Origin: Eledone cirrhosa
Lineage: Eukaryota
Reading direction: 5' to 3'
Assembly (NCBI GenBank): GCA_964016885.1
Contig: OZ024745.1
Coordinates: forward strand, 89,838,001-89,902,000
Length of the DNA: 64,000 nucleotides
The translations under genes were made by a program, and so were the position numbers. Below the pieces are notes generated by a model that saw nothing but the letters and a program-made list of their open reading frames with translations, had not been told where the DNA came from and ran no database searches. Shown piece by piece: positions 1-64,000 of this stretch (position 1 is its first letter; each line of letters opens with the position of its first letter).

Positions 1-86
1 TATGACAGTATTCCATAGTTGTGTGGTATATTAATAGATGACAGTATTCCATAGTTGTGTAGTATATTAATAGATGACAATATTCC

Positions 87-322
87 ATATTGTTATACTT
101 TGGGGGGGTCATGTTGCCAATAAGAAACACACGCACCAGTTGCTTTCACTTTAATTTATTATAAATTAAATTTATAAGTTTAATCTATAATAAATTAAAG
201 TGAAAGCAACTGGTGCTTGTGTTTCTTATTAGCAACATGAACCTCCCAAAGTATAACAATATCGGTTTCAACACACGTTTTAAGATAAAGAATCTTGCTC
301 AACAAATTCAGAAACGAAATAT
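87..322. mobile_element. Fold-back fragment of Penelope-like element 3' end inserted in satellite (copy 1)
   Basis: Inverted arms spanning 87-262 plus ~60-bp tail; matches 59745-59887 and 63765-63900; AATATTCCATA on both sides (79-89, 318-328), partly overlapping element ends. Confidence 0.9.
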
Positions 323-941
323 TCCATAGTTGTGTGGTATATTAATAGTTGACAGTATTCCCTAGTTGTGTGGTATATTAATAGATGACAGTATTCCATA
401 GTTGTGTGGTATATTAATAGATGACCGTATTCCATACTTCTGTGGTATATTAATAGATGGCAGAATTCTATATGTGTGTGGTATATTCATAGATGACAGT
501 ATTCCATACTTGTGTGGTATATTAATAGATGACAGTATTCCATAGTCGTGTGGTATATTAATAGATTACAGTATTCCATAGTTGTGTGGTATATTAATAG
601 ATGATAGTAATCCATAGATGTGTGGTATATTAATAGATGATAATGTTCCATAGTTGTATGGTATATTAATAGATAATTATATTCCATAGTTGTATGGTAT
701 ATTAATAGATAACTCTATTCCATAGTTGTGTGGTATATTAATAGTTTACAGTATTCCATATTTCTGTGGTATATTAAAAGATGGCAGTATTCCATAATTG
801 TATGGTATATTAATAGTTGACAATGTTCCATATTTGTGTGGTATATTAATAGATGACACTATTCCATAGCTGTGTGGTATATTAATAGATGACAGTATTC
901 CATAGTTGTGTGGTATATTAATAGATGACATCATTCCATAG

Positions 942-1130
942 AGGGCGGAGGATTGGCCGTATCGGCGGAGGTTCGGACGCCATGCTTTCCAGCATAGTTA
1001 CGTCCCTTTACGATCTGAGTTCAAATCCCGCCGAGGTTGACTTTGCCTTTCATCCTTAAGGGTTCGATAAATTAAAGTACCATTAATGCACTGGTTAATT
1101 GCTGGCCTTGTGCCTAACGTAGAAATAATT
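942..1130 (+). mobile_element. tRNA-derived SINE (octopus-type) inserted in satellite
   Basis: B-box-like GAGTTCAAATCCC followed by GCCGAGGTTGACTTTGCCTTTCATCC; 9-bp TSD ATTCCATAG (933-941, 1131-1139); related copies at 32.2, 46.5 and 53.8 kb. Confidence 0.88.
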
Positions 1131-1528
1131 ATTCCATAGTTGTGTGGTATATTAATAGATGACAGTATTCCATAGTTGTGTGGTATATTAATAGATGACA
1201 GTATTCCATAGTTGTGTGGTATATTAATAGATGACTGTATTCCATAGTTGTGTGGTATGTTAATAGATGAAATTATTACATATTTGTATGGTATATTAAT
1301 GGATGATAGTATTTCATAGTTCTATGGTATATTAATAGATGACTGTATTCCATAGTTGTATGGTATATTAATAGATAAGTGTATTCATAGTTGTGTGGTA
1401 TATTAATAGATGGCAGTATTCCATATTTGTGTGTTATATTAATAGATGGCAGTATTCCATAGTTGTGTGGTATATTATAGATTACAGTGTTCATAGTTGT
1501 GTGGTATATTAATAGATGACAATATTCC

Positions 1529-1765
1529 ATATTGTTATACTTTGGGAGGGTCATGTTACCAATAAAAATCACACGCACCAGTTGCTTACACTTTAAATTA
1601 TTATAAATTAAATTCATGAATTTAATTTGTAATAAATAAAAGTGAAAGCTTCTGGTGCGTGTGTTTCTTATTGGCAACATGACCCTGCCAAATTATAACA
1701 ATATCGGTTTCAACACACGTTTTCAGATAAAGAATCTTGCTCAACAAATTGTAGAAACGAAATAT
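1529..1765. mobile_element. Fold-back Penelope-end fragment in satellite (copy 2)
   Basis: Same structure and same junction sequences as 87-322. Confidence 0.9.
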
Positions 1766-4700
1766 TCCATAGATGAGTGGTATATTAGTAGTTGACAGTA
1801 TTCCCTCGTTGTGTGGTATATTAATAGATAACAGTAATCCATAGTAGTGTGGTATATTAATAGATGACAGTATTCCATAGGTGTGTGGTATATTAATAGT
1901 TGACAGTATTCCATAGTTGTGTGGTATATTAGTAGATGACAGTATTCCATAGCTGTGTGGTATATTAATAGATGACAGTATTCCATAGTTGTGTGGTATA
2001 TTAATAGATGACTGTATTCCATAGTTGTGTGGTATATTAATAGGTGAAACTATTACATATTTATATGGTATATTAATAGATGACAGTATTCAATAGTTGT
2101 GTGGTATATTAATAGATGACAGTATTCCATAGTTGTATGGTATATTAATAGATGACAATGTTCCATAATTGTTTGGTATATTAATAGATGTCAGTATTCC
2201 ATAGTTGTGTGGTATATTAATAGATGACAATGTTCCATAATTGTGTGGTATATTAATAGATGACAGTACACCATAGTTGTATGGTATATTAATACATGAC
2301 AGTGTTCCATAGTTGTGTGGTATATTAATACATGACAGTGTTCCATAGTTGTGTGGTATATTAATAGATGACCGTATTCCATAGTTGTGTGGTATATTAA
2401 TAGATGACAGTATTCCATAGTTGTGTGGTATATTAATAGATGACAGTACTACATAGTTGTGTGGTATATTAATAGAGGAGAGTATTCCATAGTTGTGTGG
2501 TATATTAATAGATGACAGTATTCCATAGTTGTGTGGTATATTAATAGATGACAATGTTCCATAATTGTGTGGTATATTAATAGATGACAGTATACCATAG
2601 TTGTATGGTATATTAATAGATGACAGTATTCCATAGTTGTGTGGTATATTAATAGATAACAGTATTCCATAGTTGTGTGGTATATTAATAGATGACAGTA
2701 TTCCATAGTTGTGTGCGATATTAATAGATGACAGTATTCCATATTTGTGTGGTATATTAATAGATAAAGTATTCCATAGTTGTGTGGTATATTAATAGAT
2801 GACACTATTCCATAGTTGTGTGGTATGTTAATAGATAATAGTAATCCATAGTTGTGTGGGATATTAATAGATGACAGTATTCCATAGTTGTATAGTATAT
2901 AAATAGATGACACTATTCCATAGTTGTGTGGTATATTAATAGATGGCAGTATTCCATAATTGTGTGGTATATAAATAGATGACAGTATTCCATAGTTGTG
3001 TGGTATATTAATAGATGGCAGTATTCCATAGTTGTGTGTTATATTAATAGATGACACTATTCCATAGTTGTGTGGTATATTAATAGATGGCAGTATTCCA
3101 TAGATGTGTGGTATATTAATAGATGAAACTATTCCATAGTTGTGTGTTATATTAATAGATGGCAGTATTCCATACTTGTGGGTATATTAATAGATGGCAG
3201 TATTCCATAGTTGTGTGGTATATTAATAGATGAAACTATTCCATAGTTGTGTGGTATATTAATAGATGACAATGTTCCATAATTGTGTGGTATATTAATA
3301 GATGACAGTACACCATAGTTGTATGGTATATTAACACATGACAGTGTTCCATAGTTGTGTGGTATATTTATACATGACAGTGTTCCATAGTTGTGTGGTA
3401 TATTAATAGATGACCGTATTCCATAGTTGTGTGGTATGTTAATAGAAGATAGTAATCTATAGTTGTGTGGGATATTAATAGATGACAGTATTCCATAGTT
3501 GTGTGGTATATTAATAGATGACACTATTCCATAGTTGTGTGGTATATTAATAGGTGACACTATTCCATAGCTGTGTGGTATATTAATAGATGACAGTATT
3601 CCATAGTTGTGTGGTATATTAATAGATAACAGTATTCCATAGTTGTGTGGTATATTAATAGATGACAGTATTCCATAGTTGTGTGCTATATTAATAGATG
3701 ACAGTATTCCATAGTTGTGTGGTATATTAATATATAAGAGTATTCCATAGTTGTGTGGTATATTAATAGATGACACTATTCCATAGTTGCGTGGTATATT
3801 AATAGATGACAGTATTCCATAGTTGTGTGGTATGTTAATAGATGATAGTAAACCATAGTTGTGTGGGATATTAATAGATGACAGTATTCCATAGTTGTAT
3901 AGTATATTAATAGATGGCAGTATTCCATAATTGTGTTGTATATAAATAGATGACAGTATTCCATAGTAGTTTGGTATAGTAATAGATAAGAGTATGCCAT
4001 AGTTGTGTGGTATGTTAATAGATGACACTATTCCATAGTTGTGTGGTATATTAATAGATGAGTGTTCCATAGTTGTGTGGTATATTAATAGCTAAGAGTA
4101 TTCCATAGTTATGTGGTATATTAATAGATGGCAGTATTCCATAGTTGTGTGTTATATTAATAGATAACACTATTCCATAGTTGTGTGGTATATTAATAGA
4201 TGGCAGTATTCCATAGTTGTGTGGTATATTAATAGATGAAGCTATTCCATAGTTGTGTGTTATATTAATAGATGGCAGTATTCCATACTTGTGTGGTATA
4301 TTAATATTTGACAGTATTGCATAGTTGTGTGGTATATTAATAGATGACACTATTCCATAGTTGTGTGGTAAATTAATAGATGACATTATTCCATAGTGGT
4401 GTGGTATATAAATAGATGACAGTATTCCATAGTTGTGTGGTATATTAATAGATGACAGTATTCCATAGTTGTGTGGTATATTAATAGTTGACCGTATTCC
4501 ATAGTTGTGTGTTATATTAATAGTTGACAGTATTCCATAGTTGTGTGGTATATTAATAGATGACAGTATTCCATAGTTGTATGGTATATTAATAGATGAC
4601 AGTATTCCATAGTTGTGTGGTATATTAATACATAACAATATTCCATAGTTGTGTCGTATATTAATAGTTGACAGTATTCCATAGTTATATGGTATATTAA

Positions 4701-7700
4701 TAGATGACATTATTCCATATATGTGTGGTATATTAATAGATGGCAGTATTCCATATTTATGTGGTAAGTTAATAGATGACAGAATTCCAGAGTTGTATGG
4801 TATATTCATAGATAAATGTATCCCATAGTTGTGTGCTATATTCATAGATTACAATATACCATAGTTTATGTTATATTAATAGATGACAGTATTCCATATT
4901 TGTATGGTATATTAATAGATGGCTGTATTCCATAATTGTGTGGAATATTAATAGATGACAGTATTCCATGGTCGTGTGGTATATTAATAGATGACAGTAT
5001 TCCATAGTTGTGTGGTATATTAATAGATGGCAATATTCAATAGTTGTGTGGTATATTAATAGATGACAGTATTCCATAGTTGTGTGTTATATTAATAGAT
5101 GACTGTATTCGATAGTTGTATGGTATACTAATAGATGACAGTATTCCATAGTTGTGTGGTATATTAATAGATGACAGTATTCCATGGTTGTGTCGTATAT
5201 TAATAGATGACAGTATTCCATACTTGTGTGGTATATTAATATTTGACAGTATTCCATATTTGTGTGGTATATTAATAGAGGACAGTATTCCATAGTTGTG
5301 TGGTATATTAATAGATGACAGTATTCTATATTTTTCTGGTATATTAATAGATGACAATGTTCCGTAATTGTTTGGTATATTAATAGATGACAGTATACCA
5401 TAGTTGTATGGTATATTAATAGATGACACTATTCCATAGTTGTGTGGTATCTTAATATATGGCAGTAGTCCATAGTTATCTGTTATATAAATAGATGGCA
5501 GTATTCCATAGTTGTGTGGTATATTAATAGATGGCAGTATTCTATATCTGTGTGGTATATAAATAGATGACAGTATTCCATAGTTGTGTGGTATATTAAT
5601 AGATGATAGTATTTCATAGTTGTGTGGTATGTTAATAGATGATAGTAATCCATAATTGTGTGGTATATTAATAGATTACAGTATTCCATAGTTGTGTGGT
5701 ATATTAATAGATTACAGTATTACATAGTTGTGTGGTATATTAACAGATGACAGTATACCATAGTTGTATGGTATATTAATAGATGACACTATTCCATAGT
5801 TGTGTGGTATATTAATAGATGACAATGTTCCATAATTGTGTGGTATATTAATAGATGACAGTACACCATAGTTGTATGTTTTATTAACACATGACAGTGT
5901 TCCATAGTTATGTGGTATGTTAATAGAAGATAGTAATCCATAGCTGTGTGGGATATTAATAGATGACAGTATTCCATAGTTGTGTTGTATATTAATAGAG
6001 GAGAGTATTCCATAGTTGTGTGGTATATTAATAGATGATAGTATTCCATATTTGTGTGGTATATTAATAGATAACAGTATTCCATAGTTGTGTGGTATAT
6101 TAATAGATGACACTATTCCATAGTTGTGTGGTATATTAATAGATGACAGTATTCCATAGTTGTGTGGTATGTTAATAGATGATAGTAAACCATAGTTGTG
6201 TGGGATATTAATAGATGACAGTATTCCATAGTTGTATAGTATATTAATAGATGACACTATTCCATAGTTGTGTGGTATATTTATAGATGGCAGTATTCCA
6301 TAATTGTGTGGTATATAAATAGTTGACAGTATTCCATAGTTGTGTGGTATATTAATAGATAAGAGTATTCCATAGTTGTGTGGTATATTAATAGATGACA
6401 CTATTCCATAGTTGTGTGGTATATTAATAGATGACAGTGTTCCATAGTTGTGTGGTATATTAATAGATGGCAGTATTCCATACTTGTGTGGTATATTAAT
6501 ATTTGACAGTATTGCATAGTCGTGTGGTATGTTAATGGATGACACTATTCCATAGTTGTGTGGTAAATTAATAGTTGACATTTTTCCATAGTGGTGTGGT
6601 ATATTAATAGATGACGGTATTCCATATTTGTGGGTATATTAGTAGATGGCAGTATTCCATAGTCGTGTGGTATATAAATAGATGACAGTATTCCATAGTT
6701 GTGTGGTATATTAATAGATGACAGTATTCCATAGTTGTATGGTATATTAATAGATGACAGTATTCCATAGTTGTGTGGTATATTAATAGATGACAGTATT
6801 CCATACTTGTGTGGTATATTAATATGTGACAGTATTGCATATTTGTGTGGTATATTAATAGATGACAATATTCCATAGTTGTGTGGTATATTAATAGATG
6901 GCAGTATTCCATAATTGTGTGGTATATTAATAGATGGCAGTATTCCATAGTTGTGTGGTATATTAATAGATGGCAGTATTCCATAATTGTGTGGTATATT
7001 AATAGTTGACCGTATTCCATAGTTGTGTGTTATATTAATAGTTGACAGTATTCCATAGTTGTGTGGTATATTAATAGATGACAGTATTCCATAGTTGTGT
7101 GGTATATTAATAGATGACAGTATTCCATACTTGTGTGTTATATTAATTGATGGCAGTATTCCATAGTTGTGTGGTATGTTAATAGATGACAGAATTCCAG
7201 AGTTGTATGGTATATTAATAGATAAATGTATCCCATAGTTGTGTGCTATATTCATAGATTACAATATACCAGAGTTTATGTTATATTAATAGATGACAGT
7301 ATTCCATATTTGTATGGTATATTAATAGATGGCAGTATTCCATAATTGTGTGGAATATTAATAGATGACAGTATTCCATGGTCGTGTGGTATATTAATAG
7401 ATGACAGTATTCCATAATTGTGTGGTATATTAATAGATGGCAGTATTCAATATTTGTGTGGTATATTAATAGATGACAGTATTCCATAGTTGTGTGTTAT
7501 ATTAATAGATGACTGTATTCGATAGTTGTATGGTATACTAATAGATGACAGTATTCCATAGTTGTGTGGTATATTAATAGATGACAGTATTCCATGGTTG
7601 TGTCGTATATTAATAGATGACAGTATTCCATACTTGTGTGGTATATTAATATTTGACAGTATTCCATAGTTGTGTGGTATATTAATAGAGGACAGTATTC

Positions 7701-10700
7701 CATAGTTGTGTGGTATATTAATAGATGACAGTATTCTATATTTTTCTGCTATGTTAATAGATGACAATGTTCCATAATTGTTTGGTATATTAATAGATGA
7801 CACTATACCATAGTTGTGTGTTATCTTAATAGATGGCAGTAGTCCATAGTTGTCTGTTATATAAATAGATGGCAGTATTCCATAGCTGTGTGGTATATTA
7901 ATAGATTACACTATTCCATAGTTGTGTGGTATATTAATAGATGGCAGTATTCCATAGTTGTGTGGTATATTAATAGATGACAATGTTCCATTATTGTGTG
8001 GTATGTTAATAGATGATAGTAATCCATAGTTGTGTGGTATATTAATAGATAACTGTATTCCATAATTGTGTGGTATATTAATAGATTACAGTATTCCATA
8101 GTTGTGTGGTATATTAACAGATGACAGTATACCATAGTTGTATGGTATATTAATAGATGACACTATTCCATAGTTGTGTGGTATATTAATAGATGAAAGT
8201 ATTCCATAATTGTGTGGTATGTTAATAGATGATAGTAATCCATAGTTGTGTGGTATATTAATAGATGATAGTATTCCATAGTTGTATGGTATATTAATAG
8301 ATGGCAGTATTCCATAGTTGTATGGTATATTAATAGATGGCAGTATTCCATAGTTGTGTGGTATATTAATAGATGGCAGTATTCCATAGTTGTGTGGTAT
8401 ATTAATAGATGGCAGTATTCCATAGTTGTGTGGTATATTAATAGATGGCAGTATTCCATAGTTGTGTGGTATATTAATAGATGACAGTAGTCCATAGTTG
8501 TGTGGTATATTAATAGATGACAGTATTCCATACTTGTGTGGTATATTAATATTTGACAGTATTGCATAGTTTTGTTTTTATATTAATAGATGACAATATT
8601 CCATAGTTGTGTGGTATATTAATAGTTGACAGTATTCCATAGTTGTATGGTATATTAATAGATGACATTATTCCATATGTGTGTGGTATATTAATAGATG
8701 GCAGTATTCCATAGTTGTGTGGTATGTTATTAGATGACAGAATTCCAGATTTGTATGGTATATTAATAGATAAATGTATCCCATAGTTGTGTGCTATATT
8801 CATAGATTACAATATACCATAGTTTATGTTATATTAATAGATGACAGTATTCCATATTTGTATGGTATATTAATAGATGGCAGTATTGCAAAATTGTGTG
8901 GAATATTAATAGATGACAGTATTCCATAGTCGTGTGGTATATTAATAGATGACAGTATTCCATAGTTGTGTGGTATAATAATAGATGGCAGTATTCAATA
9001 GTTGTGTGGTATATTAATAGATGACAGTATTCCATAGTTGTGTGTTATATTAATAGATGACTGTATTCGATAGTTGTATGGTATACTAATAGATGACAGT
9101 ATTCCATAGTTGTGTGGTATATTAATAGGTGACAGTATTCCATGGTTGTGTCGTATATTAATAGAAGACAGTATTCCATACTTGTGTGGTATATTAATAT
9201 TTGACATTATTCCATAGTTGTGTGGTATATTAATAGAGGACAGTATTCCATAGTTGTGTGGTATATTAGTAGATGACAGTATTCTATATTTGTCTGGTAT
9301 GTTAATAGATGACAATGTTCCATAATTGTTTGGTATATTAATAGATGACAGTATACCATAGTTGTATTGTATATTAATAGATGACACTATTCCATAGTTG
9401 TGTGGTATCTTAATAGATGGCAGTAGTCAATAGTTGTCTGTTATATAAATAGATGGCAGTATTCCATAGTTGTGTGGTATATTAATAGATTACACTATTC
9501 CATAGTTGTGTGGTATATTAATAGATGGCAGTATTCCATAGTTGTGTGGTATATTAATAGATGACAATGTTCCATAATTGTGTGGTATGTTAATAGATGA
9601 TAGTAATCCATAGTTGTGTGGTATATTAATAGATAACTGTATTCCATATTTGTGTGGTATATTAATAGATTACAGTATTCCATAGTTGAGTGGTATATTA
9701 ACAGATGACAGTATACCATAGTTGTATGGTATATTAATAGATGACACTATTCCATAGTTGTGTGGTATATTAATAGATGGCAGTATTCCATATTTGTGTG
9801 GTATATTAATAGATGGCAGTATTCCATAGTTGTGTGGTATATTAATAGATGGCAGTATTCCATAGTTGTGTGGTATATTAATAGATGACAGTAGTCCATT
9901 GTTGTGTGGTATATTAATAGATGACAGTATTCCATACTTGTGTGGTATATTAATATTTGACAGTATTGCATAGTTTTGTTTTTATATTAATAGATGACAA
10001 TATTCCATAGTTGTGTGGTATATTAATAGTTGACAGTATTCCATAGTTGTATGGTATATTAATAGATGACATTATCCATAGTTGTGTGGTATATTAATAG
10101 ATGGCAGTATTCCATAGTTGTGTGGTATATTGATAGATTACAGTATTCCATAGTTGTATCGTATATTAATAGATGTCCATATTCCATAGTTGTATGGTAT
10201 ATTAATAGATGACAGTATTCCAGAATTGTATGGTATAATAATAGCTAACTGTATCCCATAGTTGTGTGCTATATTTATAGATTACAATATACAATAGTTT
10301 GTGTTATATTTATAGATGACAGTATTCCATATGTGTATGGTATATTAATAGATGGCAGTATTCCATAATTGTGTGGTATATTAATAGATGACAGTATTCC
10401 ATAGTCGTGTGGTATATTAATAGATGACAGTATTCCATAGTTGTGTGGTATATTAATAGATGACACTATTCAATAGTTGTGTTGCATGTTAATAGATAAG
10501 AGTATTCCATAGTTGTGTGGTATATTAATAGATGACAGTATTCCATAGTTGTGTGGTATATTAATAGATGACACTATTTCATCGTTGTGTGGTATATTAA
10601 TAGATGATAGTAATCCATAGTTGTGTGGTATATTAATAGATGACAGTATTCCATAGTTGTGTGGTATGTTAATAGATGATAGTAATCCATAGTTGTGTGG

Positions 10701-13700
10701 TATATTAATAGATGACACTATTCCATAGTTGTGTGGGATATTAATAGATGACAGTATTCCATAGTTGTATAGTATATTAATAGATGACACTATTCCATAG
10801 TTGTTTGGTATATTAATAGATGGCAGTATTCCATAATTGTGTGGTATATAAATAGATGACAGTATTCCATAGTTGTGTGGTATATTAATAGATAAGAGTA
10901 TTCCATAGTTGTGTGGTATATTAATAGATGACACTATTCCATAGTTGTGTGGTATATTAATAGATGACAGTATTCCATAGTTGTGTGGTATATTAATAGA
11001 TAAGAGTATTCCATAGTTGTGCGGTATATTAATAGATGGCAGTATTCCATAGTTGAGTGTTATATTAATAGATAACACTATTCCATAGTTGTGTGGTATA
11101 TTAATAGATGGCAGTATTCCATAGTTGTGTGGTATATTAATAGATGAAACTATTCCATAGTTGTGTGTTATATTAATAGATGGCAGAATTCCATACTTGT
11201 GTGGTATATTAATATTTGATAGTATTGCATAGTTGTGTGGTATATTAATAGATGACACTATTCCATATTTGTGTGGTATATTAATAGATGACACTATTCC
11301 ATAGTTGTGTGGTATATTAATAGATGACTGTATTCCATAGTTGTGGGTATATTAATAGATGGCAGTATTCCATAGTTGTGTGGTATATAAATAGATGACA
11401 GTATTCCATAGTTGTGTGGTATATTAATAGATGACAGTATTCCATAGTTGAATGGTATATTAATAGATGACAGTATTCCATAGTTGTGTGGTATATTAAT
11501 AGATGACAGTATTCCATAATTGTGTGGTATATTAATAGATGGCAGTATTCCATAGTTGTGTGGTATATTAATATTTGACAGTATTGCATAGTTGTGTGGT
11601 ATATTAATAGATGACAATATTCCATAGTTGTGTGGTATATTAATAGATGACAGTATTCCATATCTGTGTGGTATATTAATAGTTGGCAGTATTCCATAAT
11701 TGTGTGGTATATTAATAGTTGACCGTATTCCATAGTTGTGTGTTATATTAATAGTTGACAGTATTCCATAGTTGTGTGGTATATTAAGAGATGACAGTAT
11801 TCCATAGTTGTGTGGTGTATAAATAGATGACAGTTTTCCATACTTGTGTGGTATATTAATATTTGACAGTATTGCATAGTTGTGTGGTATATTAATAGAT
11901 GACAATATTCCATAGTTGTGTGGTATATTAATAGTTGACAGTATTCCATAGTTGTATGGTATATTAATAGATGACATTATTCCATATATGTGTGGTATAT
12001 TAATAGATGGCAGTATTCCATAGTTGTGTGGTATATTGATAGATGACAGTATTCCATAGTTGTATTGTATATTAATAGATGTCCATGTTACATAGTTGTT
12101 TGGTATATTAATAGATGACAATATTCCATGGTCGTGTGGTATATTAATAGATGACAGTATTCCGTAGTTGTGTGGTATATTAATAGATGGCAGTATTCAA
12201 TAGTTGTGTGGTATATTAATAGATGACAGTATTCGATAGTTGTGTGTTATATTAATAGATGGCAGTATTCCATAATTGTGTGGTATATTAATAGATGACA
12301 GTATTCCATGGTCGTGTGGTATATTAATAGATGACAGTATTCCGAAGTTGTGTGGTATATTAATAGATGGCAGTATTCAATAGTTGTGTGGTATATTAAT
12401 AGATGACAGTATTCCATAGTTGTGTGTTATATTAATAGATGACTGTATTCGATAGTTGTATGGTATACTAATGGATGACAGTATTCCATAGTTGTGTGGT
12501 ATATTAATAGATGACAGTATTCCATGGTTGTGTCGTATATTAATAGATGACAGTATTCCATACTTGTGTGGTATATTAACATTTGATAGTATTACATAGT
12601 TGTGTGGTATATTAATAGATGACAGTATACCATACTTGTATGGTATATTAATAGATGACACTATTCCATAGTTGTGTGTGATATTAATAGATGACCGTAT
12701 TCCATATTTGTGTGGTATATTAATAGATGACACTATTCCATAGATGTGTGGTATATTAATAGATGATAGCATTCCATAGTTGTGTGGTATGTTAATAGAT
12801 GATAGTAATCAGTAGTTGTGTGGTATATTAATAGATGACAGTATTCCATAGTTGTGTGGTATATTAATAGGTGACGATGTTCCATAATTGTGAGGTATGT
12901 TAATAGATGATAGTAATCTATAGTTGTGTGGTATATTAATAGATTACAGTATTCCATAGTTGTGTGGTATATTAACAGATGACAGTATACCATAGCTGTA
13001 TGGTATATTAATAGATGAAAGTATTCCATAGTTGTGTGGTATGTTAATAGATGACAGTAATCCATAGTTGTGTGGTATATTAATAGATGGCAGTATTCCA
13101 TAGTTGTATGGTATATTAATAGTTGGCAGTATTCCATAGTTGTGTGGTATATTAATAGATGGCAGTATTCCATAGATGTGTGGTATATCAATTGATGACA
13201 GTATTCCATAGTTGTGTGGTATATTAATAGATGACAGTATTCCATAGTTGTGTGGTATATTAATAGATGGCAGTATTCCATATTTGTGTGGTATATTAAT
13301 AGATGACACTATTCCATAGTTGTGTGGTATATTAATAGATGGCAGTATTCCATAGTTGTGTTGTATATTACTAGATGACCCTATTTCATAGTTGTGTGGT
13401 ATATTAATAGATGACCGTATTCCATAGTTGTGTGGTATATTAATAGATGACAGTATTCCATAGTTGTTTGTCATATTAATAGATGACTGCATTCCATAGT
13501 TGTATTGTATATTAATAGATGGCAGTATTCCATAAATGTGTGGTATATTATTAGATGGCAGTATTCCATAGTTGTGTGGTATATTAATAGATGGCAGTAT
13601 TCCATAGTTGTGTGTTATATTAATAGATGACAGTATTCCATAGTTGTGTGGTGTATTAATAGATGACAGTATTCCATACTTGTGTGGTATATTAATATTT

Positions 13701-16700
13701 GACAGTATTGCATAGTTGTGTGGTATATTAATATATGACAATATTCCATAGTTGTGTAGTATATTAATAGATGACATTATTCCATAGTTGTGTGGTATAT
13801 TAATAGATGGCAGTATTCCATAGTTGTGTGGTATATTGATAGATGACAGTATTCCATAGTTGTATTGTATATTAATAGATGTCCATGTTCCATAGTTGTA
13901 TGGTATATTAATAGATGACAGTATTCCAGAGTTGTATGGTATATTAATAGCTAACTCTATCCCATAGATGTGTGCTATATTTATAGATTACAATATACCA
14001 TAGTTTGTGTTATATATATAGATGACAGTATTCCATATTTGTATGGTATATTAATAGATGGCAGTATTCCATAATTGTGTGGTATATTAATAGATGACAG
14101 TATTCCATATTTGTATGGTATATTATTAGATGGCAGTATTCCATAGTTCTGTGGTATATTAATAGATGACAGTATACCATAGTTGTATGGTATATTAATA
14201 CATGACAGTATTCCATAGTTGTGTGGTATATTAATAGATGACACTATTCCATAGTTGTGTGGTATATTAATAGATGACAGTATTCCATAGTTGTATGGTA
14301 TATTAATAGATGGCAGTATTCCATATTTCTGTGGTATATTAAAAGATGACAGTATTCCATAGTTGTATGGTATATTAATACATGACTGTATTCCATAGTC
14401 GTGTGGTATATTAATAGATGACAGTATTCCAGAGTTGTATGGTATATTAATATATAAATGTATCCCATAGATGTGTGCTATATTCATAGATTATAATATA
14501 CCATAGTTTGTGTTATATTAATAGATGTCAGTATTCCATATTTGTATGGTATATTGATAGATGGCAGTATTCCATAATTGTGTGGTATATTAATAGATGA
14601 CAGTATTTCATGGTCGTGTGGTATATTAATAGATGACAGTATTCCATAGTTGTGTGGTATATTAATAGATGGCAGTATTCCATAGTTGTGTGGTATACTA
14701 ATAGATGACAGTATTCCATAGGTGTGTGGTATATTAATAGAGGACAGTATTCCATAGTTGTGTGGTATAATAATAGATGACAGTATTCCATAGTTTTCTG
14801 GTATGTTAATAGATGACAATGTTCCATAATTGTTTGATATATTAATAGATGACAGTATACCATAGTTGTATGGTATATTAATAGATGACACTATTCAATA
14901 GTTGTGTGGTTTCTTAATAGATGGCAGTAGTCCATAGTTGTTTGTTATATAAATAGATGGCAGTATTCCATAGTTGTGTGGTATATTAATAGATTACACT
15001 ATTCCATAGTTGTGTGGTATATTAATATAAATGGCAGTATTCCATATTTGTGTGGTATATAAATAGATGACAGTAGTCCATAGTTGTGTGGTATATTAAT
15101 AGATGACCGTATTCCATATTTGTGTGGTATATAAATAGATGACAGTATTCCATAGATGTGTGGTATATTAATAGATGATAGTATTCCATAGTTGTGTGGT
15201 ATGTTAATAGATGATAATAATCCATATTTATGTGGTATATAAATAGATGACAGTATTCCATAGTTGTGTGGTATATTAATAGATTACAGTATTGCATAGT
15301 TGTGTGGCATATTAACAGATGACAGTATACCATAGTTGTATGGTATATTAATAGATGACACTATTCCATAGTTGTGTGGTATGTTAATAGATGATAGTAA
15401 TCTATAGTTGTGTGGTATATTAATAGATGATAATATTCCATAGTTGTGTGGTATATTAATAGATGGCAGTATTCCATAGTTGTGTGGTATATTAATAGAT
15501 GGCAGTATTCAATAGTTGTGTGGTATATTAATAGATGGCAGTATTCCATAGTTGTGTGGTATATTAATAGATGGCAGTATTTCATAATTGTGTGGTATAT
15601 TAATAGATGACAGTATTCAATAGTTGTGTGGTATATTAATAGATGGCAGTATTCCATAGTTGTGTGGTATATTAATAGATGGCAGTATTCCATAGTTGTG
15701 TGGTATATTAATAGATGACAGTATTCAATAGTTGTGTGGTATATTAATAGATGGCAGTATTCCATAGTTGTGTGGTATATTAATAGATGACACTATTCCA
15801 TAGTTGTGTGGTATATTAATAGATTACAGTATTGCATAGTTGTGTGGTATATTAATAGATTACAGTATTGCATAGTTGTGTGGTATATTAACAGATGACA
15901 GTATACCATAGTTGTATGGTATATTAATAGATGACACTATTCCATAGTTGTGTGGTTTATTAATAGATGACAGTATACCATAGTTGCGTGGTATGTTAAT
16001 AGATGATAGTAATCTATAGTTGTGTGGTATATTAATAGATGATAGTATTCCATAGTTGTGTGGTATATTAATAGATGGCAGTATTCAATAGTTGTGTGGT
16101 ATATTAATAGATGGCAGTATTACATAGTTGTGTGGTATATTAATAGATGGCAGTATTTCATAGTTGTGTGGTATATTAATAGATGACAGTATTCAATAGT
16201 TGTGTGGTATATTAATAGATGGCAGTATTCCATAGTTGTGTGGTATATTAATAGATGGCAGTATTCCATAGTTGTGTGGTATATTAATAGATGACAGTAT
16301 TCAATAGTTGTGTGGTATATTAATAAATGGCAGTATTCCATAGTTGTGTGGTATATTAATAGATGACTGTATTCCATAGTTGTATTGTATATTAATAGAT
16401 GGCAGTATTCCATAAATGTGTGGTATATTATTAGATGGCAGTATTCCATAGTTGTGTGGTATATTAATAGATGGCTGTATTCCATAGTTGTGTGGTATAT
16501 TAATAGAAGACAGTATTCCATAGTTGTGTGGTATATTAATAGATGACAGTATTCCATACTTGTGTGGTATATTAATAGATGACAGTATTCCATACTTGTG
16601 TGGTATATTAATATTTGACAGTATTGCATAGTTGTGTGGTATATTAATAGATGACAATATTCCATAGTTGTGGGGTATATTAATAGTTGACAGTATTCCA

Positions 16701-18784
16701 TAGTTTGATGGTATATTAATAGATGACATTATTCCATAGTTGTGTGGTATATTAATAGATGGCAGTATTCCATAGTTGTGTGGTATATTGATAGATGACA
16801 GTATTCCATAGTTGTATTGTATATTAATAGATGTCCATGTTCCATAGTTGTATGGTATATTAATAGATGACAGTATTCCAGAGTTGTATGGTATATTAAT
16901 AGCTAACTGTATCCCATAGTTGTGTGCGATATTTATAGATTACAATATACCATAGTTTGTGTTATATTTATAGATGACAGTATTCCATATTTGTATGGTA
17001 TATTAATAGATGGCAGTATTCCATAGTTGTGTGGTATATTAATAGATGACACTATTCCATAGTTGTGTGGTATATTAATAGATGACAGTATTCCATAGAT
17101 GTATGGTATATTAATAGATGGCAGTATTCCATAGTTCTGTGGTATATTATTAGATGACAGTATTCCATAGTTGTATGGTATATTAATGCATGACAGTATT
17201 CCATAGTTGTGTGGTATATTAATAGGTGACAGTTTTCCATAGTTGTGTTGTATATTAATAGATGACAGTATTCCATACTTGTGTGGTATATTAATATTTG
17301 ACAGTATTCCAAAATCGTGTGCTATATTAATTGATTACAGTATTCCATAGTGGTGTGGTATATTAATAGATGATAGTATTCCATAGTTGTGTGGTATATT
17401 TATAGATGATAGTATTCCATAGTTGTATGGTATATTAATAGATGACTGTATTCCAAAGTTGTATGGTATATTAATAGATTACAGTATTCCATATTTGTGT
17501 GGTATATTAATAGATGGCAGTTTACCATAGTTGTATGGTATATTAATAGATGGCAGTATTCCATAGTTGTGTGGAATATTAATAGATGACGCTATTCCAT
17601 AGTTGTGTGGCATATTAATAGATGGCAGTATTCCATAGTTGTGTGGTATATTAATAGATGACACTACTCCATAGTTGTGTGTTATATTAATAGATGGCAG
17701 TATTCCATAGTTGTATGGTATATTAATAGATGACAGTATTCCATAGTTGTGTGGTATATTAATAGATGATAGTATTCCATAGTTGTATGGTATATTAATA
17801 GATGACATTATTCCATAGTTATGTTGTATATTAATAGATGACTGTATTCCATAGTTGTGGGTATATTAATAGATGACATTATTCCATAGTTGTGTGTATA
17901 TTAATAGATGATAGTATTCCCTAGTTTTATGGTATATTAATAGATGACTGTATTCAATAGACGTATTGTATATTAATAGATGGCAGTATTCCATAGTTGT
18001 GTGTTATATTAATAGATGACTGTATTCCATAGTTGTGTGGTATATTAATAGATGACAATATTCCATACATGTGTGGTATATTAATAGATGACAGTATTCC
18101 ATAGTTGTATGGTATATTAATAGATGACAGTATTCAATTTTTGTATGGTATATTAATAGATGACCGTATTCCATAGTTGTGTGGTATATTCATAGATGGC
18201 AGAATTCCATAGCTGTGTGGTATATTCATAGATGACAGTATTCCATACTTGTGTGGTATATTAATAGGTGACAATATTCCATAGACGTGTGGTATATTAA
18301 TAGAAGGCAGTATTCCATACTTGTGTGGTATATTAATATATGACATTATTCCATAGTTATGTAGTATATTGATAGATGACACTATTCCATAGTTGTATTG
18401 TATATTAATAGATGACATTATTCCATAGTTGTGTGGTATATTAAAAGGTGACAGTATTCCATAGTTTTGTGGTATATTAATAGGTGACAGTATTCCATAG
18501 TTATGTAGTATATTGATAGATGACACTATTCCATAGTTGTGTGGTATATTAATAGATGACAATATTCCATATTTGTGTGGTATATTAATAGGTGACAATG
18601 TTACATAGTTGTGTGGTATATTAATAGATGACAGTATTCCATATTTGTATTGTATATTAATAGATGACATTATTCCATAGTTGTGTGGTATATTAATAGA
18701 TTACAGTATTCCATAGTTGTGTGGTATATTAATAGATGACAGTATTCCATAGTTGTGTAGTATATAAATAGATGACAATATTCC

Positions 18785-19020
18785 ATATTGTTATACTTTG
18801 GGGGGGTCATGTTGCCAATAAGATACACACACACCAGTTGCTTTCACTTTAAATTATTATAAATTAAAATTATAAATTTAATTTATAATAAATTAAGGTG
18901 AAAGCAACTGGTGCTTGTGTTTCTTATTGGCAACATGACCCTCCCAAATTATAACAATATCTGTTTCAACACACGTTTTCAGATAAAGAATCTTGCTAAA
19001 TAAATTCAGAAACGAAATAT
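18785..19020. mobile_element. Fold-back Penelope-end fragment in satellite (copy 3)
   Basis: Same structure and same junction sequences as 87-322. Confidence 0.9.
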
Positions 19021-20639
19021 TCCATAGTTGTGTGGTATATTAATAGATGACAGTATTCCATAGTTGTGTGGTATATTAATAGATGACAGTAATCCAGAGG
19101 TGTGTGGTATATATTAATAGATGACAGTATTCCATAGTTGTGTGGTATATTAATAGGTGGCAGTATTCCATAGTTGTATGGTATATTAATAGTTGACAGT
19201 ATTCCATAGTTGTGTGGTATATTAATAGATGACAGTATTCCATATTTGTGTGGTATATTAATAGGTGGCAGTATTCCATATTTGTATGGTATATTAATAG
19301 TTGACATTATTCCATATTTGTGTGGTAAATTAATAGATGACAGTATTCCATAGTTGTGTGGTATATTAATAGATGACAGTATTCCATAGTTGTGTGGTAT
19401 ATTAATAGATGGCAGTATTCCATATTTGTGTGGTATATTAATAGATGACAGTATTCCATAATTGTGTGGTATATTAATAGATGGCAGTATTCCATAGTTG
19501 ATTGGTATATTAATAGTTGACCGTATTCCATAGTTGTGTGGTATATTAATAGTTGACCGTATTCCATAGTTGTGTGGTATATTAATAGTTGACCGTATTC
19601 CATAGTTGTGTGGTATATTAATAGTTGACCGTATTCCATAGTTGTGTAGTATATTAATAGATGCGAATATTCCATGTTTGAGAGACACATTTATTAAAAC
19701 CTTACTATGAAGCAATCATGTATTTATTACTTTAAGCATTAATACAAATTTTCATATTTTTATCACAGTCAATGTATGGAAGCAGAAATTAGAAGCAATA
19801 AATGTATAGGATATAAAATGAATAAATTTAGTTTTCAACAAAAATTTAAATGTACGTGAGAAAGAAAAACAAAGACAATTTCCCTATTGAACATCTTGTC
19901 GCGTTTTCCCCCAATTCTCAAGTGATAGAAACGTAAAGTATTTTTCTCTGTTTCTATTTAATTTAATTTGTGTTTCTTTGTATATTGTTTTTGCTTGTGT
20001 TTTTGTTTTTTATTTGTTTGTTTTTTTTACAAATAACTGTTAAATTTGCTAATGTAATGCTTAAAATATTTCTAAATTGCCTCATTCATTAATTCCTGTC
20101 TTCTAATACTTCTATTGGATATTTTTTTGTTTTTAATTTAAATATAATCCAGTGAAGTTTGCCATCATCATCGGATTAAAAATGGAATAATTTCATGTAG
20201 AAATTCCTTGTTACTATTGTTATTTTTAGTTTGATTTTTATTTGATTTGATTTATCCATATTTCGTTTTTCTTTCGTTTCGTTTCGTTTTATTTCTGTTT
20301 GTTGGTTTTAGACAAATCATTTCCGGGGAATTAGAATACTTCAACCACGACTGTTCAACATTAGTTTACTCTATTTCTTATTAGAAATGAATTTAAGATT
20401 CATTAATTATTACATTATGGTAAATTAGAGAATGATTAAGTAGTAGAAACTGTAATTTATTGAATGGAGTGCATTAAACTGTTTAATTTAATCTTTCTGA
20501 GTTCAAATCCTATTGCGGTCGAATTTGATTTATTGCTGTTGTTTAAGGTATAGGTCTAGCCCGACAGAGCAGACTCCTGATAAATAACGTTTTGTTATAC
20601 AACTAAGAGAAGAATACTCATGTTTCCATCATACATACA

Positions 20640-20908
20640 TGTATGTAAAACATTCCAAAAGTTCTGCATATAATAATTATATGTACACATGTACAGATAC
20701 AAAGTATATCCACATACACACATATAACTCAAAACATATACATCCACAGATACAATAACATCCATACCTGTAAACAAATGCATGCATGCAGACATGCAGA
20801 CATATGTACCTAATTGATATTGTTTAAATTCCAGAGATTCTTCTGCCTATGCTAGAAACTGACTCTCTCTCTCTATTGGTAAACATTTATAAAATTATGA
20901 AACCAGAA
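20640..20908 (+). mobile_element. Decayed 3' end of R4/Dong-like non-LTR element
   Basis: Aligns by eye to the reverse complement of 58240-58440 (TGTAAAACATTCCAAAA...TAGAAACTGACTCTCTCT...ATGAAACCAGAA); ends in (CATA)n. Confidence 0.55.
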
Positions 20909-20920
20909 CATACGTACATA

Positions 20921-21230
20921 CATGATGGCTGCAAACTGCTCTAAAAGTATTGCAATCACTTGTCATATTTTAGAGTTTGGTGCACTTTTAGGCTACGGCC
21001 ACCCACACGAACTTGTGACATCTCCTGAACAAGCAATGCCTGTGCTTTGAGGGGTTTTTAAATGCGGAAAGGCCTTTCACTCGACAAATCCAACTCTTTG
21101 AGCATCGAAAACACTACATGAAAAGGAGAACTGGTCAACATCATCGTATGCTTCCGAAGCCGCAGGTTTATTTTCAGAGTTTTCCTCTCCTAGAAGGTGT
21201 TGTGACAACAACTGGGGGCCTTTCACTCCC
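20921..21230 (-). mobile_element. Internally deleted RTE derivative, family A (5'UTR piece fused to 3' terminus)
   Basis: 20921-20968 matches the 3' end at 22635-22682; 20970-21230 matches the 5'UTR at 25985-26245; no ORF between them. Confidence 0.8.
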
Positions 21231-21835
21231 AACATACATACATACATATGTATGTGCGTATAGTATACTCAATATATTCGATGCTTTCGTCCTACCCAAT
21301 TTCACACACAACTGTTGTAAAAGCTATTTATGCAAAATAGTATCAAATCCGGAATTTCAGGATTGCGGCATGACTGTGCTTCTTGTTATGTCATATGTGA
21401 ATGCATGGTATAACAAGTCACACGCACAAACACGTGTACTAAGGAGACACATTGCTTGGGTACAAGTATATCTACATATACACATGCATATATGCGTATA
21501 CACAAACTCACATGTTCACAAATACCATACTTCTCACACTAACTCACATGTTCACAAATACCATTCTGTGAAAACCTGAAATATATCTGAAAAAATATAC
21601 TAGACATACCAACACAAACATAAATACATAAATATATCTTAAAATACACAAACTATATACATACACACATACATAAATACATACATACATCCAAACATCC
21701 ATACATGCATTCATACATACATGCATACATACATATATCTGTACATACATACATGCATGCATATATATATATGTATATACATACATATATACTCACATAC
21801 ATACATACAGACACCATGCATATATGTATACAAAC

Positions 21836-22458
21836 ATGGCTGCCCCCTCGTTATCGAGTATGGCCATTGCACGATATACCATTATTAATAATTATTAATT
21901 AATTCTATCGTCCAATGCCTGTGCGTGAAGATATTTTTTAAAGTGAGGAAAGATTGTGCACTGAGCCAATCCCACTCTCTGAGCGACAGTAGCTATAACC
22001 CGAAAAGAAGAAAAGATCAACATCATCGGTAACTACTGAGCCGCAGGTTTTATAGCGGCGTTATCACAGTTTCCCGAGTTGCCTTCTCCTAGAAGAATTC
22101 CCTGAGAAAGACTAGGGGTCCTTCACTCCCAGTGGTCTAACCGCGCGATCGGGTGTCCAGCCCGACTTTTTCTATGTCCCTGCTCATATACATACACATG
22201 CACCAATGTATATACACATACACATATACATACATATGTACATGTGTATATACACATTTACACACTTTTGGATGGCCGTTAACTCTTATGAGTTCTTCCG
22301 CCCTTTGTCAGGTTTTGTTTTTTGTCTTGCAGGGTGTCCAAAATCACCTTCCTCACCAAGTAATCTTGGTGGGGTTGCCGGTTCAGTCGCCGACGACCCG
22401 ACCATGTGACAGGTTGTACTGGGTTACATGTTACCAGTAGCACTCAAGAGTGACCCGA
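21836..22458 (-). mobile_element. Internally deleted RTE derivative, family B
   Basis: 3' stem-loop (GGCTGCCCCCTCGTTATCGAGTATGGCC, as at 26484 and 48323) fused to a 5'UTR matching 53230-53530, then the structured leader 22270-22458. Confidence 0.82.
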
Positions 22459-22634
22459 CATACATACATATATATATATATATACATACATACATACACA
22501 GATACACACGCACACATACATACATACATATGTACATACATACACACACACATACAAACAGATATACATACATATGTACATGCATACATACACACGCACA
22601 CACACATACACACACACATACATATTTACATACA

Positions 22635-25600
22635 TGATGGCTGCAAACTCTGCAAAGAGTATTGCAATCGCTTGTCAGATTCAGATGTGGGACGCTCGGA
22701 TATGGCTTTTCAAGCCTGTTAGAGACTTGCTCTCCTTTACACACTGACGACAACTATGGATCTCCCTGGCTTGAGGTCCTTCATCAGGTTGCCCGTGAAC
22801 CCTCACAACACCGTGGAGATCATAGTTCACTGGCTCTCTTTGAACATGACTGCGACTGTGGCTCCTGAGACCAGATTTGCTCAAGCAAATTTTTCCAAAC
22901 TCAGGGCACCAAACTCAGGGCACCAAATGTTTCCAAATTCAATAAAGACACCGATAGTTTCGAGAGATACACCGGGGAATTTCTTACGCACATCCCGTTT
23001 GATCTTCTCGTGCTCTATGCGTCTGTCCTCAAAATTATCGACCCATCGTTCACCATTCCACGCCAAGTTTCTCTTTCAAGAGCTTCTATCTTCCAGTCAG
23101 CCATCATCAAACCAGTTTTTATCAATGAGTCCTTTACACAATCCTTGAATCGGAGCTTTGGCTTGTGATGTGGTCTCTTGCCCTCACAAAGCTAGTCATA
23201 CAAGAGTTGTTTTGGGATTCGATCATCCTCCATTCTGCAGAGGTGTCCGGTCCATCGCAAACGCCGTTGGTGGATGATACTCTCAATGCTCCGACACACT
23301 TCTCTCAAGGACCTCAACATGAATGCATCTGCCACTTGATACCGAGCATCTTTCTGAGAAACTGCTGGTGAAACCGTTCCAGTCTGTGGATATGCCTTTT
23401 GTAGGCAACCCATGTCTCACATGCATACAGCAAAGCTGACAGTACACATGCACCTTAGTCCTCATTGTAATTCCTCGCCTGCACCAAAGACGGTCGTTGA
23501 GCCTACCAAATGACTCACTTGCCTTACTAACACGTAGACCAACTTCTGCATCCAGAGAGCAGATCACACTCAGTGTACACGCCAAATTCACAAATGTGTC
23601 AGCAGCCTTCAGCTTTTGACCGTATACGTGTATGGAGGGTTCATTGAAAACTTTATCCGGAGCAGGTTGGTACATGACGACAGTATTCTTCAGACTGATT
23701 GTCAGTCCCAAAGCACTGCACGCATTGGAAAAAGAATCCATAAGGTGTTGTATGTCACTCTGGGAGTGTGCAAAGAGATCACAATCATCTGCATATAAAA
23801 ATTATCTGATCAAGGTACTCTGTACCTTAGTGTTGGCAGTGAGACGCCTAAGGTTAAACAGCTTGCCGTTGGTGCAGGTATATCACCCCTGCTTGACACC
23901 ATTTTCAACCGAGATTGGCTCAGACAGTTTACCTCCAACATTTGCCCATGCCTGCATGTCATCGTGGAAGAGTTTCAGAATGTTCACAAACTTTTCAGGA
24001 CAGCCTTCCGATTAACAGTGTCAAATACCTTGGTCAGATCGACAAAAACTTGGTATAAATCCATGCGCTGGATTGGCCGAGAAGATCATGTCAACAGTGC
24101 CTCTGCAAATCCTAAACCCACATTGGGACTCAGGAAGTACCTCAACAGCACTGTGCTGTATGAATCTGTCAGACAATATCCTGCACAAGATCTTAGCAGT
24201 GAAATACCTCTGTAGTTGCCACAGTCATCTTTGGCTCCCTTTCCTTTGTAAAGTACCCCCATCAATGCATCTTTCCAATCCTGTGGCACATCATCTTCAT
24301 TCCAAACATTCACAAAGATATCAGTGAGGCGGTTTAAGAAGTTATCACCAGCACACTTGAATATCTCGGCACTCAGTCCATCCATTCCAGGTGATTTGCC
24401 GCTGTTTAATTTGGCAATGGCCTTCGCCACCTCATCAAATGCTAGCTTTGTAGGTCTGGATGGAATCGACCGGATGAACTCATTATCAATTTCTGATGGT
24501 ATGTTGCGAAGTTCATCAAAGTGGTCATGCCACCTGATCAGGATTTCCTTCGGATCTCTGAGCAATTCCTTGCAGTCCCCGGAACGAAGTGGTGATATGT
24601 GTGAACCGGTCAGGCCATACACCTCCCTGAGCAGACTGTATAGGAACTTTGTATCATGTCTATCTGAGGCCTTCTGGATTTCATCAGCCTTTTGGCTCCA
24701 CCAGGTATCCTGCATGGCTCTCAATCGATGTTGCACACGTGCCTTGGTCTGCCTGAAGGTCCGGTCACCCCCGTCAGAACGTGTCTCACACAACAATGAT
24801 GTCAGCACTTTTTGTCTCTCTTCAAGCAAAGTCTGGATCACTGCATCATGTTCATTGAACCAGTCTTTATGCTTTCTATTGGTATTACCCAAAACTCCAG
24901 CACTAACATCATAGACGGTTTTCTTCAATGATTCCCAAGTGTTTTCACATTCCATGGACTCAAGGGACCTCGGCAGCTCAGCTTTGACTTTCTCTGTTTT
25001 CAGACGAGCCACGCTTAGTTGTTTTGGAAGTGCAACCTTCTTCCCCCTTACTTTGGGCTTCACAACAAATTGAAACTTGGCGCGCAACAGACGATGATCA
25101 GTCCAACATTCCGCGACTCGCAATACATGAACGAATGTGATATCCCTGATATAACGTTTAGTCGTTCAAACGAAGTCAATAAGGTGCCACTTATGGGAAC
25201 CTGGATGCATCCAAGTTTGTCTTATATTTGTCTTTCTGCTGAAAGAGCGTGTTCCCAACAACAAGATTCATGTCAGTGCACACCTGCAGCAGAAGTAGGC
25301 CATTGTTATTGCAGTTACCTACTCCATTCCTGCCCATCACACACCAAGCTTCCCAGTCATTACAACACGTGCATTAAAATCACCAAGGATGACAATCTTG
25401 TCTACATAAGGTATACCATGGATGACCTCTCTCAAAGACATGTAGAAACTTAGTTTTTCATTATCACTGGCACACATAGTAGGAGCGTACACACTGACCA
25501 GAGTCACAAAGCGGTTTTGAAACAGAGGGACTCTCATGGACATTATCCGATCATTGAATCCGCAAGGAAGATTTTCCAGCTTTGAGACGATTCCATTCCT

Positions 25601-26458
25601 GACTGCTAATGCGACCCCTGCCTCTCTCCTACAACCCTCTGCTCCACCACTCCAATAGAAGGTATATCCTCCCTTCTGTTCTGTGAATTGATCCTCACCA
25701 GCCAATCTCGTTTTTGAAAGAGCAACGATGTCCATGCTATAGCGATCGAGTTCCCTCGACACCAAAGCAGATCTTCTTTCAGGGCGAGTTTTACTGGACT
25801 GGGAATCCAGTAAAGTTCTAACATTCCAAGATCCAATATTCAGAGGTTTGAACCTCCTTGCAGTTGTAGGATGACGACGAGGCACACGCTGCGGTGCCAT
25901 GGGACACCTGCCGGGCTAGACCTCTTCACAATAAGTTCCAGAGCCCTTACTGCCATTGACTTCATGTTTATCATCTATCATCATAGAGTTTGGTGCACTT
26001 TTAGGCTAAGGCCAGCCACACGAACCTGTAACAGATCCTGAACAAGCGATGCCTGTGCTTTGAAGGTTTTTTAAGTGGGGAAAGGCCTTACACGCGACCA
26101 ATACCACTCTCTGAGCATCGAAAACACTACCCGAAAAGGAGAACTGGTCAACATTATCGGATGCTTCCAAAGCCGCAGGTTTTTTTCAGAGTTTCTCCCT
26201 CTCCTAGAAAGGTGTTGTGACAACAACAGGGGGCCCTTCACTCCCAGGTAAAAAAAGAAAAGTACTATTTGGATGGCCCTTGACTCTCTGAGTTCCTACG
26301 CCCTTTGCCGGGTCTTGTATTTCATCCCACAGGGTGTCCAAATATCACCCTCCTCACCAAGCAAGCTTGGCGGGGTTTCCGGTTTAGTTGCGGACGACCC
26401 GACCATGAGACAGGTAGTACTGGGTTACATGTTACCAGTATCACTCGAGAGCAACTTA
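22635..26458 (-). mobile_element. Full-length but decayed RTE (BovB-like) LINE, family A: AP endonuclease, RT and C-terminal C2H2-like fingers
   Basis: ORF pieces 25900-25337 (WNVRTLL, GDFNAR), 25123-24086 (WTDHRL, KSPGMDG, YRGISLL), 23741-23192 (RLRWTGH), 22884-22681 (GLRSH, GLKSH); frameshifts; (TGTA)n at both ends. Confidence 0.93.
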
Positions 26459-26479
26459 CATACATACATACATACATAC

Positions 26480-27620
26480 ATGATGGCTGCCCCCTCGTTA
26501 TCAAGTATGGCCATTGCACGAGGGAAAAAAACATAAAATTAACAATAATAATAATAATAACAACAATAATAATAACGACAACAACAACAATAATAATATA
26601 CATATATATATACACACACGCGCACACACACAAACATATCTATACACACACACGATAGCAATTAAAATGTCTTGCACAGAGTCGGCAACCAAAATATTCA
26701 CTGGGAATAGCCGGCTGTGGTTGGAGTTCATGTACTTTTGCATGTCGTTTGAGCCCTCCTGCTGATTTACATTTTCTACCACATGCTTGGCAAGCATAAT
26801 GAGTAGCATCTCCAACAGCGGCCTGATAGTCAACCACTGGTCTTACTTTATGACTGCGAAGATGACTTTCGAGTCCAGCTTTGCTTAGACAGAGTCTCGC
26901 ACAGACGCTGCATGTCAGCACCATAGGAGGACCCTCGCCGTCTGGAAGTGCAACAGCAATGCCCTTCCTCACATCCCACTTTACTTTCTCGTATGCTATT
27001 CGAGATGCCTCAAAGGCAACTTTTCCCTCATATACAGTCTTTCTCAATTTATTACGATCAGCAGCAACATTTTCCTATGTATCAGCAGAGATGTTAGCGT
27101 CTTTCAAAGAGGCTTTCAAGGAATCCTTATACCTCTTTTTTGGTTTATGTGGCGGTCGTTTTCCTTTAACTAACTCTCCATAAAAGAGTTGTTTTGGTAT
27201 TCTAGTATCCTTCATCATGGCAAGGTGACCACTCCAACCGAGTCGTTGCTTAAGCACAAGAGCTTCTATACTGTCACATATAGAGCTTTCCAAAATCTCG
27301 AAATCACTGATGTGGTCCCTCCAGTGAACTCCCTGGATCCATCTAATGGAAACTCTCCAATTGCTTAAGATGGTGTCGCTATGTGACCCAGGTCTCGCAG
27401 GCATAAAGAAGAGAAGAGAGCACACTTGCCTTGTACACCTTTACCTTTGTCTTCTTGCATATGTCTCGCCGACCCCAGAGTCGCCATTCTAGCTTTCCGA
27501 AAGCATCACTTGCTTTCCTAATCCTGAGTGGGATTTCACTATCAAGGTTGCTGTACCGATTGACAGTGCTTCCCAGGTAGACAAACTGATCAACCACTCC
27601 AAATTGTTTACCATACACAT
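26480..27620 (-). mobile_element. 5'-truncated RTE LINE, family B (thumb region, three C2H2 fingers, 3'UTR)
   Basis: FVYLGS, LLYACETW, WSGHL, CxxC..HxxxH motifs; collinear with 49880-50640. Confidence 0.9.
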
Positions 27621-27655
27621 AGATATATACCATACACTTACATACATACATACAT

Positions 27656-28662
27656 GGTGGCTGCCAACTCGTTTTCGAGTACGGCCACTACTTTATATCC
27701 ATGTAGGAGAACCCCTACCGATGCGCTGAACGAGTGTGACCTTTAGTCCAGCTAGCGACTTGAAAACTCTGGTACAAACACTACACTTGTGACAATTATT
27801 GACATATAGTGCTGGGCCCATGGTACCATGTGACCACAAGTGCAGAGAGATCTCCCGATATATAGCAATGCCTGTGCTGTGAAGCTTTTATAGTGAGCAA
27901 AGGCAGTGCACAAAGCCAGTCCCACTCTCTTAACCAAGATGATATTTACCATCAGGGTTGCAGGTGTTATATCAGAGTTTTCCTTCTCCTAGAATTCTGC
28001 CTTGACAAAGGCTAAGGGGTCATCTCTCCCGGTGATTGTGGATGGTTATTGACTCTTAAGAGCTCATTTGCCCTTTGACAGGTTTTGTTTTTAGTCCTGC
28101 AGGATGTCCAAAGTCACCTCCCTCACCAAGAAACCTTGGTGGGGTTGCCAGTTTAGTCGCCAACGACCCGACCATGAGACAGGTTGTACTGGGATACATG
28201 TTACCAGTAGTACCAACTGGTGACCTGACATATAGTACATACATACATACATACATACATGGTGGCTGCCAACTCGTTTTCGAGTACGGCCACTACTTTA
28301 TATCCATGTAGGAGAACCCCTACCAATGCGCTGAACGAATGTGACTTTTTAGTCCAGCCAGCGACTTGAAAACTCTGGTACAAACACTACACTTGTGACA
28401 ATTATTGACACATAGTGCTGGGCCCATGGTACCATGTGACGACCAGTGCAGAGAGATCTCCAAATATAAAGCAATGCCTGTGCTGTGAAGCTTTTATAGT
28501 GAGCAAAGGCACTGCACAAAGCAGCATATATATATACATATACATATACATACATATACACATACATACATATACACATACATACATATATACATACATA
28601 CATACACATATACATACATACATACACACATACATATACATATACATACATACATACATACA

Positions 28663-28694
<32 letters not shown>

Positions 28695-29366
28695 CACATA
28701 CATACACATACACATACATACATATACATATACATACATATACACATGGTGGCTGCCAACTCGTTTTCGAGTACGGCCACTACTTTATATCCATGTAGGA
28801 GAACCCCTACTGATGCGCTGAACGAGTGTGACTTTTTAGTCCAGCCAGCGACTTGAAAACTCTGGTACAAAGACTACACTTGTGACAATTATTGACACAT
28901 AGTGTTGGGCCCATAGTACCATGTGACGACAAGTGCAGAGAGATCTCCAGATATAAAGCAATGCCTGTGCCGTGAAGCTTTTATAGTGAGCAAAGGCACT
29001 GCACAAAGCCAGTCCCACTCTCTTAACCAAGATGATATTTACCAAAAAGAAGAACAAGTCAACATCATTGGATACCATCAGGGTTGCAGGTGTTATATCA
29101 GAGTTTTCCTTCTCCTAGAATTCTGCCTTGACAAAGGCTAAGGGGTCATCTCTCCCGGTGATTTTGGATGGCCATTGACTCTTAAGAGCTCCTTTGCCCT
29201 TTGACAGGTTTTGTTTTTAGTCCTGCAGGATGTCCAAAGTCACCCTCCTCACCAAGAAACCTTGGTGGGGTTGCCAGTTTAGTCGCCAACGACCCGACCA
29301 TGAGACAGGTTGTACTGGGATACATGTTACCAGTAGCACCAACTGGTGACCTGACATAACATATAC

Positions 29367-29397
<31 letters not shown>

Positions 29398-30221
29398 CAT
29401 ATACATATATATATACATACATATACACATACATACATACATACATACATATACATACATACATATACATATACATATACATACATACATATACACACAT
29501 ATATACATACATACACATACATATACATACACATATACATATATATACATACACATACATACACATATACATATACATACATATATACATATACATACAT
29601 ATGGTGGCTGCCAACTCGTTTTCGAGTACGGCCACTACTTTATATCCATGTAAGAGAACCCCTACCGAAGCGCTGAACGAGTGTGACTTTTTAGTCCAGC
29701 CAGCGACTTGAAAACTCTGGTACAAACACTACACCTGTGACAATTATTGACACATAGTGTTGGGCCCATAGTACCATGTGACGACAAGTGCAGAGAGATC
29801 TCCAGATACAAAGCAATGCCTGTGCCGTGAAGCTTTTATAGTGAGCAAAGGCACTGCACAAAGCCAGTCCCACTCTCTTAACCAAGATGATATTTACCAA
29901 AAAGAAGAACAAGTCAACATCATTGGATACCATCAGGGTTGCAGGTGTTATATCAGAGTTTTCCTTCTCCTAGAATTCTGCCTTGACAAAGGCTAAGGGG
30001 TCATCTCTCCCGGTGATTTTGGATGGCCATTGACTCTTAAGAGCTCCTTTGCCCTTTGACAGGTTTTGTTTTTAGTCCTGCAGGATGTCCAAAGTCACCC
30101 TCCTCACCAAGAAACCTTGGTGGGGTTGCCAGTTTAGTCGCCAACGACCCGACCATGAGACAGGTTGTACTGGGATACATGTTACCAGTAGCACCAACTG
30201 GTGACCTGACATAACATATAC

Positions 30222-30252
<31 letters not shown>

Positions 30253-30478
30253 CATATACATATATATATACATACATATACACATACATACATACATACA
30301 TATACATACATACATATACATATACATATGGTTTTGTTTTTAGTCCTGCAGGATGTCCAAAGTCACCCTCCTCACCAAGAAACCTTGGTGGGGTTGCCAG
30401 TTTAGTCGCCAACGACCCGACCATGAGACAGGTTGTACTGGGATACATGTTACCAGTAGCACCAACTGGTGACCTGAC
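27656..30478 (-). mobile_element. Tandem array of non-autonomous RTE derivative, family C (~610-bp units): 27656-28229, 28260-28522 (partial), 28748-29355, 29603-30210, 30330-30478 (partial)
   Basis: Near-identical units separated by (CATA)n-like tracts; complete units have the leader, CTAGGAGAAGGAAAACTCTGA, the last zinc-finger codons ([17 protein letters not shown]) and the 3' stem-loop. Confidence 0.88.
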
Positions 30479-30566
30479 ATAATACATACATACATACATA
30501 CATACATACATACATACATACATACATACATACATACATACATACATACATACATACATACATACA

Positions 30567-31467
30567 GAAATCGGAAGATCCTATTCAATGTTCAAACAAG
30601 ATAAGAAAATTGACCAATTTACAGAAAAAGTTGTGCATGGATACTTGAGGCGTAAAACACAGACCATAGAGGGGATAAACCACTCAAAAAGCCTGGCATG
30701 GAGTTCCGACAAGTTTATGACATCACACTTTGAGGGATATCTCTATGCAATACAGGAACAAGAACTCCCTACCAAATATCTGCTGCACAAACGAGGAGGG
30801 CCAGCAGCTGACAATAAATGTAGGCTATGTAAAACAAAGATCGAGGATGTAAGCCACATTGTTGCCAGCTGCGAAAGAATGTCATCTCGCTACTACCTCC
30901 CCATGAGACACGATGGGATAGCTAGAACCATCTGGAACGCACTTCGGAAAACAAAATTAACAACAAACGAGGAAGAATATATTGAGACAGATGGCACTAA
31001 GGAATACTGGTGGAACCTGAAAATAAAAACTGCCACCAAATTAAAGCACAACCGGCCTGATATTGTAGTTTGGGACCACACATTGAAAACGTGTTCTGTT
31101 GTGGAGATCAGCTGCCCACTTGATGTAAACGTTGTCAGAAAAATACAGGAGAAGGAGGACATCTACGCACCATTGATGAGGAGTTTACAAATCCAGTATC
31201 CAAGATACTGGCTTCATACCCATCATTATTGGTGCTACGGGTTATATACCAACCCGCTTGGACCAAAGTATGACTGAACTTGGATTTGCGGACAAAAAGC
31301 GCAGCTCCCTAATTCATAGTCTGCAAATGGCTGCGATAGCTGGCACCTTCAAAATTTGCAAAACATTCTTGCGATTCAAGGGATGACAATTTCTTTTCTT
31401 TTACAACCTTGCCACCAGGAAGGTGGCCGGTCAAAAAAATATACTCGAAATTAAGAGAAAGAGAAAA
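30567..31467 (+). mobile_element. 5'-truncated R4/Dong-like non-LTR retrotransposon (CCHC knuckle and restriction-like endonuclease)
   Basis: ORF 30588-31277: AIQEQ, CRLC..E...HI...C, RHD, RPDIVV..EISCP..EKEDIY; frameshifted end KICKTFL; (CATA)n on both flanks. Confidence 0.85.
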
Positions 31468-31814
31468 CATACATACATACATACATATATGTGTCTAAGG
31501 TCTAATGGGGTATAATAAAAAGCAAGTAAATAAAGAATTATTTTTAGGGGAATGGACATATATTGAATTTAAATAGCATTTAGAAATCGTTTTACTGTTC
31601 TAATCAGACTATGTAATAGAACGATGTTCTACAAAATGAAGGTATTAACTCGAAACTGTTTTCCAACTGTTCTGAAAAAGGAAAAAAGGCTGAAAACATG
31701 TGTTTTGGTTTTACAATAAAAAAAATACGAGATGATTACTAACAGACTTGGCTTTGATAGCTTGTAATCCTTTTTCCAATTGATGTAAAGTAGACATAGG
31801 CGTGGACGACGACG

Positions 31815-32071
31815 AAGAAAGAGAGGAGGAGAAGAAGTAGAAGAAGAAGAACAAGAAGAAGAAGAAAAAGAAGAAGAAGAGGGAAGAGGAGGAGGAGAAG
31901 GTGGAGAAGAAGAAGAAAAAGAAGAAGAAGAAGAAGAAGAAGAAGAAGAAGAAGAAGAAGAAGAAGAAGAAGAAGAAGAGGAGGAGGAGAAGGAGGAGAA
32001 GGATGAGGAGGGGAGGAGAAGAAGAAGAAGAAGAAGAAGAAGAAGAAGAAGAAGAAGAAGAAGAAGAAGAA
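31815..32071. repeat. (GAA)n/(GAG)n purine microsatellite
   Basis: Direct reading. Confidence 0.95.
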
Positions 32072-32194
32072 ACCACTCGAACAAGACACCTTTTTTCGCA
32101 TACTAAATTTAACCGTCTGTTGTATGGAAACACTGCCGACATGATTTGTTCCATTAAGTATACGCCCCCCCCTCTCTCTCTATATATATATATA

Positions 32195-32450
32195 ATAATA
32201 ATTGTTTCTACTTTTTGGCACAAGGCCAGCAATTACCCAGTGTATTACAGGTACTTTATTTTATTGACCCTGTAAGGATGAAAGGTAAAGTTAACCTCGG
32301 CGGGATTCGAACTCAGAATGGCAAGGGCCGTAACTCTATGCGTCAAAGCATAGCGTCCGACCCTCTACCGATAATAATAATTGTTTCTACTTTTTAGCGC
32401 AAGGCCAGCAATTATTCCAGTGTATTACTGGTACTTTATATTATCGATCC
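32195..32450 (-). mobile_element. Two adjacent SINE copies (32195-32372 long, 32373-32450 3' part only)
   Basis: Reverse complement of the SINE at 942-1130. Confidence 0.85.
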
Positions 32451-32689
32451 CTTCTTCCTCCCGTTAGACCTGTACGGAATTCCTTCCTTGCTTACATTCC
32501 AACCAGGTTTGATGGTCTTTATTCTCTCTCGTTAACGATTTCACCGAATTTAAATTCATAGAAATTTGGGACTTGACTCCTTCTTCCTCACTTTTCGTTG
32601 CTTCGCCATTTTGTTTGTTTACACTCGTGTTCCCTTTTATTTACGTGTCCCAACGACTTTTGTTAGCCGTTGCTCGCACCAACCGGAGG

Positions 32690-32768
32690 TATATGGTCTT
32701 TAAAGCGATGAAATACCAATGATGGTAGGAAGATCACTGATGACGGACTAACTTTATTCATATGTAAC
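32690..32768 (+). ncRNA. HHR-like CUGAUGAC...GUAAC motif, family b
   Basis: TATA-TGGTCTT...AAGATCA-CTGATGAC...GTAAC; homologous to 35410; second stem weak. Confidence 0.45.
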
Positions 32769-32793
32769 CCATTAGCAACCCCGCAGCATTTTT

Positions 32794-32832
<39 letters not shown>

Positions 32833-32841
32833 CTTATACGT

Positions 32842-33590
32842 TACACATTTCAGTGGCGAAATGAAATAAATTCGTATCAGCAAGCTTATAGTTATAAGGT
32901 TGGTAGATTTGATTCTGACTTAGGGTTCTTTCTTTTTAATTGCTAACCTGTAGGTGTTGTTTTCCATACAGTAACGGTTAAACCCACATGTAATAATTCT
33001 TTACACACATCTCACTGTGTAACACACTTCTCTCTGTGTAATATATTTGTATTTGAGCTCAGTTGAAAATTCTCTGTTCTTTGAGCTAATATTATTATTA
33101 CTGTGAAGTGCGGAATACTCTAATTCCGATCCGTGTATAATTAACAAGCTCCAAATTGTTGAGCTAATAAATTCGAATGGTTGGGCTGTTCTCTCTAGCA
33201 TTTTCCCCAATTCATGAGAGCCGTTATTTGATGCAAATAACACGTGTTTTCACTCTGCTCTGGGCAGCGTGTATATTTGCGTTCTCTCTTTCCATTAGGC
33301 TAGATGAGTGGCGGGCAATTCCACACTTGCTGACTGAGGAACCTGTGGACTTGTACGCTACACATTTCAGTGGCGAAACGAAATAGATTCGTATCAGCAA
33401 GCTTATAGTTATAAGGTTGGTAATTTAAAACTCTACTTCGGAGATTTGATTCTGACTTAGGGTTCTTTCTATTTAATTGCTAACCTGTAGCTGTTGTTTT
33501 CCATACAGTAACGGTTAAACCTATATGTAATAATTCTTTACACACATCTAACTGTGTAACACACTTCTCTCTGTGTAATATATTTGTATA
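32842..33590 (+). repeat. Partial tandem repeat (517-bp period) carrying an HHR; PLE pLTR or retrozyme-like
   Basis: 32842-33050 is repeated at 33359-33590; flanked by (TA)n. Confidence 0.8.
33326..33401 (+). ncRNA. Type I hammerhead ribozyme, GUA triplet
   Basis: Stem I CTTGCTGA/TCAGCAAG, CTGAGGA, imperfect stem II, GAAA, stem III CGAA/TTCG, TA. Confidence 0.82.
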
Positions 33591-33597
33591 TATATAT

Positions 33598-34222
33598 ATT
33601 AAAAATTTAAAATTAAAAATTAACTTACTTACTAAAGTTTTCACTCCAACTAATTAGTTTCTGTAATGGGATAAAGATAGTTACGCAATGTAACTGTCGA
33701 GAATTCATTACGTCATCAGGGAGTCTATTCTCAGCTAAGTCTCCAGGCAATGCGCGGACACTAGGGACTCATATAAAAATAATAATAATTCGGTGGATGG
33801 AACAGCTAGCGGGGACTGATTCCAAAGCACTGAAAAAGTTCACTGTCTCTGGTCAAATGGCAGATTCTAAAGAATCAATCACGTGACACTGGGGCTAGTC
33901 GGAAGGAGTGGGGTGGTAAAATGACAAAAGCCTACTACCACTACAATAAGTTAGTAGTGGATTTGGCAGGTTTGCTCAACAAATAAATAATTTGGAGATA
34001 AATATAGAGAATTAGTATATTTACCGACATATGCGTACAGATGTACACTAATGCTAGCAAATACATAAGTTATGTCATAGTACCTAGGTGGTTCAATGCA
34101 GGAGGATGCAGAACAATTATATGAAAGACGTAAAATAAGAAAATTTTAAAAATTAAAAATTAACTTACTTATGTATTTGCTAGCATTAGTGTACATCTGT
34201 ACGCATATATCGGTAAATATAC

Positions 34223-34228
<6 letters not shown>
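33598..34228 (-). repeat. ~540-bp unit with terminal direct repeat and inverted end; carries GUAAC motif family c (33680-33775)
   Basis: 33601-33632 repeated at 34140-34171; 34010-34070 inverted at 34166-34227. Confidence 0.65.
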
Positions 34229-34291
<63 letters not shown>

Positions 34292-34849
34292 TTTCTGTAT
34301 GTATACATATAACTTAACTGAATAACAAAATCTACAACCTTTATCTTATGTGTGTAATTTAATGTTTATCACAGCACGATCATTCTACTTCCCTCTATTT
34401 CCTTCAATTGTTAGAGTACCACAGTTTCGTTTTGTCATTATGGTTAAGATCATATTCTAACTGTTATTTACCCATCACGTTTAAGGTAATTGTAGAGCAC
34501 TAGCTTCAGTTTTGACTGCTTTAAAATGTTAGTGTAATATTTGCTGTATTTTCTGGGAACTACGTGTGGTATTTGTTATTCTTAGAATTGCAGGTTTGTA
34601 GAAGAGTAGGCGAGACTGCTGTACTCAGGTTGCAACTATTTGAAGATGTTGCTCACTGGTCTCTTGTCCTAGAATGAATTAAATCGAGGTACATTTTGAA
34701 ACACATTATGGATAAGTTACTTTGTTATTATCTAGCTATATTTAGTTATAATGTACTTTGGAGCCTTTAAATAACGATTTGGTGTATTATAGATTCTTAA
34801 GGTGAGAGTGTGAAAGGAAAGTTTAGAATAAGATCCTCCTTAAATAGGC

Positions 34850-35014
34850 ATATTTCTTTATTTGGCACAAGGGCGTAGAAAAATGGGATATTACAAGACG
34901 TGAAGGCGGGGGTTTTACATAAAATCTTTAACAATAAGGTTTTATGTAAAAACCACGCTGTCACGTCATGTAATGTCCCATTTTTGTACGGCCTTGTGGC
35001 AAATAAAGAAATAT
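34850..35014. mobile_element. Palindromic MITE-like hairpin element
   Basis: ~80-bp imperfect inverted arms with a ~6-nt loop (ATATTTCTTTATTTG...CAAATAAAGAAATAT). Confidence 0.65.
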
Positions 35015-35282
35015 ATCTATAGGGTTAGGCTAAGGGTAAGTATGTAAGAGTTTCTGTTGTGGTTTGTCTCGCCTCCATCTTAATTTTAATTTTGATTATC
35101 ATAAGAACTGTGAAACCGGTAAAGTAAATAAATAAATATTCTTAAAACACTTCAGTTGCAATTTCAATTCCTTTTCCTTATATATAGACATATCCGTCTG
35201 TAACTCTTTCAAATTTACACATACACACATACATCTACTACACACAATATATATACATACATAGATACAAATATATATATAT

Positions 35283-35542
35283 ATTTTCCTGATTTTCCTC
35301 CCTTTACGTTGCTTCACCCTTCGTGTCTGTTTACTGTCCCTCCCCCCCACCCCCACCTTTCTTTTATCCCAATAACTTATTTTAGTTATTGTTTCGCCCT
35401 AGGCTGAGATATGTTGTCTTTGATGCGAAGAAATACCTATGATTCCTAGTAGACAACTGATGACGGATATTCATCTCTTTTTCCCGTAACTTTTATTTTT
35501 CATTATACTTAAATGCAACCACACAGCTCACCATTTTATTTA
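35283..35542 (+). repeat. Dispersed repeat carrying GUAAC motif family a (35410-35490)
   Basis: Matches 57083-57345. Confidence 0.75.
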
Positions 35543-35875
35543 TATATAGAGAGAGAGAGACAGTGAACGTTAGAGAGTGGAATATGCAGATAAAGCGAAA
35601 GTGAGTAGGGAGGAAGGAAAGAGAAGAGGGGAAGTGGGAGGATGAGGGAGTCCGGGGAACAATTGAAGTACATTAATGAATTTAATGGGTAAACAATTAC
35701 AAATGGGTTTGAGCAGTAACAACAACAGCAGCAACAACAACAACAACACCAACCTCAACAACAACAATCTATTGGTCCTGGATATGTTGGTTGATGAACA
35801 CCAGGAAAACACAGAGTATTCGAATATTAAAGGAGATACTAATATCTATCCACCCTGTCGTTTCTCATGACGTCT

Positions 35876-35987
<112 letters not shown>

Positions 35988-36542
35988 GTATATGTGTGGG
36001 TGTGTGTGTCTGTGCGCGCGTATGTGTAGATATGTGTGTGAGGGTGTGTATTATATATTTACACTGTCCGCAGAGAGATGGGGGGTGGGCGAGAGAGATG
36101 GAGGCGATAATAGTGGGAGTTCGGCACTTACAAGATCGGACCATATCCTTGTGGTTGTGTTCATCATCTATAGAGTTCATTCTTTTGTATAATTATTTTA
36201 GTTTTATATTTTGAGTATAGTAATACATACAGACTTTTTCTCAAATTCTTTAACCAACTTTCAGCTTATCATACTATGACTGCATAAGTCAACGACGAAT
36301 ACTCTCCTAGAAATATCTTATAAATCACCGTATCATTACCACCTATACCTTTATAAGAGAAAACCATATTGAATAATGAATTTCTATAATCTCTGTGTAA
36401 AAAAATAAACATGTTAGTCATGATGGCTGCAATATCAATTAGCAAACATATTCTTAATCACGGTTGAACTGAACTAATGAAATCCAATTTCAATCACGCT
36501 TTACTAATTTATATACGTTAAATACGGTGACAAGCATCAAGT

Positions 36543-36616
36543 CAACCGATAACTCAGTTGGTAGAGCAGGGGATTGTAGTTGTTATCCTTAGGTCGATAG
36601 TTCGAAGTAAGTCAGT
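36543..36616 (+). pseudogene. tRNA-Tyr(GTA) pseudogene with short intron remnant
   Basis: CGATAACTCAGTTGGTAGAGC...ATTGTAG-ttgtt-ATCCTTAGGTCG..AGTTCGAA follows eukaryotic tRNA-Tyr; acceptor stem and T-stem are broken. Confidence 0.75.
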
Positions 36617-37740
36617 AGTAAATCTGATGTTGTTTGTCTCCATCTCATCTTTACTTTTGAACATCATAAGAACTGTGAAACAGGTAAAGTAAATAAAAAT
36701 ATATTCTTAAAAGACTCCAGTTGCAATTTCAATTTCTTTTCCTTATATATATATATATCCGTATGTAACTCTTTAAAATTTACACATACACGCATATACC
36801 TACTATATATGGGGGAGCAGAGACAGTGAAAAATATACTAGCAAGATAATGCGTCGAAAACAAATATGTATATGACCTATCTTCATAGAAATTACTTTGT
36901 ACCAAGTCTGAAGAAATATATATACCATTGATTATAGATATTATTCATATTTAAATTCTTCTTGTGCCAACTAGAATTCAGACTTTTGCAATTACTCTCA
37001 CCTCGGTAGTTTCCCATAATGATAGTGTTTAAACTTTGTAATGTGCACATCATTTACTCATATTTCTTTCACAGAAAGTATTTTAATGCAAATGTTTCTG
37101 TAAACGCAAATGATGAATGTTTCTTAATTCGTTTTAAGAACCTAACAGCTATTTATCTTAAATACCATTAACTATTTAACACTCAGTTTAATTTATTACC
37201 TGCAAATTAAACTGCCAGCTTTTCGATACCTATAGATTACACAAATAATATCAGATGTATATAGATATAAGCAATATAAGGAATCAATAAAGATAAAACA
37301 AAATGAAAAAAAATGTAAGTTGTAACACCCTAGTGATAAGTCCTCACGTCATCATGGCAAAGCAATGATTGATATTTAACATCGTTTGTACAATAATACA
37401 TTAAACACAATCATTTCTTAGAAATTTAGTCTCGAAAAAACACCGGTGATAGAAACAAAATGTTTATTGAAACCCACGTGAGAATGTATTGATGCGACAC
37501 AGACATCACAAATATCACAAAACAGCATTTTGAATATAGTTTTAACAAAAGCATTTGCCTATGCAAAAGGGACTAGGTCATAGTTTTCAGCAGATACTCG
37601 TCCAATGGGTTGTATATTCTTTTTCTATTAAGGTGAAATTCCGTTGCTAACAGACACACATATTCACACACAAACACACAGACGCACACGCACACACACA
37701 CAAATGTACATTATATATACGTGTGTGCATGTATACATAT

Positions 37741-38428
37741 ATATTGTTTTAAATTAGTATATTTTCAACCTAGCTAACTTGGTCATTTGCAATTGGAACA
37801 CATGTATACTTATATCTGTGTTCATCCCTCTCATATATCCAATTATATTACACGGCTCGGAAAGATTCCCTTCTTTGAGCTATTTAATTGTAAAAGACTA
37901 TTTTGAGTTTATAACTCAATCTATGATATTCTCGCATCCATATGTAGAGTTAACCTTAGTCTCATAAACCCAGCTGCTATTTTTAGCGGCATGAGTATGA
38001 GATGCGCTAGGCGCTGCGACATGTGCGTTCATATCAGCATATCTGTCAGTCTTCTTAGATCCTTTGTAGTGAAAGATACGAATATTCCTGAATACACGCA
38101 GATGAGCACAGGAATTCTGGCTTTCACTTAATAATTCTTGCGAAACAGATTTTGGTTTGTCCGGGTATCAAAGGCTATTGCCCGATATAGGTTTGTTAAT
38201 TTTATTGATTTATTACTTTAAATCGAGTCAGGCAAACCATATTGTTTTAAATTAGTATTTTTTCAACCTAGCTAACTTGGTCCTTTGTAATTGGAACACA
38301 TGTATACTTATATCTGTGTTCATCCCTCTCATATATCCGATTATATTACACGGCTCGGAAAGATTACCTTCTTTGAGCTATTTAATTGTACAAAACTATT
38401 TTGAGTTTATAACTCAAACTATGATATA
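37741..38428 (+). repeat. Partial tandem repeat (498-bp period) with a CAGAUGA HHR-like motif at 38094-38156
   Basis: 37741-37925 repeated at 38239-38424; homologous to 41560-42345. Confidence 0.75.
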
Positions 38429-38432
38429 TTTG

Positions 38433-38503
<71 letters not shown>

Positions 38504-38550
38504 TTATTAAAATAACAGATTAAAGTTTAAGCATATATATATATATATAT

Positions 38551-39552
38551 TTATTAAAATAACCGATTAAAGTTTAAGCAAAGAATCGCTGCTTTCACCC
38601 TTAACGGGATCTTCTGAAACTAAAAAAGTCAATCTGTGAACGCAGAAGTAAATATTTCAAAAAACGTTGAAACCGGAGGAAGACAGGAAGACGATACTTT
38701 AGTTCGTGAAAACGTTCCCTGGCAAAGAACGAAAAAAAAACGAAGATAATACGTCATTATTTGGAGCGGTGAAAACAATTACACGCAAAGACAAAACCAC
38801 GTTTATGGTATAAATGAAGTCGTAGACTAATATTCTATTAGGTGGTTCATGGAGACGTTCTCTGGCAATGAACGGAAAAACGGAGATATACGTCATTAAG
38901 TGGACCGCAGAGAACAATTGCACGCAAAGACAAAACCGCGTTAATGGTATAACTGAAGTGGTAAAGTAAAATTCTAACTAGGAAACCGAATGATTCTCGG
39001 CTTCAGAGTTAAGAATAAAGTAAATAAAATACAGAGGTAATTGAAATTAAATAAATACACGCATCCATATACGTACATACACAAGCATACGCGAAAACAC
39101 TCGCCATAGGTTTACAAATACAAGCACGTACACAAAAAAACCCGCTCGCCCATGAGAGAACGTCTCCATGAACCACCTAATAGAATATTAGTCTACGACT
39201 TCGTTTATACTCTAAACGTGGTTTTGTCTTTGCATGTAATTGTTTTCACCGCTCCAAATAATGACGTATTATCTTCGTTTTTTCCGTTCTTTTCCAGGGA
39301 ACGTTTCCACGAACCAAAGTATCGTCTTCCTGTCTTCCTCCGGTTGCAACGTTTTTTGAAATATTTACTTCTGCATTCACAGCTTCACTTTTTTAGTTTC
39401 AGAAGATCCCGTTAAGGGTGAAAGCAGCGATACTTTGGTTAAACTTTAATCTGTTATTTTAATAAATATTTGCTCTACGGTTCTTATATATTTGATATAT
39501 ATTTATCCTTATCGAGCCTTCTTTGGATTTTAGTCTTCAAATGTATTATTAT

Positions 39553-39556
<4 letters not shown>
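38551..39556. repeat. Fold-back element, ~315-bp arms (38551-38866 and 39152-39468) plus right-hand tail; variant HHR in each arm
   Basis: Arms are reverse complements; (TA)n flanks. Confidence 0.85.
38571..38621 (-). ncRNA. Variant hammerhead fold (CAGAAGA core, CUU triplet); second copy at 39395-39445 (+)
   Basis: AGTTT-CAGAAGA-T-CCC/GGG-T-GAAA-GCA/TGC-TT-AAACT. Confidence 0.65.
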
Positions 39557-39602
<46 letters not shown>

Positions 39603-39606
<4 letters not shown>

Positions 39607-40530
39607 GGAAAAGAACGAAAGGAAATTTCATTTCTCACTCTTAGTACGGTTGATACTTAAATGTAAGTATGTATGTATACGTAGATACATATATGTATAC
39701 AGACGTACAGTAGTATGTATATATATACATACATGCACACGTATATATATATGTACGTATAGGTTTACCGAACATTTATTATAATGTTTGGTTTGTTTGT
39801 TTATAAACAAACAAACAGCCTGACTTACGCCGTACAGTGTGGAGGCAACCATCGTCACCTTTGTGTTCAACACTGACACAGGAACGATGTACTAGTTTCA
39901 AGCTTATTAGCTATCGTCAGCATCGTATACCTTCCTGCCAGATGATTGAACGTCTGAAAGTATATACTTTCCTTATTCATATTAACGGCTGAGCAGCCTA
40001 ATTTGCATATCTAGTGAGTTAGTCGGCCGGGCGCACCGAAAACGATAAATGGAAAAGAATGAAACGAAATTTCATTTCTCACTCTTAGTACGGTTGATAA
40101 TTAAATGCAAGTATGTATGTATACGTACATACATATATGTATACAGACGTAGAGTAGTATGTATACATACATGCACACATATATATGTACGTATAGGTTT
40201 ACCGAACATTTATTATAATGTTCGGTTTGTTTGTTTGTAAACAAACAAACATCCTGAATTACGCCGTACAGTGTGCAGGCAACCATCGTCACCTTTGTGT
40301 TCAATACTGACACAGGAACACTGACACTGAACACAAAGGTGACGATGGCTGCCTGAACACTGTACGGCGTAGTTCGGGCTGTTTGTTTGTTTACAAACAA
40401 ACAAACTGAACATTATAATAAATGTTCCATAAACTTATAGGTATATATATATATATGTGTGCATGTATGTATATATATACATACTACTTTACGTCTGTAT
40501 ACATATATGTATGTACGTATACATACATAT
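39603..40530. repeat. 443-bp-period tandem repeat followed by an inverted arm; contains an HHR
   Basis: 39603-39885 repeated at 40046-40320; 40322-40530 inverts 40115-40312. Confidence 0.85.
39884..39926 (-). ncRNA. Minimal type I hammerhead ribozyme, GUA triplet
   Basis: ACGATG-CTGACGA-T-AGCT/AGCT-T-GAAA-CTAG-TA-CATCGT; palindromic stem III ACTAGT. Confidence 0.85.
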
Positions 40531-40577
<47 letters not shown>

Positions 40578-40970
40578 AAATTGAGATAAGCGGAGCAAGC
40601 AAGATTCAAACATTTATTTAAAATAAATTAAAAAATATAATTTAAATATTTACCTATTCCAATTGCTTTTACCGACGGTTTCACTTCACAATAGATTGGA
40701 GATACCTAGGGACCTCCAATGGAAAAGTTTAGATCATCAGAGGGCATTTTCCTTTCCTAGGGCAAAAAGTCCCAGGAACGGCAAAATATATTGCCATCTG
40801 CCAGCTAGCATTGGATCGAATGGGCCGAATATATTGTGCCGTTCTACTATGGGCTGGTTCATGCGTAGGTCAAATTTCCGTCCCCATTTGATCCTGTGCT
40901 AGCTGGCAGATGGCAATATCTTTTGCCGTTCCTGGGCCTTTTTGCTGTAGGAAAGGAAAATACTCTCTGA

Positions 40971-40974
<4 letters not shown>
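40578..40974. repeat. Fold-back element (arms 40732-40809 and 40897-40974) with left-hand extension containing an HHR
   Basis: Arms are reverse complements; extra inner pairing GGATCGAATGGG/CCCATTTGATCC. Confidence 0.8.
40664..40746 (-). ncRNA. Type I hammerhead ribozyme (degenerate stems), GUA triplet
   Basis: CTGATGA, long stem II with ATTGGAG/CTCCAAT, GAAA-CCGTCGG-TA; stem I imperfect. Confidence 0.65.
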
Positions 40975-41008
<34 letters not shown>

Positions 41009-41259
41009 CAATTTTCCTTGCTTATAACTTTTCTGCCTTTTTTAGTTTGTGGTTTCTTTAGCTTGTGATTTTTTTGCTTGTGCTTTTTATTTATACCTAT
41101 TACACTTCCAACCAGTGGTGCCTGTAATTGTGTTCTTTCAAGCAGAACATCTTTTTAACTCCTCACTCTCCACATGATGCATTTGACACTAATAACAATT
41201 ATGTACCCTAAATATTCTAAATGACTGGGATTTTAGTTACCTGTTTCGACATTCCTTAT

Positions 41260-41304
41260 GCTCCGATGATTCCAGACGTCCCTCTGAAAGAAACAATTGT
41301 CAGC
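41260..41304 (+). ncRNA. Minimal type I hammerhead with one core change (CCGAUGA), GUC triplet
   Basis: GCT-CCGATGA-TTCCAGA/TCTGAAA-GAAA-CAATTG-TC-AGC, followed by AATAAA. Confidence 0.7.
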
Positions 41305-41502
41305 TAATAAATGTTCTAAACTAAAATGTTAACACTTTGTATCTCGGCTCTGTAAAACACTTGAAAATTTGCATTGAGCCTTTTGTCATACCGGTAACCG
41401 GCTAGTACTTAATACAACCCTACATATTTATAGTTATATCAAAGATATATAAATATAAATATTACTATATATATATATATATATATATATTGTATATGCA
41501 TG

Positions 41503-41559
<57 letters not shown>

Positions 41560-41560
<1 letters not shown>

Positions 41561-42340
41561 AATTAATATAAATTAATATATGATAAACACTAATACAATT
41601 ATATAAGTGTTTGTATTGCAAATGACCAAGTTAGCTAGATTGAAAAATACTAATTAAATTAATACAGTTTGCCTATCTCGATTTAAAATAATAAATCAAT
41701 AAAAGCAAACCCATATTGGCAATAGCCGTGATACCTGGACAAATTTAAATTTCAAACCCAAACCTGTTCCGCAGACAAATTTAAATTTCAAAACCCAAAT
41801 TCGTTTCGCAACGATAAGTGAAAAAAGTTAAAAATTCTATTTCTGTGCTCTTCTGCGGGTATCCAGAAAATTGGTATGTTTCACCTCAAAATACTTAGGA
41901 GGACTGATAAGCAAGTGTTTAACGCACATGGTTTTTCAGCGCCTAGCTAGTCCTATACTTGTGCTGCTAGAAATAACAGCCGTTTTTATGGGACTAAAAT
42001 TTAGCTCAACAATATTATATTAATACTATATATAGAGTTATAAACTCAAACAGTCTTTTACAATTAAATAGCTCAAAGAAAGAGGTGTTTCTGAGCCGTG
42101 AAATTGGCTATTGCCAATATGGGTTTGTTTTTATTGATTTATTATTTTAAATCGAGACAGGCAAACTGTATTAATTTAATTAGTATTTTTCAATCTAGCT
42201 AACTTGGTCATTTGCAATACAAACACTTATATAATTGTATTAGTATTCATCATATATTAATTTATATTAATTTGTATTTCACGGCTCAGAAATACCTCTT
42301 TCTTTGAGCTATTTAATTGTAAAAGACTCTTTGAGTTTAT

Positions 42341-42345
<5 letters not shown>
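41560..42345. repeat. Fold-back copy of the ~500-bp family; CAGAAGA HHR-like motif at 41793-41860 (-)
   Basis: 41560-41727 inverted at 42106-42275; 42036-42102 inverted at 42277-42345. Confidence 0.8.
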
Positions 42346-42411
<66 letters not shown>

Positions 42412-42428
42412 TATATATATATATATAT

Positions 42429-43895
42429 ATATTGTTATACTTGGGGAGAGTCATATTTGTGTAATAATATTGCCAGAATTAATAACAGAACACACTCACT
42501 GTGTGGTTGGTTTTCGCTTCTGTGTCTTTTATATCGGTTAATTTAATTTATTCGGTCCTCAATGTTACCATTGACTGACCAACGGTCAAAAATACAGATA
42601 CAATATAGACACAAACACATATATATAGTCTATCAAAGTTCTTTCGTTGCACATCTGCAACATCATCAGTGGTTCTATTATGTTTCCTCCCGTTGCATTG
42701 TATGCTTACGCCATCTTTATTTAGTCTGTTTATTTATTTATTTACTTGTTTATTTTTTGTCTTCTCTGCGCATGCGTTTGCGTGTGTATATAGTGTTTTG
42801 TTTGATGTGTGTTTTTGTTTGGGTGACTGTGTATTGGTTAACGTATTCTATCTTAGTTTACTAGTGTGTGTTTATATGTGTTTGTGTATGTATTTATTTA
42901 TTTATTTATTTATACTTCTCTTAGGTCAGTGTTGTTTGTTTGGGTGTTGTTGTTATTCCATTCTTTTTTTCTGTTTAGCCTTGGCCTTCTAAGTTCTATT
43001 TCGCTGGCCTCTCTGATTTGCCTATCTGCTGGGTCATTTCTATGTTTGGATATTATTCTAATTTCTATGTTGTCTATGTTACCGTTGTGTTATTGTCTAG
43101 CATGTACTTATAGTACTGAACCGTGTTTTCGTCCTTTTAGTTCCCCCCAGTGTTGGTCTATCGTTTCACCTATGCTACGAGCTGTCTCGCCTATGTATGT
43201 TGTTGTCATGTCTCTGCAAGTACCCTCTGTACATCTTATGCTATAGACTACGTTTCTAGTTTTACAGTTTATCCGGTTGTTTACTCTACATATAATACAT
43301 TTCCTATTAGTACAGTGGGGTTTTTAAAAGGGTAGGTTTTGCTGATCAGGGATTTTATGGTGGTTCGTGGCTTTTCTACCACCTTAATCTTTAAGTGGAT
43401 CTTTCTCAGGGCCTTTTTACACTGGTTAGCTAATTTCCCTCCAGGGGTAGCGTCCACAACATGACACTCTGGTATCTCTGGTTGTCGTACCATAAGGTGG
43501 CTTTCCCTATCTTATGTCTAGTCCTATCTAAGCTATCCATGATTTGCTCCTGTATAATGGGCAAAATCCTTTCATGTCCTGTTCTATGATGGTCTTATAC
43601 TTCTCCGTGGCTCCTTCGTATACTCTGATTCTGTCTCTTTGGTTGTAGTCAGAGAACTGCATGCGGTTGATGAAGTGTTGGATGTGTCTTTCCATTTCTG
43701 TTGGGTCGTACATGCGGGACACGTTCTTCATCACTCGTCCCAAGTCTGCGATCAGAATATTAAACTTAGCACTACTGGACATTGCTGAGTTTTTGAGTAT
43801 CAGGTATTTGGAGGCCATGGGTTTAGCATAGTGTGAGTGGAGAATTTGGGCTCTCTCGTCGACACACGATTTCATATCAAAAACCTCGCCAAACT
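42429..43895 (-). mobile_element. 5'-truncated Neptune-like Penelope element, family 2 (RT thumb, GIY-YIG remnant, pLTR with HHR at 42632-42673)
   Basis: QILHSHYAKPM..HFINRMQFS homologous to the 61285-63075 ORF; terminus CCAAGTATAACAATAT shared with family 1; inverted tail at 43860-43895. Confidence 0.88.
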
Positions 43896-43962
43896 ATATA
43901 TATATATATATATATATATACGATATATTAACAAATGGAAACTATATTTATAAAACCATATT

Positions 43963-44027
43963 TATTTCATTATACATATTTCAAGGACACCAAGTTAAAT
44001 TATGGTGTGCTTTCATCAGATAAAATA
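43963..44027 (-). ncRNA. Type I hammerhead ribozyme in Nematis-like pLTR
   Basis: TATTTTAT-CTGATGA-AAGCACACC/GGTGTCCTT-GAAA-TATGTA-TA-ATGAAATA. Confidence 0.8.
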
Positions 44028-46466
44028 TAATATAGAGCAGTTTTATAAATAAATATTGACATACCCTTAAAGAATGCAACCATTTCTGTTGGATGCTCCC
44101 GGATAGTGGGGTTATAAATTTATTTATACTATTATCCAAATTAGTGTCGGATATTTTAAAATCACAGTAGATTTAAATAAGCCGTTTGGTTATGGAGAAA
44201 GAGAAAGAGAAAAAAGAGAAAAAGAGCAAACTCTAAGAGGAAAATAAGAAAAATAAGAAAAGGAGGAAGAGAAGAAAAAAGAAAAGAGAAAAGAGAAAAG
44301 AGAAAGAGAAAGAGAAAGCTGTAAGTGATAGGTTGTTGTATTAGCTTAACTTTTGAGATGAAGTGAAAGAATAACTATTTAATGGATGAGTAAAGAAGAG
44401 TAAATAAGCGTGAATGGAAAATACATAAATAATAGGAGAATTTTAACCATTGTTTAAATATGATTAAATGTTTAATTTATCACTTAGATTATTGAGATCT
44501 ATACATTAAAAATTGAGATGTATATATTATTAAAAAATCTATATATTATTAAGACTATATATTATTAAAAAATCTATATATTATTAAAAGAATATATTCA
44601 TATATATATATACATACGCACACACAGATATATATACATATAAATATATATATATATACACCTACACATACATACATATACATACATACAATAAAGGACT
44701 TTTTTATTTAAGATATAGGAATTTTCATAAACTTATAGATTTTTCGGAGAAAATCGTAGAAAAAACGGAGAAAATCATTTCTATGTAATAGCGAAACAGC
44801 GTGAAGTAAATTAAGTTATTTACTTATATTAAATGTTACAAATGTTAAGATAGTAAAGGAAATTTTAGGTTATACAAACCTTATGTTATTATACAAGCCT
44901 TATATTATTTAATAAATTTTTTATAAGTTTTATATCTAATAAATCCACCTGTTATGTAGTTGTGACTGTTATTATATAAGTTTGTTTATCACGAACCTTA
45001 AGAAAATACTTATAAACGAGTGCATTCGAATTGTATGCATATATATATACACACAATCCCCGCATAGATACACATAGACGTACTTACACATACAGGTAGA
45101 TATGCATCACATATATATATATATACATACATACACACACATATATACATATATATATATACACACACATATTTATAGAGAGAGAGATATAAAAATACAG
45201 TACATAGTATAATTGAAGTACATAATATATACAATATATAATGTAAAATAAAATAAAATAAAATAAAATAAAATAAAATAAAAAATAAAAAATAAAATGA
45301 ATTATATTACGATTTGGAAATATAATTATAAGCAATATAACTTTAAATCAATATAATTTTTTAAAAATATTATAGAATATTTAAAGATATGATTTTAAAA
45401 TACAATAGGTTTAAGAGATTCAGTATAAAAATTTAAATTTTTCATATAATATTTAGTTCTCAGTATGTTTAACTTAATTTTATAGCCATAAGAAAAAGAA
45501 AGAGAAACTTTCAAAAATAGGAGAAACTTTCAAATAAAGTATTTTCCCCTTTTAAGAGCTTTCAGTATGTTTCTCTATAAGAATTTTTTTTTTTTATTTA
45601 GGAAAACACTTTTTTTAACTTGAGAGTTTAAGCAGTCAAATGAAGGAATCTAATGATTTATCGATCGATATGTTCAATATATTAATAGAATTAATTAATT
45701 ATATATTACATTTTAAATTTATATTTAAATGTTGAGTTCAATCTATGTCTGCAGCAACTGAAAAAATTGCTCTTTAGGTTCAGGGAATTTTTGGTCTTTA
45801 ATATAAAGAATATTTCCTCTATACAAAGATCACAATTTTCTGAAGAGGAGTTAAAAGGAGTAGCTCTTGAAATAATATTCCAAAGCAACAAATATTTAAC
45901 GTTCTTTAATTTGAGGTCCCATAATAAGCTAGATAGAGAAGTTGAAGATTTTTTGTTTAAATGTGTAAAAGAGTTTTTATGGTTATTGAAACGAGATTTA
46001 AAATCTGTGGAAGTAGATCCTACACAATTAAATGAATTTAAATTAGATTTTACATTACAATTATATACTATATTTTTAGCTAAGTTATTCAACGGACAGT
46101 TAGATTTATTTCTACAGTTACATTTATCAAATTGGATATTGCTGGGATTATTAGTGGTATTTTGGTTAGGTTTTAAATTTCTATTATTAATTCTATTAAT
46201 ATTCTGCGCTAAATTTTTGGTGGATGAATAAGTTAATTTTATAGTATCTCTATTAAAAATTGAGTAATATCTATGTGTTCTAGGGAAGCATTTGTCAAGA
46301 GCTTTAAAGAATAGTTTAGCAATAGGAGTTTTAATATTTAATGAGAAAGGAGGAGCGAACAATAATATATTCCTAGTTCTATTTCTTTCTTTGTTTTCCG
46401 AATTATTGTAAGGTTTTCTATTATAGTTGTTAAAATTTAACTTGGTGTCCTTGAAATATGTATAAT

Positions 46467-46540
46467 TGTTTCTACTATTGGCACAAGGCCAGAAAATTAC
46501 CCAGTACATTACTGGTACTTTATTTTATCGACCCCGTAAG
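46467..46540 (-). mobile_element. 5'-truncated SINE with 14-bp TSD
   Basis: GAAATATGTATAAT at 46453-46466 and 46541-46554. Confidence 0.8.
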
Positions 46541-46899
46541 GAAATATGTATAATGAAATAAATATGGTTTTATAAATATAGATTCCATTATATCGTATTT
46601 TTACTCCAATAATTTGTTGAGTGCTTTATATCAGTTATAAAAATATTTGCTTGTTGTATCCCAACAATTTAAATAGAACTTCTACATATATATATATATA
46701 TATATACTTATTTATATATTCTACGTACATATATCCATGTGCTGTGTATGTATGCACTGTTCTTTTATCTATTTCTTTGTATATTCAGAAGTTATAAAAG
46801 TTTTTTGTTTAGGCCCTTGTCGAGATTTTTCTTGCTTTCATTTCATCTTTCATCTTTCAATTATTGTTATTTCTTATATCTCGAGCCGTGTTTCTGTTT

Positions 46900-47170
46900 C
46901 ATCTTTTCACTTTGTAAGTTGTAACACTTCTTTTCGCCAGTCAACATCAAGCAGTGACTTCTTGTGTATCATCTTTTTATACTTTACAAGGCTTTTTTTC
47001 CGCCAGTCTACATCAAATAGTGACTTCTTGTGTCATCCTTTCGCTTTATAGGACTTCTTTTCGCCAGTCTACATCAAATACTATCTTCTTGTGTGTCATC
47101 TTTTCGCTTTGTAAGACTTCTTTTCGCCAGTCTACATCAAGCAGTCACTTCTTGTTATAAGTGTCATCAT
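46900..47170. repeat. ~63-bp minisatellite, about 4 copies
   Basis: CGCCAGTC recurs at 46935, 47001, 47062 and 47125. Confidence 0.8.
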
Positions 47171-48424
47171 TCTGCAGTTCCAAGTTCTACACTTTTATTG
47201 TACCTGAGAATTTCTCCGTCTGTTAAATCTCCAATCAACGATTTCCTATTTGAGAAGTCGTCTCTCTGAAGTTTCTCAATGTTACGTTCTTCTCTTTCAA
47301 TCTCATTTTTTTCACTGACTCAGTCACATAAATTATTATTACTTTTCTTCCTCTCTCTCCGTCAATCTTCCTCTTTCTTATCTATCTACCTACTTAATCT
47401 ACTCCTTTCAGCACAGTTAAGTATTTTCCCTACAGGATGCTTATAATCTAGAAAGAAGTGTTATTAAATGAGCCCTGTATTTCATCTGACCAAGCCGTTC
47501 TTTCGTCAAACCCGTTCCATGTGTAACAATTTTATTTTTCAATTTAGTACTACATTGCCAAAGGTGTTGTGTGGAAGGATATCTGTCAGACTTGGTAGAG
47601 GCTCCCTCATAGACACGGCACAGTCACATTTTTATATTGTGGGTGAAGACATGGTTGACTGATGAAACAGCTTGTTTTCAAATCATAAGACCACATAGGA
47701 TCTTCTACCAAATTTTGTGCTAACCGAAGGACTGTGAGAGGAAATTGGAAGACTAAATCTATGTGGAAGCTTGTTTTTCAATCATAGGACCACAATCTTA
47801 TGCTAACCCAAGACTTGTGAGAGTGCATTGGTAGACGAAACTGTGTGTTAACCTGTCAGATCGAATGAAACTCTAGGTTAGAGGGTTTAATCTTAACACA
47901 CAATGTATCCCACTGATTCTGCTAGGAAATTGTGTTAAATGTACTATAAGACGATGATTAAGCAGTTCGTTGATCTCACAGCTGAAAGAAATTCTTATTG
48001 TCGAAACTTACGCCTGATCTATCCTCGTCATCATTATCATTATACTGTTGGCCTATGTGAGGAAATATCACGCTATTAATTTCAACAAGCTGTGCCTTGC
48101 TGCAGGCTTGAATTAAATGTTCAACTGTTAACTTCCCTTGCTTTCTTGCACATGAATTCCAGTTTAATTAATTTAAAAGTTAAAAGAGAGCAAAGTCTTA
48201 CTCTTCGTTTCTTAGTCTTCATTATATCATTCCGTGGTTTTCTGACGGAATTTACTATTTAAATGAATATCGTTTCTTTATTTTAATCTTGTTCTTTTCA
48301 ACTTAGAGATATGCATACATGATGGCTGCCTCCTCGTTATCGAGTATGGCCATTGCACGAGAAGAAAAAAAATTAATAAATAAATAAAAAATAAACAAAA
48401 ATAAAAAAAAGAAATATATATATA

Positions 48425-49771
48425 TAACACCTCCACTCCACCCCTCATCCGACCACCCTTCCTCAACTAACATACTAACATCCCTCCCTTCTTCTCCTCC
48501 TCCCCCTCCTTATCACACGCACCCACTTACACCACCCACCCCACACGCAACTAACATCACTAACACACCCCAACCCCACGCACACGTACCCACACACCCT
48601 CGTACACCACCAACTCTACACACCCTACCACCACTAACCCCCACTCACACCTGCATTCAACCCTTCCCCACCTCCCGTATACTAACACCCACTAACACCC
48701 CTTCATCAAACTACACACACACCAGTACACCACACTCCCTCCATAGAACTACACACACCCTTCTCTCCCCGCTCCACCCACACCCTCGCTCCACACTCAC
48801 TCATCACTAACACCTCTACTAATACACACACACACACACCCTCCTCACTCCAACTTTCACACCTACCCATCCTCGCCCCTTACCATTCCACCGACTGCTG
48901 CTATGCCCTCTGACCACCTCCCAGCACAAACAGACACACAGCACTCCCACTGCTTGATCACTTCCTGTTGCGCGCGCACCCCACATCTCTCCTCTTCCGA
49001 CCATCTCTTCATGGAATACTCGTATGTGGAACTTGACCACCACAGAATCCACTAAACATCATAGGATTTTACCAACTTTTCAACCATCCTCTTATGGAAT
49101 CACCTATATAACTCACCCACACACACACCCCCAAACATTTTTTTATCCACACGCCACCTACACCCACAACACGCTTAAACCCCACACATACGTGCTTTCC
49201 ACCACATATTTACACCCTCAGCCTCCTGATTCCTCTCCCCCCACCCCTCTATCCACACACGCACAGACACTCCGACCTACACCCCCCCCCCCACACACAC
49301 ACACCTCTTCCTGAACATGCAACCCCGTTCTTCCCCCAACCCTTACTTTCACATACACACACACACACACGTACACCTACACACACACACCACCTTCAGC
49401 TCTCCCCACTCCACCCGCCACCACCCCTACATACCCCACACCCTTCCACCACCTGTTTTACCCCCCCTTTTAATTTCAGTTTATTTTGATCATGCTTTTA
49501 TATTTAATTTTATTTCATTCCTTGTATTTTGATCATGCTTTATTTTTATTTTTATTTTTATTTTTTATTTCATTCGCACCGTTTCCTTTCGCTATATGTC
49601 TCTCCACCACTCCCCTACACACCCTTTGAACTCTGTTCCCACACACTTCTCACCTGAGGAAGGGCTTATGCCCGAAACGTCGTTCCCCACCACCACCCCA
49701 CTCTCCAGAGCGTGAAATTAATAAACATTCGTTGTACTGCCTCTTTGTTTTGTTCCTGTTCAAATTTTTCC

Positions 49772-49775
<4 letters not shown>
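48425..49775 (+). mobile_element. C/A-rich low-complexity insert ending in HHR and AATAAA (probable PLE 3' remnant)
   Basis: (TA)n flanks, HHR at 49652, AATAAA near 49720. Confidence 0.55.
49652..49683 (+). ncRNA. Minimal type I hammerhead, GUC triplet
   Basis: AC-CTGAGGA-A-GGGC/GCCC-GAAA-CG-TC-GT; stem I only 2 bp. Confidence 0.65.
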
Positions 49776-49821
<46 letters not shown>

Positions 49822-52800
49822 TATATACATACACACATACATACACATATACACACACACACATATACACACGCACATACATTAATAACAATAATAATAA
49901 TAATAATAACAACAATAATAATAACGACAATAACAATAATAATATACATATACATATATATATACACATACACGCACACACATAAGCATATCTATACACA
50001 CACACATGATAGCAACTAACAGCGCTGCGATCGAATGTGGCTTTTTAGCACAGCCAATGATCTAAAATGTCTTGCACAGAGTCGGCAACCAAAACATTCA
50101 CTGGGAAGAGTCGGCTGTGGTTGGAGTTCGTGTACTTTTGCATGTCGCTTGAGCTTTCCTGCTGATTTACATTCTCTACCACATGTTTGGCAAGCATGAT
50201 GAGTAGCATCTCCAACAGCAGCCTGGTAGTCAACCACTCCAACGGAGTCGTTGCTTAAGCATAAGAGCTTCTATACTCTCACACATAGAGCTTTCCAAAA
50301 TCTCGACATCACTGATGTGGTCCCTCCAGTGAACGCCATGGATCCGTCTGAGATACATCTGATGGAAACGCTCCAACTGCTTAAGGTGGTGTCGATATGT
50401 GACCCAGGTCTCGCAGGCATAAAGAAGACAAGTGGGCACACATACCCTGTACACCTTTACCTTTGTCCTCCTGCATATGTCTCGCCGACCCAGAGTCGCC
50501 TTTCTAGCTTTCCGAAAGCATCACTTGCTTTCCTAATCCTAAGTGAGATTTCACTGTCAAGGTTGCTGTATCGATTGACAGTGCTTCCCAGCTAGACAAA
50601 CTGATCAACCACTCCAAGTCGTTTGCCATACACATAGATGTTTGGTTCAGTGTACTGCTTACCAGGGGCAGGTTGGTACATGACGACGGTTTTCTTGAGA
50701 CTGACAGTCAATCCTAGGGCAGTGCAAACGTCAGAAAATGCATTCAAAATGTGCTGTATATGACTCTCTGTGTGCGCTACAAGATCGCAATCATCTGCAT
50801 ACAAGAGGTCTCTTATGATTGATGTAAATACTTTTATCTTCACAGCAAAGCGCCTGATGTTAAATATGCTGCCTGAGGTTCGATATCGGATGTAAACACC
50901 ATGCTCGCAATTCCTGAATGCAATACAGAAAACCATTGCAAAGTATATGGCAAACAGGGTCGGTGCTGGAATATCCCCCTGTTTCACTCCATTTTTTACT
51001 GAGATAGGCTCCGACATGTTACCTCCGACATTAACCCAAGCCTTCATGTCGTCATGGAAAGACCTAACTAAAGCAAGGAACTTATCATGGCAACCAAGTT
51101 TCTGGAGAACCTTCCATAATGCATCTCTGTTAACAGTATCGAAAGCTTTTGTCAGATCGACAAAAACCTGATACAGATCCAAGCCTTGTTCCATGCACTT
51201 CTCCTGGAGCTGTCTAGCTGAGAAGATCATATCAGTAGTGCCGCGTCCAACACGAAAACCAGATTGACTTTCAGGAAGAACACAATCTGCAATGTGTGTC
51301 AGCAGACGGTCCAGAAGCACCCTACATAAAACTTTCCCTACGACAGAAAGCAATGATATACCTCTGTAGTTCCTACAATCATTCCTGTTACCCTTTCCCT
51401 TGTACAAGACCACCATTACTGCATCTCTCCAGTCCTCAGGTACGGATTCATTAGCCCATATCCTGCCAAACAAAGAGTGAAGATGTTGCAGGAGTCTCTC
51501 ACCACCATAATATAGGAGCTCAGCATGTATGCCATCCATACCTGGAGATCTTCCACTGTTCAGCTTCGAAATAGCCACTGAAACCCCCACAACCGTTGGA
51601 GGTTCTGCGAGAGCTACTTTTACAGGATTTTCTGGAATGAGATTGAGGAAATCTTCACTGACGACAGACGGCTGATTCAAAAGATCATCAAAGTGCTCTC
51701 ACCACCTTCGTAGAATTCCTTGTGAGTCACGAAGAAGTTCTTTGCCATCCTTACTGCGAAGCGGTGTCACCAGAGAAGAAGAGGGTCCATAAACCTCACG
51801 CAAGAGACTGTACAACAGGTTTGTGTTATTGGAATCTGACGCAGTTTGTATCTCACCAGCCTTCTCACTCCACCACTGATCCTTCATCTGAGAAAGACTC
51901 GGCCTAACACGTAATTTTACATCCCTGAGTTCCTCATGCAACGTATTCCTCTCCTGTGGTTTTGCCGTCAAGTAGCGTGACAGAGCACGCCTCTTATCAG
52001 CCAACAAGTCTTCTGTATGTACATCATTCTCATTAAACCAGTCCTGATGTTTTCTCTGCACCAATCCCAGAACACGCCTGCCTACATCATAAACCGACTT
52101 TTTAAGGGTCGGCCAATCCTCACCAAGATCTGCAGCCTGCATCTCTTCTTCCAATGTCCTCTTCACATTTTTATCCTTAAGACGAGCAGCATTCAATCTT
52201 TTGGGTAGGGCAACACCAGGAGCCCGGATTTTACGTTTAGTGATTAGTTTCACTTTTGCGCGTACCAGGCGGTGGTCCGTCCAGCACTCAGCTCCACGAA
52301 GAGCACGAACACACTGCACATTCTGTCTGTCACGCATCCTGACTAGGACGTAGTACAAAAGATGCCTTTCCTTAGATGCAGGATGCATCCATGTGGTCTT
52401 GAATTTGTTCTTTTGTTGGAACATGGTGTTGGTAACACACAGATCCAGCTCCTCACACATCTGCAGCAGGAGCATACCATTGTTGTTACACTTTCCCACC
52501 CCATGCCTTCCGATTACATTCCATGTGTTAAAATCCCTACCCACTCTAGCATTAAAGTCACCAAGCACGATGACTTTGTCTGCCTGAGGGATATTTCTTG
52601 AAACACCTTTCAAGGCATGGTAAAAGGACACATTTTCTTCATCGACAGAATTCATAGTTGGAGCATACACACTCACCAGGGTCGCATATCCTCCCTTGTC
52701 CAGCGGAACTCTCATGGACATAAGACGCTCACTAATCCCTACTGGGAATTCTTCTAATTTATTCACAAGTACAGTCTTAACAGCAAACATACCCCAGCCT

Positions 52801-53784
52801 CTCTTCTGGTTCCTTCATCTCTTCCTTTCCAGAAGAATGTATATTCTCCACAAAATTCTGTAAGATGACCATCTCCAGCTAACCTCGTCTCAGATAAAGC
52901 CACGATGTCAAGATCGTAACGTCGAAGCTCCTTTGCAACAAGAGCGGTCCTTCGTTCAGGACGCTCCAAGGAATCCCTGTCAAGCAGCGTCCGTACGTTC
53001 CAGCAGCCAAGACTAAATGCCTTCTTTGGCTCTATTACAATGGCACGATGACGAGCGGGCCCAGGCTGTGATAACCTGGGGCCCCTGCCCTTATTGCCAA
53101 TTATCTTTTTTGTTCCAGAACCTAAATTGCCAATTATCTCTTTTATATTGTTCTGGAACATCATTGAATTGGAAAAGAAAAAAAAAAAAAGTAATAATAA
53201 TAGTAATAATAATAATAATAATAATAGTACACTATTAATAATTATTAATGCACTCGTGCAATGCCTGTGCGTGACGAATATTTTTAAAGTGAGGAAAGAC
53301 TGTGCACTGCGCCAATCCCACTCTCTGAGCGACAGTAGCTATAACCCGAAAAGAAGAAAAGATCAACATCATCGGTAACTACTGAGCCGCAGGTTTTATG
53401 TCGGAGTTAACCCAGTTTCCTGAGATGCCTTCTCCTAGAAGAATGCCCTGACAAGGGCTAGGGGTTCTTCACTCCCAGTGGTTTAACTGCGCGATCGGGC
53501 ATCCAGCCCGATTATTTCTATGTCCCCGCGCAAAAAAAAAACAAAAAAAAACTCACTTATTGACACTTATACGTACGACATACACACACGCGCATACATA
53601 TGCGCGCACACAGCAACACTCATACATACAAACAAACACACACGCTACTAACACTCACACATATATATATATATATATATATTACTGTCATTACTGATAC
53701 AAGATTACAAGATTATGTCAACTGTTGACTTTCAAGAGTTTGTATAGTTGAAGCCGTTCGTATTACAGTCCAGTATTATTATAA

Positions 53785-53940
53785 TTGCTTTACAGCATAG
53801 AGTTATGGCTCTCTACGCTCTGAGCTTAAATCCCGCCGAGGTCAACCTTGCCTTTCATCCCCACGGAGTCAACAAAAGAGAGTACCAGTGATGCGCTGGG
53901 CCTGTCGCTGGATCCGTGCCAAAAGCAGAAAAATTATGAT
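53785..53940 (+). mobile_element. Diverged SINE copy
   Basis: CTGAGCTTAAATCCCGCCGAGGTCAACCTTGCCTTTCATCC. Confidence 0.75.
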
Positions 53941-54836
53941 TAAAGTTATTTTCGTAAGGCCCAGTCGCTGGCGGTGGTGGCGGTGGGGCTGGAGGTGGCA
54001 GTTGATGTTGTTGTGTTGTGTGCGTGTGTGTGCTTTGTTATTTTGAGGGGGTTTTTTTGTTGTTTTTTTTTAATCTTTTGATGCCGCTGTTGTTGTTGTT
54101 GTAAATGTTCATTTCAGTTCATTCTGAAGCTGTTGTTGCTGTAAACACTAGTGCCGGTGTTGTTGTAGATTTTGGGGTTGAAATCTGGTCGTTTGACTGA
54201 GTAATGTATATACACACATATACATATATATACACATTCAACAGAGAGTAGAGAGTTTGACAACAGGTCGATGACTTTAGTCTAGATAGGGTAATGACAT
54301 GCGATGGTGGGGAGAGAGTGTAGACGTTATTGTGGTGGTGGGGGACAGTGAGATGTATCTATTTCAAATGTCCGTTTTCTTCTCTTTGCAAAATTTGAAT
54401 TTTAGCCATGTTATATTGAGATGTAAGTAAATGTAAAATGTAAAATATAAATAAGGATTGCTCTGCTAAAATATACTAAGATATTTGTGTAACTTCCACA
54501 AACTTCTGTCGTGACATTCCCGAGTCCAGTGACCAACAAATTGTTGTATTTTGATGTTTCAGAATACAAAAATTAATTAAAAACTTAACCCACGAGAAGA
54601 CAGCGTGTGCTGTCCTATCTATAAGCTCCCTCATCATATCATATATACATACATACATACATACATACATACATACATACATACATACATACATACATAC
54701 ATACATACATACATACATGCATACGTGTGTACGTATATACAAACGTACGTACATACATGCATCCATACATACATACTAATATATATACATACATACTTCA
54801 GTACGTACGTACATACATATATGCACACATACATGC

Positions 54837-54879
<43 letters not shown>

Positions 54880-54895
54880 CACATATATATATGCT

Positions 54896-54927
<32 letters not shown>

Positions 54928-54941
54928 CATATATATATATG

Positions 54942-54973
<32 letters not shown>

Positions 54974-55013
54974 CATATATATACATATATACACACATAT
55001 ATATGTATATATA

Positions 55014-55292
55014 CATTATCCAGGAAGCTCCAACCGTTAAGGTTGTCTTTTTTCTGGGTATGTCAATATTTATTTATAAAACAAATCTGTATTTTATCTG
55101 ATGAAAGCGCACGTTAATTTGCCTTGGTTGCCCTTGAAATATATATAAGAAAATAAATATGATTTTATAAATATAGTTTCCAGTTATTAATATATTGTGT
55201 ATTTACTCCACTAATGTGTTGAGTGCTTTATATCAGTTATAAAAATGTTTAAGCTTGTTGAATCCCAACAAATTAAATATAGCCTCTGCATA

Positions 55293-55349
<57 letters not shown>

Positions 55350-55351
55350 GC

Positions 55352-55382
<31 letters not shown>

Positions 55383-55712
55383 CTCGTATATATATACATA
55401 TATATACATATATACACACATATATATGTATATATACATTATCCAGGAAGCTCCAACCGTTAAGGTTGTCTTTTTTCCGGGTATGTCAATATTTATTTAT
55501 AAAACAAATCTGTATTTTATCTGATGAAAGCGCACGTTAATTTGCCTTGGTTGCCCTTGAAATATATATAAGAAAATAAATATTGTTTTATAAATATAGT
55601 TTCCATTTATTATTATATTGTGTATTTACTCCACTAAGCTGTTGAGTGCTTTATATCAGTTATAAAAAGGTTTAAGCTTGTTGAATCCCAACAAATTAAA
55701 TATAACCTCTGC
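55014..55712 (+). mobile_element. Tandem 423-nt HHR units (HHRs at 55090-55155 and 55513-55578); retrozyme-like or pLTR tandem of the Nematis-like family
   Basis: Two near-identical units; TATTTTAT-CTGATGA...GAAA-TATATA-TA-AGAAAATA; homologous to 43920-44030 and 46541-46687. Confidence 0.82.
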
Positions 55713-55831
55713 ATATGTGTATATATATATTCAATACACGGTTACCACGTTTGACTAGCGGCGCACGAGGTGATAAATTTCATCTTTCTGTGTGAACGTT
55801 GGTACATTGTGTTTGTTGCATTTAATCAGAT

Positions 55832-55912
55832 TCTCTCGCTGATGATGCCTAAGGATTATCTGTTACAAACACACTCAGGGCGAAACAGATTAGGGATAAT
55901 CTGTGCGAGAGA
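55832..55912 (+). ncRNA. Type I hammerhead fold with GUG at the cleavage triplet
   Basis: TCTCTCG/CGAGAGA, CTGATGA, GCC/GGC, GAAA, CAGATTA/TAATCTG, TG. Confidence 0.8.
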
Positions 55913-56281
55913 TAAAATGGTTATTGAGGCGGTTTGTATAATAATATATTTTTTATTTTATCATTATGTCTGTTTCTTGGTTAAATATTTCAAACAAATG
56001 TGGTTTTTCAACCCTTGTAATATTAGACACACGGTTTACTGTGTTTCTTACTGCATATATATTATATATATATATATATTACTATTTGTCTGACCCGAAT
56101 TTTCTTGGTCGTTTTTTCGGCTGTGCGAATGATTTTAAGCATTATCTCAATGTGTTGGTATTTAAACGTTAGTTATAGCTCTGGTTTATCCAACTATTGA
56201 GCACTTTACCACACTTTTCGAAGATTGTGTTTCCTTATTTCGTGGGCCGAGATTCCGATTCTCGATAATTTATTTGTATAC

Positions 56282-56323
<42 letters not shown>

Positions 56324-56400
56324 ATATATATATATATATGTGTGTGTAACTAAAGAAAGAAGAGTAACATGGATTACCTACAACGATAACTTATTATCCC

Positions 56401-56561
<161 letters not shown>

Positions 56562-56607
56562 TATATACATATATATGTGTATATATAAATATATATATAT
56601 ATATATA

Positions 56608-57345
56608 GCGCGAAGAAATACCCATGATTCCTAGTAGACAACTGATGACGAATACTCCTCTCTTTCTTCCGTAACTTTTATTTTTCATTATACTTATTTG
56701 AAACCACACAGATCGCCATTTTATTCATATAAGCTTCCTTCTTCGCTGTGACCCGTCTTTTATCTCTCCCCCCCCCCCTTGCTGCTATCCTCTCGCTCTC
56801 TCTCTCTCCCTTTTCTCTCCTTCTCCCTCTTACTTTCGCTCACCCCCTCTGCTAGTCACCTCTCGGCTAGCCTCCCTCTATAACTATCTCTTTCTCGCTT
56901 CCTCTTACGTTCACTTACACCCTCTCTGCTAGTCATCCTCTCTCCGCGCTAGCTCACTTTCAACCTAGTACACCACTGTACGCAGCCTCTTTTCTCGCTA
57001 ACACTGCTACGGCTAAGACGTGTCTTTTATCTCTCTCGTCAAAATTCGCCCGTTCTTATGTTCGAAATGAGTTGTTGACTTGATATTTTCCTTATTTTCC
57101 TCCCTTTACGTTGCTTCACCCTTCGTGTCTGTTTACATGTTTTTCTCCCCCTCCCCACCCTTTCTTTTATCCCAATAACTTATTTTAGCTATTGTTTCGC
57201 CCTAGGCTGAGATATGTTGTCTCTGACGCGAAGAAATACCTATGATTCCTAGTAGACAACTGATGACGGATACTCCTCTCTTTCGCCCGTAACTTTTATT
57301 TTTCATTATACTTATATGCAACCACACAGGTCGCCATTTTATTTA
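56608..57345 (+). repeat. Partial tandem repeat (618-bp period) with GUAAC motifs at 56636-56675 (5'-truncated) and 57213-57293
   Basis: 56608-56727 repeated at 57228-57345; CT-rich interior; (TA)n flanks. Confidence 0.78.
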
Positions 57346-57351
57346 TATATG

Positions 57352-57402
<51 letters not shown>

Positions 57403-57408
<6 letters not shown>

Positions 57409-58017
57409 CGTTTCTGAATTTGTTTAGCAAGATACTTTATCTGAAATCGTGTGTTGAAACCGATATTGTTATACTTTGGGAGGGTCATGTTGCCAATAAG
57501 AAACACACGCACCAGTTGCTTTCACTTCAATTTATTATATATTTATAAATTTATAAATTTACAAATCTACAAACTTATAAATTTCTGGTTGGTTGGTTGG
57601 TTCCACAACCAAATAGTTGTTTATATATAGTCATAGTCCTTTCGTCACACACTCTGTGACCTCTTCAGTGACTGGGGATTCCTTTCTTTGTTTCTGTGCC
57701 TTTCCTTTCTTCTATCCTACGCCATTTTGTTTCACACACAGAAACAAAATGGCGTAGGATAGAAGAAAGGAAAGGCACAGAAACAAAGAAAGGAATCCCC
57801 AGTCACTGAAGAGGTCACAGAGTGTGTGACGAAAGGACTATGACTATATATAAACAACTATCTGGTTGTGGAACCAGCCAACCAACCAGAAATTTATAAG
57901 TTTGTAGATTTGTAAATTTATAAATTTATAAATATATAATAAATTGAAGTGAAAGCAACTGGTGCGTGTGTTTCTTATTGGCAACATGACCCCCCCCCCC
58001 CCCAAAGTATAACAATA
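57403..58017. mobile_element. Fold-back of Neptune-like pLTR: ~270-bp arms with HHRs at 57629-57673 (-) and 57801-57845 (+)
   Basis: Centre TTTC-ACACACA-GAAA near 57737; matches 63585-63900; (TA)n flanks. Confidence 0.9.
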
Positions 58018-58239
58018 TATATATATATATATATATATAAACATGGGAGTGTAGTGAGAGAAAGACAGAAAAGTAAGATAAAGGGGGAGATTGATACACA
58101 GACAAATCAATAGGTATTCAGTGTAGCTATAGCTAATGTTACATCACCTTTAAGTAATAGTTGTTCTGGTGTAGATTTCTTTAATTAATTTAAACATTAA
58201 TCGAATGCTTATGTGTATGAACACATATGTATGTATGTA

Positions 58240-58650
58240 CTTCTAGTTTTATAATTTCACAAATTAGAGAGAGTCGGTTTCTAACATAGACACAAGACTC
58301 TCTCATCGGAATTTACACGACATCAACTAGGTAGTTGCATGCATGTGCAGCTATGTGTGCATGTGTATGTTTTGAAATGTATGCGTGCATGTGCATACGC
58401 TTTGTTATTAGATGCAACAATTTTGGAATATTTTACATATTTTTACTGTTCCATTAATGGATTGTACTTGTAATTTCCTAACTAGTTATGTTCTTTCTGT
58501 TCCTGTGAAGGAACTGATTTGTATTGAGGCAGTTACTAACATATCCCAGTGCTCCAATAATCACAGGCTTAAATCTGAAGGTATAATCAGGGTGGAGTAT
58601 CTGCAGGTTTCTCATTAGTTCTGCATAAATATTCTCCTTTTCACTAATCT
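58240..58650 (-). mobile_element. 3' fragment of R4/Dong-like element
   Basis: Minus strand reads EKENIYAELMRNLQILHPDY..PVIIGALG, homologous to 31150-31250. Confidence 0.75.
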
Positions 58651-58662
58651 AAGTATGTATAT

Positions 58663-59200
58663 GTCAGGTCACCAGTTGATGCTACTGGTAACTTGTATCC
58701 CAGTACAACCTTCTCATGGTCGGGTCGTTGGCGACTAAACTGGCAACCCCACCAAGGTTTCTTGGTGAGGAGGGTGACTTTGGACATCATGCAGGACTAA
58801 AAACAAAATCTGTCAAAGGGCAAAAGAGCTCTTAAGAGTCAATAGCCATCCAAAATCACCGGGAGAGATGACCCCTTAGCCTTTGTCAAGGCAGAATTCT
58901 AAGAGAAGGAAAACTCTGATATAACACCTGCAACCCTGATGGTATCCAATGAAGTTGACTTGTTCTTCTTTTTGGTAAATTTCATCTTGGTTAAGAGAGT
59001 GGGACTGGCTTTGTGCAGTGTCTTTGATCACTATAAAAGCTTCACGGCACATGCATTGCTTTATATCTGGAGATCTCTCTGCACTTGTCGTCACATGGTA
59101 CCATGGGCCCAGCACTATGTGTCAATAATTGTCACAAATGTAGTGTTTGTACCAGAGCTTTCAAGTCGCTGGCTGGACTAAAAAGTCACACACTTTCAGC
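58663..59200 (+). mobile_element. Family C RTE derivative lacking its 3' terminus
   Basis: Reverse complement of about 28815-29355. Confidence 0.9.
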
Positions 59201-59214
59201 GATCAGACCTCTTT

Positions 59215-62200
59215 CAGACCTTCAAGATAGTAAAGAATCATCTGTACTCTACCAACATGCTAAAATAGAACATACGAGTAAATTAGAGAACATAGAAATA
59301 AAAATAGAATCTACACACAGAAAAGACGCAATGTTTAGACAAATCACAGAGGCAATAAACATAAAAGAATTACAACCAAAATTAAATAGAAAACATGAGT
59401 GGAACAGCAACATCACAACTTACAATTAAGGACAAAATGAAAACACACACGCACATAGAACAAACAACCAACCTGTAACATGTAAATAAACAAATAAATA
59501 AACGAATATAAACACACACAGACACCCGGATGTGGCGCATGCGCAGACTGAGCACACAACACACACACAGAAACAAGATGACGTAGGACAGAACAAAGGA
59601 GAGGCACCAAAACAAAGAAAAGAATCCTCAGTCACTGAAGAGGTCACAGAATGTGTGACGAAAGAACTTTGACAATATATAAACAACCATCTGGTTATGG
59701 AACCAACCAGCCAACCGGAAATTTGTAAATTCCTAAATTTATAAATTTATTATAATAAATTGAAGTGAAAGCAACTGGTGCGTGTGTTTCTTATTGGCAA
59801 CATGACCCTCCCAAAGTATAACAATATCGGTTTCAACACACGTTTTCAGATAAAGAATCTTGCTAAACAAATTCAGAAACGAAATATCGTAAGCCTTAGC
59901 CAGGCTAACAAGATACTGAAAATCACCATGTTCTGTTGTCTTCGAAAAACAATAACATCTCGACCACTACACTTCATAAAAGAATGTGCCTCGTCCCGAG
60001 TTTACACCAACACCATCAACACCGATGTAAAAAGATTACAACTCACCAAAAAGCAAGCAGATAGGCTAAAACGAACACTAATTCTAAACATAAAAAAGAA
60101 GATCTATAGAGAATTAAGTCATCAATAAAACATAAGCGTAACCTAATACAAGAAATAACTAAGATCACCACACCAAGAGAAAAACTAATATTTATAAGTC
60201 TTATACGTCCTGAAGAACAGTACATTGTTCAAGAATGTGATAAGCACTTTAACAAGAAACTAAAGTGGCTTAAACAGATAAAACTAAATCAAGATATTTA
60301 GAGAATACCAATAGATATCCCGACAAAATTGACGGTATAAATATGGCCGACATCTCATTAACTGATGAGTTCAACAACAACAACACAAATATATACGGCA
60401 ACACAATGGTCGACTCTGATGAATTATCTGTATTACAACTGCCACCTAAGTATGCGACATTCAAGAAGGTAAATATGATTAGTTGTTTGTCAGAAATAGA
60501 AAAATCATTTACAAAATTACGTTGGAGCCTCAAAAACAAAAACAAAAACAAAAGTAACAACATACGCACACACATATACAACACACATCCCAACAACAAC
60601 AGACACACAGACACAAACAACAATAACAACAACACACACATCAACAATAATAACATACTCAGAAACAACAACAACAGACACGCAGACACAAACAACAATA
60701 ACAACACACACAACAATAATAACACACACGGAGACAACAACAACAACACACATCAACAACAGCACACATCAACAACAACAACACACACACATTCAATGCC
60801 TGTCACCACCACCACAATCTTAAACACACAGACACAGAAAACAGGTAAGGGCAGTAGCACAGAAATAAGGGAAGGTAATAGGATTGAAAGGAGAAGGGAG
60901 ACTATGGACAGAGAAAATAATCAAGACGAACACACAGACACACAAGATAGAGTAGATAATAACAATGAGCCAGAGGAAAGAGACAGGAGTAATAATGAGA
61001 GACATAGAAACAACCATGAGGCTGTTGGTGGAAATAGAAATAGAAACAACACAACTATCAATAACAATAGCACTAGTACATATAAAACAGCAGCCTGGAA
61101 CTCTACTTTTTATAATCCCTCCGATAAGTCGTTCGACCTGCGACGAGTCCACGCCACGACTTTACCATTTAACAAACGCACGCAATTGCCGTCGCAGATC
61201 GATGAACAAACAGAAGCACAATTTAGTATAGCTTGATCTAAACTTAGAAATATTATAGAACAGTATAGCAAGAAGCATAATAGAATGGAGGCCCAGCAAC
61301 TGGGAGAAAAATCTGCAAATGGCTTGCGTAAGCTCATGCAGCGCTCGCGTAATGGAGAGATAGCATGCTTTCCAACAGACAAGTCTGGCAGAATGTCGGT
61401 TGACAGTCTGCCAAACTACATCCAGGCAATGCAACCCCACATCACTAACACAAGAGAAGTAACACCACAAGAGCATGAGGATAGAGAAGAAGCCCTCAAT
61501 GCCCATATGGTGATGTGGACAAATATAATGCAGCCCAACAAAAGGACTGCCAACAACTTCCAGGCCTGGAACAATGACGTGCCAGCGTTGTATGGGCTTC
61601 GAAAAGACCATAAAACGGGCAGTGACCCTGTCACGGGACCGCCAACACGGCCAGTCTGTGGAGCTAACATTGCTAGTAACTACAGACTGTCCTACTTCTT
61701 CTCCCTTATCATACGCCCCATCATTGAAATGTCCCCAGATGTATATGACAGCACGGAGGACCTCCTCAGCAGAATCGGCGAGAGTAACCGATCTAGGGAC
61801 CTAACAAACTGCATAATAGGTAGTATGGATGTTGTGGCCCTGTATCCATCTATTGACGTGGATTTTGCTGTGGATAAATGCGTAGAAATGATCAGTGAGA
61901 GCAATGTTGAGTTCCGTGGGATTGATACCTATAGTAATAATTACCTAGACACATATGACCTTAGCAACCTGTGCCCTACAAGACCAGCAAGAGGCAGACC
62001 ACCTACCATTACCTCAATGGCCAAGAAAACCCACACAGATAGATGGAACGGGTGGACCAGAGCCATACGGACACCCGAAAACCACGATGAACTAAAGAAA
62101 ATGATTGCACATGCGGTGGGGGCCAGCATAAAATTAACCCTTAAGGAACATATGTTCAAATTTAATGGAAAAACATATGCCCAAGAGGAAGGAGCAGCCA

Positions 62201-63897
62201 TTGGTGTTAGCATTTCAGGCGCGATAGCCCACTTATTCATGGTATGGTGGGACAGTAGACTTAAACTTAAACCTAAAGAACAATTAGAAGACCACTTAAC
62301 CCTGATAATGTACTCCCGCTACGTTGATGATATAAACATCATAGTTAAAACGCCCCCACTAGAGAACAGTCAGGAATTAGAGAAAAACACAATGGAAAGC
62401 ATCCAGCAAATAGCTAACTCCATCCACCAGAGTATTAGAGTTACTATAGACTACCCAAGTAAACACCCCAACCATCGATTACCTGTACTAGACACGGAGC
62501 TCTGGTTAGATACCATTAATAACAAAAAACAAATCCTCCATTCCCATTATGCCAAACCCATGACTTCCAAATATCTGATCCACCGAAACTCAGCTGTTTC
62601 GGACCATACCAAAATCAACATACTGATTGCGGATTCGGTACGGGTGATGAGAAACGTGTCCCGCATGTGCAACCCCGAAGAACTAGAGAGACACATACAA
62701 CACTTCATCCACCGTATGCAGTTCTCTGGTTACAATCAGAGAGATAAAATCAGAGTGTATAGAGGAGCCAGAACCAAATGGGAAAAAATGGTAAATAATG
62801 ACACAAATGGGACCTGCCCCTTGTATAGGAGCAAATTTTGGAATAGAATAGAAAGAACTAGGAATAAGGCTAATAGAATAAACTCATGGTATGATAGCAA
62901 TAAATGCCAGAGTGTAATGTTCATCGATACAACCCCTAGAGGTGAATTAGCTTACAAATTTAGAAGGGCCCTAGATAAACATAAACTCAATATTAAGATA
63001 GTTGAAGGACCAGGTGCCTCCGTACAAACACTTATTAGCAAGATATACCCTTTTCAAAGACCCCTGTATAGATAAGAAATATATAACCTGTAAATTAAGT
63101 CTCCATATTAACTGTAAAACTAGAAATGTAGTATATAGCATAAGATGTACTGAAGGACAATGTAGAGACAAAAATATAGTGTACATAGGTGAGACAGCTC
63201 GTAGATTAGGGGAACAGATAAAGGAACACTGGCGAGACCTTGAAGATAGTAAAGAATCATCTGTACTCTACTAACATGCTAAAATAGAACATAAGGGTAA
63301 ATTAGAGAACATAGAAATAAAAATAGAATCTACACACAGAAAATACGCAATGTTTAGACAAATAACAGAGGCAATAAACATAAAAGAATTACAACCAACA
63401 TTAAATAGAAAACATGAGTGGAACAGCAACATCACAACTTACAATTAAGGACAAAATGAAAACACACACGCACATAGCACAAACAACCAACCTGTAACAT
63501 GTAAATAAACAAATAAATAAACGAATATAAACACACACAGACACCCGGATGTGGCGCATGCGCAGACTGAGCACACAACACACACACAGAAACAAGATGG
63601 CGTAGGACAGAAGAAAGGAGAGGCACAAAAACCAAGAAAATAATCCCCAGTCACTGAAGAGGTCACAGAATGTGTGACGAAAGAACTTTGACAATATATA
63701 AACAACCATATGGTTGTGGAACCAACCAACCAACCGGAAATTTGTAAATTCCTAAATTTATAAATTTATTATAATAAATTGCAGTGAAACAACTGGTGCG
63801 TGTGTTTCTTATTGGCAACATGACCCTCCCAAAGTATAACAATATTGGTTTCAACACACGTTTTCAGATAAAGAATCTTGCTAAACAAATTCAGAAA

Positions 63898-63900
<3 letters not shown>
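59215..63900 (+). mobile_element. Near full-length Neptune-like Penelope element in partial-tandem form; direct repeats 59215-59882 and 63236-63900; HHRs at 59631-59673 and 63650-63692
   Basis: Direct repeats flank an RT plus GIY-YIG ORF; ends in (TA)n. Confidence 0.93.
59928..63448 (+). pseudogene. Disrupted PLE polyprotein: (AAC)n-rich N-terminus, RT, Cys linker, GIY-YIG endonuclease; start approximate
   Basis: PTDKSG, LYGLRKDHK, PTRPV, SMDVVALYPSI, GAAIG, RYVDDI, LPVLD, NVVY..C..C..VYIGETAR; stop at 61234-61236 and frameshifts. Confidence 0.9.
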
Positions 63901-63950
<50 letters not shown>

Positions 63951-64000
63951 GTGAAGACTAAAATATGATCCCTAAGACTAATATAATCACTATCTAGAGG

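Follow-up and report, generated by a model that had tools for sequence, protein, structure and literature searches.

Type I hammerhead variants with adenine at core position 4 in two unrelated repeat families of Eledone cirrhosa

Two repeat families with A4-core hammerheads

Two repeat families in a 64,000-nt stretch of Eledone cirrhosa DNA (the window) carry hammerhead motifs with adenine at core position 4 (A4). In hammerhead searches and mutagenesis this position is taken as an invariant U, with C as the one natural alternative reported in the portions of the literature compared. The A4-core motifs are a variant of the type I hammerhead. Because most copies combine A4 with a predicted hammerhead fold, a slow but working natural variant is likely, and we lean toward reading the motifs of both families as type I hammerheads that still work, in attenuated form, within repeats mobilised by Penelope elements.

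As the first-pass annotation reported, CAGAAGA cores lie at 38616-38610 (-), 39400-39406 (+) and 41855-41849 (-), and a CAGATGA core at 38099-38105 (+). All four are followed by a 3-bp stem II and then GAAA (Table 1). C3, G5, A6, G8, A9, G12, A13, A14 and the A15.1-U16.1 pair are present in every copy and, for the positions covered, are also the majority in reads. The order stem I-core-stem II-GAAA-stem III-UH-stem I is complete in A1, B1 and B2, and H17 is U in family A and C in family B. Every one of the four copies has A at position 4, as do both family majorities, and we therefore file the motifs as a variant rather than as consensus members of the type I class. The annotation would have given up its reading had either family had a CTGANGA consensus. 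At position 4 that sequence is the majority in neither, A4 is in both, and the families are indeed unrelated, with no BLAST similarity between them; the A4 part of the reading thus stands, and A4 is not private decay.

Table 1. Positions of the hammerhead motifs and their repeat elements in the window
Feature	Position	Strand	Details
Copy A1, extended type I hammerhead	38562..38637	-	Ia 5/5, III 4/4, Ib 8/9
A1 outer helix Ib	38637-38629 with 38570-38562	-	then U-rich bulge
A1 helix Ia	38621-38617 with 38575-38571	-	
A1 core	C3=38616, A4=38615	-	U.U plus CCC/GGG stem II, GAAA, stem III, CUU
A1 predicted cut	between 38576 and 38575	-	
Copy A2, same motif as A1	39379..39454	+	C3=39400, A4=39401
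A2 predicted cut	between 39440 and 39441	+	
Family A element copy 1	38551..39154	-	unique part upstream, then ~2 internal repeats of 139 bp, the hammerhead and a short tail to (TA)n
Family A element copy 2	39155..39542	+	inverted partner of copy 1
Partial third copy of family A tail	38503..38532	-	inside 47-bp tandem with (TA)n
Copy B1, type I hammerhead	38091..38169	+	I 6/8, II 3/3, III 6/6
B1 stem I	38091-38098 with 38162-38169	+	
B1 core	C3=38099, A4=38100	+	G10.1-C11.1, GAAA 38142-38145
B1 stem III and predicted cut	to U16.1=38160; cut between 38161 and 38162	+	stem III followed by GUC
Copy B2, type I hammerhead	41730..41863	-	I 7/8, II 3/3, III 8/8 counted
B2 stem I	41863-41856 with 41737-41730	-	
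B2 core	C3=41855, A4=41854	-	GAAA 41807-41804
B2 long stem III and predicted cut	to U16.1=41739; cut 41738/41737	-	through 50-bp duplication, then GUC
Family B partial tandem	37741..38427	+	unit ~498 bp, ~1.4 units, ends at (TA)n
Family B copy 2	41556-42104	-	with inverted partial partner
Inverted partial partner of family B copy 2	42106-42346	+	whole pair 41556..42346, flanked by simple repeats

Copy A1 has the stem I (5/5), stem III (4/4) and CUU triplet described earlier, with stem II at 3/4. Family A also has a mismatch, U10.1.U11.1, and an outer helix I of 9 bp, both overlooked earlier; in family B, 10.1-11.1 is a G-C pair. Copy A2 had likewise been taken for a full fold. Its core holds, but its stem III does not, with TGG in place of TGC and a G.G mismatch, a change private to A2 since 96% of reads have C there. 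This copy has private changes at 39383, 39386, 39432 and 39438 that leave its helices Ib and III weaker. With majority letters every family A helix closes (Ia 5/5, Ib 9/9, III 4/4) at a hammerhead fold cost of 4.1 kcal/mol, and three canonical neighbours, folded over other lengths, cost 5.3-7.6 kcal/mol.

For family B, the triplet had been misplaced. An NUU triplet was thought common to both families and the family B stem III weak, but the triplet is GUC, further downstream, and in this register stem III is not weak, as it pairs 6/6 in B1 and 8/8 in B2. The NUU register has a C.A mismatch at 15.2-16.2, a stem III of 1/2 and a cost of 22-24 kcal/mol. Because the GUC register folds far better (8.5 kcal/mol in B1, 6.0 in B2), family B is canonical except for A4. 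The families thus have one departure in common and not two, and a subclass defined by A4 together with U17 is not supported, family B having C17. Nor is U17 a departure from consensus, H17 being A, C or U in the available parts of PMC3088659 and PMC12192606. It accompanies a canonical U4 core at 33643, 59630, 63649 and 42630 in the window, and occurs in 24 of 56 published Penelope hammerheads in the accessible portion of PMC4209133. We assign U17 no special role. At pair 2.2-1.2, B1 has C-G and B2 has C.A; U2.2, able to pair with the A of B2, makes up 40% of contig depth.

Penelope context

Partial tandems, an inverted truncated partner, a short tail and microsatellite sites are all present, as expected of a Penelope repeat or non-LTR retrozyme; inverted partners, partial tandems, short tails and (TA)n-type sites are Penelope anatomy (PMC8557442). 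Family A copies 1 and 2 are arranged head-to-head, and A1 and A2 probably arose by a single insertion event. Copy 2 has two common 3' ends in reads, at 39469 (29 nt past the predicted cut) and 39542. Neither the partial copy at 38503-38532 nor copy B3 begins at the predicted cut; the former starts a few bases upstream of it. Penelope-like ORFs and ten canonical hammerheads occur in the same window, and the best named match of a neighbouring Penelope-like reverse transcriptase is from Octopus vulgaris (68%). Neither family showed an ORF, or any similarity to the window's Penelope-like elements, that would tie it to an autonomous RT plus GIY-YIG element. No tRNA was found, and hence no tRNA-derived SINE head.

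Variation among copies

Family A was covered 5,500-7,100 reads deep by RAD reads (four runs from three organism labels). Among the best 40 of 154 differences, whose lowest shares are about 11%, none falls at position 4 (39401) or 17 (39440). Within these same 40, polymorphic positions number 0/55 in helices and core, 2/7 in the bulge (Fisher 0.011) and 10/83 upstream (Fisher 0.006). The 88 bases downstream of the motif are equally uniform (1/88, again among the best 40 of 154), so that conservation in family A is not specific to the motif. The reads also contain opposite-strand joints, which may be library chimeras; seven of the nine listed begin within 39395-39406, on the motif's 5' side, and 68 more lie beyond those listed.

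In family B, position 4 by contig depth is A in 90%, C in 7% and U in 3%, with G below 4%. In RAD reads U makes up 45% and 57% of all reads, falling to 9% only once one single-start, heavily decayed locus is removed; decayed family B copies do exist. G5, A6, G8, G12-A15.1 and stem II except G10.1 have no variants at or above 4%. UU stands at 15.3-15.4 in 80% of X1 depth; unless the partners, which lie at the edge of the covered stretch, covary, stem III would contain two U.U mismatches. Copies B1 and B2 are 65% identical locally and have 17/35 loop II columns in common, and both keep the ten essential core positions, A4, C17 and stem II. The block-aware chance of such retention is 0.007 over the whole unit and 0.0003 locally; for the ten core positions alone P is 0.05 on the whole-unit null and 0.18 within X1.

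Folding and model tests

A descriptor left free at position 4, composed after the motifs had been seen and with its U4 matches as positive controls, found 9 U4, 3 A4, 0 C4 and 0 G4 motifs between 19.7 and 64 kb of the window. The expectation per shuffle was 0.025, 0.015, 0.01 and 0.015, respectively (200 block-wise dinucleotide shuffles). For A1, A2 and B1 the minimum-energy structure is something other than the hammerhead, and in A1 and B1 its energy does not beat that of shuffles (B2, z -3.2). A rival helix holds A4, CUUCUG/CAGAAG in A1 and CGCAG/UUGCG in both B1 and B2. RNAalifold on B1 and B2, ending before the GUC of B2, returned only this rival helix, without covariation. Position 4 is still paired if it is U (0.81-0.90) and in a canonical neighbour (0.90), and exchanging A for U changes the fold cost by at most 1 kcal/mol.

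No Rfam hammerhead model (clan CL00010) matches in the window at gathering score. A canonical neighbour also falls short (17.6 bits against 52, E 0.043), so this test is insensitive here. A CRISPR-DR24 likeness (Rfam, E 1.8) was rejected as chance. No scrambled-order hammerhead using another CUGANGA was found inside either family.

Position 4 in other hammerheads

In viral contigs, 0/72 and 0/22 distinct A4 matches to two patterns gave a clear hammerhead, against 97/119 and 123/134 for U4 (about 430 and 2,100 stretches in total). A4 thus seems purged where cutting matters. C4 matches completed the motif in 8/109 cases, and G4 gave one doubtful case of 78. U.U at 10.1-11.1 occurred in 4/97 viral U4 motifs. 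A third pattern with the family B stem II, which has no U4 control, gave 72 distinct matches, 5 of them weak under a looser filter; the largest group of these matches lies in an open reading frame. A metagenome pattern scan returned three GC-rich matches without similarity to the window. Among the paper titles listed, none concerned natural A4 hammerheads. For a type III ribozyme, the available part of PMC9901934 gives low activity without rescue for all single and double CUGA-turn mutants, the C3-G8 swap excepted. Natural variants with an altered core that remain active, U4C and U10.1.U11.1 among them, are described in the excerpted text of PMC3088659.

Origin and possible function of A4

The sequences, their base-pairing potential, the A4 majority and the uneven spread of variation are directly in hand, and published mutagenesis argues for low activity. 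In the reading we favour, A4 would have arisen from U4 separately in each family, and helix I, which is long in both families (14 bp including a bulge in family A, 8 bp in family B), may together with peripheral contacts partly offset the loss of the CUGA U-turn. The predicted cut follows CUU in family A and GUC in family B. Slow self-cutting would trim the repeat transcripts, and a Penelope-type reverse transcriptase probably returns these to (TA)n sites as DNA copies, the repeats being putative non-autonomous passengers of Penelope-like elements. Cleavage in trans by the minority of copies with U4 was also considered and rejected, since it would not preserve an intact core in A4 copies.

A dead relic is an unlikely alternative that nevertheless deserves weight: U4A would have killed the ribozyme in each family's master copy, and the passenger would have been amplified with cutting dispensable. 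One or few masters can account for copies in the thousands, Naiad elements have spread while lacking canonical hammerheads (PMC8557442), and family B has its decayed copies. The low activity of CUGA mutants (PMC9901934, in the part available), the absence of A4 from clear viral hammerheads, and the additional U.U and CUU triplet of family A all agree with such a loss. However, B1 and B2 retain the whole core with A4 over 35% local divergence, and the polymorphisms of family A (best 40 of 154) avoid the helices and fall in the bulge. Moreover, the same transversion was reached in two unrelated families, although G4, a transition from A, stays below 4% in family B.

It is improbable that only the fold was retained, for instance as a stabiliser or as something for the Penelope reverse transcriptase to hold on to, with cutting no longer needed. 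The retained helices, the uniform 3' end of family A past the motif and the clustering of the listed opposite-strand joints would fit such a role. On the other hand, the joints may be artefacts of the library, and the unpaired catalytic G5, A6, G8 and G12-A14 of family B are as fixed as its helices, although a scaffold needs none of them.

Rather remote is the prospect of a working A4 subclass with two origins within a single animal lineage, switched on by the host, through the rival helix and possibly A-to-I editing in a cephalopod-like animal, and so gating retroelement RNA processing. Slightly more doubtful still is a conditional ribozyme whose core A4 locks in the rival helix until the host releases it, via a protein or by A-to-I editing of A4. 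Cephalopods edit A to I heavily, A4 lies inside the rival helix in both families, and a neighbouring reverse transcriptase has its best named match in Octopus vulgaris. Yet position 4 is paired even as U and in a canonical neighbour, the exchange of A for U hardly shifts the fold cost, and G4, which inosine would mimic since it resembles G, is scarce both in viral matches and in family B.

A chance resemblance within AT-rich repeats is very improbable, since the missing Rfam match and the shuffle-like folds of A1 and B1 are set against three A4 matches where 0.015 per shuffle are expected, a complete three-helix geometry in both families, and a canonical neighbour that itself stays far under the gathering score.

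If A4 motifs cut, peripheral structure can rescue the U-turn beyond current expectation, and descriptor searches demanding CUGA overlook whole high-copy families. If they do not cut, a family of thousands of copies shows Penelope passengers to be able to spread without cleavage, which bears on what Penelope hammerheads are for. Family B offers a clean test, because only position 4 departs from consensus and A, C and U alleles occur naturally.

Comparison with known systems

The natural variants in the available text of PMC3088659 (Perreault et al. 2011) include a position-4 change, U4C, that is weak in vitro and sufficient in vivo, as well as a precedent for the U.U mismatch of family A; in contrast to our reading of families A and B, core mutants found in repeats were rejected there. 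Metazoan Penelope hammerheads, as far as the accessible portion of PMC4209133 (Cervera and de la Pena 2014) goes, have in common with both families the type I order, the position near the end of the repeat and the inverted pairs. U17 is common among them (24/56 rows) and a U3-A8 core variant is known. All 56 rows have U4, demanded by the descriptor, whereas families A and B have A4, and most of those hammerheads lack helix III and act as dimers, unlike the full helix III and long helix I found here. The metazoan non-LTR retrozymes, in the excerpts of PMC7229834 and bioRxiv 10.64898/2026.07.22.740005, are likewise non-coding with a type I hammerhead, and derive from or are mobilised by Penelope-like elements; family B resembles them also as a partial tandem. 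Their circles of ~170-400 nt compare with a unit of ~498 bp in family B, known here as DNA. Family A differs from these retrozymes in not being tandem at the hammerhead, and both families differ from them in the A4 core.

Census of hammerhead motifs and their setting

The four CAGANGA motifs reported in the first-pass annotation were borne out at their positions. With a descriptor that leaves core position 4 free, designed after the motifs had been seen, the region 19.7-64 kb gave nine U4 (CTGANGA), three A4 (CAGANGA) and no C4 or G4 motifs; copy A2 fails it because of a private mismatch. The Rfam scan of the window returned no hammerhead match, and for a canonical neighbour the score was 17.6 bits, well short of the cut-off of 52. 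Ten canonical U4 hammerheads, representing some five further families, lie in the window, none detected by that whole-window scan.

The window is AT-rich repeat DNA. A 36-bp satellite extends as far as 19.7 kb, and RTE-like reverse transcriptase (RT) frames, Penelope-like elements and microsatellites are also present. The satellite (1-19700), with about 470 copies in one array, has a strong strand skew and is broken by short inverted repeats. In a protein search, the best named match of the Penelope-like RT at 61237-63075 was from Octopus vulgaris (68% identity), which would suggest a cephalopod-like host. A related copy of the element with this RT lies at 42500-43890 (-). A Pfam search with the GIY-YIG-like frame on the minus strand gave no match. 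The region of the 39885 element also contains a separate inverted repeat with CTGATGA at both outer ends.

Features of the window
Feature	Positions	Strand	Remarks
Canonical U4 hammerhead	33643-33724	-	
B1, family B	38091-38169	+	A4
A1, family A	38562-38637	-	A4
A2, family A	39379-39454	+	A4
Element with canonical 39885 hammerhead	39601-40529, 40730-40977		direct and inverted partial copies
Canonical U4 hammerhead	39885-39925	-	
B2, family B	41730-41863	-	A4
Canonical U4 hammerhead	42630-42675	-	
Canonical U4 hammerhead	43966-44024	-	
GIY-YIG-like frame	45706-46524	-	Cys/His motifs; adjoins pieces of 43966 hammerhead repeat
Canonical U4 hammerhead	55093-55152	+	
Canonical U4 hammerhead	55516-55575	+	
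Canonical U4 hammerhead	57629-57673	-	
Canonical U4 hammerhead	57801-57845	+	
Penelope-like element	59400-63900	+	two terminal repeats, RT frame, GIY-YIG-like frame disrupted by stops and frameshifts
Canonical U4 hammerhead	59630-59674	+	
Canonical U4 hammerhead	63649-63693	+	

Family A

A1 and A2 lie head to head as an inverted pair with 96% column identity, and probably represent a single insertion. Reads were compared on 39130-39545 in four of the 23 runs listed. In a RAD run, 19,156 of 12.5 million reads fit this stretch, with a depth of 5,500-7,100 over the motif; rough scaling of these reads, whose sampling is biased, would put the copy number at thousands or more. Among the best 40 of 154 difference rows, two fell in 39395-39445, both private to A2 (against 97% and 96% of reads), and none changed position 4 or 17; since the smallest shares among these rows are about 11%, U4 at a low share could have escaped notice. 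In the same 40 rows none of the 55 helix or core positions and none of the 14 loop positions is polymorphic; polymorphisms lie at 2 of 7 positions in the bulge, 10 of 83 upstream and 1 of 88 downstream. The pattern is compatible with structural selection, and also with a uniform 3' end.

The majority-letter motif pairs fully in its outer (9/9) and inner (5/5) helices, separated by a 7-nt bulge, and its predicted hammerhead fold cost is 4.1 kcal/mol. It has a U.U at 10.1-11.1, described in PMC3088659 as naturally occurring and the best tolerated mismatch. CAGAAGA is retained in one contig under another organism label, where loop II differs and stem II has one mismatch.

Reads also contained opposite-strand joints (39379-39456), seven of the nine listed beginning at 39395-39406; two coincide with helix edges (39400 to 39441, 39379 to 39456). 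These joints may reflect fold-back during copying or library chimeras. Read depth was about 1.7-fold higher 3' of 39396.

Family B

The triplet register first proposed for family B (A15.1-U16.1, then C.A) gave way to a downstream GUC, which in B1 lies 10 nt beyond the earlier site and in B2 past a 50-bp duplication. In this register stem III pairs 6/6 and stem I 6/8 in B1, and 8/8 and 7/8 in B2; the predicted fold cost of B1 drops from 22.0 to 8.5 kcal/mol and that of B2 from 24.2 to 6.0 kcal/mol. The B2 fold has a z of -3.2. With these gains, family B is canonical apart from A4. The duplication, within stem III of B2 (41740-41800, -), extends the helix to about 30 bp and leaves the fold unbroken; one contig joint suggests that another copy shares it.

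Variation was assessed on 41775-41915 from all 38 difference rows of at least 4%; C17 and the stem I 3' strand lie beyond this stretch and were read from B1 and B2 alone. By depth-weighted contigs, position 4 is A in 90%, C in 7% and U in 3%, with no G in these rows. U reached 45% and 57% of all reads in two RAD runs. It fell to 9% once one locus was set aside whose reads (66 and 93) share a single start and carry 13-15 other differences. UU at 15.3-15.4 accounts for 80% of contig depth, its pairing partners lying at the stretch edge.

Position 17

The cut-site U17 had been taken as a second departure from consensus, coupled to A4. The NUH rule admits it, according to PMC12192606 and PMC3088659, and no coupling emerged: U17 accompanies U4 in the window (33643, 42630, 59630, 63649), and Fig. 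S3 of PMC4209133 shows it in 24 of its 56 representatives. Sister copies at 57629 and 57801 have A17.

Rarity and novelty of A4

In the U-turn, N3 of U4 contacts a phosphate, as described in part in PMC3088659. In PMC9901934 every CUGA mutant, the C3-G8 swap excepted, had low activity. Among distinct viral contig matches with stem II CCC/GGG, full hammerheads numbered 97/119 for U4 (a sample of about 430 stretches), 8/109 for C4, 0/72 for A4 and one doubtful case in 78 for G4; with GNCC/GGNC they numbered 123/134 for U4 (a sample of about 2,100 stretches) and 0/22 for A4. A third A4 pattern gave 5/72 weak passes under a looser filter with no control alongside. Six viral hammerheads (L218, L232, L277, L305, L319, L329) are well formed; they combine C4 in the core with a GUC or GUA triplet.

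The literature search found no natural A4 hammerhead family; U4A may be listed by Luense et al. (2017), whose subject is variants of the Penelope hammerhead, or in figures and alignments beyond the text searched. A4 strings in the accessible supplements of PMC3088659, PMC8557442 and, in part, PMC4209133 likewise gave none. Judged by sequence, the A4 hammerheads of both families would be a variant form of the known ribozyme, apparently new within the literature searched.

Possible function

The motifs most likely act as slow self-cleavers within passengers of Penelope-like elements. That they are instead dead relics is unlikely, if the first alternative to weigh. Identity between B1 and B2 is 73% overall and 65% locally, and the two copies share all ten essential core positions (block-aware P 0.05 for the whole unit, 0.013 locally); adding A4, C17, stem II and 15.2-16.2 gives 0.007 and 0.0003. 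If A4 was ancestral to both, the core has been maintained while bearing it. A non-catalytic structure is distinctly less probable. A host-gated switch is less probable still: a predicted rival helix contains A4 in both families, but in the same models U substituted at position 4 is held likewise, as is the U4 of a canonical neighbour. Chance resemblance is very improbable, with at most 0.025 motifs of any position-4 class per shuffled sequence under the position-4-free descriptor.

Metazoan Penelope hammerheads have low in vitro activity according to PMC4209133, so weak cutting may be enough. The anatomy of both families is like that of Penelope-like elements as described in PMC8557442.
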